Shown here in pieces: positions 1 to 59,351 of a stretch of DNA of 59,351 nucleotides. The position numbers were made by a program, and so were the translations under genes. Source of the DNA: an uncultured Candidatus Saccharibacteria bacterium (lineage in GTDB: Bacteria > Patescibacteriota > Saccharimonadia > CAZHVB01). The number at the start of each line of letters is the position of its first letter. The first letter of the stretch is position 1. Location: the NCBI GenBank assembly GCA_964600295.1, contig CAZRIY010000003.1, forward strand, positions 1 through 59,351, written 5' to 3'. The notes beneath the pieces were generated by a model, which saw only the letters and a list, made by a program, of their open reading frames with translations, made no database searches and had not been told where the DNA came from.

Positions 1-663
1 AATTTCGGTATAAAACTTGATAGTACTGGGCCTCAAGCCGCTGACTTTGGCCAGCTTAGCTCTTCCAATTAGAGCTCTCGTTGCGGTCGATTCAGCCGGT
101 TTTTTGGTTTTTGGTTCCATGGCTTTGGTATCGATCTCTGGCAGAGGAGAAATCGCGGTTTTGGCCAGCCGGCGCATTACCACAGTAGTAATCTGCTTAC
201 CCGAGGGTAGTCGGATAAAATCCACCTCGCCCTCTTCGTAAATCGTAAAACCGAGCTTTTTGTAGAATTCAACACCGCTGGCGTAGATGGGTACTCTTAA
301 TAGTATTGGCTTCTCGCCCAGCCACTGCTTAGCTTGATCAAATAGTTTGCTGCCCATGCCTTGGCGCTGATTTTGGGGCAAGCTGTGCTGTTCATAAATT
401 TCGCCAAAACCTTGGTCTTTACGCGCCGCTAGGAAGGCTAGGATATTGCGGCCCTCAGCGGCTACCCATACTCGATAGGAGGGACTGCGTAAAATATGCT
501 GCCATTCGTTGGTCTTGGCATTAAAATCTAGCGAGCGCACATCGTTTTCGTCGATGCCCTGCGCCAGATCAACATAGTTTTTAATCCAGCTGGTAGCTTG
601 GACATAAACAATGCCAATAACGTCACCCTCACCCGCCTGTCTGATAACTTGATCTGCAGCCAT
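1..663 (-). CDS. GNAT-family N-acetyltransferase with C-terminal HTH-like extension (3' end runs off the window; absent from supplied ORF track)
   Basis: Own reading of the minus strand: ATG at 663-661 and no stop in frame down to base 1 (221 codons). Translation MAADQVIRQAGEGDV...QRQGMGSKLFDQAKQWL...GFTIYEEG has a GNAT-like acetyl-CoA motif. The last ~25 aa (ALIGRAKLAKVSGLRPSTIKFYTEI) resemble the start of a MerR-type HTH. Confidence 0.55.
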   Translation of the reverse strand, partial: MAADQVIRQAGEGDVIGIVYVQATSWIKNYVDLAQGIDENDVRSLDFNAKTNEWQHILRSPSYRVWVAAEGRNILAFLAARKDQGFGEIYEQHSLPQNQRQGMGSKLFDQAKQWLGEKPILLRVPIYASGVEFYKKLGFTIYEEGEVDFIRLPSGKQITTVVMRRLAKTAISPLPEIDTKAMEPKTKKPAESTATRALIGRAKLAKVSGLRPSTIKFYTEI

Positions 664-774
664 CACTATGGTTACTACTTATTAGTTACTATAACTTCTA
701 AATTCAAGAAGACCAAGCAGGAATGGATAGGGGAAGCGAGCCGAGGCCCGGATCATCCAGTCCTGCTCGACCTT

Positions 775-1122
775 CTATACCCTCTTCTCGGTTACCTTGC
801 TACCGACAACACCGCCTGTAACCAGGAGTGCAATCCCCAGCAAGAACCATAGTATGAATGGCTCTTGCTTAATTGTCGCATCCACCGCGCGAAACAACAC
901 CGGGATTGCCGAGAACACGCACCCTAGTGCTATTGCGGTCAAGAACACCAGCCAACCCTTACTTTCCTGTTTGGCTGTCTCATCCGGGCGTTGCGTGAAC
1001 AACCAGGCAACTGCCCAAAACAAACCACCGGCAGCTACCAAGATCAACACTATGTCCAAGATCCACCCCCATTCCTGCTTGTAAACGAAAGAACGATCGA
1101 TATTCGATCGTCCCACATACAT
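775..1122 (-). CDS. small integral membrane protein (about 4 predicted TM helices)
   Basis: 115-aa ORF with ATG start. Hydrophobic stretches WGWILDIVLILVAAGGLFWAVAWLF, WLVFLTAIALGCVFSAIPVLF and ILWFLLGIALLVTGGVV. Confidence 0.45.
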   Translation of the reverse strand: MYVGRSNIDRSFVYKQEWGWILDIVLILVAAGGLFWAVAWLFTQRPDETAKQESKGWLVFLTAIALGCVFSAIPVLFRAVDATIKQEPFILWFLLGIALLVTGGVVGSKVTEKRV

Positions 1123-1171
1123 TGATCGCTACATGCGAATCAACGTATTTTATTTAATCACTGTTAGATAG

Positions 1172-1948
1172 TTAGTCAATAGGAATCTTTAAATATACCT
1201 TTTCCCAATCTTCTAAACTAAGCTCCTGAGCTCGAGCCGCCGGATCAATTCCAATATTCTTAAGAATTTGAGAACATTGATTTGGATCTAGATGCAAGCC
1301 GGCGGCCAGCGAATTCTTGAGTTGTTTGCGTTTACCGCTAAAGCCGGCTTTGAATAAACGGAAAAGTTGCTCGGTTTTCGCTGCAAAAGCCGGCTTGGAA
1401 CGGCGTTTTATCTGGATTAAAGCCGCATCAACCTTGGGCGACGGCTGAAACAGCGCTTTGGGTACTATCCTCAACAGTTTGGGTCCGGCATAATACTGCA
1501 CGCTCAGGGCCAGTAATGACATTTGGCCAGGGCCGGCCGTAATCCGCTCGCCAACTTCTTTTTGGACTAGCAGCGCCATTAATATGGGCGGATTGGGACT
1601 CTCCAGCAAAGAGCGTAGCAGTTTTGACGTCAGGTAGTAGGGCAGATTGGCCACCACCTTATAATCTGGCGAGAGTTGATTAAGATCGAAATTTAGAATA
1701 TCGCCCGGTACTACTCGCAAATTATCGGCTTTGATGCTGTTCGATAGATCTGCGGCCAGCTGTTCGTCTTTTTCAACCGCTGTCACCTGCTTGGCTCTTG
1801 GCACCAGCAACTTGGTTAGCGTGCCCAAGCCTGGTCCAATCTCCAAAACCGTGTCAGATTTGGTTATTTCGCCGGCATCAACCACTGCCTTCAAGCTATC
1901 CTGATCAAACAGCCAATGTTGGCCCAGCAATTTCTTGGTATCTGTCAT
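1172..1948 (-). CDS. rsmA: 16S rRNA (adenine1518/1519-N6)-dimethyltransferase
   Basis: 258 aa. Contains GQHWLFDQ, the SAM motif LEIGPGLGTLT and NLPYYLTS, which are typical of KsgA/RsmA. Confidence 0.9.
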   Translation of the reverse strand: MTDTKKLLGQHWLFDQDSLKAVVDAGEITKSDTVLEIGPGLGTLTKLLVPRAKQVTAVEKDEQLAADLSNSIKADNLRVVPGDILNFDLNQLSPDYKVVANLPYYLTSKLLRSLLESPNPPILMALLVQKEVGERITAGPGQMSLLALSVQYYAGPKLLRIVPKALFQPSPKVDAALIQIKRRSKPAFAAKTEQLFRLFKAGFSGKRKQLKNSLAAGLHLDPNQCSQILKNIGIDPAARAQELSLEDWEKVYLKIPID

Positions 1949-2355
1949 AGATTCGGTAGCTCTTTAAGCCAGATCCGATGTAGTTGCGGCGGGAAAACTC
2001 GCAGGCCGGGAACTCGTGTGATATCAATCCACATTGGCCGGTAAAAATTGCTCGGGGAGTGGCGCTGATACTCGGCGCTATCTGGGTGCAACTTGGGCGT
2101 GCCAGATTGGTAGCGACCCAGATAAAGATACTGAATTCCGCGCAGGGAGTTGGCTCGCCCTAATAGATGTACTAGTTCGGCTTTGACCGAGGTTTCCTCG
2201 TATAGTTCCCTCAACGCCGCCTGCTCATGGGTTTCTCCTGGTTCAACGCCGCCGCCAGGAAAAGAATAATAGGTTAAATTCTTTTTGCGTCTATAGATAA
2301 GCAACAACTGGCCTTTTTTGATCACGGCCATAGCTGCCCGTCTTCTGGTTATCAT
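1945..2355 (-). CDS. NUDIX hydrolase
   Basis: Nudix box GGGVEPGETHEQAALRELYEETSV. The ATG at 2355 overlaps the upstream stop; the track start at 2358 is a GTG. Confidence 0.85.
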   Translation of the reverse strand: MITRRRAAMAVIKKGQLLLIYRRKKNLTYYSFPGGGVEPGETHEQAALRELYEETSVKAELVHLLGRANSLRGIQYLYLGRYQSGTPKLHPDSAEYQRHSPSNFYRPMWIDITRVPGLRVFPPQLHRIWLKELPNL

Positions 2356-2771
2356 CACTGGATAAGTTTTAAACCGGTGGCTGGGTCTTCGGCCCGCGTT
2401 AACAGCTGATCAAACACCTGAAGATAGATCTCGGCCGTGCCGCCTACTTTAGCCTCCTTTAGGTGTCCACCAATGGTCTGCAATCGACTATCGGCTAATT
2501 CTATATGCAGATGCAGAATGATTTGCTCGCTCCAGGTTGAGACATTGCCGCTGATACTCAAGATTTCGTATAGACCATCCAGTTTTTGCCACTGGTAAGT
2601 TTTGTGACCTAAGTCGTAATAACCGATTTCTGCCCCATCTACCGCGCCGATGCCGTTTAGCCAGCCGGCGGTAATCTGGTGCTGGCTGCAGAACTCTACC
2701 ACCGTCCGCACCAATGGTTCACCTTTAGAGAGCACCAATAAGTGGCCACCGTTAACTTTTTGGCTTTTCAT
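2355..2771 (-). CDS. PPC (DUF296) domain protein
   Basis: 138 aa. The pattern LLVLSKGEPLVRTVVEFC...ITAGWLNGIGAV...ILSISGNV...HLHIELAD is typical of the PPC/DUF296 fold. Confidence 0.65.
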   Translation of the reverse strand: MKSQKVNGGHLLVLSKGEPLVRTVVEFCSQHQITAGWLNGIGAVDGAEIGYYDLGHKTYQWQKLDGLYEILSISGNVSTWSEQIILHLHIELADSRLQTIGGHLKEAKVGGTAEIYLQVFDQLLTRAEDPATGLKLIQ

Positions 2772-2798
2772 ATCGCTTATTGTATCAGAGGCTAGTAG

Positions 2799-4019
2799 CT
2801 AGTAGAGGCCCATTTTGCGCGCACAGGCTGGCCACTGGCCCCAGCCGGATCGGGCTTGCAAGCGCTGGGCAGCGGCATCTTGGACCTCGGGCGGTGCTTG
2901 ATACGCATACTGATAACCAGTGCCCATGCCTTGCCAGGTACCGGGGCTGAACTGATAGGCTCCGTGGTAGCCGTTGCCGCTATTCCTAGTGTAATCTCCA
3001 CCGCTTTCGCAAAGACGGAGCTGCAACCAAACGTCGCCCGCAAAGGCTACTCCCCTGACCACAACTCTAGTAACCGGCTGGTTGACAACCACAGTTTGCA
3101 AAGCTTCGCGGCTGACTTCGACGCCATTATGAAAGTTGACTTGGTAAGTAACCAGTTGCTTGCCCGGAGCTCCGGGTTGACGAATTTCTTCATAACCGGG
3201 CGGTTTATTATTATCGAAGATGTTTTGGACGGGGGGCGTAATTGTTTCTTCAACCGCAACTACTTCTTTACCGACTCGAGTTACCGTTATCTGCATACCC
3301 GTGGTTAGCGGAGTGCTGCGATTGACGCTGACGATATCATCATCGCTTAATACCAGACCTTTTTCTCTCAACATGGCGCCAACGGTGGACGCGCGTGATC
3401 GTAATTCCAGAGTCTGACCATCAACCATTACACTCAGCGGTACCGCCCGTTCCACCTCAATCCGGTGACCCAAAACGCCCACCCCCACGAAATCGCGGAT
3501 TAGATCGGTTTTATAGCCGTCCTCTGGGTACATAGTCAGCCCAGCCGAACGTTCGGCAATCAGTTTGGGGTTTTGATACGGGGTTTTAACAAAAATTTCA
3601 TGGCCTTGATCGATAATAACCGCTGGCTTGGCCCGATAAACATTGATATAAAAAACCTTGGTATTAATTACCGTGTTCAGGGCTGGCTCCACCAAGTCAT
3701 CTTCAACCAACCGAACTTTGGCCCGGGCCAGGACTTCGGCTACGGTTTTGGCATCGGTAGCAAAACCTTGACGGGCGCCGTCAACCGCCAAACTAATAAC
3801 CGTGCCGTTTTGGGCTTGGGCGGCTGGCACTAGCCACCACCAAGCCGCCATTACTAGAAGCAATGAAGCAGTGGCCATAACTGATGGACCACGCAAGTAT
3901 TTGGGAATAAATCTCCCAAATTTTGCGCTTCTAGAGTAAATTCGACGTAAGATAGCTTGCCTTCCTCTCAATAGATTAAGGTAATCCCCTCTGGTCAAGT
4001 CAAGTCCAGATACTATCAA
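2799..4019 (-). CDS. RpfB-like resuscitation-promoting factor / cell-wall hydrolase (DUF348 repeats, G5, Rpf transglycosylase-like domain)
   Basis: N-terminal TM segment, repeated DUF348-like segments, a G5-like region (...PGAPGKQLVTYQV...) and the C-terminal Rpf motif CESGGDYTRNSGNGYHGAYQFSPGTWQ. The track start is a TTG and the true start is uncertain. Confidence 0.8.
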   Translation of the reverse strand: MIVSGLDLTRGDYLNLLRGRQAILRRIYSRSAKFGRFIPKYLRGPSVMATASLLLVMAAWWWLVPAAQAQNGTVISLAVDGARQGFATDAKTVAEVLARAKVRLVEDDLVEPALNTVINTKVFYINVYRAKPAVIIDQGHEIFVKTPYQNPKLIAERSAGLTMYPEDGYKTDLIRDFVGVGVLGHRIEVERAVPLSVMVDGQTLELRSRASTVGAMLREKGLVLSDDDIVSVNRSTPLTTGMQITVTRVGKEVVAVEETITPPVQNIFDNNKPPGYEEIRQPGAPGKQLVTYQVNFHNGVEVSREALQTVVVNQPVTRVVVRGVAFAGDVWLQLRLCESGGDYTRNSGNGYHGAYQFSPGTWQGMGTGYQYAYQAPPEVQDAAAQRLQARSGWGQWPACARKMGLY

Positions 4020-4128
4020 GGATCCCCGGGGGTGTCAAACGACTTTTTCACAGCATTTAAGGTATCAAAACTGGCCCGTTCGACCATAAAAAACCTCTGT
4101 TAAACATAAGTTTTATGATATACGTGTG

Positions 4129-4148
4129 CTACTGAATAAATTCAGTAG
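4129..4148. promoter_or_regulatory. 20-bp palindrome sharing the CTACTGAA-N4-TTCAGTAG core
   Basis: CTACTGAAT-aa-ATTCAGTAG lies between the pcrA stop and the rpfB-like start. Confidence 0.4.
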
Positions 4149-4154
4149 TCTCTT

Positions 4155-6272
4155 CTAGAGTTTCTCGAGAGGCGCCACACTCAAGCTCAAGTGTCTGGTT
4201 TGACCGCTATCAAAACTAACCGTTGCCTCATCTCTGGCTATGGCGGTAACGGTGCCGACGCCGAATTTGGGGTGTTTAACGCTATCCCCCACTTTAAAGC
4301 TCGGCCAATCGGCGTCGATTTCAGGTGTGGAAATTGCTACCTCGTCAAAATTCGAAGACACTTGGGCCAGATCAGCCAGTTCGGCCAAAAAACGGGCCGG
4401 AGGATTGCGCATCACTCCGCCATACAATAAGCGGGCTGCCGCATGTATTAGATGGAGCTCTTCACGGGCTCTGGTCATCCCGACATAGCATAGCCGGCGT
4501 TCTTCTTCCATTTGGTCTTGATCGAACAGACTGCGACTGTGGGGAAATACTCCCTCTTCCATGCCCGTCATAAATACCACCGGAAATTCCAGCCCCTTTG
4601 CCGCGTGTAGCGTCATCAATGTCACGCTATCGGCGGCCTCATCGTACTCATCAACATCAGCAATCAGTGCCACTTCTTCCAAAAAGCCGGCCAACCCCAA
4701 TTCATCATAGTTTTGAGCCACGCTAATTAACTCTTGGACATTCTCAATCCGGTCCGCCGCCAAGATGGTGCCGTCATTGAGATAGTCCAAGTAGCCGGAG
4801 CGCTTGATAACTAATTCAGTCAACTCGGCTACCGATTGTTTTTGAGCCGCCTGGCGTAAGCGCTTAACCAAGGCCAGGAATTGATTGAGAGCAACTGTGG
4901 CTCTGGGCATTAAACCGGGAATCTTATCGACTCGGGTGAGGGTATCCCATAAGCCACCGTTTTGATTCTGGGCATGAGCTAGAAAGGTTTGTAGACTTTT
5001 TTCACCTAAACCTCGCGGCGGTAAGTTAATAATTCGCCGCCAGGCAATCAAATTGTTCGGTTGATAAATAAAATTCAGATAAGCCAACACATCCTTGATC
5101 TCTTTGCGTTCATAAAAACGTACTCCGCCCACTACTCGGTAGGGCATACCGTGTCGTACAAAAGCCTCTTCTAGTGAACGTGACTGGGCGTTGGTGCGGT
5201 AAAGCACCGCAAAGTCTCGCAGGCTGCGCCTCCCCTCTGCCACCGCCCGGTTAATAGTTCGTACAATCCATTCGCTTTCGGCAATCTCACTCTGTACCGG
5301 ATGAATCTGCACCGGCAGTCCACCAGTTTTCTCCGTCCAAAGATGCTTTTGGGAGCGCTGCTGATTTTTGTCAATCACGGCTTGGGCGGCGCTTAAAATC
5401 TGCTTTGTGGAGCGATAATTTTGCTCTAGCTTAATTACTTTGGCTTTTGGATAATCCCGCTCAAAATCTAAAATATTGCGGAAATTGGCACCCCGCCAGG
5501 AATAAATGCTTTGCCAATCGTCACCGACTACGCACAGATTCTGGTGGGCTTGGGCCAGTAGGCCGGCGAAGCGATATTGGGCCTGATTGGTGTCTTGGTA
5601 TTCATCAATCAAGATGTAACGAAAATGATCTTGCCATTGCTTGAGAACTTTTGGACGTGTCTCGAACAGTTTAACGGTCATCATTAACAGATCGTCAAAA
5701 TCCAGGGCTGAGGCTTCGTGCAATAGCCGCTGATAATTGGGATAAACCTGGGCCGCCGCTTCTTGAGCCGAACCACTGGCCAGGCGTTGGTATTCTTCTG
5801 GTCCCACCAACTCATTCTTGGCGGTCGAAATAAGACTTTTGATCAACTTAGGATGGTATTGTTTCTCATCAATCCTAACGTTGCGCATTGCTTGCTTGAT
5901 GGCGGCCAAGCTGTCGGCTCCATCAAAGATGGTAAAGCTAGAGGAAAGCCCTATTTGGCCGGCCTCACTCCGTAAAATCCGCGCACAGATGGAGTGAAAC
6001 GTTCCCAAGAAAGGCAAGAGAGCTCGCTCAAAACTAGACCTTCCCAGTAGCCGCAAAACCCGACCGCGCATTTCGCCCGCCGCCTTGTTGGTAAAAGTTA
6101 CCGCCAGAACTTGTGCGGGTTTAATTTTTTTAACTGCGATCAAATAGGCAATGCGGTGGGTTAAGGTTTTGGTTTTACCACTACCGGCGCCGGCCAAAAT
6201 CAACAAAGGTCCCTCGGTATACTTAACGGCTTCCTTTTGGGGCGGGTTAAGGCCCTCGAACAAACTTAGCAT
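4155..6272 (-). CDS. pcrA: ATP-dependent DNA helicase PcrA/UvrD (SF1)
   Basis: 705 aa. Walker A AGAGSGKT, DEYQDT, YRS and VTLMTLHAAKGLEFPVVF motifs, plus a C-terminal Tudor-like tail. Confidence 0.92.
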   Translation of the reverse strand: MLSLFEGLNPPQKEAVKYTEGPLLILAGAGSGKTKTLTHRIAYLIAVKKIKPAQVLAVTFTNKAAGEMRGRVLRLLGRSSFERALLPFLGTFHSICARILRSEAGQIGLSSSFTIFDGADSLAAIKQAMRNVRIDEKQYHPKLIKSLISTAKNELVGPEEYQRLASGSAQEAAAQVYPNYQRLLHEASALDFDDLLMMTVKLFETRPKVLKQWQDHFRYILIDEYQDTNQAQYRFAGLLAQAHQNLCVVGDDWQSIYSWRGANFRNILDFERDYPKAKVIKLEQNYRSTKQILSAAQAVIDKNQQRSQKHLWTEKTGGLPVQIHPVQSEIAESEWIVRTINRAVAEGRRSLRDFAVLYRTNAQSRSLEEAFVRHGMPYRVVGGVRFYERKEIKDVLAYLNFIYQPNNLIAWRRIINLPPRGLGEKSLQTFLAHAQNQNGGLWDTLTRVDKIPGLMPRATVALNQFLALVKRLRQAAQKQSVAELTELVIKRSGYLDYLNDGTILAADRIENVQELISVAQNYDELGLAGFLEEVALIADVDEYDEAADSVTLMTLHAAKGLEFPVVFMTGMEEGVFPHSRSLFDQDQMEEERRLCYVGMTRAREELHLIHAAARLLYGGVMRNPPARFLAELADLAQVSSNFDEVAISTPEIDADWPSFKVGDSVKHPKFGVGTVTAIARDEATVSFDSGQTRHLSLSVAPLEKL

Positions 6273-6340
6273 TATTACATTTTAACAAGCCAGCCGAAGC
6301 GACCCTTCAAACAAACGTCTCAATAATTTACTTGTGGAGT

Positions 6341-6739
6341 TTAAATCCTACGAAAGTAGATATAACCCAGCCCGGCCACTACTATCAGCAAAAGTATTAC
6401 CACTGCCCACAACAGCTCTCTGCCCAATCTTTTGCCCAGACTGGATTTGGCCGCAATCGGTAGCTTGGAAGCACGTTTGGGTATATCTAAAATCTCCGGA
6501 GCTGGGTCGAGCGTATTGGCAACTGGTAGCGGTTCGATAACGGTTCTCTTAGTTCGGGTAGCAACGGTCTCGGGCTTGGCTGGCGATGTTGCGGCCTCGG
6601 GATGAAAAGTTTGGCCAGGAGTATGGATGACGGCTGGAGTTGGATCGACCGGTTTGAGGGCGGCAGGTTTACGGATCGCCTTTTTGCGCCTGTGCGTCTT
6701 TTTGGGCGGACCAAAATTAACTGGTAGTCTTTCTTCCAT
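6341..6739 (-). CDS. hypothetical Pro-rich protein with C-terminal TM anchor
   Basis: About 132 aa. Basic, Pro-rich N-terminus and C-terminal WAVVILLLIVVAGLGYIYF. No recognisable family. Confidence 0.4.
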   Translation of the reverse strand: MEERLPVNFGPPKKTHRRKKAIRKPAALKPVDPTPAVIHTPGQTFHPEAATSPAKPETVATRTKRTVIEPLPVANTLDPAPEILDIPKRASKLPIAAKSSLGKRLGRELLWAVVILLLIVVAGLGYIYFRRI

Positions 6740-6784
6740 CAAACGACTCTCTATTCCTTACTAATCCACAGTTTAGCATAAGGA

Positions 6785-7588
6785 CTATTTGCTGCGTTTG
6801 GCAACTGTTTGGTTTTTTTGGGGAATACGGTCACTCCCCTGGGCTGATTTCACAATCGACGAAAATTCATAAGAATTAAGGGAGGCGCCACCCACTAAAA
6901 AACCATCTAAAGTTTTGATCTTCAAATATTCTTTGGCAAATTCCGGCACTACCGATCCACCATAGATTACTCGCACGGCCGCCGATACCACCTCACCGTA
7001 TAGTTCAGTCACTGTCTTTCGAATTGCCGTGATAGCATCCTTAACTTGCTCGGGCTTGGCAATTTCACCGGTGCCAATGGCCCAGACTGGTTCATAAGCC
7101 ACCACTACTGAGGCTACTTCCCGGCCAGTTAGCATTATCAGACCCGCGGCCAGTTGATCATGAATTATGCGTTTGGTTTCATCGTCCTGGCGTTCAAATA
7201 AATTCTCGCCCACGCAGATAATTGGCGTCATCTGGTTGCGTACCACCGCGGCCGCTTTGCGGGCTATAACGTCATTGGTTTCGCCAAAATGCATCCGTCG
7301 TTCGGAATGCCCCACAATCACATATTTGGCCAGTCCGCGAACTTGGGCGGCTGAGACTTCGCCGGTATAGGCGCCGTGATCAAGATAATGAACATTCTGG
7401 GCGCCAACTTCGAATTTCATCGGTTTGAGTTGTCGTTTGAGCGGTTCCAGCCCCATCAATGATGGGCACAACACTATTTCGACTCGTGCGGAGGCGCTCA
7501 AAGTCGGTTCCAATTGTTCCACCAGCCGCTCGGCCTCTGCGAGAGTTAAATTCATCTTCCAGTTGGCAACCACCAGGCGTTTTCGCAT
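6785..7588 (-). CDS. tpiA: triosephosphate isomerase
   Basis: VVANWKMN, VGHSERR and AYEPVWAIGTG motifs. ATG at 7588; the track start at 7594 is a TTG. Confidence 0.92.
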   Translation of the reverse strand: MRKRLVVANWKMNLTLAEAERLVEQLEPTLSASARVEIVLCPSLMGLEPLKRQLKPMKFEVGAQNVHYLDHGAYTGEVSAAQVRGLAKYVIVGHSERRMHFGETNDVIARKAAAVVRNQMTPIICVGENLFERQDDETKRIIHDQLAAGLIMLTGREVASVVVAYEPVWAIGTGEIAKPEQVKDAITAIRKTVTELYGEVVSAAVRVIYGGSVVPEFAKEYLKIKTLDGFLVGGASLNSYEFSSIVKSAQGSDRIPQKNQTVAKRSK

Positions 7589-7694
7589 ACCCAAAATTGT
7601 AATGCTTAAGCTGAGGGGTGTCTAATATAGAAAAAGGGCCAGGGGTTGAATATCAAAAAAAATCGATATTGTGGCCCCGGGCCCTAAAGCAGAA

Positions 7695-7907
7695 CTAGCC
7701 GGCATCGAAATAGCGAACAAATCCGCCGCAGGCAGTGCAATAAACATCACCATCATGCCACATCAAACTGTGGTTGCGCACTTCCTGCTGGCTTTTGTCT
7801 GCTCCGCAATGCGGGCAATCGGTCCAGGGACCAATTTCTTTAGCCGCTTTTTCAGCAGCTTCCCTTATTTGCTGGAGCATTTTTAGCTGACTCTTCTGCT
7901 CACTCAC
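7695..7907 (-). CDS. small zinc-ribbon protein
   Basis: Two Cys pairs, CPHCG...CTACGG. The GTG at 7907 lies 8 nt after an AAGGAGG Shine-Dalgarno sequence. Confidence 0.45.
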   Translation of the reverse strand: MSEQKSQLKMLQQIREAAEKAAKEIGPWTDCPHCGADKSQQEVRNHSLMWHDGDVYCTACGGFVRYFDAG

Positions 7908-7945
7908 TAGACTCACCTCCTTGGCGATCGCAAGTGATAGGTTAA

Positions 7946-9166
7946 TTATACTTCTTTGGCAAGCAGAGCTTCTACTCCTGGCAGTTTACCCCCAGCCATC
8001 AGTTCTAGGGCCGCGCCGCCGCCGGTTGATACCAGATCAAAATCCTGACCAGCGTCAAGATCAGCGCTAATCACAAAACCCGCCGTATCACCGCCACCAA
8101 TAATGGTCGTGGCATCGGTTTCTTTAAGTGCCGTCATTAGCTCCATCGAGCTGTAGACAAAGCCTGGTAGTTCCGTCATCCCCAGCGGGCCATTCCAAAT
8201 CACCGTACCGGCTTCTTTGACCGCCGCTAGCACACTGTCTGTGCTGGATCGGCCGAAGTCCAGGATATAGTCATCCTTGGCTACATCGTGGGTCATAACT
8301 TCAGCTCGCCGTTCGTCGGGATCAATCTTCTTGGCCACCGCTACGTCGCTTTCCGGCAGTTCCAAAAACGGCTTGCTATTCTTACCAAAGCGCTGCTCAA
8401 TGTGGTTGTAAATCCGCTGAATCACCAATTCCTGCGCCTGTTCCCAAACGCTTTTGCCAATTTCAAAGCCTTGTTGCCTGAGAAAAGTGTTGGCCATGGC
8501 TCCGCCGACAATTAATCTATCGGCCATAGTCACAAATCGCTCAAGCAGCTGAATTTTGTCCGAAACTTTGGCCCCGCCAATAATCGCTACCAGCGGGCGC
8601 TTGGGATTGGCCATAACTTCAGTGATAGTATCAACTTCCTTTTCTAGCAGTAAGCCCGCCACTGCGGGCAAAAACTTGGTGATGGCATCTGTAGAGGCAT
8701 GCGCACGGTGCGCTACGCCAAAGCCATCCTGGACAAATACTTCGGCTAGCTTGGCCAGTTCTTGGGCAAACTCGGGGTCATTTTTCTCTTCGCCCGGGTG
8801 AAAACGTAGATTTTCCAGCAATAAGATTTCCATCGGCTCGAGCTCGTTAACCGCGCTGTGAATCTGCTTGCCCACGCAATCGTCAACAAATTTGACCGAT
8901 TGATCCAACAGCTCCCCCAGCCGTTCGGCCGCTCCCTTCAGGCTAAACTTTGGCGCCCTTTTGCCTTCGGGGCGTCCAAGATGGCTAATCAGCACAATTC
9001 GACAATTCTGGTGCAGTAGATATTGAATAGTTGGCAAGCTGGCTTTAATCCGATAATCATCGCGTACGCTGCCGTCATCGTTCATCGGCACATCAAACTC
9101 CACCCGAACCAAAACCGTTTTGCCGGTTAGATCTATATCGTTAACCGTTTGTTTATTAAACGCCAT
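7946..9166 (-). CDS. pgk: phosphoglycerate kinase
   Basis: 406 aa with typical Pgk blocks: RVEFDVP, ISHLGRP, GGAKVSDKI and STGGGA. Confidence 0.95.
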   Translation of the reverse strand: MAFNKQTVNDIDLTGKTVLVRVEFDVPMNDDGSVRDDYRIKASLPTIQYLLHQNCRIVLISHLGRPEGKRAPKFSLKGAAERLGELLDQSVKFVDDCVGKQIHSAVNELEPMEILLLENLRFHPGEEKNDPEFAQELAKLAEVFVQDGFGVAHRAHASTDAITKFLPAVAGLLLEKEVDTITEVMANPKRPLVAIIGGAKVSDKIQLLERFVTMADRLIVGGAMANTFLRQQGFEIGKSVWEQAQELVIQRIYNHIEQRFGKNSKPFLELPESDVAVAKKIDPDERRAEVMTHDVAKDDYILDFGRSSTDSVLAAVKEAGTVIWNGPLGMTELPGFVYSSMELMTALKETDATTIIGGGDTAGFVISADLDAGQDFDLVSTGGGAALELMAGGKLPGVEALLAKEV

Positions 9167-9990
9167 TACTTTTTGAGTTTACCAGATAAGCGGCGGGCAC
9201 GAAGCCGCGTCAACAATTTGCCCAAGGCTGCTATTACTAATAAGCTGGCTCCCGCCAAACTGGCCAGTCCATAGCTTTGTTGCAGGGGCCTACCCAGCGG
9301 CGTAGCTATTTCTGCGGGTAAGAATCCCAGGGGTCCACCGTCAGAATTTGGCGGCGGGTACAGTATAAATAGACCAATCAAGGCTCCTGGCCAACTCACC
9401 CACAGTAGTACTAATCCCGGGCTAACTAGCCGACCCCAGCGCCGACTGAAGTAAACCAACCCCGCCAGCAGTACCAGACTAACCCCCAGTGCTACGCGAA
9501 AATAACGATTAAATAGCTGGTGCGTTTGGGCTGTGAACAACTGCAGCGCAAAAGCGTTTTTCTCAAACTGCCCCTGTTGGGCCGGATCGGTAGTGCGCTC
9601 CTTAACTGCTCCCTCAACGCCCTTGTCGTAAATCGGCGCCGAGATTTGGCTAAAGATTTTTAGGCGTAGGGCCCTAGGGCTGAGCGTTAAAACGTCTTGT
9701 TTACTAATAGTTATCCCGGGTAAATTCGGCACTTCGATTTGCTCATTTGGCTGGGTTGTCGCTTTGGCGCGATACTCCGCCACCCCCTCTTCGCCATCCA
9801 ACCCGCCAGGACTAAAGGCCAATGCTATTAGGGTGGCACTGAGTTCAATAGCTCGCTCCCTCTCGGTTAGCCTGGACAGATTGTATAATCCGAGCGTAGC
9901 TACCAGACTTACCAACAGCAATAAACCGCAAATCCATTTCAGGTCCACGTGCCAATAGGGCCGCATTTTAAGCGGAGATTTCGGAATCAT
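9166..9990 (-). CDS. integral membrane protein, unknown function
   Basis: 274 aa with several hydrophobic helices. Its start overlaps the pgk stop region. Confidence 0.5.
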   Translation of the reverse strand: MIPKSPLKMRPYWHVDLKWICGLLLLVSLVATLGLYNLSRLTERERAIELSATLIALAFSPGGLDGEEGVAEYRAKATTQPNEQIEVPNLPGITISKQDVLTLSPRALRLKIFSQISAPIYDKGVEGAVKERTTDPAQQGQFEKNAFALQLFTAQTHQLFNRYFRVALGVSLVLLAGLVYFSRRWGRLVSPGLVLLWVSWPGALIGLFILYPPPNSDGGPLGFLPAEIATPLGRPLQQSYGLASLAGASLLVIAALGKLLTRLRARRLSGKLKK

Positions 9991-10002
9991 TGAATTGCAC
10001 GC

Positions 10003-10269
10003 CTATTTAGCATTGATTTTTCTAAACCGCGCTTGAGACCTACCTTGATGCTCGATGTTTTCCAGAAAGTTCTTGGCAGTTCTTACCCAAACTATGTCTT
10101 TTTCCTGTGAACGATACACCACGCAGGGAGTCTCATTGTCTTCTATAAAGCCAGTGGCCACGATCGCATATAGCCCACCCTTATAGTGCTGGTAAGTATC
10201 CCCATCCGCCGGCCGTTCCAACCCATCCCACTGGCTCAGAATTTCCTCAATCGGCTTGACCTTGCTCAT
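10003..10269 (-). CDS. DUF1653-family protein
   Basis: YQHYKGGLYAIVATGFIEDNETPCVVYRS matches the DUF1653 signature as I recall it. Confidence 0.65.
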   Translation of the reverse strand: MSKVKPIEEILSQWDGLERPADGDTYQHYKGGLYAIVATGFIEDNETPCVVYRSQEKDIVWVRTAKNFLENIEHQGRSQARFRKINAK

Positions 10270-10346
10270 TTCGCTAGTGTAACAAAATTTTTACGCTCTT
10301 ATCTGTATCTAAAATAGGCTCGCACTTTTTATATTAAAATCAGTGC

Positions 10347-10871
10347 ATGAAGGAAGTAGTTTGGGTGTATGGGGCTAGCGCATCAGGAAAAGAAACCTTT
10401 ATTCAAAATATGGTCAACTCACCGACTCCAGCTGTATTAGAACAATTGGGGTGGAGTCAAAAAAAGATTGCGGCTTGTGAAGAAAGCTTGAAATATATAG
10501 GCCAGTTTTATAAGGATCCAATAACAGAATCAAGAAGCCAGATTATGGATCGAGTACCAGAACTCCTGGAACGGGCAGATGTAATTTTGTTAAAGGGGCA
10601 ATTTGTCGATTTTGCGGCGAATAGACTCGGAGCGCTTAAAAAATCGCTGCCCTTGGTAAAACATCGGGTTATATTACTCCAGGTTGACTTAGATGAACTC
10701 AATCAAAGATTGATTCAAAAGCCTTGGTGGAAAGAAGATTGGGACGCAGCAAAATTTTCAGCAGATGAGTTAGATGGGATTCGGGCCGCATTGGATGACA
10801 AGAATCTTCAAATTACCGTAATAGATGCCAACAAGTCGGGTGGATACAAGCTAATCAGAAGTGGCTGGTGA
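10347..10871 (+). CDS. P-loop NTPase / small kinase-like protein
   Basis: Walker A YGASASGKET near the N-terminus. The stop codon TGA (10869-10871) lies inside the left att repeat. Confidence 0.55.
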   Translation: MKEVVWVYGASASGKETFIQNMVNSPTPAVLEQLGWSQKKIAACEESLKYIGQFYKDPITESRSQIMDRVPELLERADVILLKGQFVDFAANRLGALKKSLPLVKHRVILLQVDLDELNQRLIQKPWWKEDWDAAKFSADELDGIRAALDDKNLQITVIDANKSGGYKLIRSGW

Positions 10872-10884
10872 CCCCAGCGGGAGT
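10866..10884. repeat. left direct repeat (attL core), a copy of the tRNA-Glu 3' end
   Basis: TGGTGACCCCAGCGGGAGT is identical to 39839-39857. Confidence 0.75.
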
Positions 10885-11047
10885 ATAACTACTTTCCGAT
10901 TTTTATCACTTCAAGTGGTGAGCTTAACGCTACCATTGTCGAACACCATCTTTCCATGTCTCGAGGAAATGGACAAGCGCCTAGAAGAGCTGGGGATCGT
11001 TGAGATCAATGGTGAAATGACTCTCATATCCGATCAGGAGATGAGAG

Positions 11048-11533
11048 ATGTTTAAATTACTGCGCAGGAAAACTGTTTCAGGAGACGAATTACTTAAATC
11101 TCAATTGTTTAATGAACTTACCTTTTACAGAGCATTTTACAGAGACATGTGGACTGCCCAGAGGTCAATAATCATTGAAAGTCCTTACTTAACAGAACGT
11201 CGGGCGCAACAATTTGCGAAAACTTTCAGAAAACTCAAGAAACGAGGTGTGAAAGTTAGGGTTAATACACGTGAACCGCATCATCACCCACCTAGATTAC
11301 GCATGCAATCACTTGCCTCAATCCAAATACTTAAGCAATCCGGTGTGAATATTTATGTCTGTAGCGATATGCGACACCGAAAATTGGCTATAATTGATAA
11401 CAACATTCTTTGGGATGGCAGCCTTAATATCTTGTCTCAAGCTCGTAGCAAAGAAGTCATGCGCCGGACGAATTCGGCCATGCTGTGCAGGCAAATGGCA
11501 GTTTTTACAGGTATAAACAACCGGTATCGGTGA
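11048..11533 (+). CDS. phospholipase D-like (HKD) nuclease, Nuc-like
   Basis: 161 aa with a single HKD motif, HRKLAIIDNNILWDGSLN. Its size matches the single-HKD Nuc endonucleases of conjugative plasmids. Confidence 0.75.
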   Translation: MFKLLRRKTVSGDELLKSQLFNELTFYRAFYRDMWTAQRSIIIESPYLTERRAQQFAKTFRKLKKRGVKVRVNTREPHHHPPRLRMQSLASIQILKQSGVNIYVCSDMRHRKLAIIDNNILWDGSLNILSQARSKEVMRRTNSAMLCRQMAVFTGINNRYR

Positions 11534-11547
11534 TATACTAATCCACC

Positions 11548-11748
11548 ATGGACGACTACGAGATCAACGAAACCGACATCAAGAAAGTAATCCGCTACTT
11601 AGAGATTCACGATTCAAAGAACGCTGATCGAGATTATGCGATTCAGTTTTTAGAATCTATGCAGGGCCTGGCTGGGGAAATTACCCGCTCGGGTGGTTTA
11701 ACTCCTGAACTGCTTCAAAAAGCTTTCGAGAAGAAAAAGTCCACCTAA
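11548..11748 (+). CDS. hypothetical small protein
   Basis: 66-aa ORF with ATG start, 14 nt after the nuclease stop. No recognisable motif. Confidence 0.35.
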   Translation: MDDYEINETDIKKVIRYLEIHDSKNADRDYAIQFLESMQGLAGEITRSGGLTPELLQKAFEKKKST

Positions 11749-11960
11749 AACGGCAGAATGTCCGAGGACTTAACGCCGAGAGCTTTAGCCAGCTTTTTTA
11801 AGGTTGATACTACCGCTGTTCTCTCGCCGCGTTCTATTTTGGCGTAGGCGTTGGTATTGATGCCAGCTCTAGCCGCCAATTCCGCTTGGGTAAGACCATT
11901 GGCGAGCCTATATTGCTTTAGTTTGCTCGCTACATGCTTATTCATGTTATTGATTTTCAT
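11745..11960 (-). CDS. XRE-family HTH transcriptional regulator
   Basis: LKQYRLANGLTQAELAARAGINTNAYAKIERGER. Confidence 0.8.
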   Translation of the reverse strand: MKINNMNKHVASKLKQYRLANGLTQAELAARAGINTNAYAKIERGERTAVVSTLKKLAKALGVKSSDILPF

Positions 11961-12111
11961 GCGCTTCCTTGGCGTAAATATTCCCTTTGTCCTGATGAAC
12001 CACGTAATATTTCATTTTTCTATTCTAATCTATTTCGTTGGCAATTAGCCTGGTCAATCGTTTTGTACAGACCCGCTATTTAGTCCCATTTCTGTGAAGT
12101 GCAATCAGAGC

Positions 12112-12717
12112 CTAGGTATTTTTCCTTAGCTCAATAGTGCCAGACCTAGTGCGTGCGTTAAAGTAAGTGCCTTTGACTTTGCCGTTTTTGCGAAATACCA
12201 AGCTAGCTGTACCGTCGTGGGGTTGCATGTCGGGATCAGCTATGGCGCTGAAGGGCTTATTGGTATAGGTGTAAGTAAGCCGAGTGGATTTACCATCAAT
12301 GTCTATCTGACTGGCCATGTATGAGTAAGATTCTGACGTTTCCGTTCCGACCGTGGAATAAATGACCATTTTAGTCCAGTCCTGAACTATCTCTACGGTT
12401 AGTGCCAAATTTGTACCGTCTTTGTACGAAGAAGAGAGTTCCCCGGTAAATTTCCCATTGAGATTAGCAGTTATCGGCAGCCCAAAATACTTAAGCACTG
12501 TCCACTTCCACGCAACTTTGTTGTAGAAGCTAAAAACGGCGGCGTAAAGTGCGCCGAAAGACGGGCCAACCATTACCCAGGGCTGTAGGTTTGAGAATAA
12601 GTTAGTTTGATCAATGCCACTATTTACAAGTGGTGTGAGAAAAACACAGATCAGCCCAATGATAATATAGCATCGGAGTTTATCAGTATTTACGGCGTAA
12701 GAATGCATCCCGTTCAT
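12112..12717 (-). CDS. cap15: CBASS effector, Cap15-like (two N-terminal TM helices plus a beta-rich C-terminal domain)
   Basis: 201 aa with two TM helices (YIIIGLICVFLTPLV and VMVGPSFGALYAAVFSF). The C-terminal half is beta-rich and ends ...GKVKGTYFNARTRSGTIELRK. It starts 1 nt after the CD-NTase stop. Confidence 0.65.
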   Translation of the reverse strand: MNGMHSYAVNTDKLRCYIIIGLICVFLTPLVNSGIDQTNLFSNLQPWVMVGPSFGALYAAVFSFYNKVAWKWTVLKYFGLPITANLNGKFTGELSSSYKDGTNLALTVEIVQDWTKMVIYSTVGTETSESYSYMASQIDIDGKSTRLTYTYTNKPFSAIADPDMQPHDGTASLVFRKNGKVKGTYFNARTRSGTIELRKNT

Positions 12718-12718
12718 G

Positions 12719-13603
12719 CTAAACTACCAATTCTTCAGCTAGGGTTAGGACGACCGTTTTTGCCTCGGGTGCCGAAAAACTACCTGGATCAGTTCTGAAT
12801 AATTCGTGGATATTGTCTACAGATTTGAATGGGGTCAAATCGGCTGTTAGTAACCAGTGTAAAACGCCGGTAAGACGACCGTGATGCTCATCAATAAATA
12901 AGTCATTCGGTGCGTTATAAACCAAGCACTCTAAAAGATAACCGGGGGCTATTTTTGGATCAAGCTTCCCGGAGCTGGCAGCCCTGCGTTTAAGGTGTTT
13001 TGCCTGCCGAACCGTTGACTTGAAGTTCTCGCGCGTAGCCTGATTCTTAGCAGTACCATTTATTTCATGTAGCTTTGGGTAGTTGATGATCACCAGGCCC
13101 TTTTGGGTAATCAACTTAGTTCCTTCTACAAACCGGCCCTTAGTTATGCTGTCGTAATTAACATACACACGATGTTGGATTGCTGGCACTACGTCAGCAT
13201 CGACATAACCTTCAATTTTATTCACCCTAATACATTTATCACGCGGATCGACTCTATTCGCGCCAAAATAATAAGCTAGGGCCTTTATCGTGTCTCGCCT
13301 CAGTTGGGCTGCGCCGTAGGAAACGAAGTGGTGGTCTCGATCATAAGCTTGCTTCTGCGCGGGTGCCAGTAAACTGGTATCAGCTATCCATGAAGACTTT
13401 AGCATTACGACAATATCAACGTCGGCATCACCTCGGATATTGGTCGCATTTGCGTATGATCCCTGCAGAAAGACCTCAATATTTCTGGCTTTGAGATCAT
13501 CGTTACCTGCAATGGCTAGCTTAGCGGCAGCATAAGTGCGCGCCATTGCATCCCTTGTCCCTGCTGCTGCCCAATTTCCAACTTCTGTTGCTGTTGCCGC
13601 CAT
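12719..13603 (-). CDS. CD-NTase / SMODS-family nucleotidyltransferase (CBASS cyclase)
   Basis: 294 aa. The motif LQGSYANATNIRGDADVDIVVML (GS...DxD) plus a downstream acidic DADVVP match the cGAS/DncV-like active-site layout. Confidence 0.75.
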   Translation of the reverse strand: MAATATEVGNWAAAGTRDAMARTYAAAKLAIAGNDDLKARNIEVFLQGSYANATNIRGDADVDIVVMLKSSWIADTSLLAPAQKQAYDRDHHFVSYGAAQLRRDTIKALAYYFGANRVDPRDKCIRVNKIEGYVDADVVPAIQHRVYVNYDSITKGRFVEGTKLITQKGLVIINYPKLHEINGTAKNQATRENFKSTVRQAKHLKRRAASSGKLDPKIAPGYLLECLVYNAPNDLFIDEHHGRLTGVLHWLLTADLTPFKSVDNIHELFRTDPGSFSAPEAKTVVLTLAEELVV

Positions 13604-13728
13604 TTTCTTAACCTCTTACTTACTTTGTGAAGGCATTTTGAACGCTAGCTTTGACTTGGCTCGGTGTCGCCTTCTAAGTTTGTCTGGGTGTTTCCTAACA
13701 ATTTCGTTCGACATCTTTTACTCTCAGG

Positions 13729-16242
13729 TTACTTCGATACTGGCTCAATAAGTTTGATTTCATCAGCCTTAATAACTGTATCGAATAACCCGATGTCTTC
13801 GCCTTTATGCCGATCAATGCCCGTATATCGCAGACTAGAGTCCTCATACCGCTTAAATTTATAAACGGCATCATTCATTAGGGGACCGTTAAACACCCCT
13901 AGACTTACTAATAGTTCAAAATCTCTTATGGATAGCCCAGTTACCTTCTTAAATAGCTCCGGCTCAAGCTGGGTGATTACATCCTTCAATGTTCTTTCCC
14001 GATGGTCCGTGAGATACATGAAAACAGGAATTCGAGTAGCAAATTTTATCAGCTTCTCCTGGATCTGTTTGCGTATACTCTTGTACTCCTTTTCGGCTTC
14101 ACTTAATTCCTTTTTCTCTTTTGGCTCCAACTCTCTTTCGTTTGCCTCTTGCTTTGTCTTGTTAACCTCGTCAGTTTTGTTAATGATAGTTTCAATATCT
14201 TGATTTAGACTTCTGAAACCCTCAATGCTCATTAAGGCTTTCATGGCTTCTGGGCTGTCTAAAAGCCTCTGTAGCGTTGCGTTGTCAGCATTTACAAGCA
14301 ATGCGCTTTCCCAGCGTCTGGCGAGCATAGTGGCCGCTGTACCGGTCATAGCAATATCTAGTATCCCGGCTGCATCAATTTGTCTCATCGAACTGCCATC
14401 ATATGCGAGTACTGGAAGGAAGTGTATGAACTCCTCGACCTTTTTCTCAGGATTAGTCTCGCCAATATTTAGCCTGTCGCTATAATCGGCAATCTGTCTA
14501 AGAGCACGATTTGGTGCAAAATCGAATACATAGCATTCCTGCTTAACGATCTCTTCCTTATTGGGTGATTTGTCGTCAGGATTTTTCACTGTCCACGGGC
14601 TTTGAACCCTGAAAGCTGCCTGAAAATATGTTTCCGGGCTGGAGGTGCTTCGAAGCATGAATATTCCTGTCCATGGCTTCACGGTGACACCTGTTGTTAG
14701 TTTTCCGCATGAGAGCGTAATAGTTTTGGTTTTAAGGGGGTCGGGATTTTCCATCGCATCCTGTACGGGATAAAGAGCGTCTACACCGATTCCGGCACTA
14801 CTTCCAGCTGCGACAATAACTTCATAGTCGTGGTAGAACTTATTTTGCATTTGCATCAGTAAACTCTTCATTGCATGACACGCGGCAACTGAGGGGAGAA
14901 ACCAGAAAGTATGTGACAAAACGCTTAGTAGAGGCGCGTGAGAAAAGGGCATCGGGGGCTTCTTTGCCCCCATCTTAAGATTATCTATGGTTGTTTCCTG
15001 CAAGGCCCCCCGTATCAGGTCCAGCCACTTCTGCACTTCGTCTTCGAAGGTAAAGGCAGCATCCTTGCCAAGTCCCTTGGCGGCAAAGAACACATTCAAG
15101 TCAAATTCACTAAACTCGCCTTTCATTGCAACTTCACTGATTGAGTCAGGTAGTTGATATGTCATCATGACCATGCGCGGCAATGGAGCATACGGATTAT
15201 CTAAACCTTGCCAGTTTTCTTTTGCCTTTTGCTCATCGGAATATGTCCAGTTATAAATCTGCTCTTCAATGAACTCCCCAGAAGATATTGCTCTAAAGGG
15301 TGTGCCAGAGAGATAAAGATAAGCATCCGTGTGGATGGGCATTATCGCTTCATCAAAATATTCAATGCCTTCACCCTCGGCAAACTCTAGTTCTTTTTTC
15401 TCCTCAGCTTCAAATAAATCTTTTGCGTTTTCTCGCCAGGCTCCGTAGTGGTATTCGTCGAAGACAACAATGTCCCATTTGGTTTTATGGACCCATTTAT
15501 TTTTGGCTTTTATCCCCCCGGCAGAATTTTTTCCCAGGAAGTCTTGAAAAGATCCAAAGCATACAAACGGTTTTGATTGATCCAAGTCCTGATAATTAAG
15601 TGTGCCTTCTTTGCTGGAAACAAATTGCCAGCCCTCAAAGTCAGTATGGGTACGCAGGTCCTCCTCCCAGGCGCTATGCACAGCAGGTTTAAAGGTTAGT
15701 ACTAGCACCTTACTCATTTTCATTTTTTTAGCCAGCTGGTAAGTTGCAAATGTTTTTCCGAAACGCATCTTGGCATTCCAAAGAAAATGAGGAGTTTTAT
15801 TATAGTTTTCTGTCTTAAAACTTTCGAAGTATTCAACTGCTTTTTCAACAGCTTCGGACTGCTCCGGTCTCATGGCAAAGCTATGGGTTCGGTTTTCAAT
15901 ATTCTTTTCACCCGATTTGACAGCTTGAATAGCAGCTCGGACATCATCGACGGTACATTTAAACCACTCCCCATCAATATTCTTGATGCCTTTTCGCTTT
16001 AAGTAATTATGAATATCGAAGTCTGAGAATGCGGAACCGTCTTTGCGCATAGCAGTTTCTTCTAACACTATCCGGAAACTTAGCCGACTGGTTTTTAGCT
16101 GCTCATCAACTCGGCTTCTCGCATTCCTGGCTGTATATCCAACTTTCAATAACCCAGTGTGACTTGATACGTCAATAAGTTCATACGCATATATCGTAGG
16201 ATTTGCATCTGGGCGTTGTGGGAAGAATTTATTTGCCATCAC
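13729..16242 (-). CDS. T5orf172 (GIY-YIG-like) domain fused to an SF2 / ResIII-type helicase; putative restriction subunit
   Basis: N-terminus IYAYELID...LLKVGYTARNARSRVDEQ...GEWFKC. Helicase motifs are I (RFGKTFAT), II (VVFDEYHY) and III (LSGTPF). Confidence 0.8.
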   Translation of the reverse strand: MMANKFFPQRPDANPTIYAYELIDVSSHTGLLKVGYTARNARSRVDEQLKTSRLSFRIVLEETAMRKDGSAFSDFDIHNYLKRKGIKNIDGEWFKCTVDDVRAAIQAVKSGEKNIENRTHSFAMRPEQSEAVEKAVEYFESFKTENYNKTPHFLWNAKMRFGKTFATYQLAKKMKMSKVLVLTFKPAVHSAWEEDLRTHTDFEGWQFVSSKEGTLNYQDLDQSKPFVCFGSFQDFLGKNSAGGIKAKNKWVHKTKWDIVVFDEYHYGAWRENAKDLFEAEEKKELEFAEGEGIEYFDEAIMPIHTDAYLYLSGTPFRAISSGEFIEEQIYNWTYSDEQKAKENWQGLDNPYAPLPRMVMMTYQLPDSISEVAMKGEFSEFDLNVFFAAKGLGKDAAFTFEDEVQKWLDLIRGALQETTIDNLKMGAKKPPMPFSHAPLLSVLSHTFWFLPSVAACHAMKSLLMQMQNKFYHDYEVIVAAGSSAGIGVDALYPVQDAMENPDPLKTKTITLSCGKLTTGVTVKPWTGIFMLRSTSSPETYFQAAFRVQSPWTVKNPDDKSPNKEEIVKQECYVFDFAPNRALRQIADYSDRLNIGETNPEKKVEEFIHFLPVLAYDGSSMRQIDAAGILDIAMTGTAATMLARRWESALLVNADNATLQRLLDSPEAMKALMSIEGFRSLNQDIETIINKTDEVNKTKQEANERELEPKEKKELSEAEKEYKSIRKQIQEKLIKFATRIPVFMYLTDHRERTLKDVITQLEPELFKKVTGLSIRDFELLVSLGVFNGPLMNDAVYKFKRYEDSSLRYTGIDRHKGEDIGLFDTVIKADEIKLIEPVSK

Positions 16243-17746
16243 CTAGGTCCATGGGGCGAATTAGCGATTCTATAAATTCTATTTCATTTTCGCTCAGACT
16301 ATACTTGCGATAGAGTTTGTCATCGGTCCATTTTTCGCTGAAATCTTGTACTGGTACGAAGGAATAAACTCCTTTGGCAGCATTTTGAGTGTTCTTCTTA
16401 AGGAGCACTAGAAACCTAAACAATCTGGTGCTTACGTACTGGCAAATATTGTTACAAATTTCAAGATCTTGATTAGCACCCAAGATTAAATAGGTCTCTG
16501 AGCATGCAGTATTTGATCCCGCAACCATGGGTTTACCTAATATCTGGTGAGGGAATGAATCACTACCGCTCCCAGCTTTAGAAATAAGGACTTTGTTGCT
16601 ATCCACCAATTTAATGTTTCTAGTCAGCATAGTTTTATCGGCATAAGAGATGCCTCCGTTTCTAAAGATTTTAACGTCGCCTTGCTTGGGAGTACTCCTC
16701 AGCGTAACGTTTGGCTCTATCCCAAATGGATTTCTTGAACTAACTTGCTTGATGAAGCTTTCTTCATTTTTCGACTTAACCTTATGGAGAATCGAAATTG
16801 CCTCGTTATATCGAATAAACGTATCGGCACCTTCTTCTAGAAGAGGTCTTGTCATTTCTGACACATTTTTACCTTTACGCGATGTAACCACATTGCATTC
16901 GCCTCTATGATCTCGATCCCACAAAAAGTAACAAACACCGCCTTTTATTTGAACCCCTGGGAAACAGTCTATAGCTTCGGGGAAATCAACGATTTGCCGT
17001 ATTCTATCGTCTTTGAGCATGCTATCTCTAAACTCATCTAGTCCCTTACCACCAGAGTACCAACGTGCTGGAATAATCATAGTAAGGTATCTAGGACTTA
17101 GTTTTTTAGCTTGTTCAACAAAATTGTTATAAATAGGCTTGGCGCTCGTCCCCATACCGCCGCCATCATTTAGTTGATAAGGCGGATTGCCAACTATTAC
17201 ATCAAATCTCATGTTATTGAAAATCCTTTCTGGCTTAGGCGTGTGTATGAATTGATAGGCATGTGTTTCAAGCTCCGTGCTTCGCTTATAAACTTCTTTA
17301 CTTGCTCCACAATAACTACAGTTACCCCTAACCCACGTATGATTAAATCTGTTATATAAGATATTGCCTTTTTCATCATCGAATTCTTCACAGACTGAAT
17401 ATTTACCATCCGCTCGCTTTGAGCAGTACAAGCTTCTTCTGGAAAGAAGTGAGGTAAGTTCTGTAATTGCAATTCCATAAAGTTGGTTTTTATATATGTG
17501 GTTAACTCTTTCTTGAACATTTGGTATTTCATTTTCTAAACCCTCCATTAATCTCTTTGCTATTTCTCTCATAAAAACACCGGTTTTAGATACAGGATCT
17601 AAAAACGTAACATTTTTGTCACTCCAAAACTCTTTAGGCAACAGGTCGAGCATTTCATTTACAAGCCTCGGTGGAGTAAAGACTTCATCGTTACTTAGAT
17701 TGGCAAGACAAGTAAGAACATCGGGATTGTAGTCGGTTTTTATCAT
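16229..17746 (-). CDS. Eco57I-family N6-adenine DNA methyltransferase with C-terminal target-recognition region
   Basis: FTPPRLVNEMLDLL, motif I FLDPVSKTGVF and motif IV VGNPPYQ. A Cys-rich insert (YCSK..VCEE..CSYCG) lies between motifs I and IV. Confidence 0.85.
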   Translation of the reverse strand: MIKTDYNPDVLTCLANLSNDEVFTPPRLVNEMLDLLPKEFWSDKNVTFLDPVSKTGVFMREIAKRLMEGLENEIPNVQERVNHIYKNQLYGIAITELTSLLSRRSLYCSKRADGKYSVCEEFDDEKGNILYNRFNHTWVRGNCSYCGASKEVYKRSTELETHAYQFIHTPKPERIFNNMRFDVIVGNPPYQLNDGGGMGTSAKPIYNNFVEQAKKLSPRYLTMIIPARWYSGGKGLDEFRDSMLKDDRIRQIVDFPEAIDCFPGVQIKGGVCYFLWDRDHRGECNVVTSRKGKNVSEMTRPLLEEGADTFIRYNEAISILHKVKSKNEESFIKQVSSRNPFGIEPNVTLRSTPKQGDVKIFRNGGISYADKTMLTRNIKLVDSNKVLISKAGSGSDSFPHQILGKPMVAGSNTACSETYLILGANQDLEICNNICQYVSTRLFRFLVLLKKNTQNAAKGVYSFVPVQDFSEKWTDDKLYRKYSLSENEIEFIESLIRPMDLGDGK

Positions 17747-18381
17747 GCGGCTCCTAATTCTAGAAAGTGTTTAACTGGATATTCTTTAATCGGTGTGGGT
17801 ATGAATGCTTTATCTCCTAGCGGTTCGAATAATGAACCTGCCTCAGGTGGAGAGTTTTCCAATAGATTTGCCAATGTAAAATCGCGTCTTTTAACAAGTA
17901 GACTATTGACCGAGCTCCATTCAGAAAAAATAATAGCCTTGGCATTTTGATCAGGTGTTTTTAGAGTGAGGGCATCTCCCCATGAAATGTTGCGACTGAG
18001 AACAAACTTTACTGTTTCTCTGCACGATTCCTTACATCTGCCCTTAAAAAGCTTTGTATAACGCTCATCAAATATTTCAAACATAGAGGCCCGACACTCA
18101 TCTACGTTATCCTCGAGAATATCAATTCCATAAATGCTTGATACCGCCACTAATGCATACCGCTCGTACTCTAACTGGCTTTTTTTGTAACGCTTCTCAA
18201 CTATGGCTTGTTTACGACGCAGAACTTCAGCCAAAAAATTACCGGTTCCACACGCAGGCTCTAGAAAACGTGAGTCAATACGCTCTGTTTCCTGCTTAAC
18301 TAGGTCAAGCATGGCATTAACTTCACGAGCATTCGTGAAAACTTCACCGTGGTCTCTAACTCTTTGCTTGGATTTATGCAT
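17743..18381 (-). CDS. methyltransferase-like protein with SAM-binding N-terminal half only (no NPPY/W motif)
   Basis: GEVFTNAREVNAMLDLV and LEPACGTGNFLAEV are present, but no catalytic motif IV. ATGA overlap with the downstream methylase. The ATG at 18381 has an AGAGGG Shine-Dalgarno sequence. Confidence 0.6.
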   Translation of the reverse strand: MHKSKQRVRDHGEVFTNAREVNAMLDLVKQETERIDSRFLEPACGTGNFLAEVLRRKQAIVEKRYKKSQLEYERYALVAVSSIYGIDILEDNVDECRASMFEIFDERYTKLFKGRCKESCRETVKFVLSRNISWGDALTLKTPDQNAKAIIFSEWSSVNSLLVKRRDFTLANLLENSPPEAGSLFEPLGDKAFIPTPIKEYPVKHFLELGAA

Positions 18382-18589
18382 TGATTGACCCTCTTTTGAC
18401 ACTTAGGCTGACATCTATCAGCCTAAGTATTTCCTCTTTCTTGAACCTGCGGTCACCGCGCGTTCCGAAGCGAATAGCTTCAACCTTGCCCTGATTTACC
18501 CAGTTGCGAAGAGTATTAGGATGGCAGTTCAAGACTTCGCAGGCCTGTTTGAGCGTTAAGACTTCAGGTAGTTCTTCAATCTTCATCAT
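18374..18589 (-). CDS. excisionase-family / MerR-like HTH DNA-binding protein
   Basis: LTLKQACEVLNCHPNTLRNWVNQGKVEAIRFGTRGDRRFKKEEI. It overlaps the start of the R-M-like operon. Confidence 0.7.
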   Translation of the reverse strand: MMKIEELPEVLTLKQACEVLNCHPNTLRNWVNQGKVEAIRFGTRGDRRFKKEEILRLIDVSLSVKRGSINA

Positions 18590-18671
18590 CAAGTCACATA
18601 ACTTACCATAAGTTTACATTAAGTCCATCAGATGCTCAATAAAGGAGCGGAAGGTAGTTGGAAAGTAGCCT

Positions 18672-19934
18672 TCACCCTCGGTTATCGTAGATTTCCGATA
18701 ATGTATCAGTGGTAGCATGGAATGGCACGCGTTTGACGATTTCGTTGTCTAGGCCAAACATCTTGGCCGAGTAAACCACGTACTCTCCATAATGGTTATT
18801 AATGGCATCGGTGGCGTTCGCAATCTTAATCCGGCGCTCCTTCAAACCTTCGAATAGCGGTAGCGTCAATTTGGCTGCTTCGGCGAGATCGAAACAAGAA
18901 ACCGACAACTGGGTAACTTTTTGGTCAGCCGGCCGATGGTTAAGCAATGCCATAGCTGCATCGTAGAGATCGAGCGTGGCATACATATAACCACCGAATT
19001 TATGCCCTTTATGCAAGTATCCGCGTTCGAAGGATGCATAAACTGCTATGCCCCGGGCTGCCATCCCAGCACGTCTGAGCCTGCGGCCCATTTTCTCGCA
19101 TAACTTCATCATCAGCTTGCTCAATTCCTGATTCTCTGCAGTGAAATGATGCAGATGGTAGCCCTGGCCATAACTGCGGCGTGGGTGCTCGATAGTATCA
19201 ATTTCATATCCCCGCAGCCGCATATACCAGTAGTAGCCGACAATACTGTGGAACACCTGGTGCCGCAGTTTCCAAACCGGAGCCTCCAGGAAGTCGAGCG
19301 GCGTCCTGATACCGGCCAAATTCAGACGCCGTTCATAACGCACATTGATACCACAGAGATCCACTAGCTCCAGCGATTTATATACCTCGCGCAGATTATC
19401 TGAAGTGATAACATCCAACCCATCGGGTTTATGCAAGGAAGCCCCAAGCTTTGCCAGAAAGCGGTTGGTACTGATGCCGACGTTGCAGGTCAGCCAATCG
19501 CCGATCTCGGCCTTGATCCGCTGCTTGATCTCATAACCGATCGAAACCAGCCGCTTGAGATTTATCTTGGGCATGCCCTCGAAGTTAATTGCCGCCTCAT
19601 CAATCGAAAGCGCCACCACGTCGGGCGAGTAATCACGAAAAATCTCGGCAAACTTCTTGTGCACGTAGAAGTACTTATCGGGGTCTGACTTGATGATCTG
19701 GATTTTGGGCAGTATCTCCCGGGCCTGAAAGACGCGGAAGCCAGTCTTGATCCCGAATCGCTTGGCCTCGTAAGAGGGTGAGATGATGGTGCCAGTACGA
19801 TGGTCATTAGCCACCACGCCAATGGCCTTACCCCGTAACAGTCGGTTGGCCTGCTGTTCCACACTGGCAAAACACGAGTTCATATCAATGTGCATCACTA
19901 GTGGCTTAGCTGGGTTAAGCGGCAAGTCCGTCAC
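18672..19934 (-). CDS. Y-family DNA polymerase (DinB/UmuC-like), ICE copy
   Basis: MHIDMNSCFASVEQ and LSIDEAAINF catalytic motifs. GTG start inferred by homology with the 40346 copy. Confidence 0.9.
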   Translation of the reverse strand: MTDLPLNPAKPLVMHIDMNSCFASVEQQANRLLRGKAIGVVANDHRTGTIISPSYEAKRFGIKTGFRVFQAREILPKIQIIKSDPDKYFYVHKKFAEIFRDYSPDVVALSIDEAAINFEGMPKINLKRLVSIGYEIKQRIKAEIGDWLTCNVGISTNRFLAKLGASLHKPDGLDVITSDNLREVYKSLELVDLCGINVRYERRLNLAGIRTPLDFLEAPVWKLRHQVFHSIVGYYWYMRLRGYEIDTIEHPRRSYGQGYHLHHFTAENQELSKLMMKLCEKMGRRLRRAGMAARGIAVYASFERGYLHKGHKFGGYMYATLDLYDAAMALLNHRPADQKVTQLSVSCFDLAEAAKLTLPLFEGLKERRIKIANATDAINNHYGEYVVYSAKMFGLDNEIVKRVPFHATTDTLSEIYDNRG

Positions 19935-20175
19935 TGATTTCCTCTAGCAACCATTGCTGGTTACGGGTATTAAAGTTAAGCCGGAAGTAAGTAGTGCCAT
20001 CACAGACCGAGTAGATATGGTGCAGTGTCTTACCCTCCCAGCTCGGATGACAGAGATCGACTTCGCTGATTTTGTATTGGCGGCTCCGCCATTTCAGCAA
20101 ATGGGGTAAGGGAACCGACCGTTTGGGATCGTAGATCGTTACTACTCCAACCTGTTCGTCAATTTTCTCAACCAT
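19915..20175 (-). CDS. small conserved partner protein of the Y-family polymerase, ICE copy
   Basis: About 86 aa and clearly homologous to 40077..40331 (shared ...Y.L.F.T....W.L.EISDGL C-terminus). Overlaps the polymerase start. Confidence 0.6.
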   Translation of the reverse strand: MVEKIDEQVGVVTIYDPKRSVPLPHLLKWRSRQYKISEVDLCHPSWEGKTLHHIYSVCDGTTYFRLNFNTRNQQWLLEEISDGLAA

Positions 20176-20264
20176 CACCATCAATATACCAAACAAAAGC
20201 CGAACAAGAGAAATCTTGAGTGACTACAGTCTCGCAACACATACACAGGGGTATAATAAAAACC

Positions 20265-20741
20265 ATGGCAGACTTCAAGAATATGCAAAGGTTTGTTGCT
20301 CTGGTTGAGGAACATAATACTCAAGACTACAAAAAAGATGATGCGACACTAGGCAACTTATCGGACATCAACTATCTGATAGACAAAGCGATTAAGAAAG
20401 ATAATGCTCTTCGTGCGTTTCAAAATGAACATTTCGGCGAAAATAACAGACAGTTTAAGAACCCAAAAGTTGTCGAGGTATTTAACCAGGCAAAGAACCA
20501 AGAATTTATAACATTGATGACCAGCAAGGACAACGAGCGTGTTGCTGGTGAGATTATCTTGGTTGAAGAAAAGGGACGAGAACTTATTAGAAAACCGTGG
20601 GTTTTACACAGATTTTTAGCATGGCTACAATTTCGCAATAACTTGGTTGTGCTAGCGGTGGCGTTGATAGCTGCGGGAATACTTTCAAATCTTGACCACA
20701 TAGATGATATCTTGAAATGGTTACGTGACCTGGAGGGATAG
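20265..20741 (+). CDS. hypothetical protein with C-terminal TM helix
   Basis: The track ORF 20220..20741 starts at a GTG. An ATG at 20265 follows a TATAAT-like box. C-terminal LVVLAVALIAAGILS. Confidence 0.4.
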   Translation: MADFKNMQRFVALVEEHNTQDYKKDDATLGNLSDINYLIDKAIKKDNALRAFQNEHFGENNRQFKNPKVVEVFNQAKNQEFITLMTSKDNERVAGEIILVEEKGRELIRKPWVLHRFLAWLQFRNNLVVLAVALIAAGILSNLDHIDDILKWLRDLEG

Positions 20742-20770
20742 TCACCGAAACCTTGGTCTATACTTAAACT

Positions 20771-21424
20771 ATGTGTGGCCGTTACACGCTGACTGAAACC
20801 AAAGAGATTTATGAGCGTTTCGGCGTCAAAGACCGACTCGAGAAACTAGAACCCAGCTACAACGTGGCCCCAGGACAATTCATGCCGATTCTTGTTAATG
20901 AAGATGGCAAACACCGAATGAAGCTTGCGAAGTGGGGCATCATTCCCTTCTGGGCCAAGGACAAACCCGGGATGATGCTGATCAACGCCAAAACCGAGAG
21001 TATTACACGGCCGACTTGGAGTCGTCAGTTCAAATCCCGCCGCTGCCTGGTGCCGGCCAGCGGATTCTTTGAATGGCGCAAGCGCGAACAAGGCAAAGAA
21101 CCGCACTATTTCTACCTTAAAGACCGCGATCTTTTCGCTTTTGCCGGCCTGTATGATGTAATCAAAACTTCCGATGAATACGAAACACTCACTTACGTAA
21201 TTATTACTACCGAGCCGAATAAGACGCTAGCGGAGTACCATAACCGAATGCCTGTTATTTTGGACAAGGCCGAGGAAGAGAAGTGGCTAGATGAAACTAC
21301 CCACCCCGATGATCTACTGGGCATACTCGATCCTATAGAGGATTCCAAGATGAAGGTCCACGCTGTAACCAAAGAAGCCAATAGTTCACGAAATAATTAT
21401 CCGGAGCTGATATATCCCCTTTAA
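20771..21424 (+). CDS. SOS-response-associated peptidase (SRAP / YedK-like abasic-site sensor)
   Basis: The N-terminus MCGRYTL with catalytic Cys2, and a length of 217 aa, are typical of SRAP. Confidence 0.9.
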   Translation: MCGRYTLTETKEIYERFGVKDRLEKLEPSYNVAPGQFMPILVNEDGKHRMKLAKWGIIPFWAKDKPGMMLINAKTESITRPTWSRQFKSRRCLVPASGFFEWRKREQGKEPHYFYLKDRDLFAFAGLYDVIKTSDEYETLTYVIITTEPNKTLAEYHNRMPVILDKAEEEKWLDETTHPDDLLGILDPIEDSKMKVHAVTKEANSSRNNYPELIYPL

Positions 21425-21519
21425 CAGAGGTCTCTCTAATTACGATTGGCGTGATTTTATTGCAGCTGTATGTAGGGCGCACCGGAAGAGTTTGGTCTAA
21501 TGACACCCAGTCATGGATA

Positions 21520-21548
21520 TTGACAAAGCGTGGGAAATTTTTTAGACT
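21520..21548 (+). promoter_or_regulatory. candidate sigma70-type promoter (TTGACA-17 nt-TAGACT)
   Basis: TTGACA at 21520-21525 and TAGACT at 21543-21548 in an ORF-poor gap. Confidence 0.3.
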
Positions 21549-21555
21549 AGAAATT

Positions 21556-21855
21556 GGTTGGTGGAAACCAATGCGCACATTTACAAAATACTTCTTGTAA
21601 CCAAGCTTAGCTGCGACAGCCGCTAGCCGGCTTAAGCGCTCCGGCGCTACTTATGGGCGCGCATTTATGCGCGTGCCGCAGGTAACCAAACCTGCTTTTT
21701 GCCCGGCACAGTGTGTCCCGTGTATCTAATATCACAGGTATACTCTAGTGCTACACCAAAGGGTATCTAGATCCTCCCGCAGTATCCTTCCGTTAGGGGC
21801 AGCCATAGCTGGCTACACCGTGTGGCAAGTCTGCGCGGAGAAAGGAGTATTCGCT
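21556..21855 (+). ncRNA. candidate structured leader / msr-msd-like ncRNA upstream of the RT operon
   Basis: No convincing ORF, and many short GC-rich hairpins: ttggtt..aaccaa, agcgc-tccg-gcgct, gcgcgcat..atgcgcg, gcagg-N8-cctgc+T5 and cgctat-gagaa-atagcg. Its position upstream of a retron-type RT operon supports the call. Boundaries are uncertain. Confidence 0.3.
21657..21700 (+). terminator. terminator-like tandem hairpins followed by T5
   Basis: The hairpin gcgcgcat/atgcgcg is followed by gcagg-taaccaaa-cctgc and then ttttt. Confidence 0.3.
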
Positions 21856-22056
21856 ATGAGAAATAGCGGAACACACATAAAGTCCGTTGCCCGGCTCGTC
21901 CGGAAATGGCAAGCGCAAGGGATACTGCGAAAAGATGTGGCTGACCAGCTTGTAAAAACCGCAAAGCAACTCCGGCACAGTGTAGCCGTAAAGGATGTAA
22001 AGCAGGTCGAAAAGTTGGTTAACAAGCTCTGTAAACTGATTTTAGGTTTGGAGTAA
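21856..22056 (+). CDS. small Lys-rich helical protein, first gene of the RT operon
   Basis: 66 aa. The ATG is preceded by AAAGGAG at 8-nt spacing. The track's longer version from 21748 overlaps the structured region. Confidence 0.45.
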   Translation: MRNSGTHIKSVARLVRKWQAQGILRKDVADQLVKTAKQLRHSVAVKDVKQVEKLVNKLCKLILGLE

Positions 22057-22128
22057 AAGGAGTAGTCATATCGTCTAGCCCCTTCGTAAGCGACTGATTA
22101 ATTTCGGTCATTTACGAGGGGAAACATT

Positions 22129-22422
22129 ATGAGTTACGGCAAGGCAATCAAGAAAATACGTGCACTAAGAGGTCTTTCGCAAAGAGATCTAGCTGTTGCT
22201 GTTGGTGTAGATGCGAGCTATGTTTCCCATATTGAGAACGGCAACCGCATACCAGGGATTGATAAAATCGAAAAGATCGCCAAAGGATTAGGCGTACCCC
22301 CTTATTTGTTAGTTTTATTGGCATCAGATAATCGGAATTTAAAAGGCAAATTACCCCAGAAGGATAAGCGTGAATTGGCCGAAAGCTTGCTTAGTATTTT
22401 GATGGACACTCATGCAAGGTAG
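22129..22422 (+). CDS. XRE-family HTH protein
   Basis: IKKIRALRGLSQRDLAVAVGVDASYVSHIENGNR. Its stop overlaps the RT start by 11 nt. Confidence 0.85.
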   Translation: MSYGKAIKKIRALRGLSQRDLAVAVGVDASYVSHIENGNRIPGIDKIEKIAKGLGVPPYLLVLLASDNRNLKGKLPQKDKRELAESLLSILMDTHAR

Positions 22423-23419
22423 CCTACTTGTATCGGAAGAGTTGCCGGTTAAATCCGATAGGTTCGTTTTTCTAAAACTTAGGTCAAATCCCCAGGAACT
22501 TGCACAATTGGGATCTGAAGCTGCCACTAGTTACCGGCCGTTTGATCTATACCAAGGCGTAAAAAATGGCCTTGAAAAATGGCGACACATTGATAATCCA
22601 TACGGTAGGTTAAAAGAAATACAATCTAGGTTGTACAGCCAATTCTTGCTACCTCTTGCGCCCCAACTACCACTCTTCCTCATTGGTGGCGTAAAAGGTA
22701 GATCAATCGTTGACAATGCCTCTCCTCATGTTCGTAGCGAGGCAGTGTTGAGTCTCGACTTGAAAAATTGTTTCCCGAGCATAAAACCAACAATTATATT
22801 TGGGGTGTGGCAAGGCAAGTTGGGTTTCAATCCCCATATCGCTGCAAAACTAACGCAGGTAACTACATACCATTTCAAATTGCCCCAGGGTGCTCCCACA
22901 AGTCCTATTTTATGCAATTTAGCACTCTACGATATGGCTAGCGAAATTGATGCTTACGCTCGTCACTCCGGATTGAATTTCACCTTATACATTGACGACA
23001 TAACCATATCGGGTGGTAAGAAATCGGTGCTAAAAGCAATAAATCCAGTAATTGAGCTGGTGCAAAAGTACGGTTACACAATTAACGGCAACAAAAAGAG
23101 AACTACCTATAAATCTCGGCAACAGGTAAGTACTGGCTTGGTAATAAACGAAAAAGTTTCTGTAAGCCGGGAGCGTTTAGAAAGTATTGGACATGAAATT
23201 AGACAAATCGCTCTCAAGCGGCACACCGCCACCAAGCAAGAGATTAATTCTGTTAGAGGTAAAATTGCTCAAGTGCAGGCTGTAGATGCTAAACACGGGA
23301 CAAAACTTGAATTGCTAGCCAACAAATTGATCGTAGATATAGTGGGCGCCGATACATTTCAAAGACAGGACAAAATAGTGTGGTGCATCAGAAAGGCTAA
23401 TTGCCTTGCCCTAAAGTAA
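22412..23419 (+). CDS. retron-type reverse transcriptase
   Basis: 335 aa. Motifs RHIDNPYGRLKEIQSRL, GGVKGRSIVDNASPH, SLDLKNCFPSI, LPQGAPTSPILCN, the YxDD box LYIDDITISG, and VSTGLVINEKVSV (the VTG-like motif typical of retron RTs). Confidence 0.85.
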   Translation: MQGSLLVSEELPVKSDRFVFLKLRSNPQELAQLGSEAATSYRPFDLYQGVKNGLEKWRHIDNPYGRLKEIQSRLYSQFLLPLAPQLPLFLIGGVKGRSIVDNASPHVRSEAVLSLDLKNCFPSIKPTIIFGVWQGKLGFNPHIAAKLTQVTTYHFKLPQGAPTSPILCNLALYDMASEIDAYARHSGLNFTLYIDDITISGGKKSVLKAINPVIELVQKYGYTINGNKKRTTYKSRQQVSTGLVINEKVSVSRERLESIGHEIRQIALKRHTATKQEINSVRGKIAQVQAVDAKHGTKLELLANKLIVDIVGADTFQRQDKIVWCIRKANCLALK

Positions 23420-23512
23420 ACGTACAACCCAAACCGCTTATGGTATTTCGCAACAATGCTTTACATTTGTCAACCGATATAGTATTTTCTAGACATACCA
23501 GGGGGTTTGGTA

Positions 23513-23851
23513 ATGCAAAGGCGCAATTCTCTCAGGATTGTCACCTCGTTCCTAGCAGTAGGAGCTATCATGATGATTGCCCAACCCGTCTTCGCCCAAG
23601 CGGGCGTGGGACAAGTTGAAAACTTCATACGAAATATTATCCAGGTCCTCGCTGGAATAGCCGGTCTCGTCGCGACCGGTTTTTTTGTTGTTGGGGGCTT
23701 TGGCTACATCACCAGCTCGGGTAATCCCGAGCACCTAGATAAATCAAAGAAGACCCTGCTGTACTCGGCTATTGGACTGGCCATAACCATTTCCGCCTTC
23801 GTTTTGAGCAATATAGTAACTTCGCTGGCAATTAGGGCATTCGGAAGTTAA
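23513..23851 (+). CDS. T4SS pilin-like protein (VirB2/TrbC analogue, T4SS_pilin type)
   Basis: Signal/TM segment, then ...VLAGIAGLVATGFFVVGGFGYITSSGNPEHLDKSKKTLLYSAIGLAITISAFVLS. ATG at 23513 follows an AGGGGG Shine-Dalgarno sequence. Confidence 0.7.
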   Translation: MQRRNSLRIVTSFLAVGAIMMIAQPVFAQAGVGQVENFIRNIIQVLAGIAGLVATGFFVVGGFGYITSSGNPEHLDKSKKTLLYSAIGLAITISAFVLSNIVTSLAIRAFGS

Positions 23852-23858
23852 ACAAGAA

Positions 23859-25121
23859 ATGATGCACGCCACCGCCCACCTTTTCGGCGCGGCGGATGTG
23901 TCAGCCGCTGGCAACGCCATGCAGCAGTTTGTGGCGCCAATCATGTTAACCCTGGCCGGGTTGGCCGCTCTGGTCTGCGTCTTTTTCCTGGTCACGGCCG
24001 GCTACTCATACATCACCAGCACCGGCAAGCCAGAAAAACTCGAGCACGCGAAAAAGGTATTGCGCAACGCCATAGTCGGGCTAATCATCGTGATTGCCGC
24101 GGGTACGCTGACCAGCATTCTGAACCACGCCTACAAAGGTCCTAGTACCTCTGATGTTGCAAATTTACCGCCCCTGACCGCAGTCGAGCCCGAAGACAGC
24201 GGTGGTATCGTCGACATCTTGGTCAAGGGCATTGTCGGCCTGTTCAAACATATTATTGAATCTGCAGCCAAACCGTTTATTGCCGCGCTGGACTACTTCA
24301 CAAAGGCCACGCCGCTGATGGGTGAAAACTCGGCCGTATTTAAGTTGTGGCTGACTTTGGTTGGCATCGCCGATGCCTTGTTTGTGCTGGTGGTGGGCCT
24401 GATCGGGTTTCATGTCATGAGCGCGGCCTCCCTAGGTTTAGATGAAATTGAATTCAAGCACCTGCTGCCGCGACTGGCCATGACGTTTCTATTGATGAAT
24501 ACTTCAATCTTCGCCATCGACGCGGTTATTTCCCTGTCCAACGGCATGATCAGCGCCCTGGTAGCGAGTTTCAACAATAAATCAGTTTGGGATGCCCTAT
24601 CAACGATCACTTCTCAAGCAGGTGGTCTGGGGCTAGTAGCGCTGATGATTATGGTGGTGTTCCTGATACTATCCGTGATTCTGCTGGTCTATTACGTCAT
24701 GCGCCTAGTGGTGCTTTATCTGGGCGCAATCCTGTCACCGCTGGTGGTATTGCTGGCCCTGGTGCCAGGCTTCAAAGACTTCGCCAATACCGCAATCAAA
24801 TCCTATTTGACTACGGTATTTGTGCTGTTCGTGCATGTGGTCATCCTGATGCTGGCGGCTTCAATCTTTAGTGGATTAGTTAAGGGTGATGGGCAACAAG
24901 CCTTTGATCCAATTCTAGGGACATTGGTTGGTGTAGCCACCCTGGTCACTTTGCTGAAGACCCAGGGCATGATGATGCAAATGTCATATGTCAGCGTCGG
25001 CCCCAGAGCTCTGCGCAAACTGGGCAGTCAATTCATGACTGGGGTTAGCTACACCACCACCAAGATAAAGACCGTCCGGGCTACCGCCCAGGGCGCACGC
25101 AACGTCAGGCCTGCCAAATGA
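23859..25121 (+). CDS. pilin-like N-terminal domain fused to a polytopic VirB6/TrbL-like membrane protein
   Basis: Residues ~20-100 are paralogous to the preceding pilin (LAGLAALVCVFFLVTAGYSYITSTGKPEKLEHAKKVLRNAIVGLIIVIAAG). The remainder has more than 6 TM helices. Confidence 0.7.
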   Translation: MMHATAHLFGAADVSAAGNAMQQFVAPIMLTLAGLAALVCVFFLVTAGYSYITSTGKPEKLEHAKKVLRNAIVGLIIVIAAGTLTSILNHAYKGPSTSDVANLPPLTAVEPEDSGGIVDILVKGIVGLFKHIIESAAKPFIAALDYFTKATPLMGENSAVFKLWLTLVGIADALFVLVVGLIGFHVMSAASLGLDEIEFKHLLPRLAMTFLLMNTSIFAIDAVISLSNGMISALVASFNNKSVWDALSTITSQAGGLGLVALMIMVVFLILSVILLVYYVMRLVVLYLGAILSPLVVLLALVPGFKDFANTAIKSYLTTVFVLFVHVVILMLAASIFSGLVKGDGQQAFDPILGTLVGVATLVTLLKTQGMMMQMSYVSVGPRALRKLGSQFMTGVSYTTTKIKTVRATAQGARNVRPAK

Positions 25122-25636
25122 AGACCGCCATCGTTCCGGCCCAAGTTACTACAGTCGAGGACAAAGTCGCCGGCAATCTGAGCTTCACCCAACTTCTGCT
25201 CTTAACAGCTCCGGTCTTCTTGGATGGTGCAGTGATCGTCTTGATTCCGCCATTCTTGAAAATTACTCCATTCAAGCTGGTATTCGCCATTGTCTTTGCC
25301 TTTATTTGTGTAAGTTTAGCCATCCGCATTAAGGGCAGACTACTGCTGCAATGGTTGGTTATTCTAGCTAAATACAGACTGCGACCAGGGCTCTACGTAT
25401 ACAACAAGAACGATAAACATCTGCGAAAACCATCAAACGAGTCATTCCGGCAAACTACCATTCCAGTCGAAGCGCGTGCCGATAAGTTAAGCTCTCCGCC
25501 AAGCCAACTGATTCCCACGTCGGAAATGGTACGCCTGGAATCGGCCGTAGCCAACCCAGATGCTAGGTTTCACCTCAAAGCAACTAAGGGAGGACTGCGT
25601 GTCTATATTCGCGAAGTCAAAGAAAAAAGACTCTAG
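25118..25636 (+). CDS. PrgI/VirB3-like small T4SS membrane protein
   Basis: VEDKVAGNLSFTQLLLLTAPVFL is followed by two TM helices. The gene sits directly upstream of VirB4. Confidence 0.55.
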   Translation: MKTAIVPAQVTTVEDKVAGNLSFTQLLLLTAPVFLDGAVIVLIPPFLKITPFKLVFAIVFAFICVSLAIRIKGRLLLQWLVILAKYRLRPGLYVYNKNDKHLRKPSNESFRQTTIPVEARADKLSSPPSQLIPTSEMVRLESAVANPDARFHLKATKGGLRVYIREVKEKRL

Positions 25637-26210
25637 TCGCCGTCAAATAGACATCAAAGGTGTGAGCGACGGCGTCTTATTGCTACCCAACCACCACTAC
25701 CGAGCGATCTTGCAGGTTTCCTCGATAAATTTTGAGCTAAAGAGCGAAGCCGAGCAGGATGCGCTGATCGACACCTACCAGAGTTTTCTAAACTCTCTGT
25801 CTACCCCGCTGCAGATTGTGGCCCGGATTCGAGAAATGGACATGGATAAATACTTGGAGGAGTTCCGATCTAGGCTCAAACAGGAGCCAGAAGCAATTTA
25901 TCGGGCGCAAGTTGCCAACTACACCGAGTTCGTCAGTAGCCTGATATCCAGCAATAAGATACTGTCCAGAAACTTCTATGTAATTGTCCCCTTCAACGGC
26001 AAAGAACCGGACTTTGAAGTCGTTAAGGAGCAGTTGGCCCTAACCTTGGATATCGTCTCCAAAGGTCTAGCTCGCCTCGGCATGCATTCACGCCAGCTCA
26101 GCTCTTTGGAGATACTCGACCTGTTTTACAGCTTCTACAGCCCGGTTCAGGCCAAGCGCCAGCCATTGTCCCACCAGGCCATGCAACTACTAACGGAATC
26201 CTACCGATGA
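25599..26210 (+). CDS. VirB4/PrgJ-like N-terminal domain encoded as a separate ORF
   Basis: IDIKGVSDGVLLLPNHHYRAILQVSSINFELKSEAEQDALIDTYQSFLNSL is the typical VirB4 N-terminus. The GTG at 25599 follows AAGGGAGGA. ATGA overlap with the next ORF. Confidence 0.7.
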   Translation: MSIFAKSKKKDSSRRQIDIKGVSDGVLLLPNHHYRAILQVSSINFELKSEAEQDALIDTYQSFLNSLSTPLQIVARIREMDMDKYLEEFRSRLKQEPEAIYRAQVANYTEFVSSLISSNKILSRNFYVIVPFNGKEPDFEVVKEQLALTLDIVSKGLARLGMHSRQLSSLEILDLFYSFYSPVQAKRQPLSHQAMQLLTESYR

Positions 26211-27955
26211 ATATTTCCTTGCTGGAAAAGCCCGTCACGAAACTACGGGCCATCAAATCGCGTCGGGGCGAGCGCCCCAGGGAGCTTGCACTTAGCTTCG
26301 GCGAACAAGATCCGATGGATGTCATTTCTTACGCCGGCCTCGAAGAACAGTCAGCTCATCTAGTGATTGACGGCCGCTACGTGCGTTCGCTATTCATCTC
26401 CGGATACCCGTTTGTCGCCAGCTCAGGCTGGCTTAATAGCCTGATTAATTTCAACCACGATGCAGATATTTCATACCACTTGGGCAGTGTAGATGCCAAC
26501 CAAGCATTACCTAAGCTGCACCGCAAAATTACTGAGCTGGAATCCACCAAGCGAGCGATGATGAGGGCCGGCAAGATCATCGGTCCCGAGCTCACCGATC
26601 CATTGGAATCAGCCATCGGCTTAAGGGACAAAATCCAGCGGGGCCAAGAGAAACTCTTTCAGGTATCAATTTACGTAACCCTGACGGCCGACAACTTGGC
26701 GGAGCTAGACAAGATGACCAAATTACTCGAAACCGCGCTGTCTGCCAGGTTGTTTTTCAGCAAAGTCGCCCGTTACCAGCAGCTGGAAGGCTTGCAGTCC
26801 GTATTGCCGCGGGGAGAGGACATCTTGAACCAACGACGAAACTTGGACAGCTCCTCGGTGGCGTTGACCTTCCCCTTCATGAGTTCCGAACTGGTACAGG
26901 AGACCGGCATACTCTACGGCGTTAATAAATCGAATAATTCGCTGGTAATTCTCGACCGCTTCAGCCTGCACAATGCCAACAGCATCGTCTTCGCCCAATC
27001 CGGCGCTGGCAAGAGCTATGCCACCAAAGTCGAGATTCTGCGCCAGTTGATGCAAGGTACTAAAGTCATAGTCATAGATCCGGAACGCGAATATAAGCTG
27101 CTTAGCAAATCGGTAAACGGAACATATATCAAACTGTCGGCTCGCTCAAGCGAAAAACTTAATCCTTTTGACCTTTCAGTAACTTCCCGCGCCAAGTCCG
27201 ATCTGTCCGAACACACCCAGGACTTGATAGAAGTTATCTCACTGATGGCCGAGGGATTGAGCGCCCGCGAGAAGGCGGCCGTCGACAAAGCAATTCTGTA
27301 TCTCTATAAACAGCCCGGGCAGACTCCGCTATTGGAAGACTTATATCGAGTATTACTTAAGCTCAAACATACCAAGCTATGCGAACGGCTGGAAAAATAT
27401 ATCACGGGATCATTGGCCGGAGTATTTAACGCCCACACCAACATCAAGTTGGATAACCGCTTGGTGATTTTTGATATTAAGGACCTGCCGGAGAGCCTGC
27501 GCCAGATCATGATGATGATCATCTCCAATTTCGTCCAGAACCGGGTCAAAGCCCGCCCGGAAAAACGGCTTTTAGTAATTGACGAGGGCTGGCTGCTGCT
27601 CGAGCACGAGGAAAGCGCCCGCTTTGTGGCCGGCCTGGTGCGGCGAGCCCGTAAGTATTACCTGGGAGTGTCGATCATCTCCCAGCAAGCCAACGATTTC
27701 CTTAAAAACGACTACGGCCGAGCCATAGCCTCGCAAAGCAGCTTGCGGATTTTAATGCGTCAGGACACGACTACGATCAAGAACGTGGTGGCCGAATTCC
27801 ACCTCAGCGAATACGAGCAGAACTTCCTGCTGACCTGCGAAAAGGGGGATGCCCTGATTATCGCCGACCAAAATCACGTAGCGGTCAAAGTCGTGGCCTC
27901 GGACAAGGAACATCCGCTCATTACCACTAATCCTGCCGAGCTCTATCATCTATGA
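26207..27955 (+). CDS. virB4: VirB4-like T4SS ATPase (C-terminal ATPase part)
   Basis: Walker A AQSGAGKSYATK and Walker B LLVIDEGWLLL; 582 aa. Confidence 0.9.
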   Translation: MNISLLEKPVTKLRAIKSRRGERPRELALSFGEQDPMDVISYAGLEEQSAHLVIDGRYVRSLFISGYPFVASSGWLNSLINFNHDADISYHLGSVDANQALPKLHRKITELESTKRAMMRAGKIIGPELTDPLESAIGLRDKIQRGQEKLFQVSIYVTLTADNLAELDKMTKLLETALSARLFFSKVARYQQLEGLQSVLPRGEDILNQRRNLDSSSVALTFPFMSSELVQETGILYGVNKSNNSLVILDRFSLHNANSIVFAQSGAGKSYATKVEILRQLMQGTKVIVIDPEREYKLLSKSVNGTYIKLSARSSEKLNPFDLSVTSRAKSDLSEHTQDLIEVISLMAEGLSAREKAAVDKAILYLYKQPGQTPLLEDLYRVLLKLKHTKLCERLEKYITGSLAGVFNAHTNIKLDNRLVIFDIKDLPESLRQIMMMIISNFVQNRVKARPEKRLLVIDEGWLLLEHEESARFVAGLVRRARKYYLGVSIISQQANDFLKNDYGRAIASQSSLRILMRQDTTTIKNVVAEFHLSEYEQNFLLTCEKGDALIIADQNHVAVKVVASDKEHPLITTNPAELYHL

Positions 27956-28590
27956 ATCTGGTCTGGCCACTATTCAGATTATTTAAGACTGAGATCAAGA
28001 TAGTCCTGGCCTCCCTGGCCGTACTGATAGCGCTGCCGGTGGTTTCGTTGGCGGTGTTTGCGAGCGCCGGCTCAGACATTGTCGGCAAGGCGCTAGCCAA
28101 TCCCGTACCTGGCGGCCAGGCAGTCGAGTTGTTAGACCCGGACGGCAACGTGGTAGCCCAGCAGGAGAAATCCAGCGTCTGGCCGGTGCGAGGGATTGTG
28201 ACCGACGAATTTGGGGTACCCCGCAAGCACGGCATCCACCACGGCATTGATATTGCCAATGAATACGGATTGAGCGGAGACCCAGTTACAGTCTTTAGAA
28301 CAGGCCGAGTAACCAAGGTTGATGACCGAGGCTGGGGCGATTGCGGCCAATTCGTCAGAGTTAACCACGGCGACAACGTCACCTCGATGTACTGCCACCT
28401 TTCGGCGATTTTCGCTGCCGAGGGCGATGAAGTCGAGCCTGGCAAGATTATCGGCCTGGAAGGAAGCACCGGGGAATCCAGCGGCCCCCACCTCCACTTT
28501 CAGATCAGCGTTTACGACGTGCCGGTCAACCCGCGCAATTTTATGATCGGGGAGCCGGAAAGGAATCTGCCAAATGGCGGAGTTTATTAG
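27952..28590 (+). CDS. M23 (LytM) peptidase, T4SS-associated cell-wall hydrolase
   Basis: HHGIDIA ... GSTGESSGPHLHFQI, with an N-terminal TM segment. Confidence 0.9.
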   Translation: MNLVWPLFRLFKTEIKIVLASLAVLIALPVVSLAVFASAGSDIVGKALANPVPGGQAVELLDPDGNVVAQQEKSSVWPVRGIVTDEFGVPRKHGIHHGIDIANEYGLSGDPVTVFRTGRVTKVDDRGWGDCGQFVRVNHGDNVTSMYCHLSAIFAAEGDEVEPGKIIGLEGSTGESSGPHLHFQISVYDVPVNPRNFMIGEPERNLPNGGVY

Positions 28591-31195
28591 CTGGCTCGAC
28601 TGGCTTGCTTCGATAGTACCGACAATAGCGGTGATTATTACGATGGTCGCACTGACACTAATAACTATTTGGATTCTGGCGCGGATACTGCGCTTTTACG
28701 GCTGGATCCGCCAAGAGGCAGTTTACCTGGAGCTAACGCCTCCTTCACGGACTGATCGAGCGTCTCAAGCCACCCAGCAACTCTTCGCGGCCTTGCACGG
28801 AATGGGGATGTCACGTCGCTGGCGCGACCGGCTGCTAATGCGGCAGAGTCTGTTTGCTTTCGAAATTGTTTCCACCAAGTCCGAGGGGATTCGATTCTTG
28901 GTGCGCATCAGCCGCGAAGATGCCGGCACGCTTGAACGCACCATCGCCGCCTACCTGCCGGAAGTTAAGGTGGCCAGTGTAAATGAGCAAATCAAACTAA
29001 ACCCGAGCAAAAAGTCCCGCATAGTAGAGTTTAGGCAGAAACAACATTTCGCTTTCCCGCTACAAAATCACGAAACCCTGGAGATTGAGGATCCGATAGC
29101 CTACATTACTAGCGCAATGACCAAGCTGGCGCCGAGTGAGCGAATGGTCTATCAGATGGTCGTGACACCTGTGCACGTCCCTCAAGCCGATACTTTAAGC
29201 CATAAAATCCTCAGCAACGAGGACCTGCTGCCAAGGCTCAAAGGCAACCGCTCATACGCATCGCCGATCACGACCGCTATCAACTCGCTGTTGTTTGGTC
29301 TAATCGGCGCTGTCGGAAATCTGGTTCACGGTCCCTCCAAAAGCGATTATCGTTCGGCTCAAAAAGACTTGGAGTATCAGAAACAAGTTGCCAAGCGGCT
29401 GAAGCCGGCCAGAACGCTAAGTTATTTTGAGCACGAATTGGTTGAATCAATCCATCAGAAGCTCGCAGAACCCTTGTTCAGGGTTGAACTGCGGGTACTG
29501 CTCGACTGCGCGGACAAGCAGGAAATCCTACAACGCCAGAAAAGCCTGGAATCGGCGCTAAGTTTGTTCAACGTGCCCCGATACCAGGGCCTGACGCGCA
29601 AAGGAAGATGTTACGGCTGGTTCAGGACCTACCAGAATTTCAGGTTCGCCCATCGTCTACCTGCGGTCCTCCGATCAGCAAACCTGCTGGCAGCCACCGA
29701 ATTGTCGGGTCTGTTCCACTTTCCGCATTCGGTCACTGCTAAGACTGAAAACGTAATCAAATCCTTGAGCAAAACCCTGCCGGCTCCGGTGTCGCTGAAA
29801 AACGACGGTAAGCTGGACGTGCTGCTGGGCGAAAATCAACACCAAGGTACAACTACCACCATCGGGTTGGCCGCTTCCGAGCGTGAACGTCATATCTATA
29901 TCCTGGGAGGGACGGGTAATGGTAAAACCACTATGTTGCGGTACGGGATTGTCCAGGATATCAAAAACGGCAAAGGCCTAGCGGTGATAGACCCGCATGG
30001 TGACCTCGCCGCTTCGATTTTGCGCCACATTCCACAAGATCGTATAAACGACGTCATTTATTTGAATCCGGATGATGTCACCCACCCCATAGGGCTAAAC
30101 TTGCTGGAACTGCCTCAAGGCCTGAGCGCGGATGACTTATTGCGCGAGAAAGACTTAGTAACTGAAGCTACTATCTCCGTCATGCGTAAGCTTTTCTCCG
30201 ACGATGACTCCGGTGGCCACCGCATCGAATACGTCTTGCGAAACGCTATTCAAACAGCTTTGACTATTGAAGACGCTACTCTGTTTACAATTTTCGAATT
30301 ACTCAATGACACCAAGTATCGGCAGGCAATTACGCGAAATCTGGAAGACAAATATCTCAAGAATTTCTGGCGCAACGAACTGGGCAAAGCCGGCACATTC
30401 CAAAAAGTTAAGATGGCTGCCGGTATTACCGCTAAGATCGGGCGGTTTCTATTTTCCGCGTCGGCAAAACGAATACTCGAGCAACCAAAGTCCACTATCG
30501 ATTTTGACGATATTCTCAATTCTGGAAAAATTCTAATTTGTAATTTTTCCAAAGGACTGCTCGGCGAGGATACTTCAACTTTATTTGGTACCACAGTGCT
30601 CGCCAAGCTACAGCTGGCTTCACTCAGGCGCGCCCGCCTGGACGAGCATAATCGTCAACCTTTTTACCTCTACGTTGATGAGTTTCAAAACTTCGCCACG
30701 ATGGCGTTCGTGCAAATGCTATCGGAAGCTCGTAAATACAGACTATTCCTGACATTGGCCGAGCAGTCAGCCGCCCAACAGGAAGAGCAGAAATTGGTGG
30801 AAATTATCCTAGCCAACGTTGGCACGATAATTTGCTTCCGGTCGGGTAGCCCGGCAGATGAGCGGTTGGTCTTACCTTTGTTCAAACCCTTCCTTGAGAG
30901 CGGAGAGATCGCCAACTTGCCCGCATATAACTTCTACATGCGCATAGCGGCACTCCAAGCCCAAGAACCAATGTCGGGTGTAACAGTCCTGTTAAAGGAC
31001 GATGGGAGTGAAAATATTGCAAAAGAGGTTATATCAGCATCGCGCAGAAACCATGCTATAAGATTTAGACCAAAAACCGAGAATAAGCGGCCGGTAGCGC
31101 GCGTTACTACAGGCGAAACCGAGGTTAAACGGGCTGGCGCTAGCGGCGGCCTGCAACCAGCCTTGCGTCATCCCAAGCCCGCTCCAAAGCCCTAA
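28574..31195 (+). CDS. type IV coupling protein (VirD4/TraD/TraG-like ATPase) with large N-terminal domain
   Basis: N-terminal TM segment, Walker A GGTGNGKTT and Walker B YLYVDEFQNF; 873 aa. Confidence 0.85.
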   Translation: MAEFISWLDWLASIVPTIAVIITMVALTLITIWILARILRFYGWIRQEAVYLELTPPSRTDRASQATQQLFAALHGMGMSRRWRDRLLMRQSLFAFEIVSTKSEGIRFLVRISREDAGTLERTIAAYLPEVKVASVNEQIKLNPSKKSRIVEFRQKQHFAFPLQNHETLEIEDPIAYITSAMTKLAPSERMVYQMVVTPVHVPQADTLSHKILSNEDLLPRLKGNRSYASPITTAINSLLFGLIGAVGNLVHGPSKSDYRSAQKDLEYQKQVAKRLKPARTLSYFEHELVESIHQKLAEPLFRVELRVLLDCADKQEILQRQKSLESALSLFNVPRYQGLTRKGRCYGWFRTYQNFRFAHRLPAVLRSANLLAATELSGLFHFPHSVTAKTENVIKSLSKTLPAPVSLKNDGKLDVLLGENQHQGTTTTIGLAASERERHIYILGGTGNGKTTMLRYGIVQDIKNGKGLAVIDPHGDLAASILRHIPQDRINDVIYLNPDDVTHPIGLNLLELPQGLSADDLLREKDLVTEATISVMRKLFSDDDSGGHRIEYVLRNAIQTALTIEDATLFTIFELLNDTKYRQAITRNLEDKYLKNFWRNELGKAGTFQKVKMAAGITAKIGRFLFSASAKRILEQPKSTIDFDDILNSGKILICNFSKGLLGEDTSTLFGTTVLAKLQLASLRRARLDEHNRQPFYLYVDEFQNFATMAFVQMLSEARKYRLFLTLAEQSAAQQEEQKLVEIILANVGTIICFRSGSPADERLVLPLFKPFLESGEIANLPAYNFYMRIAALQAQEPMSGVTVLLKDDGSENIAKEVISASRRNHAIRFRPKTENKRPVARVTTGETEVKRAGASGGLQPALRHPKPAPKP

Positions 31196-31248
31196 TTTAG
31201 CGCACTATATGGAAAGCAGCCTCAGTCAGTAATCTCTGAATGCGAGTT

Positions 31249-32499
31249 TTATACGGTGTCCAATGTAAGCCAGTTGTCTGTTGGCGACTTTTGTTTACTC
31301 GCTAATTCCGCCTTATCACTGCGCCGTTCTTGTTCCCAGTTAATCCGTTCCGATACCCATTGTGGATTAGAATAATTATTTACACTCTCTTGAGTAGACT
31401 GCATTCTTGAGTCAATATCCTCCAAAGCCTTTTGGCGCTCTGCGCCTTCAAGCTTATTATTAACGATTACTCTATAGCGTTGAAGTACCCCTAGGTTCGC
31501 TTTTATAATTTCGAGGTTGTTCGCATAATCGTCAGCGGTTTTATCGGGGTTATATTTGCCATACCTGCCAGCTAAATCAATCGGCACCGAGGCCCAGCCG
31601 ACCACTTGACCAAGCTCCTGATCAGCAGTGGTTTTCCCAGCCACCTTTGAAGAATGAAAGTCTACTATGCCAAAACCAGCTTCTGGATCGTAAAAGAAGT
31701 TTGAGGGTTTGGGATCAATTTCGATACCTTTTTGATGTGCGGTAACTAGGGTGTCTACCAATTCGCTAAGTTGATGGTCAGTTATTTGCTTAATTTCATC
31801 AACCGTGAGGTTGCCCATCTCTTTACCTGGCATCATTTCGGCAACCGTAACTCCATCTTCGTAAGACGCAGCTACAATCTGCTCCAAGTGAGGGATGCCC
31901 TTACCTAAAACTGCGCCTGCAAGATGGGAATCAATTGCTTTTGGGTTTGCAGCTTTGCCCCCCGGAACTCTAACCGCATATTCTTTTCCCTCATGACTGA
32001 TAGAGAAAGCCATTGCGTTAGAGCCGCCGCCGATAAGTGCGGGGTGTTTGCTCCGAGTAGCGGGGTCTTCCAGCTCAGTCCTCAACCTATTAATCACAGG
32101 TGCGAATTCTCCATACGATTTAAGCATTTCGGCACGCCTCTGTATGCTTTCATAACGAGCACCCCCGACAGAGCGTAGAAACTTAAGGTAGTCGCCCGCT
32201 GTGGCTACCGACCTTTCTGTACCTTCTTCTAATTTAAGCGGTTTACCGCTTTCATCCCTATGGTATTCTCTACGATCTGTAACTCTTGTTACGTCCTCCA
32301 CGCCCTTGATCGCCAAATTGCCGAGATTATTGAAAAGGTGGCGTCGGTCTTCAAAATCTTCGACTCGCTCTGCCGCAAAAGCAGCTATCTGAGCTTGCGT
32401 AACTTCGGGGTGCTTGGATTCTTGTATATCTGGTACGTTTTGGGCTCGCATGAGATGCTCTGCAACAGCTTGATCGATTTGTTCGATTTCTTCGGCCAT
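31249..32499 (-). CDS. protein-kinase-like fold protein with shared N-terminal MAEEIEQIDQAVA motif
   Basis: Gly-rich loop LIGGGSNAMAF, then YAVRV, a catalytic-loop-like GIEIDPKPSNFFY and a DFG-like GIVDFHSS. Confidence 0.6.
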   Translation of the reverse strand: MAEEIEQIDQAVAEHLMRAQNVPDIQESKHPEVTQAQIAAFAAERVEDFEDRRHLFNNLGNLAIKGVEDVTRVTDRREYHRDESGKPLKLEEGTERSVATAGDYLKFLRSVGGARYESIQRRAEMLKSYGEFAPVINRLRTELEDPATRSKHPALIGGGSNAMAFSISHEGKEYAVRVPGGKAANPKAIDSHLAGAVLGKGIPHLEQIVAASYEDGVTVAEMMPGKEMGNLTVDEIKQITDHQLSELVDTLVTAHQKGIEIDPKPSNFFYDPEAGFGIVDFHSSKVAGKTTADQELGQVVGWASVPIDLAGRYGKYNPDKTADDYANNLEIIKANLGVLQRYRVIVNNKLEGAERQKALEDIDSRMQSTQESVNNYSNPQWVSERINWEQERRSDKAELASKQKSPTDNWLTLDTV

Positions 32500-32508
32500 G
32501 TTATTCGT

Positions 32509-33912
32509 TTAGGCTGCTTTGAGCTGCTGCATGTCTGAACGTATTGCAGCTAACTTTTCACGAAGTTTTTCTAAGTCTGGCTCGCGGAATACCTCAACTG
32601 CATTTTTCTTTTTTTCAAGTATACTCAGCTCTATTCGGTCTTTGCCGTAGTGACCAATAAATTTTCCGACGCTTGTGAAGAACCCTGACCCCTTTAAGTA
32701 TTTGTCTTGTCTAAGCTTTCCTGCCTCGTCGATTATGACTGTGAGGTTTATGGGTTCATCGGTTTTTTGAGCGCCAACTTGATCAGCGGTTTCTTCTGCC
32801 GGCTTAGGTAGTGTGAGGTAATCGACAGTTATACTTTGAGAGTACTTCAGATTCAATGATACTGTGATTCTCTCATCGTAAACCCCAAATCTACCGGTAC
32901 CGGGGTTATGAACAAAAGTATATTCATATGGCATGTTGTCATAATAATGGTCGTTTTTGGTCAACATGCCCTCGTATTGCCAACCCTTTGAACCGACGCC
33001 TTCACCTGGAGTCAGACTTTCAAGTGCCTTGGCCTCCACTATTTCCAAAAATCCGTCGTGAACTTCCTTGGCTCCGGGCAGCTCCTTGCCCTTTTTAATA
33101 GCTTGCCACTCCGCAAATTTTTCTTGTTCAGCAATATGAGCGCGTTCCCGATTGGCAGCCAGCTTTATGGCGTCCTCATCGCCAGCCTTTACTTTTTCAT
33201 CAAGGTACAACAAGCCATGAAGTTTGTCTTGAATCTGCTCTAATTCGTCGAGCTCGTCAACCTCTTCTTGGTCAGAGTCATAGTTGCGGTATTCATAATC
33301 TGCTATTTTCCAATCTTCATGGTCCATACCTCCAGCTTCAGGATGAGGCCGAGGACCGGGGTGCGAAGGCTTAAACCCGGATGATCCTAGCTTTCTGATA
33401 GACTCTATACGAGTTTGAGAAGCACCTAACGAAGATTGTGCTTCGGCTATGTTTCGTGCAAGGTAGTTCGCCGCAAGTGTGTTTTGCTCATTCTCGGCGT
33501 GAATCTCATTAAGGCTTTTCATGCTCTCGTTGGCCTTGGGCAGACCTTCCTTCCATTCGGCATCTTCTTCCTCGTCTATTTCACCTTCGAAAGCAAGTGG
33601 ATGTTCATCTGGATCTAATGGAAGGTCATCTCCCTCATTGTAGAGCACGCCGGGTTTGCGGCCGGTGGCTTCTTCCCAAAAGCCAGGGTCTTCTGAACCA
33701 TCCGCTTCGGGATCTTCACCTTCGCCAATAGGAAGACCACCCCGCAATTTCTGTTCTTTAAGATCTTCGCGCTTCTCCCAGGCCTCATACTCATCGTCAG
33801 CGCTTTCAGCTACCGGTTTGGCATTAGCTATACCACCGGTGCTAAGAGTGCTTGGCTTTGATTTCGCTGAGCCTGCAACAGCCTGATCAATGTCTTCGAT
33901 TTCTTCGCCCAT
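32509..33912 (-). CDS. acidic hypothetical protein with shared N-terminal MGEEIEDIDQAVA motif
   Basis: 467 aa and very Asp/Glu-rich in the N-terminal half. A 9-nt gap separates it from the downstream kinase-like gene. Confidence 0.5.
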   Translation of the reverse strand: MGEEIEDIDQAVAGSAKSKPSTLSTGGIANAKPVAESADDEYEAWEKREDLKEQKLRGGLPIGEGEDPEADGSEDPGFWEEATGRKPGVLYNEGDDLPLDPDEHPLAFEGEIDEEEDAEWKEGLPKANESMKSLNEIHAENEQNTLAANYLARNIAEAQSSLGASQTRIESIRKLGSSGFKPSHPGPRPHPEAGGMDHEDWKIADYEYRNYDSDQEEVDELDELEQIQDKLHGLLYLDEKVKAGDEDAIKLAANRERAHIAEQEKFAEWQAIKKGKELPGAKEVHDGFLEIVEAKALESLTPGEGVGSKGWQYEGMLTKNDHYYDNMPYEYTFVHNPGTGRFGVYDERITVSLNLKYSQSITVDYLTLPKPAEETADQVGAQKTDEPINLTVIIDEAGKLRQDKYLKGSGFFTSVGKFIGHYGKDRIELSILEKKKNAVEVFREPDLEKLREKLAAIRSDMQQLKAA

Positions 33913-34026
33913 TTTTATACTTTATTTAATGATTTTTGTTTTATTTGGAGAATATGTACAAATTATAGAACCAGGGGTGCGATTTTGCAAGGGTACTTCG
34001 ATGCAAACCGACCAGATCAGGACTGC

Positions 34027-34635
34027 TCAACTCTTTTGCGCTACGAATCTCAACCACATATCGTCAGAATCTGCATAAACCACATCAAATCCTTTAGAAA
34101 CAAGGAGGTCTTTAAAGGGCGCCTGCTCCCAATAGGAGAAGTAGCGTGGCATTCCTAGCCGTCTCTCTGTCCAACTTTCACCTTTGCCCTTACTAACGCT
34201 AACCGAGAAAATACCCTTTTCCTTAAGTGCCGCGTGGATTTTCGTCACTGCCTCTGACACTTGATCGCGGGTGAGGTGCTGCAGCACAGCCGAACAAAAG
34301 ATAAGGTCATACTCTTTTTTTATAGCGTCAGTGACAATGTTCAGTACTCGAGCCTTTCTCCCGGCGTCTAATAAACGGCGCACAAGGGATTCGGCCGCGT
34401 CTGTCAGCTCAATGTTATAGCCATGAGATTCTATATACTCTGCGTCAGATCCTGACCCGCTACCTATCTCCAAAATCTTACCTTTGATTGGAACTTGTCT
34501 TAGCGAAGCGTCAATCCAGCGTTTTACCTGGGGGCTTCCTCGGTTCGTTGGAGCGTCTAGATACTCCTCTGGCCGCTCATTGTATGCACGAACAGTTATA
34601 GCGTTGGGATCTTCGTTTGAACTATGCTTTGCCAT
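34027..34635 (-). CDS. class I SAM-dependent methyltransferase
   Basis: Motif I ILEIGSGSGSDAEYI. Confidence 0.85.
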   Translation of the reverse strand: MAKHSSNEDPNAITVRAYNERPEEYLDAPTNRGSPQVKRWIDASLRQVPIKGKILEIGSGSGSDAEYIESHGYNIELTDAAESLVRRLLDAGRKARVLNIVTDAIKKEYDLIFCSAVLQHLTRDQVSEAVTKIHAALKEKGIFSVSVSKGKGESWTERRLGMPRYFSYWEQAPFKDLLVSKGFDVVYADSDDMWLRFVAQKS

Positions 34636-34710
34636 GCTTAAAGCGTAACAAATAATATCACTAGTTGGCTGGTTGGCTCCCGGTAGTGGAGAAAGTTAGG
34701 ATCATTAAAA

Positions 34711-35064
34711 TTAGCACATGGATAAACAAGCGCTTACTAAATCACCCTTGCCCACATTCAGGCGGCTCGTTAATAGGCCTGCAAACGATTTTTGTTGCCC
34801 GTCCTCAATCGGGCTGCTTGAGCGCACGGCCACGTATTTATTACCCAGTTTTTTACAGGCGGCGAATAAGTGATCAGCAAAGCTGGGGGCGGCTCTTAGA
34901 CCGTGCTTCAGGGCTTGTCTGTGGGCGGAAGTGGTAATTATAAATCCAGACGGAAGTTGAATACCCTTAAGTCTAGATAATAGGGCAAGTTTTAGGGCCT
35001 TCGCGCCTACCAGCGACCGCTGATTGTCTTTGATCTCGCTCAGCCAAATTATCTCATTTTTCAT
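34711..35064 (-). pseudogene. fragment of a PEP-utilising enzyme N-terminal (PPDK_N / ATP-grasp) domain
   Basis: The 117-aa sequence LVGAKALKLALLSRLKGIQLPSGFIITT matches the start of proteins that are normally about 800 aa (PEP synthase / rifampin phosphotransferase type). The remainder is missing. Confidence 0.55.
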
Positions 35065-35085
35065 AACTGGGCAAGTAGAGTCTAA

Positions 35086-35541
35086 CTATATATGCTTCTT
35101 GTAATGGAGCCAGGTGGGCGGAGCTTCTTTGAACCCTACCATATCATAGAATTGTTGGGCCGAACTGTTATTCTTGGCTACGTCGAGCATTACGGTTCTA
35201 ACTCCTTGGCTTCTTAACCAATCTATACATTGTTTTATTAACTTCCCAGCCCATCCTTGTCGACGGTATTTTGGCGACACATAGAGATCATATATCCAGC
35301 CTTCACCCACCACATTGCCGGTTTGAGCCATTGCGAACCCTACAATTCGGCTCTCATGCTCAAGCACGTATCCTTGGTGTTGAGGCTTAAACCACATTGG
35401 CAAATAGTTGCGGGCTTGAGTTTCTAGACCTTTTTCATCAACTTCTTTCTTATTAAGTTCAACGTTATGGTAACGATCTGAATCGATCAATAAGGGCAAA
35501 AGTCGTTCGGCGTCTTGCGGCTTAACTTTTCTAATCTGCAT
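35086..35541 (-). CDS. GNAT-family N-acetyltransferase
   Basis: YRRQGWAGKLIKQCIDWL acetyl-CoA motif; 151 aa. Confidence 0.85.
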   Translation of the reverse strand: MQIRKVKPQDAERLLPLLIDSDRYHNVELNKKEVDEKGLETQARNYLPMWFKPQHQGYVLEHESRIVGFAMAQTGNVVGEGWIYDLYVSPKYRRQGWAGKLIKQCIDWLRSQGVRTVMLDVAKNNSSAQQFYDMVGFKEAPPTWLHYKKHI

Positions 35542-35789
35542 TATTCAAATCTCTATTTCTTTCCGTCTTGTACTATTACTATTTTACGGTCTGGCAGGGG
35601 TTAAGGTCCAACTATAGAACTTTAATAAACCCTGAGCCGAGTATAGCACCGGCCAACGTTCGTGAAGCATTCGTCAATTGAAACGAAAAACGGCCTGATG
35701 CATTATGGTTGCGCTTAACTCCAGTGCGAGTGTATAATATGCACATAAGTTCCAATCAAAAATAGAAAAAATTTAAAAAGGACCCATAA

Positions 35790-36533
35790 ATGAGCGAAGC
35801 AGAGCAAATTGATCAGGCTATGAAGGCCGCCTCTAATCCTGGAGATAGCTCTGAACACAATGCCCCTACCATCACCCCCAGCCCAGAAGAAGTAGTAGAT
35901 CAGGCTGCCAAATTACGCGGAGACATCGAACATCGCGAACGATCGCTCGAAGAAATAGACCGCGAGCAGGAAAATCCACAGCGGTATACCGCAGCAAAAA
36001 AACAATTTACTGAAGAGCTGCCCGGCTTAATTCAAAAGCAGCAGCAGCACGATGAAGAGGCCCGTACTTATGCCGAAGAAAATCTTCCGGAGCTTAAGGA
36101 ACAGGCCAAAGCTGTAATGGATAAGGATTTTGAGTTGCGGCAACGCGCATCGGAAGTATTTGATAAGATCATACCCTCGGCGCTAGTTGAGGCTGGCGTT
36201 CGTAAGGATGCGTTAGAACGGGTGACCAGCGCAAAATTGAACACTTCTAGCGGAATTAATGGAAACACAGGTTTTCCGGAATCTGTAACTTTTATTAGAT
36301 CTTTTAGAAACGGCAAACTCGCAGAGACCCGGCTGGCGATTGAGTCAAGCCGGACTGAATTACGAATTGGAGCCGATGGGCGGGTGCAGCTAGACGGATA
36401 CGGCCTGCACCCTGTAGAGGCAAGGCAACAAAAAATCGCTGAGGCTCTAAGTGATGCCGAGAATATCGCGAAAGCTTCAGTCGCAGAGGGAGTAGTACAA
36501 GTTAAATTTAGAGAATCGCAGCCCAGCGGTTAG
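35790..36533 (+). CDS. hypothetical protein with shared N-terminal MSEAEQIDQAM motif
   Basis: 247 aa with a helical, charged N-terminal half. The N-terminus aligns with those of 31249..32499 and 32509..33912. Confidence 0.5.
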   Translation: MSEAEQIDQAMKAASNPGDSSEHNAPTITPSPEEVVDQAAKLRGDIEHRERSLEEIDREQENPQRYTAAKKQFTEELPGLIQKQQQHDEEARTYAEENLPELKEQAKAVMDKDFELRQRASEVFDKIIPSALVEAGVRKDALERVTSAKLNTSSGINGNTGFPESVTFIRSFRNGKLAETRLAIESSRTELRIGADGRVQLDGYGLHPVEARQQKIAEALSDAENIAKASVAEGVVQVKFRESQPSG

Positions 36534-36538
36534 AACTG

Positions 36539-36922
36539 CTATAAATTTGTATCTAGGAACTGCTTAAGAGCTATGAGGTCTTGTGTTGTGTGATCATAAA
36601 AATATGATTTGATTCCAACCGCCTCAGCGCTTTATACTGCATCCGCATTATGCTCAAAATAAACTACATCTTCGGTTTTTAATCCATACTTATCAAGCAA
36701 AGTCTTATAATACGTAGGATCTGTTTTTTCTGGGTTGTGCTTAAGCGTGAATACTTCCCAGGGTGACTTATCCAAATTGAATTCCTTAAATTGCTCGTCG
36801 TTAGCGCCGGTTAGAACAAGCTTATTGTTTGGATATTGCTCGAGCAATTCATACATATCCTGAAAAACTGTTCCGTCTTTTAGAATTATCCCATCAATGG
36901 CATCTACGAGAATTGTTTTCAT
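36539..36922 (-). pseudogene. HAD-like hydrolase interrupted by an in-frame TAA
   Basis: ORF 36632..36922 (MKTILVDAIDGII...FEHNADAV) stops at a TAA. The same frame continues SAEAVGIKSYFYDHTTQDLIALKQFLDTNL to a TAG at 36539-36541. Confidence 0.5.
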
Positions 36923-36993
36923 AGCTAGATTGTACTAGATAACTTCATGCCTGGGCGATAAAAAAGTTTATTTCTTGAATTACGCTGGAGGAT

Positions 36994-37797
36994 TTATCGG
37001 ATAAGCGGTTTGAGCGATTCTGGCTCGTATACATCGCTCAAGATTGCGTCATCTTTACCGCTGATATCCTTTAAGGCCTTGGTGGTTGTCGTATATACCT
37101 CCAATTCTTCTGCATCGCTTTGGTCGAGGGCATACTCGGCATGCTTTTGAAGTCGCCGTTCCAGGGCCGGGGTTTCACAGACTAGCAGAATAGCCGGATA
37201 ATCGGTGCCCGTTTCATCCCAATCGCCAGATTCATAATGTTCAATATATTGCGAAATCCTGAGTTTAACTACAAAAAAGGGGGTGGCCGCTTTTATAAAC
37301 TCCAGCATATAGCTTTTGCTGTTGGAGGGCTCACCCTTGAACGTCAAATGGGCATCGGGCAACCGTTCGGGGAAGAAGTCGTACTGCGCCAGTTCACTTT
37401 TGGTGTAGAAACTCAATGTATCTCCGAAGACTCGAACCAAATTCACATACAACCGGAGTAGAAGCAAGGATTCCTCAATGAATACCGGGCCAGCTCGTTT
37501 GTCGTTACGGATGGCGTGGAGCACCGTGGGATTGAGACCGGGCATTGTTTTGAGTACGCTTAAGCCCTCCGACATTAAGTGGTAAGCAGCCGGCTTGCGG
37601 TTAATGCTGTCTAAGCCGCTATACCTGCGGCCTATATATTTTTGCTCAATCATATTCCTCAGTCTCGTATACATATAAATCGGAGACTTAAGGTCTTGAT
37701 ATTTAGCCAATAACTCGACAGTTCCAAACCTAAACTTGTACAAACTCAGCAACACCTGTTCTTGTGATGCATTCAATGGTCTTCTAAACTTCGGCAT
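36994..37797 (-). CDS. replication-relaxation family protein (candidate relaxase / mobilisation protein)
   Basis: N-terminal winged-helix-like segment LLSLYKFRFGTVELLAKY...RLRNMIEQKYI, followed by LPDAHLTF...YMLEFIKAAT...ISQYIEHY. Confidence 0.55.
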   Translation of the reverse strand: MPKFRRPLNASQEQVLLSLYKFRFGTVELLAKYQDLKSPIYMYTRLRNMIEQKYIGRRYSGLDSINRKPAAYHLMSEGLSVLKTMPGLNPTVLHAIRNDKRAGPVFIEESLLLLRLYVNLVRVFGDTLSFYTKSELAQYDFFPERLPDAHLTFKGEPSNSKSYMLEFIKAATPFFVVKLRISQYIEHYESGDWDETGTDYPAILLVCETPALERRLQKHAEYALDQSDAEELEVYTTTTKALKDISGKDDAILSDVYEPESLKPLIR

Positions 37798-37955
37798 AAT
37801 TCTAGCTCTTCCGCTATCCCCCAGCTATAACCTACTACTGTTCTCTACTATATACGTAGTATATATAAAAGGTAGACTATTATGGATAGATTACAGAGGC
37901 GTTTGTGTAACTTAATAGATAAATCGATTTCTCTATCAAAATACTTGGAAAAGAC

Positions 37956-37985
37956 TTGCATATATCCCAGCTGGGATAGTATAAT
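37956..37985 (+). promoter_or_regulatory. promoter (TTGCAT-18 nt-TATAAT) whose spacer is a perfect 16-bp palindrome (operator candidate)
   Basis: TTGCAT at 37956-37961 and TATAAT at 37980-37985. TATCCCAGCTGGGATA at 37963-37978. A related TCCCAGGGA lies near 38000. Confidence 0.5.
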
Positions 37986-38018
37986 GTAACCAGGAAACTT
38001 CCCAGGGAGGGTATCGCA

Positions 38019-38174
38019 GTGGGTAGGCCAAAGGGTTCCACCAACAAACCGAAACAACCACCAGAGGTACGGCTATCTGACAAACAAAAGCTAGCTATCA
38101 TTGCTGACCTCTTACTGGAGCTGGTTTACGAAACCCAGGTAAAAAAGCCACCAGGGGTGTATCATGCAACCTAG
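38019..38174 (+). CDS. small basic protein (51 aa, GRPKG AT-hook-like N-terminus), possible regulator or recombination directionality factor
   Basis: Not in the track (under 60 aa). The GTG at 38019 lies 8 nt after GGGAGG. Translation MGRPKGSTNKPKQPPEVRLSDKQKLAIIADLLLELVYETQVKKPPGVYHAT. It overlaps the recombinase ATG. Confidence 0.4.
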   Translation: MGRPKGSTNKPKQPPEVRLSDKQKLAIIADLLLELVYETQVKKPPGVYHAT

Positions 38175-39879
38175 CGCTGCCAGCCTGAACGGGGTAGCAG
38201 CCATCAGGGTCTCGACAACCAAACAAGGCACTGACGGCGACTCACCGGAGGCTCAAAAGGAGCAAATAGAAGGCTTTGCCAAAAACAAAAACATTACGAT
38301 TAAGAAGTTCTTTGTCTTTCTGGAGTCGGCCTCGAAGGATCAGCAGCCGATGCAAGAGGCAATAGATTATTGCAAAGAGCCTAAAAACGGTATTCAACTC
38401 TTTATCATTAAATCCATTGACCGTTTCACTCGTGGTGGTTCAGACTTCTATGGCCCGCTAAAGCGGCAACTAGAGCAACACCAGGTGGGCTTAATTGATA
38501 TCTATGGCATTATCAGCCCCAACAAGGTGAACACCCTAGAGCACCTGGGCTTTGAATATGGCTGGAGTGTTTATTCACCCTCACAAAAATCGGAAATCTT
38601 AGAAGCTGAGCGCTCTAAAGACGAATTAAGAGACATCATGAGCCGCATGATAGGCGCGGAGATCCGTTATACGCAAATGGGTTATTGGATGCGCCGTCCG
38701 CCTTATGGATTTGTGAGTCAGAAAATTGATACTCAAAACGGGAAAAGGACTATCTTAAAGCCCCACCCGATTGAATCGAAGTTAATAATTAAGGCCTTCG
38801 AACTCCGAGCTACTGGCCGCTATAGCGACCGCGAGATCGCCGCTAAACTCAATGCCCTGGGCTTCAAGACCCGAATGAAGTATATTCGCAGCAAATCCAA
38901 ACCCAGCCATGTGGTCAAGCAGACGGGCGGCAACCCCCTAACCGACAAACATCTTTGGCGGCTGATGCGTAATCCGATTTATGCCGGAGTCAATATCGAA
39001 AAATGGACGAACGGTCAGCCGGTACGCTGTATGTTTAAGGGTCTGGTGTCAATTGAACTCTTTAACCAGGCCAATAAAGGTAAGCGAATCATTAGTCAGC
39101 TGATTAACAATAAAATCGCCGTTTATGACCAGCCGGCTCCGGAGCATCTTAGCGACAAAGGTAAACGCAATTCTGATTTTCCTTACAAGAAATATGTCAT
39201 GTGTCCGCAATGCAATAAGCCACTGTCGGGCAGCGCTTCAAGGGGCAAGTCCGGTAAATACTATCCTGCCTATCACTGCAATAAGCGTGGCCACTATTTC
39301 CGCGTCACTAAACGAGATCTAGAAGACCGCGTGGCTGAATTTATTTCTGGCATAAAGATAGCTCCAGATAAGTTGGAGGAGCTATTTAAGGCTGTTGAGA
39401 AGGCCTGGGAACGCTCGAATGCCGAGTATCGCAATCAAGTGCTGAGCTTCAATAATCGTATTAGTGAGCTAGAGAATGTAGCGACGGAAACGAGTAAGAA
39501 GTTTAGATTACTTACTAGCGAGACGGCGATAAAATACATGGAACAGGACCTTATCCAAACCGAGAAGGAGATAAAAGACCTAACAGTCCAAAGGGATAAA
39601 CTTAGTCTTAAGCAGCCCATGGATTTCAGTAAGGTTAAGGCACGAGTGAAATACTTTGTCGAACACCTTGATGAATTACTACTAAAACAGATTGATCCGA
39701 TCAAAAAAGCCCAGTTTTTCGGACTTTTATTCAACAAGGCGCCCACATACGACGATTTAAAAGGTCGAACACCAAAAACGCCCCTTTTTACAGGGGTGAA
39801 TCCGGTCATTCAACTTGCAGCGTTTCCAAACTCTCGTTTGGTGACCCCAGCGGGAGTCGAACCCGCGTTGTCAGATTGA
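38164..39879 (+). CDS. large serine recombinase (integrase)
   Basis: Resolvase-type N-terminus AAIRVSTTKQ...IIKSIDRFTRG, a recombinase domain, a Cys-rich zinc ribbon CPQC...YHC and a coiled coil. The last 14 codons read into tRNA-Glu. Confidence 0.9.
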   Translation: MQPSAASLNGVAAIRVSTTKQGTDGDSPEAQKEQIEGFAKNKNITIKKFFVFLESASKDQQPMQEAIDYCKEPKNGIQLFIIKSIDRFTRGGSDFYGPLKRQLEQHQVGLIDIYGIISPNKVNTLEHLGFEYGWSVYSPSQKSEILEAERSKDELRDIMSRMIGAEIRYTQMGYWMRRPPYGFVSQKIDTQNGKRTILKPHPIESKLIIKAFELRATGRYSDREIAAKLNALGFKTRMKYIRSKSKPSHVVKQTGGNPLTDKHLWRLMRNPIYAGVNIEKWTNGQPVRCMFKGLVSIELFNQANKGKRIISQLINNKIAVYDQPAPEHLSDKGKRNSDFPYKKYVMCPQCNKPLSGSASRGKSGKYYPAYHCNKRGHYFRVTKRDLEDRVAEFISGIKIAPDKLEELFKAVEKAWERSNAEYRNQVLSFNNRISELENVATETSKKFRLLTSETAIKYMEQDLIQTEKEIKDLTVQRDKLSLKQPMDFSKVKARVKYFVEHLDELLLKQIDPIKKAQFFGLLFNKAPTYDDLKGRTPKTPLFTGVNPVIQLAAFPNSRLVTPAGVEPALSD

Positions 39880-39913
39880 AAATCTGATGTCCTAACCACT
39901 AGACGATGGGGCC
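39839..39913 (-). tRNA. tRNA-Glu (anticodon UUC), CCA encoded; its 3' end is the right att repeat
   Basis: Reverse complement GGCCCCATCGTCTAGTGGTTAGGACATCAGATTTTCAATCTGACAACGCGGGTTCGACTCCCGCTGGGGTCACCA. It folds as a cloverleaf with anticodon loop TTTTCAA. Confidence 0.9.
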
Positions 39914-40076
39914 GCGGAACAGAGATATTCTAGCAGTTAACCGCTGTTAGCCCAACTGTTGGCGGTATGTTGTTGTTTCTTTTTAGGAACTTCGGTGCCC
40001 TTTTGCAGATTTTGGAATGGTCATCTTATTTGTGTTTGGGTTTTGTTCGGATTATACTCTGTTACAGGTAATCAAA

Positions 40077-40331
40077 ATGATCGAACAGATTAATGAGCCA
40101 GTTGAGGTAATGGTGACATATAAAAATAGCAAAACTATGCCGATTGTGATGGGTTGGCAAAACCGTATCTACCGCTTTACCCGGCTGGGCTTTGTCCACC
40201 CCACCCGCGAAGGCCGCAAGTTAATCCACGTTTTTAGCGTCTCAGACGATAACCTAACCTATCGTTTAGAATTCGACACCGAAAGTTTGAGCTGGAAGCT
40301 GGCCGAGATTTCCGATGGCCTGCCAGTCTGA
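40077..40331 (+). CDS. small conserved partner protein of the Y-family polymerase, chromosomal copy
   Basis: Homologous to 19915..20175. The start at ATG 40077 was chosen by alignment (MIEQINEPVEV versus MVEKIDEQVGV); the track start is 40017. Confidence 0.6.
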   Translation: MIEQINEPVEVMVTYKNSKTMPIVMGWQNRIYRFTRLGFVHPTREGRKLIHVFSVSDDNLTYRLEFDTESLSWKLAEISDGLPV

Positions 40332-40345
40332 AGCCGAGGCGAAAG

Positions 40346-41587
40346 ATGGACTACCCGCTTAACCGCACTCTGCCCCAAATTATGCACATCGATCTTAACT
40401 CGGCTTTTGCCATGATAGAGCAGCAAGCCAATCCCTTTTTACGCGGTAAACCGGTGGCGGTTACCAACCGTTTAACTCGCGGCGCTACCATTATCGCCGC
40501 CTCTTACGAAGCCAAGCAGTACGGAATTGGCGTTGGTACTAAAATGAGCGAGGCCAAGCAACTGGCACCCGACGTCATCGTAATGGAAACCGATCCGCCC
40601 AAATATATCTACGCCTTCCGCCAAGTCCGAGACATTTTGGAATCTTATTCTCCCAACGCCCATATGAAATCAATTGATGAGGGTGTAATTGATTTCTCCG
40701 AGCTGCGGTTGATGCATCCCCATCCATTGGTTGAGATCGGGCAAGATATTAAAAAACGGCTTCACCAAGCCTTGGGTGAATGGGTAACTTGTAATATCGG
40801 CATCGGGCCCAATCGCTTTTTGGCCAAGCTGGCGGCCGGTTTACATAAGCCCGACGGCCTGGATGTAATTTCTGCCGACAATCTACTGCAAACTTACGAT
40901 CGATTGGACTTGCTGGACTTGCACGGCATTAATTATCGTTACCGTTACCGTTTGAACCTAGCTGGTATCCAGACACCGCTAGAATTTCTCTCGGCCGATG
41001 CGGTTTATTTGGCCAAACGGGTTTTTCATAGCATCAATGGCTACTATTGGTACTGGCGGCTGCGGGGTTGGGAAACCGATGCCACCAAATTTGCTACCCG
41101 CACCATCGGCAAGCAGTACGTGCTGCACGAGTGGACCAATGACCAAGCCAAGCTGGAACCAATTCTGATGAAGATGTGCGAGATGATGGCCCGGCGGCTG
41201 CGAACAAAGGATCTATGCGCTCGCGGGTTGTATATTAGCTGCTGGTTTTTAGATGCACCCGGCTGGCATGCCACCCACAAGTTCAAATCCCGTCTATTTA
41301 CTACCGTAGACATTTACCAAAAGGCCTTGCAGCTCTTTAACACCCGGCCTCTTCAAGCCACGGTAAAACTCTTAACCATTAATCTGTACGATTTAGAATC
41401 GGCCGAGGAGCACCAATTGCCCCTGTTTGAAACCCCAGATCGGCAGCAATGGCGTCTAACCCGAGCGATTGACGAGCTTAACGATCGTTTTGGCGAATTT
41501 AGCGTAATGCCAGGTACCATGGCCAACACCAACCACTTGGTTCCCGACAAAATTCCCTTTGGCTCGGTCCGCCACTTCCGAGATTAA
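40346..41587 (+). CDS. Y-family DNA polymerase, chromosomal copy
   Basis: MHIDLNSAFAMIEQ and KSIDEGVIDF. By eye it is roughly half identical to the ICE copy. Confidence 0.9.
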   Translation: MDYPLNRTLPQIMHIDLNSAFAMIEQQANPFLRGKPVAVTNRLTRGATIIAASYEAKQYGIGVGTKMSEAKQLAPDVIVMETDPPKYIYAFRQVRDILESYSPNAHMKSIDEGVIDFSELRLMHPHPLVEIGQDIKKRLHQALGEWVTCNIGIGPNRFLAKLAAGLHKPDGLDVISADNLLQTYDRLDLLDLHGINYRYRYRLNLAGIQTPLEFLSADAVYLAKRVFHSINGYYWYWRLRGWETDATKFATRTIGKQYVLHEWTNDQAKLEPILMKMCEMMARRLRTKDLCARGLYISCWFLDAPGWHATHKFKSRLFTTVDIYQKALQLFNTRPLQATVKLLTINLYDLESAEEHQLPLFETPDRQQWRLTRAIDELNDRFGEFSVMPGTMANTNHLVPDKIPFGSVRHFRD

Positions 41588-41594
41588 AACTCCA
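41558..41594. repeat. direct repeat copy 1 (3' end of the polymerase gene)
   Basis: TTTGGCTCGGTCCGCCACTTCCGAGATTAAAACTCCA matches 42246-42283 with 4 mismatches and 1 indel. Confidence 0.65.
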
Positions 41595-41658
41595 CAAGCC
41601 TTTCGCAGCTTTAGCGAAGTAGGCTCCGCCATCTCCACGATTAAACTATAATCAAAAT

Positions 41659-42243
41659 GTGTCGAAACCGAGACTGATTGATTTCACGAAGCCCAACACC
41701 TTTATTGCTGGGTTAACCAAGTACATTACGAGGGGCGACCTTCTGGATATTGGTGCTGGGCGGGGTCGACACTCTTTATTCTTTGCTAGTAAAGGTTTCA
41801 ACGTAACCGCAGTGGAGCCTGATCCACAGCAGTGCCAAGAGATGTCTACTCTAGCTAGGGCTATGGGATTGCCCATTAAAGTTGTTGAAAACACCGTTGC
41901 AGACTTTAGTACCAACAAGCAATTTGATGCAGTAGTTTGTTCGATGGTACTTCACTTTTTGCCGTTCAAAGAAATTAACCAAGCGATTGGCGTAATGCTA
42001 AATTTAACAAAGGCGGGAGGTTTCCACGCAGTATCAGCCTATACGAACTTGAATAAACCCGATTTTCTAAGGGCTGGCAGCTATGGAGAAGAGAAATATC
42101 TTTTTAAGCCAGGTGAACTGCGCCAATTTTATGATGGATGGAAAATATTAGAGTATCTAGAAGATTGGACAAAGCCAGCCATAGTTAAGGTGGGCGACGT
42201 GCCACAAAGCTGGCATAAAGTAAGTTTGTTCGCCAGAAAATAG
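41659..42243 (+). CDS. TehB-like class I SAM-dependent methyltransferase
   Basis: Motif I LLDIGAGRGRHSLFFASKGFNVTAVEPD; GTG start. Confidence 0.8.
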   Translation: MSKPRLIDFTKPNTFIAGLTKYITRGDLLDIGAGRGRHSLFFASKGFNVTAVEPDPQQCQEMSTLARAMGLPIKVVENTVADFSTNKQFDAVVCSMVLHFLPFKEINQAIGVMLNLTKAGGFHAVSAYTNLNKPDFLRAGSYGEEKYLFKPGELRQFYDGWKILEYLEDWTKPAIVKVGDVPQSWHKVSLFARK

Positions 42244-42245
42244 CT

Positions 42246-42283
42246 TTTGGCACGGTCCGCCACTTCCGCGAATAAGAACTCCA
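42246..42283. repeat. direct repeat copy 2 (orphan copy of the polymerase 3' end)
   Basis: TTTGGCACGGTCCGCCACTTCCGCGAATAAGAACTCCA would encode FGTVRHFRE-stop, compared with FGSVRHFRD-stop in the gene. Confidence 0.65.
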
Positions 42284-42305
42284 TAGCTGATACAATAATC
42301 GCAAC

Positions 42306-43604
42306 GTGGACAGATCCACCAATAAAGATTCCTTTGACGCGGTCCCGCCTACCGAAACCACCAAGCCAAAGTGGTGGCGCAAAAAACGGGTGTGGATACC
42401 CGGTGGCCTACTACTGATTTTAGTGGCTGTAGCGGCAGCGTATTTATTACTTAAGGGGGATGATGGTCTTTCCCAAATTAGCGACATTCTTAGTACCGAC
42501 AGCAAAGCCGTAAAAATTGGTAAAAAGTTTTCCAACGGAGCTTGCGAAGGTAGCGGTAAAAAATTGATGACCACTCCTCCGATGAACCCGGAAGACGTTC
42601 AAATGATCCTGCCCTATGGAACAATGGTTGGCGGGCACGTCATGCCGACATCGCATCAGTACCTGGAGCCTTGGGATAGGAGCCTCGGTCGGGATAAATA
42701 TGAGGTGAGGGCCGCCATGGATGCCATCCTCTATTCCATCAGCAGGCGGGGCCAAAATGTAGAATCGGGCGAAGCGCGCCCCGAAGAATTCCAACTTTGG
42801 TTCGCGATCAGCTGTACCCATTTCTATTATTACGATCTGATAACCAGTCTTTCGCCAGACCTCCAACAGATCTTCGATCAGGGAAAAAACCAAGGAGATA
42901 CTGCCTACGTTAAGGTCCAAGTTACTGCTGGCCAGGTTGTGGGTAAAATCGGCGCACAGACCCTTGATTATGGTGTCTGGGATACCGAGTTGCCGGCGGC
43001 GGCCGGAATCTTGGAGCCCAAGCATTACGAATGGGACGGGTTTCGCCTTTATTTGGCCGACCCACTCAATTACTACACCGAAGAACTCAAGCAAACCATG
43101 CTATCTAAATATATACGAGTGGGCGAGCCGATATCGGGCAAGGTCGATAATGACATTGACGGCAAACTAGTCGGAGGTTGGTTTGTTGAGGGTACAGGGG
43201 AATTGCATGGAGGCAATACGCCCAAATATTGGGCTGGGCACTTAGCCATCGCCCCCGAATATCTTGATCCTAGCGTTTACCTAATATCTGTGGGTGATTT
43301 TGCCGGTGAAGAAAAGCAGTTTTCGCTATCGCGGTCTTCTCCAGATCCCAAAAATGTTGGTGTAGAAGCTGGCCTAGTCAAATACGATCTGCTGCCTTGG
43401 AATTATCTGAAATCAGACGGTACTCCTTGGAACCGCATGACTTTCACTAAAGGTGTGAGGATCATTAACGATGGCTATCAGGGTATAGGGTGTGTTCTGG
43501 TCCAGATACTTGAGAGCCGTAAGCTCAAATTCGAGGGCTTCAAGAGCATGGACTGTGCTAATGTCTCTAGCTTCACTTCGTCTGCCAAGATCTATACCCG
43601 CTGA
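42306..43604 (+). CDS. hypothetical membrane-anchored extracytoplasmic protein
   Basis: 432 aa with an N-terminal TM segment (GGLLLILVAVAAAYLLL). No family recognised. Confidence 0.5.
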   Translation: MDRSTNKDSFDAVPPTETTKPKWWRKKRVWIPGGLLLILVAVAAAYLLLKGDDGLSQISDILSTDSKAVKIGKKFSNGACEGSGKKLMTTPPMNPEDVQMILPYGTMVGGHVMPTSHQYLEPWDRSLGRDKYEVRAAMDAILYSISRRGQNVESGEARPEEFQLWFAISCTHFYYYDLITSLSPDLQQIFDQGKNQGDTAYVKVQVTAGQVVGKIGAQTLDYGVWDTELPAAAGILEPKHYEWDGFRLYLADPLNYYTEELKQTMLSKYIRVGEPISGKVDNDIDGKLVGGWFVEGTGELHGGNTPKYWAGHLAIAPEYLDPSVYLISVGDFAGEEKQFSLSRSSPDPKNVGVEAGLVKYDLLPWNYLKSDGTPWNRMTFTKGVRIINDGYQGIGCVLVQILESRKLKFEGFKSMDCANVSSFTSSAKIYTR

Positions 43605-43732
43605 TAAATCCCCTCGGCTGCTCCGTAAGACATTTCAGAGATTAAGTTAGTTGCCACCCGTTGTAGCGATCTCTCTATCCTCATATTCAATTATTATCAT
43701 CTTGTATGCTATAGCATCAAATCTGATAATAG

Positions 43733-44338
43733 TTAATCTTCTGAAAACGCGCGCTTTATTAGATCGTAGGGATAGCCTTGGCGGGCTAAGTAGGCCATCA
43801 ATTTTTGGCGATCTTGATATTGGCTGAGGCGCGATTTGCGTTCAATTAGATCTTTAAGTTGCTGTAATTCGGTTTCGGGTTCAACCTCGGCTAACACATC
43901 CTCAATAACCTGGCGGTCTACCCGTTTCTTAAAGAGCTCGGTCTGGAGCTGGCGACGGCTGCGGGGGCGACCCATCTGCCGCCACTCCACCCACTGACGG
44001 GCAAAAGCTTCATCATCGATTAAATTTAGCTCGTTTAATTTACTCACGATCGTGAGAACAATTTCACGGTCGTAGCCTTTGCGTTTTAGATAGTCGGTAA
44101 TTTCAAATTGGCTGCGAGCGCGGATCGCAATATAGCGCAATGATCTGTCTAGGGCTTTGTCTTGGACGGCATCAGTTTTGAGCTTTTCAAGCTCTTGCTC
44201 GGTTAGTTCTTGGTCCTGGAAGATGCCCAAGCGGGCAACTTCGGCTTCGGATAGCGAAAAGCGATATTTGCTATCAACATAGATCGAGTACCTATCGGTT
44301 CTCTTAACTTGTTCCTTGATTGCCGTTATCTTCGGCAT
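43733..44338 (-). CDS. recX: RecX family regulatory protein
   Basis: 201 aa. Repeated three-helix pattern and an N-terminus RYSIYVDSKYRFSLSE typical of RecX. Confidence 0.8.
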   Translation of the reverse strand: MPKITAIKEQVKRTDRYSIYVDSKYRFSLSEAEVARLGIFQDQELTEQELEKLKTDAVQDKALDRSLRYIAIRARSQFEITDYLKRKGYDREIVLTIVSKLNELNLIDDEAFARQWVEWRQMGRPRSRRQLQTELFKKRVDRQVIEDVLAEVEPETELQQLKDLIERKSRLSQYQDRQKLMAYLARQGYPYDLIKRAFSED

Positions 44339-44402
44339 AGCCCAATGTTTACCCCGTCAAATCGCAGAGCGATTATTTGGGACTGCTTAATATTGGTAAT
44401 TC

Positions 44403-44582
44403 TCATTTGGGCAGATTTTTGACCAATAGATCCTTGCCGCGACGGACAACCCGCACTTTTTGTTTGGGGTTCCAGCCCAGCTCCCGAATGAATGCAATCG
44501 GTAGCGTTAAGCCTACACTACGACCGCCCCCCATGGTGGTTAGGCTGCGAATATGCTCACGGCCAAGCTTTTGTCTTGCCAT
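44403..44582 (-). CDS. AbrB/MazE/SpoVT-type DNA-binding protein (59 aa; below the ORF-track cutoff)
   Basis: Own translation MARQKLGREHIRSLTTMGGGRSVGLTLPIAFIRELGWNPKQKVRVVRRGKDLLVKNLPK. The core SVGLTLPIAFIRELG looks like a looped-hinge-helix motif. Confidence 0.55.
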   Translation of the reverse strand: MARQKLGREHIRSLTTMGGGRSVGLTLPIAFIRELGWNPKQKVRVVRRGKDLLVKNLPK

Positions 44583-44596
44583 AATATGATTGTAAC

Positions 44597-44624
44597 ATTG
44601 CTACTGAATTCTTTCAGTAGCAAT
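44597..44624. promoter_or_regulatory. 28-bp palindrome (12-bp arms) immediately upstream of the AbrB-like gene; operator candidate
   Basis: ATTGCTACTGAA-ttct-TTCAGTAGCAAT. The core CTACTGAA-N4-TTCAGTAG recurs at 4129-4148. Confidence 0.45.
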
Positions 44625-44769
44625 TGTATTTCGTTTCTTTCCATACTTTATAGCTAAGTGCAATCCTTATTATTAAAACTGTGCACTATCGCAAATAACT
44701 TTAATAATAGCCTTGTTTTTATATGATATTTGAGTATTTATAGTGCGGTAGCTAGATTTTTTGTCATTA

Positions 44770-44799
44770 TTGGACAAATCGTCCAATGTTTGCTATAAT
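44770..44799 (+). promoter_or_regulatory. candidate extended -10 promoter (TTGGAC-18 nt-TGcTATAAT)
   Basis: TTGGAC at 44770-44775 and TGCTATAAT at 44791-44799. Confidence 0.4.
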
Positions 44800-44824
44800 G
44801 ATTACTTAATGTTCGACTAGAAAT

Positions 44825-44845
44825 CCGGCTGTAGCCGGTTTTTTT
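44825..44845 (+). terminator. short hairpin plus T7, a terminator/attenuator-like element in the leader of the PEBP gene
   Basis: CCGGC-tgta-GCCGG followed by TTTTTTT, 6 nt before the ATG at 44852. Confidence 0.35.
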
Positions 44846-44851
44846 GTTTAT

Positions 44852-45292
44852 ATGAAACTATCTAGCTCAGCTTTCCAACCCAACCAATCGATTCCGTCCA
44901 AATACACCTGTGATGGGAATAATGTTAATCCGCCGTTGCAAATTACTGACGTTCCTGACACAACGAAGTCATTAGTTTTGATCGTGGATGATCCCGATGC
45001 CCCCAGTGGTAACTGGGACCACTGGCTGGTATATAATAGTGATCCGGGAACCACCGAAATAGCTGAAGATTCCGTACCAGCCGGCGCCACACATGGCAAA
45101 ACCGATTTTGGCGAAATTAAATACGGTGGACCGTGTCCTAGCCAGGGCCAACATCGTTACTTCTTTAAGCTTTACGCGTTAGACGCCAATCTAGATCTAG
45201 AAGAAGGTGCTACCAAGTCCGAGATTGAGCTAGCCATGGTCGGTCATATTCTTGATCAAACCCAACTGGTTGGTCTATATCAACGTCAGTAA
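44852..45292 (+). CDS. YbhB/YbcL-family PEBP (Raf kinase inhibitor-like) protein
   Basis: FQPNQSIPSKYTCDGNNVNPPL...IVDDPDAPSGNWDHW...HRYFFKLYAL. Confidence 0.9.
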   Translation: MKLSSSAFQPNQSIPSKYTCDGNNVNPPLQITDVPDTTKSLVLIVDDPDAPSGNWDHWLVYNSDPGTTEIAEDSVPAGATHGKTDFGEIKYGGPCPSQGQHRYFFKLYALDANLDLEEGATKSEIELAMVGHILDQTQLVGLYQRQ

Positions 45293-45294
45293 AA

Positions 45295-46692
45295 CTAGTG
45301 CTTCACGAGTGCCACATCTTTAGCGCGCTCTTTTAAATCAATTGGATATTCTCCAGTAAAACAAGAGGTGCATAGCCGCTGGCGAGGAACTTCAATTGCC
45401 TTCAACATACCCTCAAAGGAGAGATAGGTTAAGCTATCCGCACCGATTTTTTGTCTAATTTTCTCTACTGGCAGCTTGGCAGCTATTAGATTGCTTTGAT
45501 CGGGTGTATCAATCCCGTAAAAATCGGGATATTTAATCGGTGGCGAACTGATACCTAGGTGAATTTTACGCGCCCCGGCCTTCTTTAACATTCTGACAAT
45601 TCGCGTTAAGGTAGTGCCGCGGACAATCGAATCGTCAATTACCAGAATATCCTTGCCTTGAAAAGTTTCGGTTAGGGGATTGAGTTTCATCTGCACGTCT
45701 CGTTCTCGCAACTCCTGGATGGGCGCAATAAAGGTCCGGTGGATATAACGGTTTTTTATCAATCCGTGATCAAAGGGAGTGCCCGAAACCTGGGAGTAGC
45801 CCAGGGCGGCCGGAATAGCTGAATCGGGAATTGGTATCACCACATCTGCCTGGGCCTTGCTCTCTTGGGCTAATTGCTTGCCCAGGCGCCTTCTAACCTC
45901 GTTGACTCGTTGACCCTCCAGCATACTATCGGGACGAGCAAAATAAACAAACTCGAAAATATCGAGTTTGGGCGTAGGTTCTGCTAGTTGGTGAAAATGG
46001 ATACCTGTATTATCAACAACCACTAACTCGCCGGGTTTTACTTCACGTAGATACTCGGCGCCTATGGTGTCGAGGGCGGCCGTCTCGGATGCAAGAATAT
46101 AACCCCCGCCAAGCTTGCCAATGGCTAGGGGACGAATGCCGTATGGATCACGGAAACCCAGCAGAGCCGTTTTGGTCATGGCCACGCAAGAGAAGGCCCC
46201 GGTAAGCAAGGGGAAGATCTCGGCTAAGGCTGCTTCGGGTTTGGCTCCCCTTTCTAGATGATAACTAAGGGCCGTGGCCATTAATTCGGTATCGTTGGCC
46301 CCAGCGGTGGAAATCCCACTGACGGCCAAAAAGCGTTGCAAAGGACGAACTGAAGGCAAATTACCATTATGGGCTAGAGCTAATAAATTTTGGCTACGGA
46401 CAATTGGCTGAAGATGACCATCGCTACCCCCAGAGGTTGAGTACCGATTGTGGCCTACTGCAATATGGCCTTTAAGCCGATCGAGAACTTCGTCGTTATA
46501 AACCTGGGCCACTAGACCCGGTGCCAGATGGCTATAGAATTGTCGAGAATCGGTAGTAACAATCCCAGTACCTTCTTGGCCACGATGCTGGAGTGCCCAC
46601 AATCCATAGTAGCTAACGCGCGCTACATCGGTTTGGGGCGCGTAGATACCAAAAACTGCGCACTTCTCTCGCAAACTATACCCTCTTACCAA
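45295..46692 (-). CDS. purF: amidophosphoribosyltransferase
   Basis: N-terminal nucleophile context CAVFGIY, a PRTase motif ILVIDDSIVRGTT and a C-terminal Cys cluster. The track start is a TTG and uncertain. Confidence 0.9.
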   Translation of the reverse strand: MVRGYSLREKCAVFGIYAPQTDVARVSYYGLWALQHRGQEGTGIVTTDSRQFYSHLAPGLVAQVYNDEVLDRLKGHIAVGHNRYSTSGGSDGHLQPIVRSQNLLALAHNGNLPSVRPLQRFLAVSGISTAGANDTELMATALSYHLERGAKPEAALAEIFPLLTGAFSCVAMTKTALLGFRDPYGIRPLAIGKLGGGYILASETAALDTIGAEYLREVKPGELVVVDNTGIHFHQLAEPTPKLDIFEFVYFARPDSMLEGQRVNEVRRRLGKQLAQESKAQADVVIPIPDSAIPAALGYSQVSGTPFDHGLIKNRYIHRTFIAPIQELRERDVQMKLNPLTETFQGKDILVIDDSIVRGTTLTRIVRMLKKAGARKIHLGISSPPIKYPDFYGIDTPDQSNLIAAKLPVEKIRQKIGADSLTYLSFEGMLKAIEVPRQRLCTSCFTGEYPIDLKERAKDVALVKH

Positions 46693-46749
46693 TCTAGTTT
46701 AACATTAGCGTTCTAATTCTAGCCAAACTTAGAATGAGTAAAAATCAAA

Positions 46750-46768
46750 TTGGTCGGGGAGACAGGAT
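46750..46768. repeat. 19-bp direct repeat of the tRNA-Pro 3' end
   Basis: TTGGTCGGGGAGACAGGAT is identical to 46878-46896. Confidence 0.7.
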
Positions 46769-46878
46769 AGCGCTCGGGCATGCGCTCGAGCTAACCTACG
46801 ATCGAGATTCGTTCGCGTCGCCTCTCAAACCAACTCTCATTCAAACAAAAATATCAGCCTGTGGCTGGGATTTTTATT

Positions 46879-46955
46879 TGGTCGGGGAGACAGGATTTGA
46901 ACCTGCGACCCCCGCGTCCCAAACGCGGTGCGCTACCAAGCTGCGCCACTCCCCG
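46879..46955 (-). tRNA. tRNA-Pro (anticodon UGG), CCA encoded
   Basis: Reverse complement CGGGGAGTGGCGCAGCTTGGTAGCGCACCGCGTTTGGGACGCGGGGGTCGCAGGTTCAAATCCTGTCTCCCCGACCA. Confidence 0.9.
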
Positions 46956-46980
46956 ATGCCCTGAAATTATATCAGCTTAA

Positions 46981-47487
46981 CTAACCAGCTTGAGATTGAA
47001 GTTCTTGGTGGAGCTGGGTTAGCCAAGCCATTGCGCTTTCCTCGGATACCCCTTCTATCTGATCAAATGGTCTCGCCTGTGTCCCATCCATTTTCATAAT
47101 TATTAAGACTTCTTCTAAGAAATCGTTAAAGGGTTTGATCCTATCTAATACAGGCTGCTCCCAATAATCCGCCAAAGACCTCGAAACCAATCTTGAGCCC
47201 ATGGGAGGTGTTTCGTAGATTACCTTATATTTAAAGTCTACTAATAAATAGCCGACTGTATTGGGATTGGTCTGACGCTCTATCAACAAAAATTTAGACG
47301 GAAAGTAGGCTTCCAAAAATTCGGGCTTTAATACGGCTTTGACAATTCTGACACCATTAACTGTGTCCAATCCGCCTAGACGCGATCCGGGTATTACCTC
47401 TTCGGTGCTAATAGCCTCCCATAAACCCTCAGCCACCCCCAAATAATCTTCCGTTGCGACGGGTGGTGATTGGGCTTCTGGCGGCAT
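46981..47487 (-). CDS. hypothetical protein
   Basis: 168-aa ORF with ATG start, immediately downstream of hup (the stop and start codons abut). Confidence 0.45.
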   Translation of the reverse strand: MPPEAQSPPVATEDYLGVAEGLWEAISTEEVIPGSRLGGLDTVNGVRIVKAVLKPEFLEAYFPSKFLLIERQTNPNTVGYLLVDFKYKVIYETPPMGSRLVSRSLADYWEQPVLDRIKPFNDFLEEVLIIMKMDGTQARPFDQIEGVSEESAMAWLTQLHQELQSQAG

Positions 47488-47763
47488 CTAGTGCCTGACG
47501 GCGTCCTTGAGGCGTTTGCCAGCTCTAAAACGCGGCATTTTCATTGACGGAATCTTAATTTCGGCCTGGGTTCTGGGATCGACGCCCCGGCGGGCTGCGC
47601 GCTTCCCTAAATCAAACACACCAAAACCGGTAATCGAAACTTTTTCGTTCTTGGCCACTTGATCTATCACGATCTCGGTAAACTCATCCAGAAATTTCTC
47701 GGCTTGGCGCTTAGATAGGCTCAATCGCTTGGATAAGGTCTCGATCAACTGTCGCTTGGTCAT
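47488..47763 (-). CDS. hup: HU-family nucleoid DNA-binding protein
   Basis: 91 aa. ITGFGVFDLGKRAARRGVDPRTQAEIKIPSMKMPRFRAGKRLKDAV. Confidence 0.9.
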   Translation of the reverse strand: MTKRQLIETLSKRLSLSKRQAEKFLDEFTEIVIDQVAKNEKVSITGFGVFDLGKRAARRGVDPRTQAEIKIPSMKMPRFRAGKRLKDAVRH

Positions 47764-47830
47764 CCCCGCCTCCTTTGACTACCTCTTAGTTTAGGCTCAG
47801 CATCGGCAAATTTCAATTGGACTAATCTGC

Positions 47831-48424
47831 TTATTTATCAGTTAGCCTACCAGCTATTCGAAAGGCTTCGAAAGCGGCCAGCGCTGAAACCCAGGCATCC
47901 CAGTAGGGGTTGTGCTTTAGGTTTGGGGTACCCTTAACCTTATCGGTAACTACGTGGTGCTTTTGGTCTTCACCTATCTGGAGCAACAGTGAATGGAGTT
48001 CAAGCAAGGGGAAGGGGTGTTCCCAATAACGCTTAGTTAGATCATCATCCTGGCAGGCTGCTAAAAAACGCATCTCGACTGGATAACCATTGCTAACCAG
48101 TACGTAATCGGCGCGGGCTATCGCAGACTGAAACCATTGCCAAAAAGCCTGCCGTAACTGCCGGCGGCTCGAAAAGTTAATTGGAAAATCTTTTAGTACC
48201 GGCAGTACATTTTCGGCAACCCAGGAGTCAACCCGACCTCGAATGTGGCAACGAGCCTTAAATTCATCCAATACTTGGCCGGTGGCCGACATAACTACCG
48301 CTCCCACAGCGAACTCTGGTCCATGTAAGCCATTGCTCTCGACATCGAACGACAGCAAAGTGGTCTGATTGGTAATCGGCGGGAATTTGGGCTTGTTGCG
48401 CTCGTCGGCTGGCTTACTTGGCAT
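47831..48424 (-). CDS. DEDD-family 3'-5' exonuclease-like protein
   Basis: Exo I-like LLSFDVESNGLHG. The track start at 48511 would overlap rny by 98 nt, so the ATG at 48424 (MPSKPADE...) is preferred. The start remains uncertain. Confidence 0.55.
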   Translation of the reverse strand: MPSKPADERNKPKFPPITNQTTLLSFDVESNGLHGPEFAVGAVVMSATGQVLDEFKARCHIRGRVDSWVAENVLPVLKDFPINFSSRRQLRQAFWQWFQSAIARADYVLVSNGYPVEMRFLAACQDDDLTKRYWEHPFPLLELHSLLLQIGEDQKHHVVTDKVKGTPNLKHNPYWDAWVSALAAFEAFRIAGRLTDK

Positions 48425-49931
48425 ATTCGATAGCGCGAGTTTCGCGAATGACATTGACCTTGATGGTACCAGGGTATTGGAGTGTGCTCTCGATTTTATT
48501 GGAGATATCACGAGCTAGTCTAATGGCAGTTAGGTCATCGGTTTCCTCTGGCCGCACAAATACCCGAATTTCCCGACCGGCCGAGACGGCATAGGTTTTT
48601 TCAATTCCGGGAAAGGTTTTAACCACATTTTCGAGCTCGGTCATGCGTTTGACGTAGTTTTCCATGGTATCACCGCGGGCCCCTGGCCTACCGCCAGAAA
48701 GAGCATCGGCCGCCCGCACAATTAGAGCTTCGGACGTTTTGGCCTCGACATCGTCATGGTGAGCCTCGGCGGCGTGGGCCACGGCTTCTGGCAAACCATA
48801 CTTGCGTGCGACTTCACCAGTAATATGATGATGCTTCCCCTCCTGCTTATGGGTCATAGCCTTGCCCATGTCGTGGATTAGCGAAGCGTATTTTACAACC
48901 TGCACATCCCCGCCAACTTCGGCCGCAATTGACCCAGACAGCTGGGCCAATTCCATCGAATGCTTGAGGACGTTTTGACCAAAAGAAGTCCGGTATTTAA
49001 GCTCGCCCACTAATCTGGCTACTTCGGGAGGGATACCAACAATTCCTAGATCGCGAGCAGCTTCTTCACCCGTTGCCTGGGTTTCTTTATCCAGCTCTTG
49101 CTGGACTTTGGCCACGGTTTCCTCGATGCGGGCCGGGTGGATGCGGGCGTCCTTGATCAATATCTCTAGAGTGCGGCGGGCTACTTCGCGCCGAATCGGA
49201 TCAAAGCTGGAAAGTACAACTACACCCGGTGTTTCATCTACCAACACATCTACCCCAGTTAGCCGTTCGATAGTTTGAATATTGCGGCCTTCTTTGCCAA
49301 TTACTCGGCCTTTCATCTCGTCATTGGGCAGTTCTACTGAGGTAACGGTCCGCTCGGCCGTAACATCTGAGGCCACTCGTTCCATAGCTGTAGTCAGAAT
49401 CTTGCGGGCTCGATCGTCGGATTCCTCTTGGGCAGCTTTCTGTTCCTTACCAATCACACCTATTAGATCGGCTTTAATATCACGTTCGGTCATTTGCATT
49501 AACCGTTCGGCTGCCTCTTTTTTGGTTAATTTGGCAATTTTTTCCAGTCTGGTCTGCGAATCTTCACGGATTTTTTTCAGCTCGTCCTTAAATTTGGATA
49601 GTTCATCTTCAGATTTGCGTTGTTCTTGGCTGCGACGATCTAACTCATCCAGCTTTTTATCCAGCGTCTCCTCGCGTTCACGCAGGCGTTTTTCGGTCTC
49701 ACCCACCTCACGACGGCGTTTGTCTTCTTCTGCTTTGGCATCATCAATAATTTTAGCCGCATCTTCTCTAGCTTTGATCAACAATTCCTTGTTTTTGGAT
49801 TCAGCTTCTTCCAGCTTCTTTTTGGCCTTACCTTCGGCTGCACCAATGGTCTTTTTGGCCATATTATCTTTGGCAAAATAGCCCGCAGCCGCCCCAACTA
49901 GGGCTGCTATGGCGGCAACTCCAAATTCCAT
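48414..49931 (-). CDS. rny: ribonuclease Y
   Basis: N-terminal TM segment, coiled coil, a KH domain (GRVIGKEGRNIQ) and an HD domain (LIHDMGKA...HH). Confidence 0.95.
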   Translation of the reverse strand: MEFGVAAIAALVGAAAGYFAKDNMAKKTIGAAEGKAKKKLEEAESKNKELLIKAREDAAKIIDDAKAEEDKRRREVGETEKRLREREETLDKKLDELDRRSQEQRKSEDELSKFKDELKKIREDSQTRLEKIAKLTKKEAAERLMQMTERDIKADLIGVIGKEQKAAQEESDDRARKILTTAMERVASDVTAERTVTSVELPNDEMKGRVIGKEGRNIQTIERLTGVDVLVDETPGVVVLSSFDPIRREVARRTLEILIKDARIHPARIEETVAKVQQELDKETQATGEEAARDLGIVGIPPEVARLVGELKYRTSFGQNVLKHSMELAQLSGSIAAEVGGDVQVVKYASLIHDMGKAMTHKQEGKHHHITGEVARKYGLPEAVAHAAEAHHDDVEAKTSEALIVRAADALSGGRPGARGDTMENYVKRMTELENVVKTFPGIEKTYAVSAGREIRVFVRPEETDDLTAIRLARDISNKIESTLQYPGTIKVNVIRETRAIEYAK

Positions 49932-50119
49932 AGTTAAACTCCTTATATTGATACAGGCAGCGATTACCGAGCTATCGGCTGACAGAGCGTATTTTGGCTT
50001 GTATCAGGGATAATCTTAGGTAATCGCCGAGGTATCAGACATTAATGTAATAGCTTTTTCCGAAACTACTTTTATCATAGGTTGCGAGTTAGAAAACGTC
50101 AAATTGACAGCCAGTAGAT

Positions 50120-50400
50120 TGGAGGCGGGCGGGTACACAGGAAAGTAGAGGGAGGGGGGACCTAAAAGGTCGTCTCGTCTACTAACCTGGCACCCGCCCG
50201 CCGATCTCGCCCCCTAGGACGCCCGCTGGTCCGGGGACGAGAGTTGGGTGAGAGTGTCCGAAGCCATTAGCTCGGGGTGTTGGTTTGCCCGGCCACACCG
50301 GAGAGCCTGTCTTCGGAAGTGTATTCCCGAGGCCGAGAGGGAGTATCCATTAGCCATGGGCCACACTGCAGTTTCTAGCCACCCTCACGTTTCAAAGCAG
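50120..50400. ncRNA. candidate structured RNA (unclassified) in the 600-bp gap upstream of rny
   Basis: GC-rich and free of ORFs of 60 aa or more on either strand. An 11-bp perfect stem GGCGGGCGGGT (50124-50134) / ACCCGCCCGCC (50192-50202) encloses further helices. Additional possible helices are TCCGAAG/CTTCGGA and CTCGGG/CCCGAG. Strand unknown. Confidence 0.3.
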
Positions 50401-50532
50401 ATAACCAATATTGTCATCCACCGCTAGGTTTCTTGAAGATTTATATTGCGTTAAAGAAACCTGACGTCGAATCACAAAACAACAGCTAGTCTACGCCACT
50501 GATTAACCGAGTTCAAGCCTGGAACAGCTGGT

Positions 50533-51195
50533 TTAAGCCGGTTTGGAGCGCAGTGACCGGACGTGGGCCAACCGGCTCTGGTTACGAGATAATCTTTTAT
50601 TTACCAACCACAGCACAGCTAGCGAAACCGAAACTATGGCCATAATGGGATCGTAGGCCACGCTTTGGGGCAAGGCGGCAGGAATACTAAACTGATCCTC
50701 TGGAGCAATTCCTCTGACCAGTTTGGCCCTTGAAGGAATCGAAGTCTGGGTCCCAGATGAAGGCCGGGTAATCGACTGATTGACAGTTTTCAGGCCGTAT
50801 ATTACATGGATTGAATCTGCCGTCTGGGGAGAACTGCTGTCTCCGTTATTATTGCTGGAACTACCGGCGTCTTTTGGGCTGTTGCCCTCGGTGGTGCTGG
50901 GTGTACTCGGATCGGCGGCTGGTGGAGGTGTATCAGTTTTCCCCTTACTTTTCCCATTGTTGGAGTGGCTCTGCGGCGGGTGCGAATTGCTGGGATGGTC
51001 TTCTGATTTGGGTGCTTTATTAGATTGTGGTGGCTGAGCTTGGCTCTGCTTTTTCTGCTGCCCCTTGGCGTGGTCAGGTGACTTGGCGTGAACCGCCGGC
51101 GCCACCAGTAGAACTGACAATACAAAACTAAACAGGACTAGTAGATGTAGCGTTCGCATGACAGTTTTGCGGTTGTAAAATTTCATACCCAACAT
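50533..51195 (-). CDS. secreted Pro/Ser-rich protein with C-terminal TM segment and basic tail
   Basis: Signal peptide LLVLFSFVLSVLLVAPAVHA, a low-complexity middle region, and C-terminal IMAIVSVSLAVLWLVNKRLSR. TAATG overlap with the sortase gene. Confidence 0.5.
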   Translation of the reverse strand: MLGMKFYNRKTVMRTLHLLVLFSFVLSVLLVAPAVHAKSPDHAKGQQKKQSQAQPPQSNKAPKSEDHPSNSHPPQSHSNNGKSKGKTDTPPPAADPSTPSTTEGNSPKDAGSSSNNNGDSSSPQTADSIHVIYGLKTVNQSITRPSSGTQTSIPSRAKLVRGIAPEDQFSIPAALPQSVAYDPIMAIVSVSLAVLWLVNKRLSRNQSRLAHVRSLRSKPA

Positions 51196-52169
51196 TACTG
51201 TACCACCGATGCAAAAACCACGGTGTTATGGCTATAACTACCAGTCACCCGATTAAATTGGCCGCTGCAAGTAATTAAACGCAAACCAGCGTAATCAATA
51301 CCACCATAGACCTGAGCCGTCGGAAAGTTGGCATTATCTTGAGCAAACTGCTGGAGGCTATCGACTTTAAATCTAACAGTAGTGCCGTCCACCCGGTCGA
51401 TCTCGATGACATCCCCCGGTTTTAGATCCTTAAGGCGATAGAATACTGCTGGTCCCCTAACGTTATCCACATGGCCAATCATGATGGCCGGGCCAATTTC
51501 TCCAGGAGTGGGCGCTCGACGATACCAGCCGACGATGTCGAACCGCTCGGGTACTTGGATAGTACCGTCGACTTTTTTATCTAACTCAACAAATGAAGTG
51601 TTAACTCCAATCCCCGGAATCCGGATTTGGGCGGGTGCCGCCCGAGGCAAGCCTAAAGCCTGGGCTGGCTGAGCCTCTACTACCGGTGCGGGCAGGGGTG
51701 GTGCGCTGGCCACAGGTACTGAAATATCGGACCGACTGGCTTGCAAGCCAAAATTATAAGCGGTTAATAGACCGGCCACTATCATGGCCACTCCCAGGGC
51801 AGCCTGGGGACGCAGCATTGGTATCACCAAGCGGCCACGTCGCGGCAAAACTGCAGGGTCGGAGGGCTCAGGTTCGCCGAACAAAGTAATTACCAAATCA
51901 TTAGAAATCAGGGGAATGTAAATACGCCACGGCCGCTTTGGCTTGGTTGCTGTGCCCTGTTCTTCCTTGGGTGCAAACAGAGAGATCAGCAGTTCATTGG
52001 ACGAAAAGGGAATTTTTAGACTGAATGGCTGACGCTTGACCTCGGGTTCAGTTGGAGTTTCATCGAAGAGTGAAATTTCCAGCTGATGAGAAAACCAGCG
52101 GTTAGAGCGGATAGGTTTATCCGCTCCCGCCTCAGGTTCAGCCGGTGGCTGTATCCAGTTCTCTGTCAC
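51195..52169 (-). CDS. sortase-family transpeptidase (class E/F-like) with repeat-containing N-terminal extension
   Basis: The catalytic-domain motifs IGHVD, LRLITCSG and a downstream Arg are absent or partly seen: His and Cys motifs are clear. The domain is preceded by a TM segment. GTG start. Confidence 0.8.
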   Translation of the reverse strand: MTENWIQPPAEPEAGADKPIRSNRWFSHQLEISLFDETPTEPEVKRQPFSLKIPFSSNELLISLFAPKEEQGTATKPKRPWRIYIPLISNDLVITLFGEPEPSDPAVLPRRGRLVIPMLRPQAALGVAMIVAGLLTAYNFGLQASRSDISVPVASAPPLPAPVVEAQPAQALGLPRAAPAQIRIPGIGVNTSFVELDKKVDGTIQVPERFDIVGWYRRAPTPGEIGPAIMIGHVDNVRGPAVFYRLKDLKPGDVIEIDRVDGTTVRFKVDSLQQFAQDNANFPTAQVYGGIDYAGLRLITCSGQFNRVTGSYSHNTVVFASVVQ

Positions 52170-52210
52170 CAGGATTTAATTTAGTTACTTACTTAGATTT
52201 GGCAATCGCC

Positions 52211-52666
52211 TTAGAATCCCTGGCGCACTTGCAGTAAGCGGCGTATACCGTAGCCAATACTGGCAAATGAACCGCTCATAGCTAGCAATCCGGAAGTGGC
52301 AGAGCCACCACCAGCTTTGGCGCCACCTACTGGAGCTTCTGCTCCCACACTAACTTTGGAATCGGCCTGTGCTACAGTTACTCGCTCATGCCGCGTAACT
52401 ACTTCCCTGACTGGGTTTACTATGGTGGTAGTGGTACCGCCGCAGTTAGGCAGGAAAGTGACACTTGGAGATTTTGCTCCTGCACTTGCCACTTTGGCTT
52501 TCTGCCCAAAGGTGACGCTGCAGGGCGCCGAGGTGGTTACTCTATCCCGATTGAGGTTGGGATTGTGGCTATTACTGTGGTTTTGAGCACTGGCAGTTCC
52601 AGCCAAAGCTAGAACAAACAGCGCCGCGCCACCCACGTAGCCCACCAAACTTTTAATTGTACTCAT
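52211..52666 (-). CDS. secreted protein with C-terminal hydrophobic segment and basic tail (possible sortase substrate)
   Basis: Signal peptide ...ALAGTASAQ and C-terminal GLLAMSGSFASIGYGIRRLL. Confidence 0.5.
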   Translation of the reverse strand: MSTIKSLVGYVGGAALFVLALAGTASAQNHSNSHNPNLNRDRVTTSAPCSVTFGQKAKVASAGAKSPSVTFLPNCGGTTTTIVNPVREVVTRHERVTVAQADSKVSVGAEAPVGGAKAGGGSATSGLLAMSGSFASIGYGIRRLLQVRQGF

Positions 52667-52977
52667 GCATTCTCCCTTGCTTAATTAATACTATTATATC
52701 CTAATTGTACTCCCATAATCAAAAAAGTCTGTGAGAATTTCCACTTTCCTAAGCCATAATCGTAAGCGCTTTGAATCAGCCGCAAAAAGTGATTCCTATG
52801 CCTTCTTACTTATTACTTACTAGATTTATATCTATTTCTGAGACTTCTGACGTCTTTCGAGTCCCATAGATCTAGTCCGAACAATGCCCATATCAGCACG
52901 AAAGGAAAAAACAGTGTCCTGAAAAATATATTTTTGGGTTCAATGCTGGTGCTACGAGAAACTCTGATGAAGTCTTA

Positions 52978-53052
52978 TGGGGTGTCCAAAGGGAATCGAA
53001 CCCTCGTCACCGCAGCCACAGTGCGGCGCTTTACCATTAAGCTATGGACACC
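52978..53052 (-). tRNA. tRNA-His (anticodon GUG) with encoded G-1 and CCA
   Basis: Reverse complement GGTGTCCATAGCTTAATGGTAAAGCGCCGCACTGTGGCTGCGGTGACGAGGGTTCGATTCCCTTTGGACACCCCA. Confidence 0.9.
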
Positions 53053-53534
53053 AAAAATTTTTCTGCCTCATTTTTATAATGATGCACCAGGAAATGGCAA
53101 TTATGGCATAGCCATACTAGATTTGAAACGACGTTATTTTGTCGGTTTTTGTCTTTGTGGTGAGCTGATAGGATCCTTTGATCCTTACTGCTGCATTTTG
53201 CGCATATGGGCGCAATCTTGGCTCTTTTTAGTATGTTTCTATAGGTGTATTCACCTCCTTTCCAGTTAGGATGACTTTCGCCCGTTTGGATCTGAGAGTT
53301 CCTCCATACAGTCTGACACGATTTACTGCAAAAATATTTGCCACTTTTTGACTTTAATTGGTGCTTGCGACTTCTATAGATGTTCTGTCCACAGATAAAA
53401 CATGTAAACATCTTGCCATTCTTTTGACTTTCGTAGAAGCAAGTTCTCGAACAGTATTTTCCCCATCCTCTTTTTAGCCAACTAGGTTTGGCGTAAAATT
53501 CCTTCTTGCAAATCGAACAACCGACTAACTGCAT
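53037..53534 (-). CDS. HNH endonuclease with N-terminal zinc-ribbon repeats
   Basis: AHHKDKNRQNNVVSNLVWLCHNCHFLVHH plus several CxxC pairs. The 3' end overlaps the tRNA-His 5' end by 16 nt. Confidence 0.8.
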   Translation of the reverse strand: MQLVGCSICKKEFYAKPSWLKRGWGKYCSRTCFYESQKNGKMFTCFICGQNIYRSRKHQLKSKSGKYFCSKSCQTVWRNSQIQTGESHPNWKGGEYTYRNILKRAKIAPICAKCSSKDQRILSAHHKDKNRQNNVVSNLVWLCHNCHFLVHHYKNEAEKFLVSIA

Positions 53535-53630
53535 GGATAAATTTTATCAAAGTTACATGCCAAGGTAAATAACAGGGTTGTGAAGAGTGCAGAAACCGTT
53601 GTTTAAACTTTCTCGAACAAGATTGCGATC

Positions 53631-53708
53631 TGGCGCGCCCGGTAGGATTTGAACCTACGGCCTAGGGGTTAGAACTCCCTCGCTCTATCCAGACTGAGCT
53701 ACGGGCGC
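53631..53708 (-). tRNA. tRNA-Arg (anticodon UCU), CCA encoded
   Basis: Reverse complement GCGCCCGTAGCTCAGTCTGGATAGAGCGAGGGAGTTCTAACCCCTAGGCCGTAGGTTCAAATCCTACCGGGCGCGCCA. The 31-39 position is an A-C mismatch. Confidence 0.85.
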
Positions 53709-53711
53709 CCG

Positions 53712-53786
53712 TGGTGCGGGATACCGGAGTCGAACCGGTCTCCTCAGTTTGGAAAACTGATATATTAGCCGATATACGAATCCCGC
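53712..53786 (-). tRNA. tRNA-Gly (anticodon UCC), CCA encoded
   Basis: Reverse complement GCGGGATTCGTATATCGGCTAATATATCAGTTTTCCAAACTGAGGAGACCGGTTCGACTCCGGTATCCCGCACCA. Confidence 0.85.
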
Positions 53787-53820
53787 TCGATCTAAATTAT
53801 GCGGTAGTGCCGGTTTAAGC

Positions 53821-54210
53821 TCAACTTTGAGAAGCCTCTTCCACTTCCAGACTGTATCGGCTATAACCGTCAATGTCGGTGATAGTAAAAAGTCTAAAGG
53901 TTCGAGTTTGCCCCGGTCCTAGATCCTGAATAGTGCCCCCAGCTCTGCCAATAACTCCCCCGTCCTGGCTATAAAACAGCATTTTCAACGCAAGCTTACG
54001 CGGCCATCTATCATTATTGGTAATCCTGCCCCTGATTTGCGAGAAACCTCTCTGATGATCGGATTCAACCTTAATATCTTCTATCGCTATCCGGACACCA
54101 TCTAGTTTTGGATGGATCTGCGGGGCAGAAGCCGCCAAAACTACTAGAATAAGCCCTAGTGCAGTCGCCACGAGCAGGGGTTTAGCCACCCTATTATCCC
54201 TACTTGGCAC
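53821..54210 (-). CDS. membrane-anchored beta-rich protein (FxLYD-like?)
   Basis: N-terminal TM segment LLVATALGLILVVLAA. The family call rests on weak resemblance only (KMLFYSQDG). Confidence 0.4.
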   Translation of the reverse strand: MPSRDNRVAKPLLVATALGLILVVLAASAPQIHPKLDGVRIAIEDIKVESDHQRGFSQIRGRITNNDRWPRKLALKMLFYSQDGGVIGRAGGTIQDLGPGQTRTFRLFTITDIDGYSRYSLEVEEASQS

Positions 54211-54211
54211 C

Positions 54212-54910
54212 CTAGATATTGACAGAAATATACTTGTCGAAAACGTTCTTATAGTGAGACGGGTCCTTGATATCGTGGATTTCTATTTTTTTGGGCTTAT
54301 CGGTCATCATCTGTAGCGTTATATCGCCATAATCGAATATCCGGCCCAACATACCCTGGTGCATTCTTACTCCCTCGATATTGCGTAGTTCGTAGGTGAT
54401 TTCATCAGTGGTTATATTTTTGTTGAGCCGCTTTCTCTCTAAATGAGTCTCGGTCAAGTAATACCCGGTATTGGCCCAGGGTAGCAGCACCGAAAATACC
54501 AAAAAGGCCAAGGCGAAAATTTTAATAACTAAAAAGATAAAGAAAATCAGAAAAATCAGCCTAGGACCCAAGCCCACAAAGGCAAGCGCGCCAACCACTA
54601 CCAAAAAAGCCAAGTCGAGCAAGACAAGCAAGCTCATTAGCCGGATGATAATGGCTACCGGATTTCTGGATATCAGCACTGACTCTTTCAATGCCTCTTC
54701 CTGGGCTTTGGGCGGTACTTCTTGAAGTTGCCCGGCAAGTTGTTGAATCGGTTGAATCGGTTGGATCGGCTGGTTAGACTCGGCTGAGCCAGCAGCTAAA
54801 GTGGGTTGAGGCTGATCATGCGTATGCGGAGTAGTCTGAGATACCCCATTATCTTGATTATGGGGTATCTGAAAATTACCGGGAGTAGATGGTTGCTGGT
54901 CGGAATCCAT
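54212..54910 (-). CDS. membrane protein with bacterial PH (bPH_2/YdbT-like) domain
   Basis: Two TM helices, then ...ITYELRNIEGVRMHQGMLGRIFDYGDITLQ. The Gln/Pro-rich N-terminus contains a QPIQPIQPIQ repeat. Confidence 0.6.
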   Translation of the reverse strand: MDSDQQPSTPGNFQIPHNQDNGVSQTTPHTHDQPQPTLAAGSAESNQPIQPIQPIQQLAGQLQEVPPKAQEEALKESVLISRNPVAIIIRLMSLLVLLDLAFLVVVGALAFVGLGPRLIFLIFFIFLVIKIFALAFLVFSVLLPWANTGYYLTETHLERKRLNKNITTDEITYELRNIEGVRMHQGMLGRIFDYGDITLQMMTDKPKKIEIHDIKDPSHYKNVFDKYISVNI

Positions 54911-54946
54911 TCCCCCTATGATACCAATCAAACAGACTAGCTTGCA

Positions 54947-55381
54947 CTACTTGCGCAAATAATCCTCGTCTACTTCACCGTTTTCCTGTAGTACATAGGG
55001 ATCACTTTCATCCACTAAATCGCACATGGATTCATGAGCTTTATACATATCTACCTGTGTGTGTGGATCGAGATCAGAAAAGCGACGTCCGTCAGCACGC
55101 GCTCTTAAATCATCTACAAAGCCGGACGGTGCTAAGCGACCAAAGCGCTCAAAAACCGGTTGAGCTCTATAATTTGGCCCAGTAACGCTATCATCTGGCG
55201 CCCTAAAGTATAAAGAGAAATTGCACTTCCCATTAATAGAATCCCGGACAAATTTAGCAAAGCTTTTGTACTTAGTCATTGGGACTGTATTGATTCCTAA
55301 GGCTTTAATATCCGCCTCGGGTATTAGGGAATCATAACTAATTGGATTATCGGATACGGACGTTTCAATACCGGATTTCAT
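54947..55381 (-). CDS. hypothetical protein
   Basis: 144-aa ORF with ATG start and no recognisable motif. Confidence 0.4.
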   Translation of the reverse strand: MKSGIETSVSDNPISYDSLIPEADIKALGINTVPMTKYKSFAKFVRDSINGKCNFSLYFRAPDDSVTGPNYRAQPVFERFGRLAPSGFVDDLRARADGRRFSDLDPHTQVDMYKAHESMCDLVDESDPYVLQENGEVDEDYLRK

Positions 55382-55422
55382 AAAAATATATAACCATATA
55401 TTTTTTACTTGGTCAAATACTC

Positions 55423-55785
55423 TTAGGCTTTTCTTTTGGAGCTTTTGGTAATATCGGCCAGGCGGAAAAGAATAATCTTACTAAGAATTGGCTCGGGGAT
55501 GGGACTATCCTCTGTAAACTGCAAAGTGCCTTTAGAGGTTCTAAACTTGGCTAGCTCAGGACCAATTGCTTTTATCATCGCGTCGGAGGCCGGGTATATG
55601 CTCATATGGTTTTTAAAAAACGCGAAGTATATCAAATATGTCTCGTTGTATTTGAACATGGGTATGCCGTAGCTAATAACTTCCTCGGCTTCGGGAACTA
55701 TTTGCTTGATAATTTTACGAAACCGCTCGAGCATGGCTTTCTGCGACGGGGTGGCATTTTTAAGATATTCATCGATAGCTGACAT
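55423..55785 (-). CDS. DUF1801 (YdhG-like) domain protein
   Basis: IDEYLKNATPSQKAMLERFRKIIKQIVPEAEEVISYGIPMFKY. Confidence 0.7.
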   Translation of the reverse strand: MSAIDEYLKNATPSQKAMLERFRKIIKQIVPEAEEVISYGIPMFKYNETYLIYFAFFKNHMSIYPASDAMIKAIGPELAKFRTSKGTLQFTEDSPIPEPILSKIILFRLADITKSSKRKA

Positions 55786-56004
55786 AACAATATCTTACCA
55801 ACTAAAATGACTTCCCAAGAAGCACTTTAATAAATTCCTGGAGGGCCATGTTGCCCAAAACTGGAACTCCCTCCACCCCAGTTTACTAAAAACCTATAGA
55901 GAACTAATAACTTTAGGCGTGGTCATCTAGATTCCTTGTAGGAGTTACTTGCAGGAAAAAATGTTATATATTTAATTTAAACAATCTTGTGAAAGAAGAT
56001 TCTA

Positions 56005-56514
56005 ATGGCTGATAAGAGCGATAAAAATTGGTTTGCTAGACACAAAGTTCTAGGTGCAGTGCTAGGATTTATAGGTTTAATCATTATCATTAGTGCAGCA
56101 AGCGGTGGAAGTAAAACGGATAATAACCAACGAAATAGCAGCGCAACAAATGATACAGCGCAAAGTACTACACAAACTACACAAACGGAAACACCAGAAC
56201 CCAGTGTTCCAGCCGAGTACAAATCTGCATTAGCTAAAGCTGACTCGTATACCAACACTATGCATATGTCAAAGCTAGGTGTATATGACCAGTTAGTCTC
56301 AGAATATGGCGAAAAGTTTAAGCCAGAAGCTGCACAATACGCTACAGACAATGTAAAAGCCGATTGGAATGCAAATGCTCTTGCAAAAGCAAAGAGCTAC
56401 CAAGAGCAGCAGAATATGTCACCAGCAGCAATTCGCGACCAGTTGGTTTCACAATACGGCGAGAAGTTCACAGCAGCAGAAGCAGATTACGCTATCCAGC
56501 ATCTGAATGACTAA
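56005..56514 (+). CDS. Ltp-family surface protein (two Ltp repeats behind a TM anchor)
   Basis: Repeats SALAKADSYTNTMHMSKLGVYDQLVSEYGEKFKPEAAQYATDNV and NALAKAKSYQEQQNMSPAAIRDQLVSQYGEKFTAAEADYAIQHL. Confidence 0.7.
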   Translation: MADKSDKNWFARHKVLGAVLGFIGLIIIISAASGGSKTDNNQRNSSATNDTAQSTTQTTQTETPEPSVPAEYKSALAKADSYTNTMHMSKLGVYDQLVSEYGEKFKPEAAQYATDNVKADWNANALAKAKSYQEQQNMSPAAIRDQLVSQYGEKFTAAEADYAIQHLND

Positions 56515-56675
56515 ACCTCTTTGATTTTTGCCGAAGACGCTGATTTATCGTTAGTGGAGGGCCATGTGGGATTACTTTGTATATTCTGCGGCCGTGCTCT
56601 CCGCCGCGGCGGATGCGCTGCGACTTTGATTATCGAACCCATCCTCCGGATTACTGGGCTCTCGGCATATCTATC

Positions 56676-56715
56676 CAAAAATCTGCCCACCTCGGAGCGG
56701 CCAAAGTTTTGGAGG
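56676..56715. repeat. 40-bp direct repeat, copy A
   Basis: CAAAAATCTGCCCACCTCGGAGCGGCCAAAGTTTTGGAGG matches 59276-59315 with 1 mismatch, at an offset of exactly 2600 bp. Confidence 0.8.
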
Positions 56716-56770
56716 AGCATGTTGCGAACTATTGCAACTAACTTACGGTTAAATCCTCAATTATTTATAG

Positions 56771-58555
56771 CTACTTTTGAATAGAAACAGCCTTAATCTG
56801 TAATAGTATTGCCATATAGATTTGAAGTACTACCATAGATTTCCTATCTAAGTTCGGTGTAGTAGGCTTCAAACCACCATGCCCAGTAATGTTGCGTAAG
56901 TTTTCCTTAGCAGGGTCAATAAGCTGATATTCCATAAACCGTGCAAGGTCTTTAGTATAGAGTCTTTCAAGGTCATTAAGTAAAGAACCCAGCATTTTAG
57001 GTTCAACTATGCTCACATCTTTCTGCCTATATCGTTTCATACCGTGCATACGCACAATATCACCCAATAAGTCTTCAATTTGCGGAGTTAAGATTGTTAA
57101 AGCTTCATAATGCTTACCGTCAAAGAAATACTTGAAACCAAGCACCACCGCTTCGTAAGTGTCTTTATTTATCAGCTTAATTTTTTCTAATTGAGGCATT
57201 ATATCGTCAAGAGTTAAGCCCCGATTTTTTAATGCTTCGCTTACAGTTATAGATAAAAATATGCTTGCCGTAGCAATGGAAGCGTCATAGTATCGCATGG
57301 TTTTTCTGTATTCAATGTCATCAGGTGCTACTGCAATAGGCACATTGTCTTCATTCAATGTCAGGCTTGTAACGTGGTCACTGATTGACGCAAACTCTTC
57401 TGATTTGCCCTCTTTTTTTGCTTGCTTCCATGACGGAAAGAAGTTTGGTGAATAAGCAATGAGAGCTGCCTTTTCTTTATGATTACTCAATTCTTTTACC
57501 AGATTATCAATTACTTCTTTGGGTATTGTTTGTTCAAAAGTAAACTCTTGAAATCCTGCCGTGAACTCTGGCAAACTTCCTAACTTTTCAGCTTTGTCGT
57601 TTAGTTTGTTTGCCTCTGCGTTTAAGCCAGCCTCTCTAAGTATTTGTGCAGCTTTTAGCAGATTAGTTTGCTGAATAAATAGACTGTCTTCTCTGTCGTT
57701 TGCTTCATCATGGTATAACTGCGCTTCTTCACGGGCTGCCTCTTGTGGGTCATAGGTTTCTGGATTAAGTAGCTGGTCAATTTTATGCTCAATCTTGATG
57801 TAGCTCTCTAGTATCAGAAATGAGCCCTCTTGTTTCTTATAGTGACTTACGCCTTCTTTAGCTATTTTGTGAGCTAGTTTCAACTCATCTTTGTTGAATG
57901 ATTGATTGAAATGCTCAATTAGTTCTAGCAACTCCAAGCACCAGCGTGGATTTTCTTTTTGAAGCTTTTTTACAAACTCAAGAACTGCTTGCTTTGCTAT
58001 CCCAAATACTTCTTTATGACTATCTTTATATCCGTTTGCAACGATAAATGCTCTTTGGATTAGGTCAATGCTATCCATTTCATTGCCACGTCCTTCAACC
58101 TTTGCTGCTTCAATATGTGCGCTAACGAGTTTTTCTAAGATGTCTTCTTTATTAAGGTCTTTATTAAACTCATAATTAACATCTAAATAACGAGCTCTCA
58201 TAACGGGATTGGTAGTAGCTTCCGAACGTTCAAGATAGTACTTCAATCGTTCTGGTGTAAGCTCCGAATAATCTGGGAATACAGTTCCGTCTGTATATTC
58301 CATAACGGGTTTAAATCTCGGCTCAAGATTATCTTGATAGTCATTTTTTGTCATAAACCTAAACAACATAAACTCGGCTTTGATTTGCTCTAGTTCTTCT
58401 TTGCCGTAATCTTCCGTTTCGGCGAGAGCTTTAAACTCATCGGCTATCTGAAAGTCGTACTTGTACTGTTTTGCTTCAATTTCTTTAATCGCAGCCTCAA
58501 GTGTTTGTGTCTTACTATCTGGTTCTTCTTGGCTACTACTCGTTGTCATCTTCAA
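56771..58555 (-). CDS. large helical protein with C-terminal HEPN-type Rx4H motif (DUF4209-like)
   Basis: 594 aa. The C-terminal ...ENLRNITGHGG contains R-x4-H in the RN..xHG context seen in HEPN RNase families. Confidence 0.5.
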   Translation of the reverse strand: MKMTTSSSQEEPDSKTQTLEAAIKEIEAKQYKYDFQIADEFKALAETEDYGKEELEQIKAEFMLFRFMTKNDYQDNLEPRFKPVMEYTDGTVFPDYSELTPERLKYYLERSEATTNPVMRARYLDVNYEFNKDLNKEDILEKLVSAHIEAAKVEGRGNEMDSIDLIQRAFIVANGYKDSHKEVFGIAKQAVLEFVKKLQKENPRWCLELLELIEHFNQSFNKDELKLAHKIAKEGVSHYKKQEGSFLILESYIKIEHKIDQLLNPETYDPQEAAREEAQLYHDEANDREDSLFIQQTNLLKAAQILREAGLNAEANKLNDKAEKLGSLPEFTAGFQEFTFEQTIPKEVIDNLVKELSNHKEKAALIAYSPNFFPSWKQAKKEGKSEEFASISDHVTSLTLNEDNVPIAVAPDDIEYRKTMRYYDASIATASIFLSITVSEALKNRGLTLDDIMPQLEKIKLINKDTYEAVVLGFKYFFDGKHYEALTILTPQIEDLLGDIVRMHGMKRYRQKDVSIVEPKMLGSLLNDLERLYTKDLARFMEYQLIDPAKENLRNITGHGGLKPTTPNLDRKSMVVLQIYMAILLQIKAVSIQK

Positions 58556-59102
58556 TACGCTGAATTGTTTCTACGGCTTCTGGGATAATACGTACGTGTT
58601 CATTTTGGTATACGATTCCTGCTGCACCCGTTCTTAGCCACCGCAACACTGCTTCATCATTATCAAACTTGTCCGTAACGAGCTGCTTGCCCGACTTAAG
58701 TGTAATCACGAAACGTCTAGGCGTTTCCATCACGGCTTTCAGCTTATTAAGAATATCTTGGGTGAATGGTTCTTCAAGTTCGCCTTCGTCAACCCATTCG
58801 TGATATTCAAGCTCACATTTATCGTCATCTAAAGGTTTGAGTGTATATCTAACATGGTAGCTGCCACCCTTCTGGCTCATAACAAACATACTGCCGAGAT
58901 TTAGCTCGGTTATTTCATATTCAGTCCAGCTACCTTCACGGTTTTGATTCTTGTAAATAGTGCCTAACTTAGTAGGTGCTTCGTTGGTTTCTTCTGACAC
59001 TATGCCGTCTATCCACTTGGGCGTATTTTCTGGGTTAAGTACAAAATCCCAGACTTCGTGCATCGGACAGTCTATGACTACGGTTAATTTAAGTTCTTTC
59101 AT
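58536..59102 (-). CDS. SRPBCC (START/polyketide-cyclase-like) domain protein with extra C-terminal ~60 aa
   Basis: The N-terminal ~125 aa (LTVVIDCPMHEVWDFVLNPENTPKWIDGIV...) are typical of SRPBCC. Overlaps both neighbouring genes. Confidence 0.55.
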   Translation of the reverse strand: MKELKLTVVIDCPMHEVWDFVLNPENTPKWIDGIVSEETNEAPTKLGTIYKNQNREGSWTEYEITELNLGSMFVMSQKGGSYHVRYTLKPLDDDKCELEYHEWVDEGELEEPFTQDILNKLKAVMETPRRFVITLKSGKQLVTDKFDNDEAVLRWLRTGAAGIVYQNEHVRIIPEAVETIQRIEDDNE

Positions 59103-59290
59103 AATTCAACCAACTCATATATATCAATCGCAGGTTCTTCGTACGGGTGTGCTTCACGTATAGCTGCAATGACAGCTTTTACGCTATCACTATCGCAGGA
59201 AATTTCAATTCTTTCTTCTGCAACCTGTTCTAATTTACCTACTTGTCCTATTGCTGGGCTTGCGCCTTCAACTGGCAAAAATCTGCCCAC
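59099..59290 (-). CDS. short ORF resembling the PII-like insert domain of NIF3/YqfO proteins (probably an N-terminally truncated fragment)
   Basis: ERIEISCDSDSVKAVIAAIREAHPYEEPAIDIYEL. The GTG start lies inside repeat copy B. Confidence 0.4.
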   Translation of the reverse strand: MGRFLPVEGASPAIGQVGKLEQVAEERIEISCDSDSVKAVIAAIREAHPYEEPAIDIYELVEL

Positions 59291-59315
59291 CTCGGAGTGG
59301 CCAAAGTTTTGGAGG
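59276..59315. repeat. 40-bp direct repeat, copy B (includes the last 6 nt of the adjacent tRNA)
   Basis: CAAAAATCTGCCCACCTCGGAGTGGCCAAAGTTTTGGAGG. Confidence 0.8.
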
Positions 59316-59351
59316 GCCTGGAGGGACTCGAACCCTCGACACGCGGCTTAA
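59310..59351 (-). tRNA. partial tRNA (3' part only; anticodon NUU, so Lys or Asn), CCA encoded
   Basis: Reverse complement ...TTAAGCCGCGTGTCGAGGGTTCGAGTCCCTCCAGGCCCTCCA. The T-arm GAGGG-TTCGAGT-CCCTC, acceptor 3' strand, discriminator and CCA are visible. The 5' part lies beyond the window. Confidence 0.75.

Follow-up and report, generated by a model that had tools for sequence, protein, structure and literature searches.

Organization of the locus

In the 59,351-nt stretch of DNA analyzed here (the window), a structured leader, a small gene for a predicted toxin (SP), a Cro/C1-type HTH gene and a retron reverse transcriptase (RT) gene form a single operon. The positions of the genes and of the RNA features are given in Table 1. 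The SP-HTH-RT module is kept in 66 loci: an HTH homologue lies directly 5′ of the RT gene in 71 loci, and an SP homologue lies 5′ of HTH-RT in all 66 related loci with enough upstream DNA. In most loci, an upstream gap of at least 400 nt without an ORF of 100 aa or more is present, and the leader motifs and their order are shared. As the first-pass annotation had reported, the locus lacks an effector of the ATPase, nuclease, TIR or TM kind. Moreover, no conserved neighbor family beyond SP-HTH-RT was found: every flanking family occurs in at most 4 of 55 related loci. Thus, there is no conserved adjacent or fused ATPase, nuclease, TIR, PRTase or protease effector such as defines retron types I, II, III, VII, IX and others. 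The clade occurs mostly in uncultivated Patescibacteria-type and soil/sediment bacteria. The phylum of Candidatus Levybacteria is represented among the homologues of the locus.

Table 1. Features of the locus (positions are those of the window)
Feature	Positions	Strand	Remarks
Palindrome ATGACACCCAGTCAT	21500-21514	.	candidate HTH operator; 5 nt upstream of the -35 hexamer
Sigma-70-type promoter TTGACA-17-TAGACT	21520-21548	+	transcription start expected near 21555
5′ stem-loop SL0 (AUUGGUU / AACCAAU)	21553-21572	+	covarying helix
P1 5′ strand	21573-21597	+	conserved motif GCWC-TTTRAAA, then anti-SD AAUACUUCUU
msr-like domain	21603-21702	+	hairpins A-D, motif ACTTATGG, U-tract; match of R1
Hairpin A	21603-21633	+	msr-like domain
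Hairpin B	21635-21648	+	msr-like domain
Motif ACTTATGG	21649-21656	+	msr-like domain, between hairpins B and C
Hairpin C	21656-21677	+	msr-like domain
Hairpin D, followed by U-tract	21678-21695	+	terminator-like hairpin and T5 span 21678-21700
Candidate msd (reverse-transcription template) hairpin with repeat 1	21693-21765	+	variable region, hairpin D to IR1
Direct repeat 1, GCTACACC	21750-21757	+	in candidate msd hairpin
IR1	21759-21771	+	pairs with IR2; family consensus AAAAA..TTAAGG with CCTTAA
Riboregulator-like hairpin	21779-21854	+	repeat 2 at apex, SP SD paired at base
Direct repeat 2, GCTACACC	21812-21819	+	apex of riboregulator-like hairpin
P1 3′ strand	21842-21868	+	covers SP SD (AAGGAG), AUG (21856) and first codons
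SP, 66-aa small protein, predicted toxic effector	21856-22056	+	homologues in 66 loci
IR2 (UCUAGCCCCUU)	22074-22084	+	overlaps 5′ arm of intergenic hairpin
Long intergenic hairpin	22080-22121	+	3′ arm holds HTH SD GAGGGG (22116-22121)
Cro/C1-type HTH protein, 97 aa (Type VI HTH)	22129-22422	+	PADLOC HTH_VI 1.6e-21, Pfam HTH_3 1.1e-17
Retron reverse transcriptase, 335 aa	22412-23419	+	PADLOC RT_VI, Pfam RVT_1

Reverse transcriptase and HTH protein

Retron RTs are recognized by the catalytic YxDD, by NAXXH in region X and by the VTG triplet in region Y (Mestre 2020, PMC7736814). All of the retron-like blocks reported earlier for the 335-aa RT are present (GGVKGRSIVDNASPH, SLDLKNCFPSI, LPQGAPTSP, YIDD and VSTGLVIN). 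The NAxxH motif is N102-A-S-P-H106 (NASPH), and the VTG site carries S-T241-G242 (STG), in which T and G are nearly invariant among 57 homologues. The best PADLOC profile was RT_VI (224 bits, 4.5e-67, full model covered), followed by RT_III-A (180 bits). A fused domain was not found in the RT by Pfam or PADLOC. Pfam gave the generic RVT_1 alone and NCBIfam retron_St85 scored 156 bits, under its cutoff of 235, as could be expected if the RT were of another kind, such as Abi, DRT or group II intron, and lay beside an XRE gene by chance; we hardly credit this reading, however, because the best 25 PADLOC matches are all retron RT models, the NCBIfam scores for group II intron RT (TIGR04416, 37.7 bits versus a cutoff of 300) and Drt2 (28.4 versus 390) are far below their cutoffs, and NAxxH, the conserved HTH, SP and the ncRNA are all found.

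Type VI retrons possess an RT of clade 3 together with a cluster 2_1 HTH protein of the Cro/C1 type, 91-110 aa long, whose gene is upstream of the RT gene or overlaps it (Mestre 2020, PMC7736814). In the locus, the XRE protein has 97 aa and its gene overlaps the RT gene by 11 nt, as had been noted from the ORF list. HTH_VI is its best PADLOC profile. Thus, the Type VI assignment is given by profile scores in which RT_VI and HTH_VI are both the top matches. The RT is at most 43% identical to any sequence found.

The small protein SP

The Lys-rich 66-aa ORF with a strong Shine-Dalgarno (SD) sequence, which had been seen in the first-pass annotation, contains 10 Lys residues; its SD sequence is AAAGGAG (21841-21847). 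Comparison with its homologues indicates that this ORF is a real gene: most of the differences fall on codon position 3 (1581), fewer on position 1 (1097) and fewest on position 2 (815), and 717 codon differences are synonymous. The small accessory protein of Type VI retrons is a three-helix bundle, which is encoded upstream of the HTH gene (Mestre 2020, PMC7736814); its named clusters are cl2075, cl2760, cl3272 and cl3897. AlphaFold prediction for the SP family, run on database proteins rather than on SP sequences derived from the loci, gave a three-helix bundle (H4-20, H26-44 and H48-63; pLDDT 81). Thus, SP resembles this accessory protein in size, gene position and predicted fold.

The SP gene is almost never called in annotation. 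A profile search for the family in 5.8 billion proteins found 14, and a single-sequence search with SP gave no match other than SP itself. No Pfam family exceeded the threshold (FIMAH matches were sub-threshold in 9 of 47 members), and PDB searches, whether by sequence or by fold, gave no homologue. We predict that SP is a toxin because it is analogous to the small proteins of Retron-Vpa2 and Retron-Sen3; two preprints show the Type VI small protein to be a toxin embedded in a hybrid RNA (10.1101/2025.10.22.683967; 10.64898/2026.04.27.721009).

Promoter and leader RNA

The candidate promoter proposed earlier is present in the sequence. Of 43 loci, 37 carry TTGAC 53-59 nt 5′ of the conserved GCWC motif, and the commonest 7-mer of the leaders is TTGACAA (26 of 46). 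When 39 loci were anchored on the -35 hexamer, a palindrome with the consensus ATGACT-N3-AGTCAT appeared at -20 to -6, and its variants (TGTCT..AGACA) are still palindromic.

It had been suggested that the leader may encode the msr/msd RNA. Comparative analysis indicates that the leader of approximately 300 nt is a conserved structured RNA upstream of SP, and within it the msd is a candidate by position. The fold of 21556-22130 (-207 kcal/mol, z = -4.7) is far better than those of shuffled sequences. In SL0, all five pairs examined in 32 loci are changed on both sides. Compensatory changes were sought in homologous loci: four covarying hairpins scored 0.54 as compared with 0.25 in shuffles (0 of 500 as high), as measured on a sequence-only alignment with column pairs chosen from single-sequence folds. 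Across 26 leader pairs, 82.6% were paired versus 64.9% in shuffles, and the covariation of controls with slid positions reached at most 0.20. With RNAalifold, a plain MAFFT alignment yielded hairpin C alone. The msr-like fold recurs in nearly all loci.

We constructed a covariance model (R1) of the 76-position core, hairpins B-C-D, with the window left out of training. Its sole match in 59 kb was at 21631-21702 (32.3 bits, E 2.4e-5). Rfam gave nothing relevant: down to E = 10, only two chance-level matches elsewhere were obtained in 20500-24000, and tRNAs alone reach gathering scores in the whole window. Thus, no Rfam model covers the hybrid RNA of this locus.

Two leader features had been described separately. 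The terminator-like hairpin with T5 is present, but it is really the conserved internal hairpin D. The run of 6-bp palindromes also exists (six in 21600-21665 versus 1.2 expected from shuffles, p ~0.0025); all of them are inside the GC-rich hairpin A-C region, and they are not regarded as an element of their own.

Predicted sequestration of the SP and HTH ribosome-binding sites

A clean a1/a2 pair had not been recognized in the leader. We found an a1/a2-like closing helix, P1 (21574-21596 with 21842-21868), which runs across the SD sequence and AUG of SP. The duplex energy is -20.3 kcal/mol for cognate strands and -14.0 kcal/mol for non-cognate strands (permutation p < 1/5000). Thus, P1 and the local riboregulator-like hairpin are predicted to sequester the ribosome-binding site (RBS) of SP and its start codon.

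The inverted repeats IR1 and IR2 flank the SP gene and link the ncRNA with the segment just behind the stop codon of SP. Their energy is -16.9 kcal/mol for cognate and -12.7 kcal/mol for non-cognate pairs (p < 1/5000). Beyond IR2, the intergenic hairpin has z < -2 in 41 of 52 loci, and at least 6 of the 12 nt of the HTH SD region are paired in 39 of 52 loci. Its stem is 11 + 6 bp in this locus and 12-25 bp in the others. We considered whether this hairpin is the true msd/msr, with IR2 as the a1 strand before a branching G; this assignment was dropped because no G follows IR2 in relatives.

Candidate msd region and direct repeats

Because its position is analogous to that in Retron-Vpa2, we regard the region from hairpin D to IR1 as the candidate msd. 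This variable region is shorter in the window than in most homologues. Neither a conserved branching G for msDNA priming nor a long perfect msd stem could be assigned in the window.

The direct repeats GCTACACC form a pair of approximately 7 nt, with one copy in the candidate msd and the other in the riboregulator loop. At these positions, 30 of 42 loci carry an exactly repeated sequence of 7 nt or more in direct orientation, as compared with 5.5 expected from shuffles. The sequence of the 7-10-nt repeat pair differs between loci, and both copies change in concert. The repeat core is GGCAC in most relatives and in the Bacteroides locus described below, and GCTACACC in this locus instead.

Two other sequence pairs that had been reported do exist, with their positions corrected by one nucleotide, and are specific to the window rather than features of the family. 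The 12-mer CCGGCACAGTGT occurs at 21703 (not 21702) and 21972. GGCTACAC (21811) and GTGTAGCC, the latter at 21980 and not at 21979, are complementary to each other. When repeat 2 was paired with the coding sequence of SP, z was -2.8 in the window; elsewhere the median z is 0.1, with z < -2 in only 1 of 30 loci, and this pairing was rejected as a family feature.

Discussion

From these sequence features, we assign the locus (21500-23419) to the Type VI retrons with hybrid-RNA architecture, with a probability of roughly 80%. Within Type VI, its lineage is probably the heterogeneous "Large" clade. The retron types including Type VI were defined previously (Mestre 2020, PMC7736814), and the HTH-associated class mentioned in the first-pass annotation is Type VI. 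The Type VI design is already known; the lineage of the locus is divergent and uncharacterized. The first-pass annotation called the configuration poorly understood. However, it is explained in two preprints (10.1101/2025.10.22.683967; 10.64898/2026.04.27.721009): the features of the locus match the hybrid RNA of Retron-Vpa2 and Retron-Sen3, and therefore this description no longer holds.

The following mechanism can be proposed. The sigma-70-type promoter and the adjacent palindromic operator would drive a hybrid RNA of approximately 570 nt, in which the 5′ part would form the msr/msd-like domain and the SP coding sequence would be embedded. Pairing of the SD and AUG of SP to the 5′ anti-SD strand and within the local hairpin would keep SP translationally silent, and RT and HTH are presumed to associate with the hybrid RNA. 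Phage infection would cause reverse transcription of the msd hairpin into ssDNA, the 5′ end of which would be the complement of repeat 1. By hybridizing to repeat 2, which has the sequence of repeat 1 and is in the riboregulator loop, this ssDNA would make the RBS accessible. SP, the three-helix toxin, would then be made and arrest the infected cell. From Retron-Vpa2 and Retron-Sen3 we infer that SP is toxic, that HTH acts as a repressor or an antitoxin, that msDNA is produced, what triggers the system and that it serves in defense. We give about even chances that a translational switch of the Vpa2 type operates here.

The same Type VI retron may instead work as Retron-Sen3 does, with ssDNA and SP made constitutively and SP neutralized post-translationally by HTH; the toxin would be released when a phage interferes with a surveillance complex of the host (RecBCD in Salmonella), regardless of ssDNA levels. 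Retron-Sen3 has its RBS in the basal stem and IR1/IR2 around SP, yet SP is made constitutively and the control is post-translational (10.64898/2026.04.27.721009). Therefore, RNA structure alone is no proof of translational control. The 11-nt overlap of HTH and RT is consistent with co-expression, and the sequestered HTH RBS suggests that HTH dosage matters. In contrast, the concerted change of the repeats can hardly be accounted for without selection for identical msd and riboregulator copies, which the Vpa2 model predicts, and the locus-specific changes preserve the pairing of the SD and AUG. We consider the Sen3-like working possible but not probable.

It is also conceivable, although we hold this idea only tentatively and think it unlikely, that the hybrid RNA contains two coupled translational switches, the known one gating SP and a second, undescribed one gating HTH via IR2 and the intergenic hairpin. 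When IR1 pairs with IR2, the HTH RBS would be exposed; if this pairing were lost, for example on reverse transcription of msd/IR1 or on removal of the RNA, the HTH RBS would be hidden. If so, one reverse transcription would turn the toxin on and the antitoxin or repressor off together, and the concerted repeats would be comparative evidence for msDNA-RNA hybridization as a selected interaction.

Another explanation is that the leader is a regulatory 5′ UTR or attenuator of SP-HTH-RT which templates no msDNA, the RT being idle or using another template. Hairpin D with its U-tract resembles an intrinsic terminator, the window lacks an assignable msd stem and branching G, and several Type VI retrons give no ssDNA in E. 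coli (it was undetectable for six, one of them, Mestre-729, from Candidatus Levybacteria). However, the RT retains YIDD and all conserved RT blocks, hairpin D and the U-tract are conserved within a larger covarying fold, and Vpa2 and Sen3 both make RT-dependent ssDNA from the equivalent region. We regard this explanation as improbable.

A restriction-modification/damage-tolerance cluster is found on one side of the locus and T4SS genes on the other, and a serine recombinase gene abuts tRNA-Glu; the retron thus rides on a putative integrative conjugative element (ICE). Given this setting, the module could mainly serve the element rather than phage defense, with SP and HTH as a toxin-antitoxin addiction or exclusion cassette and RT and RNA as its regulators; moreover, the HTH-SP pair of Sen3 is a toxin-antitoxin module without RT or ncRNA (10.64898/2026.04.27.721009). 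We attach only a slight chance to this idea because the related loci have unrelated neighbors and the T4SS linkage is not conserved, and because both characterized Type VI retrons defend against phages. Defense islands are commonly carried by ICEs, and so defense and element roles are not exclusive.

If the Type VI assignment is correct, the design in which a toxin gene is hidden in the retron's own template RNA extends to a divergent clade. Because approximately 50 diverse loci keep the same architecture with differing sequences, they form a natural mutagenesis series. The anti-SD/SD helix, IR1/IR2 and the direct repeats vary in a locus-specific manner and in concert, which gives independent comparative support for the proposed msDNA-triggered riboregulator. 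The set of loci also suggests two candidate additions, a promoter operator and a hairpin gating HTH translation.

Comparison with known systems

The preprint on Retron-Vpa2, a Type VI retron of Vibrio parahaemolyticus (Zhang et al., 10.1101/2025.10.22.683967), describes the same order of ncRNA, SP, HTH and RT. There, too, the SP coding sequence is inside a structured hybrid RNA, the RBS of SP and its start codon are sequestered, inverted repeats tie the 3′ end past SP to the ncRNA, a direct-repeat pair of approximately 7 nt is split between the msd region and the riboregulator loop, and SP is small and helical with a hydrophobic C-terminal helix. This likeness is one of described features; proteobacterial Type VI RTs were not found among the best 120 matches of the RT. 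Unlike Retron-Vpa2 as described there, the locus has a short variable (msd) region and the repeat GCTACACC, its host is probably a Patescibacteria-type bacterium, and it is on a putative ICE. The long SP-HTH hairpin that is predicted to sequester the HTH RBS is not mentioned in the available text of the preprint.

The locus also resembles Retron-Sen3 and the cl2075 lineage (Salmonella; Garcia-Rodriguez et al., 10.64898/2026.04.27.721009). Both have, at the outermost 5′ end and ahead of the first inverted repeat, a conserved stem-loop (here SL0); they also share an IR1 in the ncRNA that pairs with IR2 right after the SP stop codon, a predicted paired HTH RBS and an HTH gene that overlaps the RT gene. 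However, SP of Retron-Sen3 has 79 aa with an N-terminal extension, whereas SP of the locus has 66 aa and belongs to an almost never annotated family. The HTH RBS of Sen3 pairs with a short 5′ segment, and that of the locus is inside a long local hairpin overlapping IR2. P0082 from Salmonella was considered as a Sen3 relative and rejected: it is a St85-type locus with an STM3845 neighbor, and therefore not Type VI.

A further Type VI retron is on the Bacteroides uniformis plasmid pBUN2 (RT_VI, 279 bits). Its RT is 34% identical over the core. As in the locus, a small ORF lies directly 5′ of RT, the 5′ motif GTTCTTTGA is present, and a GGCAC-containing direct repeat occurs at approximately -115 and -44 from the start of the small ORF, the same positions as here. 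Unlike the locus, it has no HTH gene. No sequence similarity could be detected between the SP family and the small ORF of Bacteroides, and R1 did not match the Bacteroides locus.

Like canonical retrons (Ec86/Eco1; St85/Sen2, Type II-A), the locus has an RT that carries NAxxH as well as STG at the VTG site, and an upstream ncRNA in which short msr-type hairpins are followed by a variable hairpin and a terminal inverted repeat closes the RNA. Unlike them, it has no enzymatic effector, and the predicted toxin's own SD and AUG make up the 3′ strand of its closing helix. Moreover, in the characterized relative, the proposed role of msDNA is to activate the toxin, not to hold it off.

Classification of the RT and its partner genes

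The three-gene layout described in the first-pass annotation was borne out: the genes for a 66-aa small protein (SP, the predicted toxin), a Cro/C1-type (XRE) protein (HTH) and a reverse transcriptase (RT) lie in this order on the + strand, and HTH and RT overlap by 11 nt. All RT motifs quoted there were found in the 335-aa ORF. Among the PADLOC models, the best for the RT was RT_VI (4.5e-67, 224 bits, full model length), followed by RT_III-A (180 bits), and the top model for the XRE protein was HTH_VI (1.6e-21). Pfam gave only generic RVT_1 and HTH_3 for these proteins, and every NCBIfam retron, group II and Drt2 score for the RT was under its cutoff. The retron NAxxH motif occurs in the RT as NASPH, and its VTG site reads STG; both sets of columns are near-invariant among 57 homologues. 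Thus, the PADLOC models and the motifs uphold the earlier retron reading. Type VI retrons were defined by three components (Mestre et al. 2020, PMC7736814): an RT of clade 3, a Cro/C1 HTH protein of 91-110 aa and a small protein with three helices. The window has all of them. We classify the locus as a Type VI retron; the kind is known, but the lineage is divergent and previously unstudied.

The closest RT among 5.8 billion proteins was only 43% identical. The best ~70 RT matches are 286-433 aa long (all except two, 320-358 aa); their sources are metagenomes and MAGs of Patescibacteria (Woesebacteria, Levybacteria, Saccharibacteria and Paceibacterota), Acidobacteriota, Planctomycetota and Myxococcota (Polyangia). 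We fetched 77 related loci for comparison. Of these, 71 have an HTH homologue immediately 5' of the RT and, after profile iteration, 66, namely all loci with enough upstream DNA, were found to have an SP homologue 5' of HTH. SP is a genuine protein-coding gene, and its homologues share the pattern L..L...G.L....KA.K.L.HAL...D.K....A...(L)L and differ most frequently at third codon positions (717 synonymous codon changes were counted). The AlphaFold model of SP is a three-helix bundle (pLDDT 81), for which comparison with the PDB gave no informative neighbour. Public annotation almost always misses the SP genes of the related loci; with a profile built on 47 SPs, only 14 proteins were retrieved from the 5.8 billion, as against the 66 fetched loci with an SP gene at the tblastn level. 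Because no flanking gene family is conserved around the related loci, the module consists of the leader, SP, HTH and RT.

Features of the window (SD, Shine-Dalgarno sequence; IR, inverted repeat flanking SP)
Feature	Position	Strand	Remark
uvrD-like	4155-6272		housekeeping, opposite side of island
pgk	7946-9166		housekeeping, opposite side of island
294-aa ORF	12719-13603	minus	sub-threshold SMODS match
ResIII helicase	13729-16242	minus	837 aa, N-terminal T5orf172/GIY-YIG-like domain
Eco57I-type methylase	16229-17746	minus	
MmeI_Mtase-domain ORF	17743-18402	minus	directly after Eco57I-type methylase
Y-family polymerase	18672-19934	minus	IMS/IMS_C
173-aa ORF	20220-20741		between polymerase and SRAP; hydrophobic C-terminal segment
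SRAP protein	20771-21424	+	
Palindrome	21500-21514		ATGACACCCAGTCAT
Promoter	21520-21548		TTGACA-17-TAGACT
P1 helix	21574-21596 with 21842-21868		19 bp
Hairpin + T5	21678-21700		
Direct repeat	21750 and 21812		GCTACACC
IR1	21759-21771		
SP SD	21841-21847		AAAGGAG
SP ORF	21856-22056	+	66 aa, 10 Lys
IR2	22074-22084		
Spacer hairpin	22080-22121		GAGGGG in 3' arm
HTH ORF	22129-22422	+	97 aa
RT ORF	22412-23419	+	335 aa
TrbC/VirB2-type pilin	23507-23851		
TrbL/VirB6-like	23859-25121		
PrgI	25118-25636		
VirB4-like ATPase	26207-27955		
M23 peptidase	27952-28590		
VirD4-like coupling protein	28574-31195		
Large serine recombinase	38164-39879		3' end overlaps tRNA-Glu
tRNA-Glu	39839-39913	minus	
tRNA Pro(tgg)	46879-46955	minus	
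tRNA His, Arg(tct), Gly(tcc)	52978-53786	minus	cluster

A conserved RNA precedes SP

The leader is a conserved RNA. In most loci, at least 400 nt 5' of SP are without any ORF of at least 100 aa, and in the window, 21556-22130 folds far more strongly than shuffled sequence (z = -4.7). The leaders have common elements in a fixed order: a palindrome (ATGACT-N3-AGTCAT) adjoining the -35 hexamer; a TTGACA promoter at a constant distance to a conserved GCWC motif; a 5' stem-loop (SL0); the GCWC-TTTRAAA motif and then a pyrimidine-rich anti-SD; hairpins A and B, motif ACTTATGG, hairpin C, motif GCCGCAG and hairpin D with a U-tract; a variable region; IR1; and a hairpin with the SP SD at its end. The palindrome is a plausible candidate for the HTH operator. 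The SP SD, the promoter and the hairpin with T5 noted in the first-pass annotation are each present, as is the run of 6-bp palindromes (six in 21600-21665; 1.2 expected). However, the hairpin, which had been likened to a terminator, is hairpin D of the shared element set.

Alignment of homologous loci, proposed earlier as a check, revealed compensatory changes. For 26 pairs of SL0, B, C and D in a MAFFT alignment of 32 loci made from sequence alone, 82.6% of cells were paired (64.9% in shuffles) and the covariation score was 0.54 versus 0.25, with none of 500 shuffles as high; slid-register controls gave 0.09-0.20. Both sides changed in 23 of the 26 pairs. For the B-C-D core, a covariance model was built from 25 loci with the window left out; it had a single match in the 59-kb window (21631-21702, 32.3 bits, E 2.4e-5) and also recovered nine held-out loci.

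Long-range pairings and direct repeats

The 5' anti-SD strand of every locus can pair with the SP SD, AUG and first codons of that same locus (P1 helix). Among 43 loci, the mean P1 duplex was -20.3 kcal/mol for cognate and -14.0 kcal/mol for non-cognate strands (permutation p < 1/5000). Likewise, IR1 is complementary to IR2, directly 3' of the SP stop codon (mean -16.9 for cognate and -12.7 for non-cognate pairs, p < 1/5000). Exact direct repeats (7 nt or longer, spacing 50-85 nt) occur in 30 of 42 loci, compared with 5.5 loci on average in shuffles (maximum 12) and 10-14 in control regions. Relative to the SP start, the copies lie at ~-105 to -148 (copy 1) and ~-40 to -77 (copy 2), and the sequence varies by locus (GGCAC, CGACACA, GGAGACC, GACGGAC and others). 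Copy 2 of the window lies at the apex of a hairpin (21779-21854), at the base of which the SD is paired.

The SD segment AAAGGAGTATTC (21841-21852) recurs with one mismatch as AAAGGAGTAGTC (22056-22067), directly 3' of the SP stop. Therefore, the anti-SD strand (21587-21596) has two possible partners; when the whole RNA is folded to minimum free energy, it is paired to the downstream copy.

The 12-mer CCGGCACAGTGT is indeed repeated, at 21703 and 21972, and GGCTACAC (21811) and GTGTAGCC (21980) are complementary; the earlier positions 21702 and 21979 were each one base off. Neither is a general feature: both are restricted to the window and absent from 29 other loci. One copy of the 12-mer lies in the msd-candidate stem (21703-21714) and the other in SP codons for the conserved L-R-H-S-V segment (21972-21987); the latter copy is able to base-pair with 21811-21822, the repeat-2 region. 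About 0.03 such exact repeats are expected by chance in the region.

Most loci possess a long near-perfect hairpin in the SP-HTH spacer (z < -2 in 41 of 52). The median distance between its end and the HTH start codon is 4 nt, and half or more of the HTH SD window is paired within it in 39 of 52 loci. In the window, IR2 overlaps its 5' arm; therefore, IR1/IR2 pairing would be expected to exclude the hairpin and vice versa. A few loci have a hairpin that stops earlier, with a U-run after it; thus, the hairpin may mark the 3' terminus of the hybrid RNA as well. In the portions of the Type VI literature available to us, we found no description of this hairpin or of the promoter palindrome.

Genomic context

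The retron sits within an accessory-gene block. The minus-strand cluster at 12719-18402 resembles restriction-modification, and its two methylase ORFs may be one split or frameshifted methyltransferase gene. The Y-family polymerase and the SRAP protein are a damage-tolerance pair directly 5' of the retron, not conserved beside related retrons; the 173-aa ORF between them had no Pfam match. The type IV secretion genes and the serine recombinase at tRNA-Glu suggest that an integrative conjugative element carries the retron. The region of the other tRNA genes looks like ordinary chromosomal context.

Comparison with known Type VI retrons

An RT accompanied by an HTH protein and a tiny protein had been called a poorly understood configuration. 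However, two preprints describe a matching architecture. In Retron-Vpa2, according to Zhang et al. 2025 (10.1101/2025.10.22.683967), a ~470-nt hybrid RNA combines the SP coding sequence with the msr-msd; its RBS and AUG are sequestered, and it is closed by inverted repeats and contains direct repeats of 7 nt that are conserved. The toxin is SP, HTH represses reverse transcription, and SP translation requires phage-induced msDNA; cDNA of the msd repeat is proposed to hybridise to the riboregulator repeat. Retron-Sen3 has a 5' stem-loop, a basal-stem RBS and an IR1/IR2 pair around SP, but its ssDNA and SP are constitutive and HTH control is post-translational (Garcia-Rodriguez et al. 2026, 10.64898/2026.04.27.721009). 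This architecture was matched point by point in the window. We put the probability that this retron works by a Vpa2-type switch at about one half. Sen3-type control would fit the shared basal-stem RBS and inverted repeats. However, the direct-repeat pair changes in concert, which favours the Vpa2-type switch, and we consider Sen3-type control less likely.

A direct-repeat pair is also found in a bona fide Type VI locus of Bacteroides uniformis plasmid pBUN2 (NZ_AP019726.1, 1299-2511; RT_VI 279 bits). Unlike the retron in the window, this locus is without HTH; the small ORF (71 aa, Lys-rich, ending 24 nt 5' of the RT gene) is unrelated to SP in sequence. Like the window's family, it possesses the 5' motif GTTCTTTGA and a direct repeat, the 13-nt TTTTAGGCACGTG at 1299 and 1370 (-115 and -44 from the small-ORF start), with the same positions and GGCAC core.

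Follow-up and report, generated by a model that had tools for sequence, protein, structure and literature searches.

The element and its three tagged genes

The window, a 59,351-nt stretch of DNA from an uncultured Candidatus Saccharibacteria bacterium, contains an integrated element that carries defence cargo, a Gram-positive-type T4SS, three genes with a shared N-terminal tag in its cargo part (P1, P2 and P3) and a serine recombinase (Table 1). The T4SS parts were VirB4, VirB6, PrgI and the coupling protein (T4CP). A truncated PPDK_N fragment was found between the tag copies.

Table 1. Coordinates of the features in the window (+, forward strand; -, reverse strand)
Feature	Position	Strand	Description
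Integrated element	10866..39857		~29 kb; exact 19-nt direct repeat of the tRNA-Glu 3' end at both bounds
att repeats	10866-10884 and 39839-39857
T4SS	23859-31195
T4CP gene	28574-31195	+	873 aa
P1	31249..32499	-	416 aa; tag helix aa 2-20, low-confidence linker 21-30, protein-kinase-like body from aa ~29-31
P1 tag copy	32460..32511	-	codons 1-13 = 32499..32460; 12 nt before them, including P2 stop; repeat D1
Predicted RNA stem	32462..32530	-	last P2 codons (GCAGCAGCU) pair with P1 tag codons 10-13 (AGCUGUUGC)
P2	32509..33912	-	467 aa; tag and acidic low-complexity extension aa 1-130; body aa 131-467
P2 tag copy	33873..33912	-	codons 1-13, MGEEIEDIDQAVA
P2 promoter-like site and A-rich leader	33913..33990	-	TTGCAA, 17 nt, TATAAT; -10 box 33967-33962; promoter scan 10/12 match
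PPDK_N fragment	34711-35064		117 aa, truncated
P3 -10 box and leader	35733..35789	+	TATAAT 35733-35738; homologous to P2 leader
P3	35790..36533	+	247-aa orphan; tag helix 3-15, disordered linker 16-31, three long helices, C-terminal beta domain
P3 tag copy	35790..35822	+	MSEAEQIDQAM; one codon less than P1 and P2 tags
Internal degenerate motif copy in P3	35880..35906	+	SPEEVVDQA, aa 31-39; repeat D6, 27 nt at 70%
Serine recombinase	38164-39879

The ORF list and translations of the window showed that P1, P2 and P3 open with the same ~12 codons and are otherwise unrelated proteins. The N-termini were MAEEIEQIDQAVA for P1, MGEEIEDIDQAVA for P2 and MSEAEQIDQAM for P3. A six-frame scan for the motif, either strict or with up to three substitutions, gave exactly three matches in the 59 kb, each right behind an ATG. 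When the first 12 residues were compared across all 16,836 ORF pairs of the window, the top two pairs were P1/P2 (10/12) and P1/P3 (7/12). The same two pairs alone had an identical run of at least six residues among 6,105 pairs of ORFs of at least 80 aa. The pattern [IVL]DQA occurred at four sites in 22,112 ORF residues, namely the three tags and an internal copy in P3. These results confirmed that the shared N-terminus is real and far above chance.

An earlier sequence-only reading had assumed a mobile-element and T4SS setting, and the tRNA-Glu att repeats, the recombinase and the T4SS genes bore this out. The three ORFs were present at the positions and with the N-termini that it gave, and P1 converged with the T4CP gene across a gap of 53 nt. 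Divergence past the tag held as well, with a shuffle z < 1 and an hhalign probability of 0.2% between the bodies. P1, described as kinase-like, gave an AlphaFold pLDDT of 89.9 and protein kinases as top Foldseek matches (probability 1.0). P2, described as very acidic, had a pI of 4.05 for aa 1-130. P3, described as helical, was helical in a single-sequence model (mean pLDDT 70.7), which additionally contained a C-terminal beta domain. In both the P1 and the P3 model, the tag formed a helix on its own, and the linker behind it had low confidence. Decayed whole-gene duplication was rejected because the three bodies were unrelated.

DNA homology of the tag copies

The DNA similarity of the gene starts, which the same reading had pointed out, was recovered by alignment. 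P1 and P2 were identical at 35 of 40 positions over +1..+40 (E 2e-6), or over 52 nt at 81%. Identity outside +1..+40 dropped to 9/40 and 10/40 on the two flanks, which is the random level and gives the copy sharp edges. The P1 tag copy occupied 49 of the 57 nt from the P2 stop (TAA, 32511-32509, inside the 12 nt ahead of the P1 tag codons) to the in-frame Met17 of P1 (ATG, 32451-32449). P2 and P3 gave one unbroken local alignment of ~97 nt that began at the TATAAT -10 box, crossed the leader and ended at codon ~11, with a perfect 12-nt run (ATTGATCAGGCT). The P2 segment homologous to the P3 leader extended from the -10 box to the ATG. Upstream sequence alone ranked this pair second among 496 upstream pairs in the window (shuffle p 0.0125). 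P2/P3 identity was 76% in the coding part and 63% in the leader, with no significant difference (Fisher p 0.34). In the core E-[QD]-I-D-Q-A, differences between copies were mostly synonymous (GAA/GAG, ATC/ATT, CAA/CAG). Every copy held a short GATC-centred palindrome, TGATCA or ATCGAT. These alignments showed that the tag copies are homologous as DNA, non-coding DNA included.

The internal P3 copy (SPEEVVDQAAK, aa 31-41), which the sequence-only reading had missed, opened the first long helix (helix 32-58 in the model), and the peptide profile also matched P3 aa 32-43. Profile searches over 811 kb gave no further motif copies. The 130-codon extension of P2 was an open frame with coding-like periodicity, and the other two frames were full of stops. 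This meant that the tag is very probably translated, at least in P2.

Distribution of the tag and comparison with known N-terminal signals

The P1 family is kinase-like and Saccharibacteria-wide, and it was found in housekeeping contexts. The tag was present in 0 of 119 P1 homologues. All 119 began with approximately 'MSExTPKSPEV', corresponding to P1 aa ~23-33, and BLASTP alignments ran from aa 29. The tag was also absent at 11 loci around P1 homologues (L097-L107), and a P1 homologue adjoined T4CP in 0 of eight distinct genomic contexts examined. The P2 body had one known homologue (P0122), which was without the tag and whose Met1 aligned with Met131 of P2. For P3, searches of 5.8 billion clustered sequences and of 1.84 billion representatives returned no homologue. 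The back-translated pattern EEIExIDQA gave 46 + 49 + 2 matches in a scan of genome, metagenome and viral collections. None was at a credible gene start; they were scattered, mostly ORF-internal in unrelated phyla, or antisense. In what was searched, these comparisons showed that the tag is private to this element and that P1 and P2 relatives start further downstream.

The sequence-only reading had favoured a role of the tag as a signal of T4SS substrates or adaptors, or as a mark of polymorphic effectors, and had named confinement of the motif to this element with no link to T4SS loci as grounds for refutation. This is what the comparisons gave within their scope, and the favoured role received no comparative support. 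Since the tag is a private local copy absent from relatives, a general secretion signal was unsupported. Judged by these comparisons, neither Patescibacteria nor Gram-positive-type T4SS use the tag as a conserved secretion signal.

The tag was also set against other N-terminal signals. Enzymes of bacterial microcompartments (BMC) carry N-terminal encapsulation peptides, in which a short amphipathic helix and a poorly conserved linker precede unrelated enzymes. The tag resembles these in its short amphipathic N-terminal helix on a linker in unrelated proteins, but there were no shell-protein genes among the annotated ORFs of the window. The prepilin (class III) leader of type IV pilins and pseudopilins is likewise an N-terminal motif common to divergent neighbouring proteins, and it surfaced in the same unbiased N-terminus scan in related Saccharibacteria loci. 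That leader is G-F-T-[LI]-[IV]-E with a hydrophobic helix and is universally conserved, whereas the tag is acidic, non-hydrophobic and private.

Explanations of the shared gene start

We favour, at about an even chance of being right, the explanation that a short 5' gene-start module, whose coding end is the tag, was copied within this one element and joined in frame to three genes that are otherwise unrelated. Two alternatives raised by the sequence-only reading itself, a shared element for translation initiation or regulation and the partial duplication of one gene's 5' segment, gave a better fit than the signal that it favoured. The P2/P3 homology spans the -10 box, the untranslated leader and ~11 codons, and its coding part is not significantly more conserved than the leader. 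The case resembles partial 5'-end duplication or promoter-leader capture, which give rise to chimeric gene starts. The nucleotide homology is sharp-edged and includes non-coding promoter and leader, and the tag is lineage-confined, absent from orthologues and an in-frame N-terminal extension on pre-existing families. It is unlike these in that the module was used three times within 4.6 kb, in genes of both orientations. One copy is intra-operon, directly past the preceding stop, and the peptide part of the module recurs once more inside P3.

Several observations counted against the module. Each of the three copies keeps the reading frame, and that of P3 is shorter by exactly one codon. The P2 extension behind the tag is open and coding-like, the core differences among copies are mostly synonymous, and the internal P3 copy cannot act as a start site. 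Together they hint at some constraint on the peptide, and with three copies none was statistically decisive.

One rival is an element-private targeting or docking signal, which we consider possible but unlikely. The acidic helix would recruit the three cargo proteins to a common element-encoded partner, most attractively T4CP or an adaptor, for T4SS transfer. The tag is exactly N-terminal in all three proteins and was grafted as an extension onto pre-existing families, and its helix is amphipathic (muH 0.46, net charge -4 to -5). The predicted layout of helix, flexible linker and folded body, the frame-preserving indel in P3 and the synonymous core differences are consistent with such a signal. 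As with T4SS substrates, the genes adjoin the coupling protein, and a short helical tag could potentially be read by T4CP or an adaptor; no IcmSW-like adaptor was identified. Known T4SS substrate signals include C-terminal charged tails, XVIPCD, BID and relaxase TS domains, and those known so far are mostly C-terminal or internal. In contrast, the tag is N-terminal, acidic and unconserved in any related protein or genome searched. An N-terminal alpha-helix can serve as a T4SS signal in Legionella, and the N-terminal helix of NLuc is recognised through IcmSW (PMC10100965). Most T4SS of Patescibacteria are without a relaxase, are presumed to move something other than conjugative DNA and have no known substrates (PMC12102498), and no relaxase was detected in this element either. 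A precedent is the capsid-targeting sequence (CTS) of phage T4, a peptide of ~10 aa at the N-terminus of diverse internal anti-restriction proteins and the sole common part of unrelated mobile-element cargo; T4 internal proteins travel with DNA into the next cell (PMC3012670). The CTS is conserved across T-even phages, acts through the scaffolding core and is cleaved off by the prohead protease (PMC3012670), whereas the tag occurs in one element only and has no evident cleavage site, and the element ORFs that were scanned included no gene for a capsid, a scaffold or a protease. The distribution also argued against docking. In what was searched the motif was nowhere else, including the P1 and P2 homologues, and a family in housekeeping contexts with no T4CP neighbour in the eight contexts examined is unlike an effector. 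The homology reaches promoter and leader DNA that a peptide signal would not need, and the coding part showed no significant excess of conservation.

This last result would also fit a neutral recombination scar, in which the first ~40-100 nt of one gene were carried along in cargo insertion or rearrangement and peptide, RNA and DNA are all functionless. The sharp boundaries and high nucleotide identity of the P1/P2 copy point to a recent event, the repeat is confined to a single element, and the PPDK_N fragment indicates decay of the cargo region. However, each copy stands in frame at the head of an intact long ORF, the older P2/P3 copy can be recognised over ~97 nt even now, and the P2 extension is still open. 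Neither P2 nor P3 has a plausible promoter other than the one in the module, so at least the non-coding part of the module is probably in use. We regard a functionless scar as quite improbable.

A cis-regulatory nucleic-acid site appears very unlikely. It would be an operator, or would be bound by a single antisense or small RNA or RNA-binding protein that co-regulates the three genes, and the P1 and P3 tags might be untranslated with true starts at Met17 and Met11. In-frame methionines do follow the tag at these positions, and Met131 of P2 lies at the start of its homologue. SD signals were weak genome-wide and did not discriminate between the candidate starts of P1 or of P2. In P3, however, an SD-like AAGGA stood upstream of the ATG, and M1 scored better than M11 (-5.3 vs -2.5 kcal/mol). 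The GATC-centred palindromes and a stable predicted stem between the P1 copy and the end of P2 (-20.2 kcal/mol, z -2.5) would suit such a site. The stem was specific to the P1 copy, and the start regions of P2 and P3 were unstructured (z +0.75 and +1.06). Since the predicted stem encloses the P2 stop and the P1 start, it suggests translational coupling of the two genes. The copies had no Rfam match and no fold common to all three, and no sequence complementary to the tag occurred elsewhere in the window. The coding P2 extension argued against an untranslated tag, and a P3 copy only ~76% identical with a 3-nt gap would be a poor target for common base-pairing.

Recombination sites for cassette shuffling, perhaps via the large serine recombinase 1.6 kb from P3, are extremely unlikely: the P2/P3 modules are inverted repeats around 33913-35789 with both promoters inside and would invert a 1.9-kb segment, and the copies at P1 and P2, directly repeated at a distance of 1,413 nt and sharing a reading frame, would delete or exchange P2. 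However, identity between the inverted repeats is only ~67-76%, their perfect core measures 12 nt, the recombinase is already explained by tRNA-Glu integration, inversion would just exchange two similar promoters, and the arrangement is known from a single contig.

Under the favoured gene-start module, the unit copied between P2 and P3 would comprise the -10 box and A-rich leader followed by the ATG and about 11 codons, ~97 nt in all. The unit copied between P2 and P1 would be essentially the ATG and 13 codons (40 nt), set in the short spacer past the P2 stop. The module may have arrived by illegitimate or short-homology recombination in a rearrangement-prone cargo region. It may have been retained by supplying captured genes with a working promoter, an unstructured, SD-independent translation start, or both. 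The unstructured starts of P2 and P3 and the weak SD signals of this genome count in favour of the module. As a by-product, the three proteins would all begin with one acidic amphipathic helix, joined to the body by a flexible linker. The helix may be tolerated and might serve as a private handle.

The shared N-terminal peptide and its DNA

Three ORFs, P1, P2, and P3, were present at the positions and with the N-termini that the sequence-only reading had described. A six-frame scan of the 59-kb window was performed with the motif of their common N-terminal peptide (the tag), strictly or with up to three substitutions. It was recovered three times, each time right behind an ATG. When the first 12 residues of all ORFs of at least 60 aa were compared, P1/P2 (10/12) and P1/P3 (7/12) were the top two of 16,836 pairs. 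An identical six-residue run at the N-terminus was observed only for these two pairs among 6,105 pairs of ORFs of at least 80 aa. As a positive control, the N-terminus scan of related Saccharibacteria loci recovered the prepilin leader motif alone. These unbiased scans ruled out chance similarity. In addition, [IVL]DQA was found at four sites in 22,112 ORF residues, which were the three tags and one internal site in P3, where a degenerate copy is located. The tag is real, and the original observation was correct. Only 11-13 residues are common to the three proteins. After removal of the tags no similarity was detected among them (shuffle z < 1; hhalign probability 0.2%), which agreed with the divergence claimed past the tag and ruled out P2 and P3 as decayed whole-gene paralogues.

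The claimed similarity of the first ~40 nt at the DNA level was confirmed for P1 and P2, which were identical at 35/40 positions over +1..+40. Outside the repeat, identity was at the random level (9/40 downstream and 10/40 at -52..-13), and at -12..-1 it was weak (7/12). The P1 copy nearly fills the 57-nt spacer between the P2 stop and the in-frame Met17 of P1, which lies close to the start position of the P1 homologues. The divergent genes P2 and P3 aligned locally in a single stretch of ~97 nt, spanning the TATAAT box, an A-rich leader, and the codons up to ~11. Their upstream DNA alone ranked second among 496 upstream pairs in the window (shuffle p 0.0125). The identity was 76% in the coding part and 63% in the leader, and this difference was not significant (Fisher p 0.34). 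This continuous homology meant that the copied unit was a gene-start module and not the peptide-coding segment alone. The features of a gene-start duplication were thus observed as nucleotide homology with defined boundaries (the P1/P2 edges and the ~97 nt of P2/P3), as its extension into non-coding upstream DNA, weak for P1/P2, and as absence of the segment from orthologues of P1 and P2 that start downstream. The highest upstream similarity in the window was that of a different pair (score 17 vs a mean of 3.3), belonging to the ORFs that start at 44852 and 46692. A promoter-like block (GCTATAAT / GCTAGAAT ... TAATGTT..ACTAGA) is common to both upstream regions, and the N-termini of the two ORFs are dissimilar.

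Translation, RNA, and predicted structure

P2 had a single homologue, P0122 (48% identity), among 5.8 billion clustered sequences, and Met1 of P0122 aligned with Met131 of P2. This meant that the tag and the acidic 130-aa region of P2 form an extension. The extension is an open frame of 130 codons with coding-type periodicity, and the two other frames are full of stops. The open, periodic frame indicated that P2 is very likely translated from the tag ATG. P1 and P3 could conceivably be translated from the alternative in-frame Mets, M17 and M11. Among the candidate starts, a decent Shine-Dalgarno (SD) signal was observed only at M1 of P3. Because SD use is weak throughout the genome, SD strength was uninformative for the choice of start codon.

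The start regions of P2 and P3 were predicted to be unstructured RNA. A 9-bp stem around the stop and the start was predicted for the P1 copy, formed by pairing of tag codons 10-13 with the last P2 codons. This predicted stem suggested that translation of P2 and P1 may be coupled. P2 and P1 are in the same frame, with TAA and three codons between them, and read-through of the TAA would yield a P2-P1 fusion protein. A known RNA family or a common RNA structure was rejected, with no Rfam match and no fold common to the copies.

In the P1 model (pLDDT 89.9), the tag formed an isolated helix at aa 2-20 (pLDDT ~70-75), followed by a low-confidence linker (21-30) and a protein-kinase-like body (Foldseek probability 1.0). 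The kinase-like fold proposed for P1 was therefore supported by fold search; a profile search against PDB sequences gave nothing useful. The single-sequence model of P3 (pLDDT 70.7) had a P1-like layout with a helix at 3-15, a disordered stretch at 16-31, and then the body, for which fold search gave no significant match in the PDB. The net charge of the tag, -4 to -5, makes it acidic, and its amphipathicity is moderate (muH 0.46).

The integrated element and its cargo

The 19-nt 3' end of tRNA-Glu was exactly repeated ~29 kb away, and at the left boundary (position ~10 kb) GC falls from ~0.52 to ~0.43. The att repeat and the GC drop marked the limits of an integrated element of ~29 kb. A large serine recombinase is located at its right end, and the ORF reaches 41 nt into the tRNA gene. 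The window was assigned to Saccharibacteria/Patescibacteria by homologue names. The element encodes a type IV secretion system (T4SS) of the Gram-positive type, with pilin/VirB6, PrgI, VirB4, an M23 hydrolase, and an 873-aa coupling protein (T4CP). The att repeats at a tRNA, the integrase, and the mating-pair-formation T4SS with its T4CP are those of an integrative conjugative element (ICE), and the T4SS/ICE setting proposed for the tagged genes held. Among the ORFs scanned, no Pfam match to a relaxase was found; ORFs of 267, 173, and 216 aa were unannotated. This agreed with the published picture, in which most Patescibacteria T4SS are without relaxase and possibly have a non-conjugative role (PMC12102498). 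From its boundaries, the T4SS here lies within an att-bounded element; in the literature most Patescibacteria T4SS are chromosomal. The T4CP gave a near end-to-end match to the unannotated phrog_5156 (E 2e-63), and ~420 residues ahead of its ATPase domain had no Pfam match.

The tagged genes sit in a cargo stretch from the T4CP to the recombinase, together with a SAM-methyltransferase, a GNAT acetyltransferase, and a truncated PPDK_N fragment. The last is a remnant of a PEP-utilising / rifampicin-phosphotransferase-type domain, lies between the methyltransferase and GNAT genes, and matches only the first ~140 domain positions. Its truncation indicated rearrangement or decay in the cargo region. 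The methyltransferase gene is just upstream of P2-P1. It is of the type found in P0064, a P1 homologue of 581 aa fused to a TehB/SAM-methyltransferase domain, which points to a possible functional link between this methyltransferase and the kinase-like family.

Defence genes form an island in the left arm of the element. The element also carries a Y-family polymerase, an SRAP peptidase, and a retron-type reverse transcriptase. A second Y-family polymerase is on the chromosome just outside, adjoining tRNA-Glu; the copies are 44% identical, and their small upstream partners 40%. The reverse transcriptase (PADLOC RT_VI, E 4.5e-67) adjoins the T4SS genes on their upstream side. Ahead of it are a small ORF with an XRE-type HTH-like N-terminus, judged by eye, and ~0.7 kb without an ORF of at least 120 aa, which could hold a candidate msr/msd RNA. 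A diversity-generating retroelement acting on the tag was rejected, as the reverse transcriptase is retron-type and the copies do not differ specifically at adenines.

Features of the element and its flanks in contig CAZRIY010000003.1
Feature	Position	Strand	Description
Integrated element	10866-39857		
Left att repeat	10866-10884		
Defence island	11048-18402		
PLD-like nuclease	11048-11533		
CBASS 2TM/Cap15 effector	12112-12717		
CBASS CD-NTase	12719-13603		
Type IIG/MmeI-like restriction-modification, three ORFs	13729-16242, 16229-17746, 17743-18402		first ORF: T5orf172/GIY-YIG-like N-terminus
Y-family polymerase with small upstream partner, element copy	18672-20196		
Region before reverse transcriptase	21425-22128		
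Retron-type reverse transcriptase region	22129-23419		
T4CP	28574-31195	+	convergent with P1
P1	31249-32499	-	416 aa, N-terminus MAEEIEQIDQAVAEH
P2/P1 junction	32497-32511		
P2	32509-33912	-	467 aa, N-terminus MGEEIEDIDQAVAGS
TATAAT box of P2	33967-33962		
SAM-methyltransferase	34027-34635	-	
PPDK_N remnant	34711-35064		117-aa ORF
TATAAT box of P3	35733-35738		
P3	35790-36533	+	247 aa, N-terminus MSEAEQIDQAMKAAS
Internal degenerate tag copy in P3	aa 31-41		SPEEVVDQAAK, DNA repeat D6
Unannotated ORF	36994-37797		267 aa
Large serine recombinase	38164-39879		
tRNA-Glu 3' end	39839-39857		
Y-family polymerase with small upstream partner, chromosomal copy	40017-41587		
Upstream region, ORF starting at 44852	44782-44851	+	
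Upstream region, ORF starting at 46692	46693-46762	-	

Distribution, origin, and possible role of the tag

The P1 family has >119 members across Saccharibacteria. The tag motif was found in 0/119 P1 homologues, which begin with approximately 'MSExTPKSPEV' and align to P1 from its residue 29, and a conserved P1-family feature was ruled out. Eight distinct contexts of P1 homologues (11 fetched Saccharibacteria loci) contained no tag and no homologue of P2 or P3. The neighbours were housekeeping or type IV pilus genes (gyrB, ychF, NDK, XerC), never a T4CP. N-terminal extensions of other kinds occur in three P1 homologues from housekeeping contexts (P0080, P0047, P0016); the genes next to them lack these extensions, which were rejected as comparable tags. 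The motif was also absent from P0122, and P3 had no homologue even in an exhaustive phmmer search of 1.84 billion representatives.

The back-translated pattern EEIExIDQA was scanned in 185,579 species genomes, JGI metagenomes, and IMG/VR, giving 46, 49, and 2 matches, respectively. None was at a credible gene start or resembled the window, and nearly all lay within ORFs of unrelated phyla or on the antisense strand of an RNA-virus ORF. Of the matches near a start, the two viral ones (L102 and L103) were rejected because an RNA-virus-like ORF of 800 aa covers them in antisense orientation, and two metagenome matches behind a nearby Met (L080 and L088) because they lie inside longer ORFs. The P3-type pattern gave no matches in viral contigs, and nhmmer and hmmsearch profiles found no further copies in the 811 kb of sequence examined. 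Elements related via the T4CP were absent from viral contigs, and plasmids contained only 22-26% identical relatives of this protein. The motif was not found outside the element and had no link to T4SS loci, an outcome that the sequence-only reading had named as one that would refute its signal hypothesis.

The best-supported explanation was that the tag is a lineage-private, duplicated 5' gene-start module placed in frame on three unrelated genes. The sequence-only reading had named a shared initiation or regulatory element and a partial 5' duplication as alternatives; these were better supported, and the P2/P3 homology includes promoter and leader. The module would have been fused in frame to P1, P2, and P3 as new gene starts, supplying a promoter to P2 and P3 and a start site to all three. 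The common N-terminal helix would be a consequence of module capture. Its origin is of a known and ordinary type, partial duplication of a 5' gene end or capture of a promoter and leader, here used three times.

Some observations hint at constraint on the peptide itself, although three copies are not statistically decisive. The reading frame was kept, the indel in P3 is one codon, the copies differ mostly synonymously in the EQIDQA core, and an internal copy is present in P3. In a different reading, the tag would be an element-private T4SS or adaptor docking helix, a label by which the unusually long coupling protein recruits its cargo. This cargo, delivered by a relaxase-less Patescibacteria T4SS into a recipient or host, would comprise the kinase-like enzyme, the orphan, and the acidic protein, for which DNA mimicry or an anti-defence role is conceivable. 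However, we considered this improbable, since the motif did not recur in genomes or elements with a like system, non-coding DNA is also common to P2 and P3, P1 is from a housekeeping-type family, and the pattern scans gave background. Known T4SS signals are typically C-terminal or internal and often positively charged or hydrophobic, and the tag is N-terminal and negatively charged. An N-terminal helical T4SS signal is exceptional and was seen with NLuc in Legionella (PMC10100965). The proposal of a substrate or adaptor signal, and a secretion-signal reading in general, appeared unsupported by the sequences compared.

Microcompartment encapsulation peptides are short N-terminal tags on unrelated cargo. 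The phage T4 capsid-targeting sequence is also a short N-terminal tag common to unrelated cargo (PMC3012670). Sequences of this kind occur together with genes for capsid, scaffold, and prohead protease, and a cleavage site for the protease lies behind the tag. With the NLuc helix, these would be the closest functional analogues of the tag. Each of these families is defined by conservation across systems and by partner machinery in the locus; where such features were compared, the tag did not show them. No structural phage genes were detected among the element ORFs scanned, which encode a T4SS, defence proteins, and a recombinase, and sequence inspection found no LxE/IxE-type protease site behind the tag.

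A marker of polymorphic effectors had also been suggested. The N-terminal trafficking domains of polymorphic toxins (LXG, MIX, RIX, and similar) are conserved and widespread, have tens to hundreds of residues, and precede variable C-terminal toxins whose genes adjoin immunity genes. In contrast, the tag is short, not widespread, and without Pfam, PHROG, or PADLOC matches, and the P1 body is a conserved kinase-like family in housekeeping contexts and not a variable toxin, so this suggestion was not supported. Sec/Tat signals have a positively charged n-region and a hydrophobic h-region, or a twin-arginine motif, and a Sec/Tat/lipoprotein signal peptide was rejected for MAEEIEQIDQAVA, which is acidic, with a mean hydrophobicity of ~0.1 and no hydrophobic stretch.

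T4SS are nearly universal in Patescibacteria, usually lack a relaxase, and have no known substrate or signal (PMC12102498). For this reason a docking helix would be of high interest if true. It would be a conjugative counterpart of the T4 capsid-targeting sequence and, for these systems, the first candidate for a substrate signal. A tag-reporter fusion would then be a direct handle on T4SS cargo, but the present evidence was insufficient for that expectation. As a gene-start module, the tag is a small example of how mobile-element cargo genes gain working starts, with one promoter-leader-start segment reused three times. We propose that a housekeeping-type kinase-like gene and two near-orphans would in this way have become co-expressed proteins with a common N-terminal helix.
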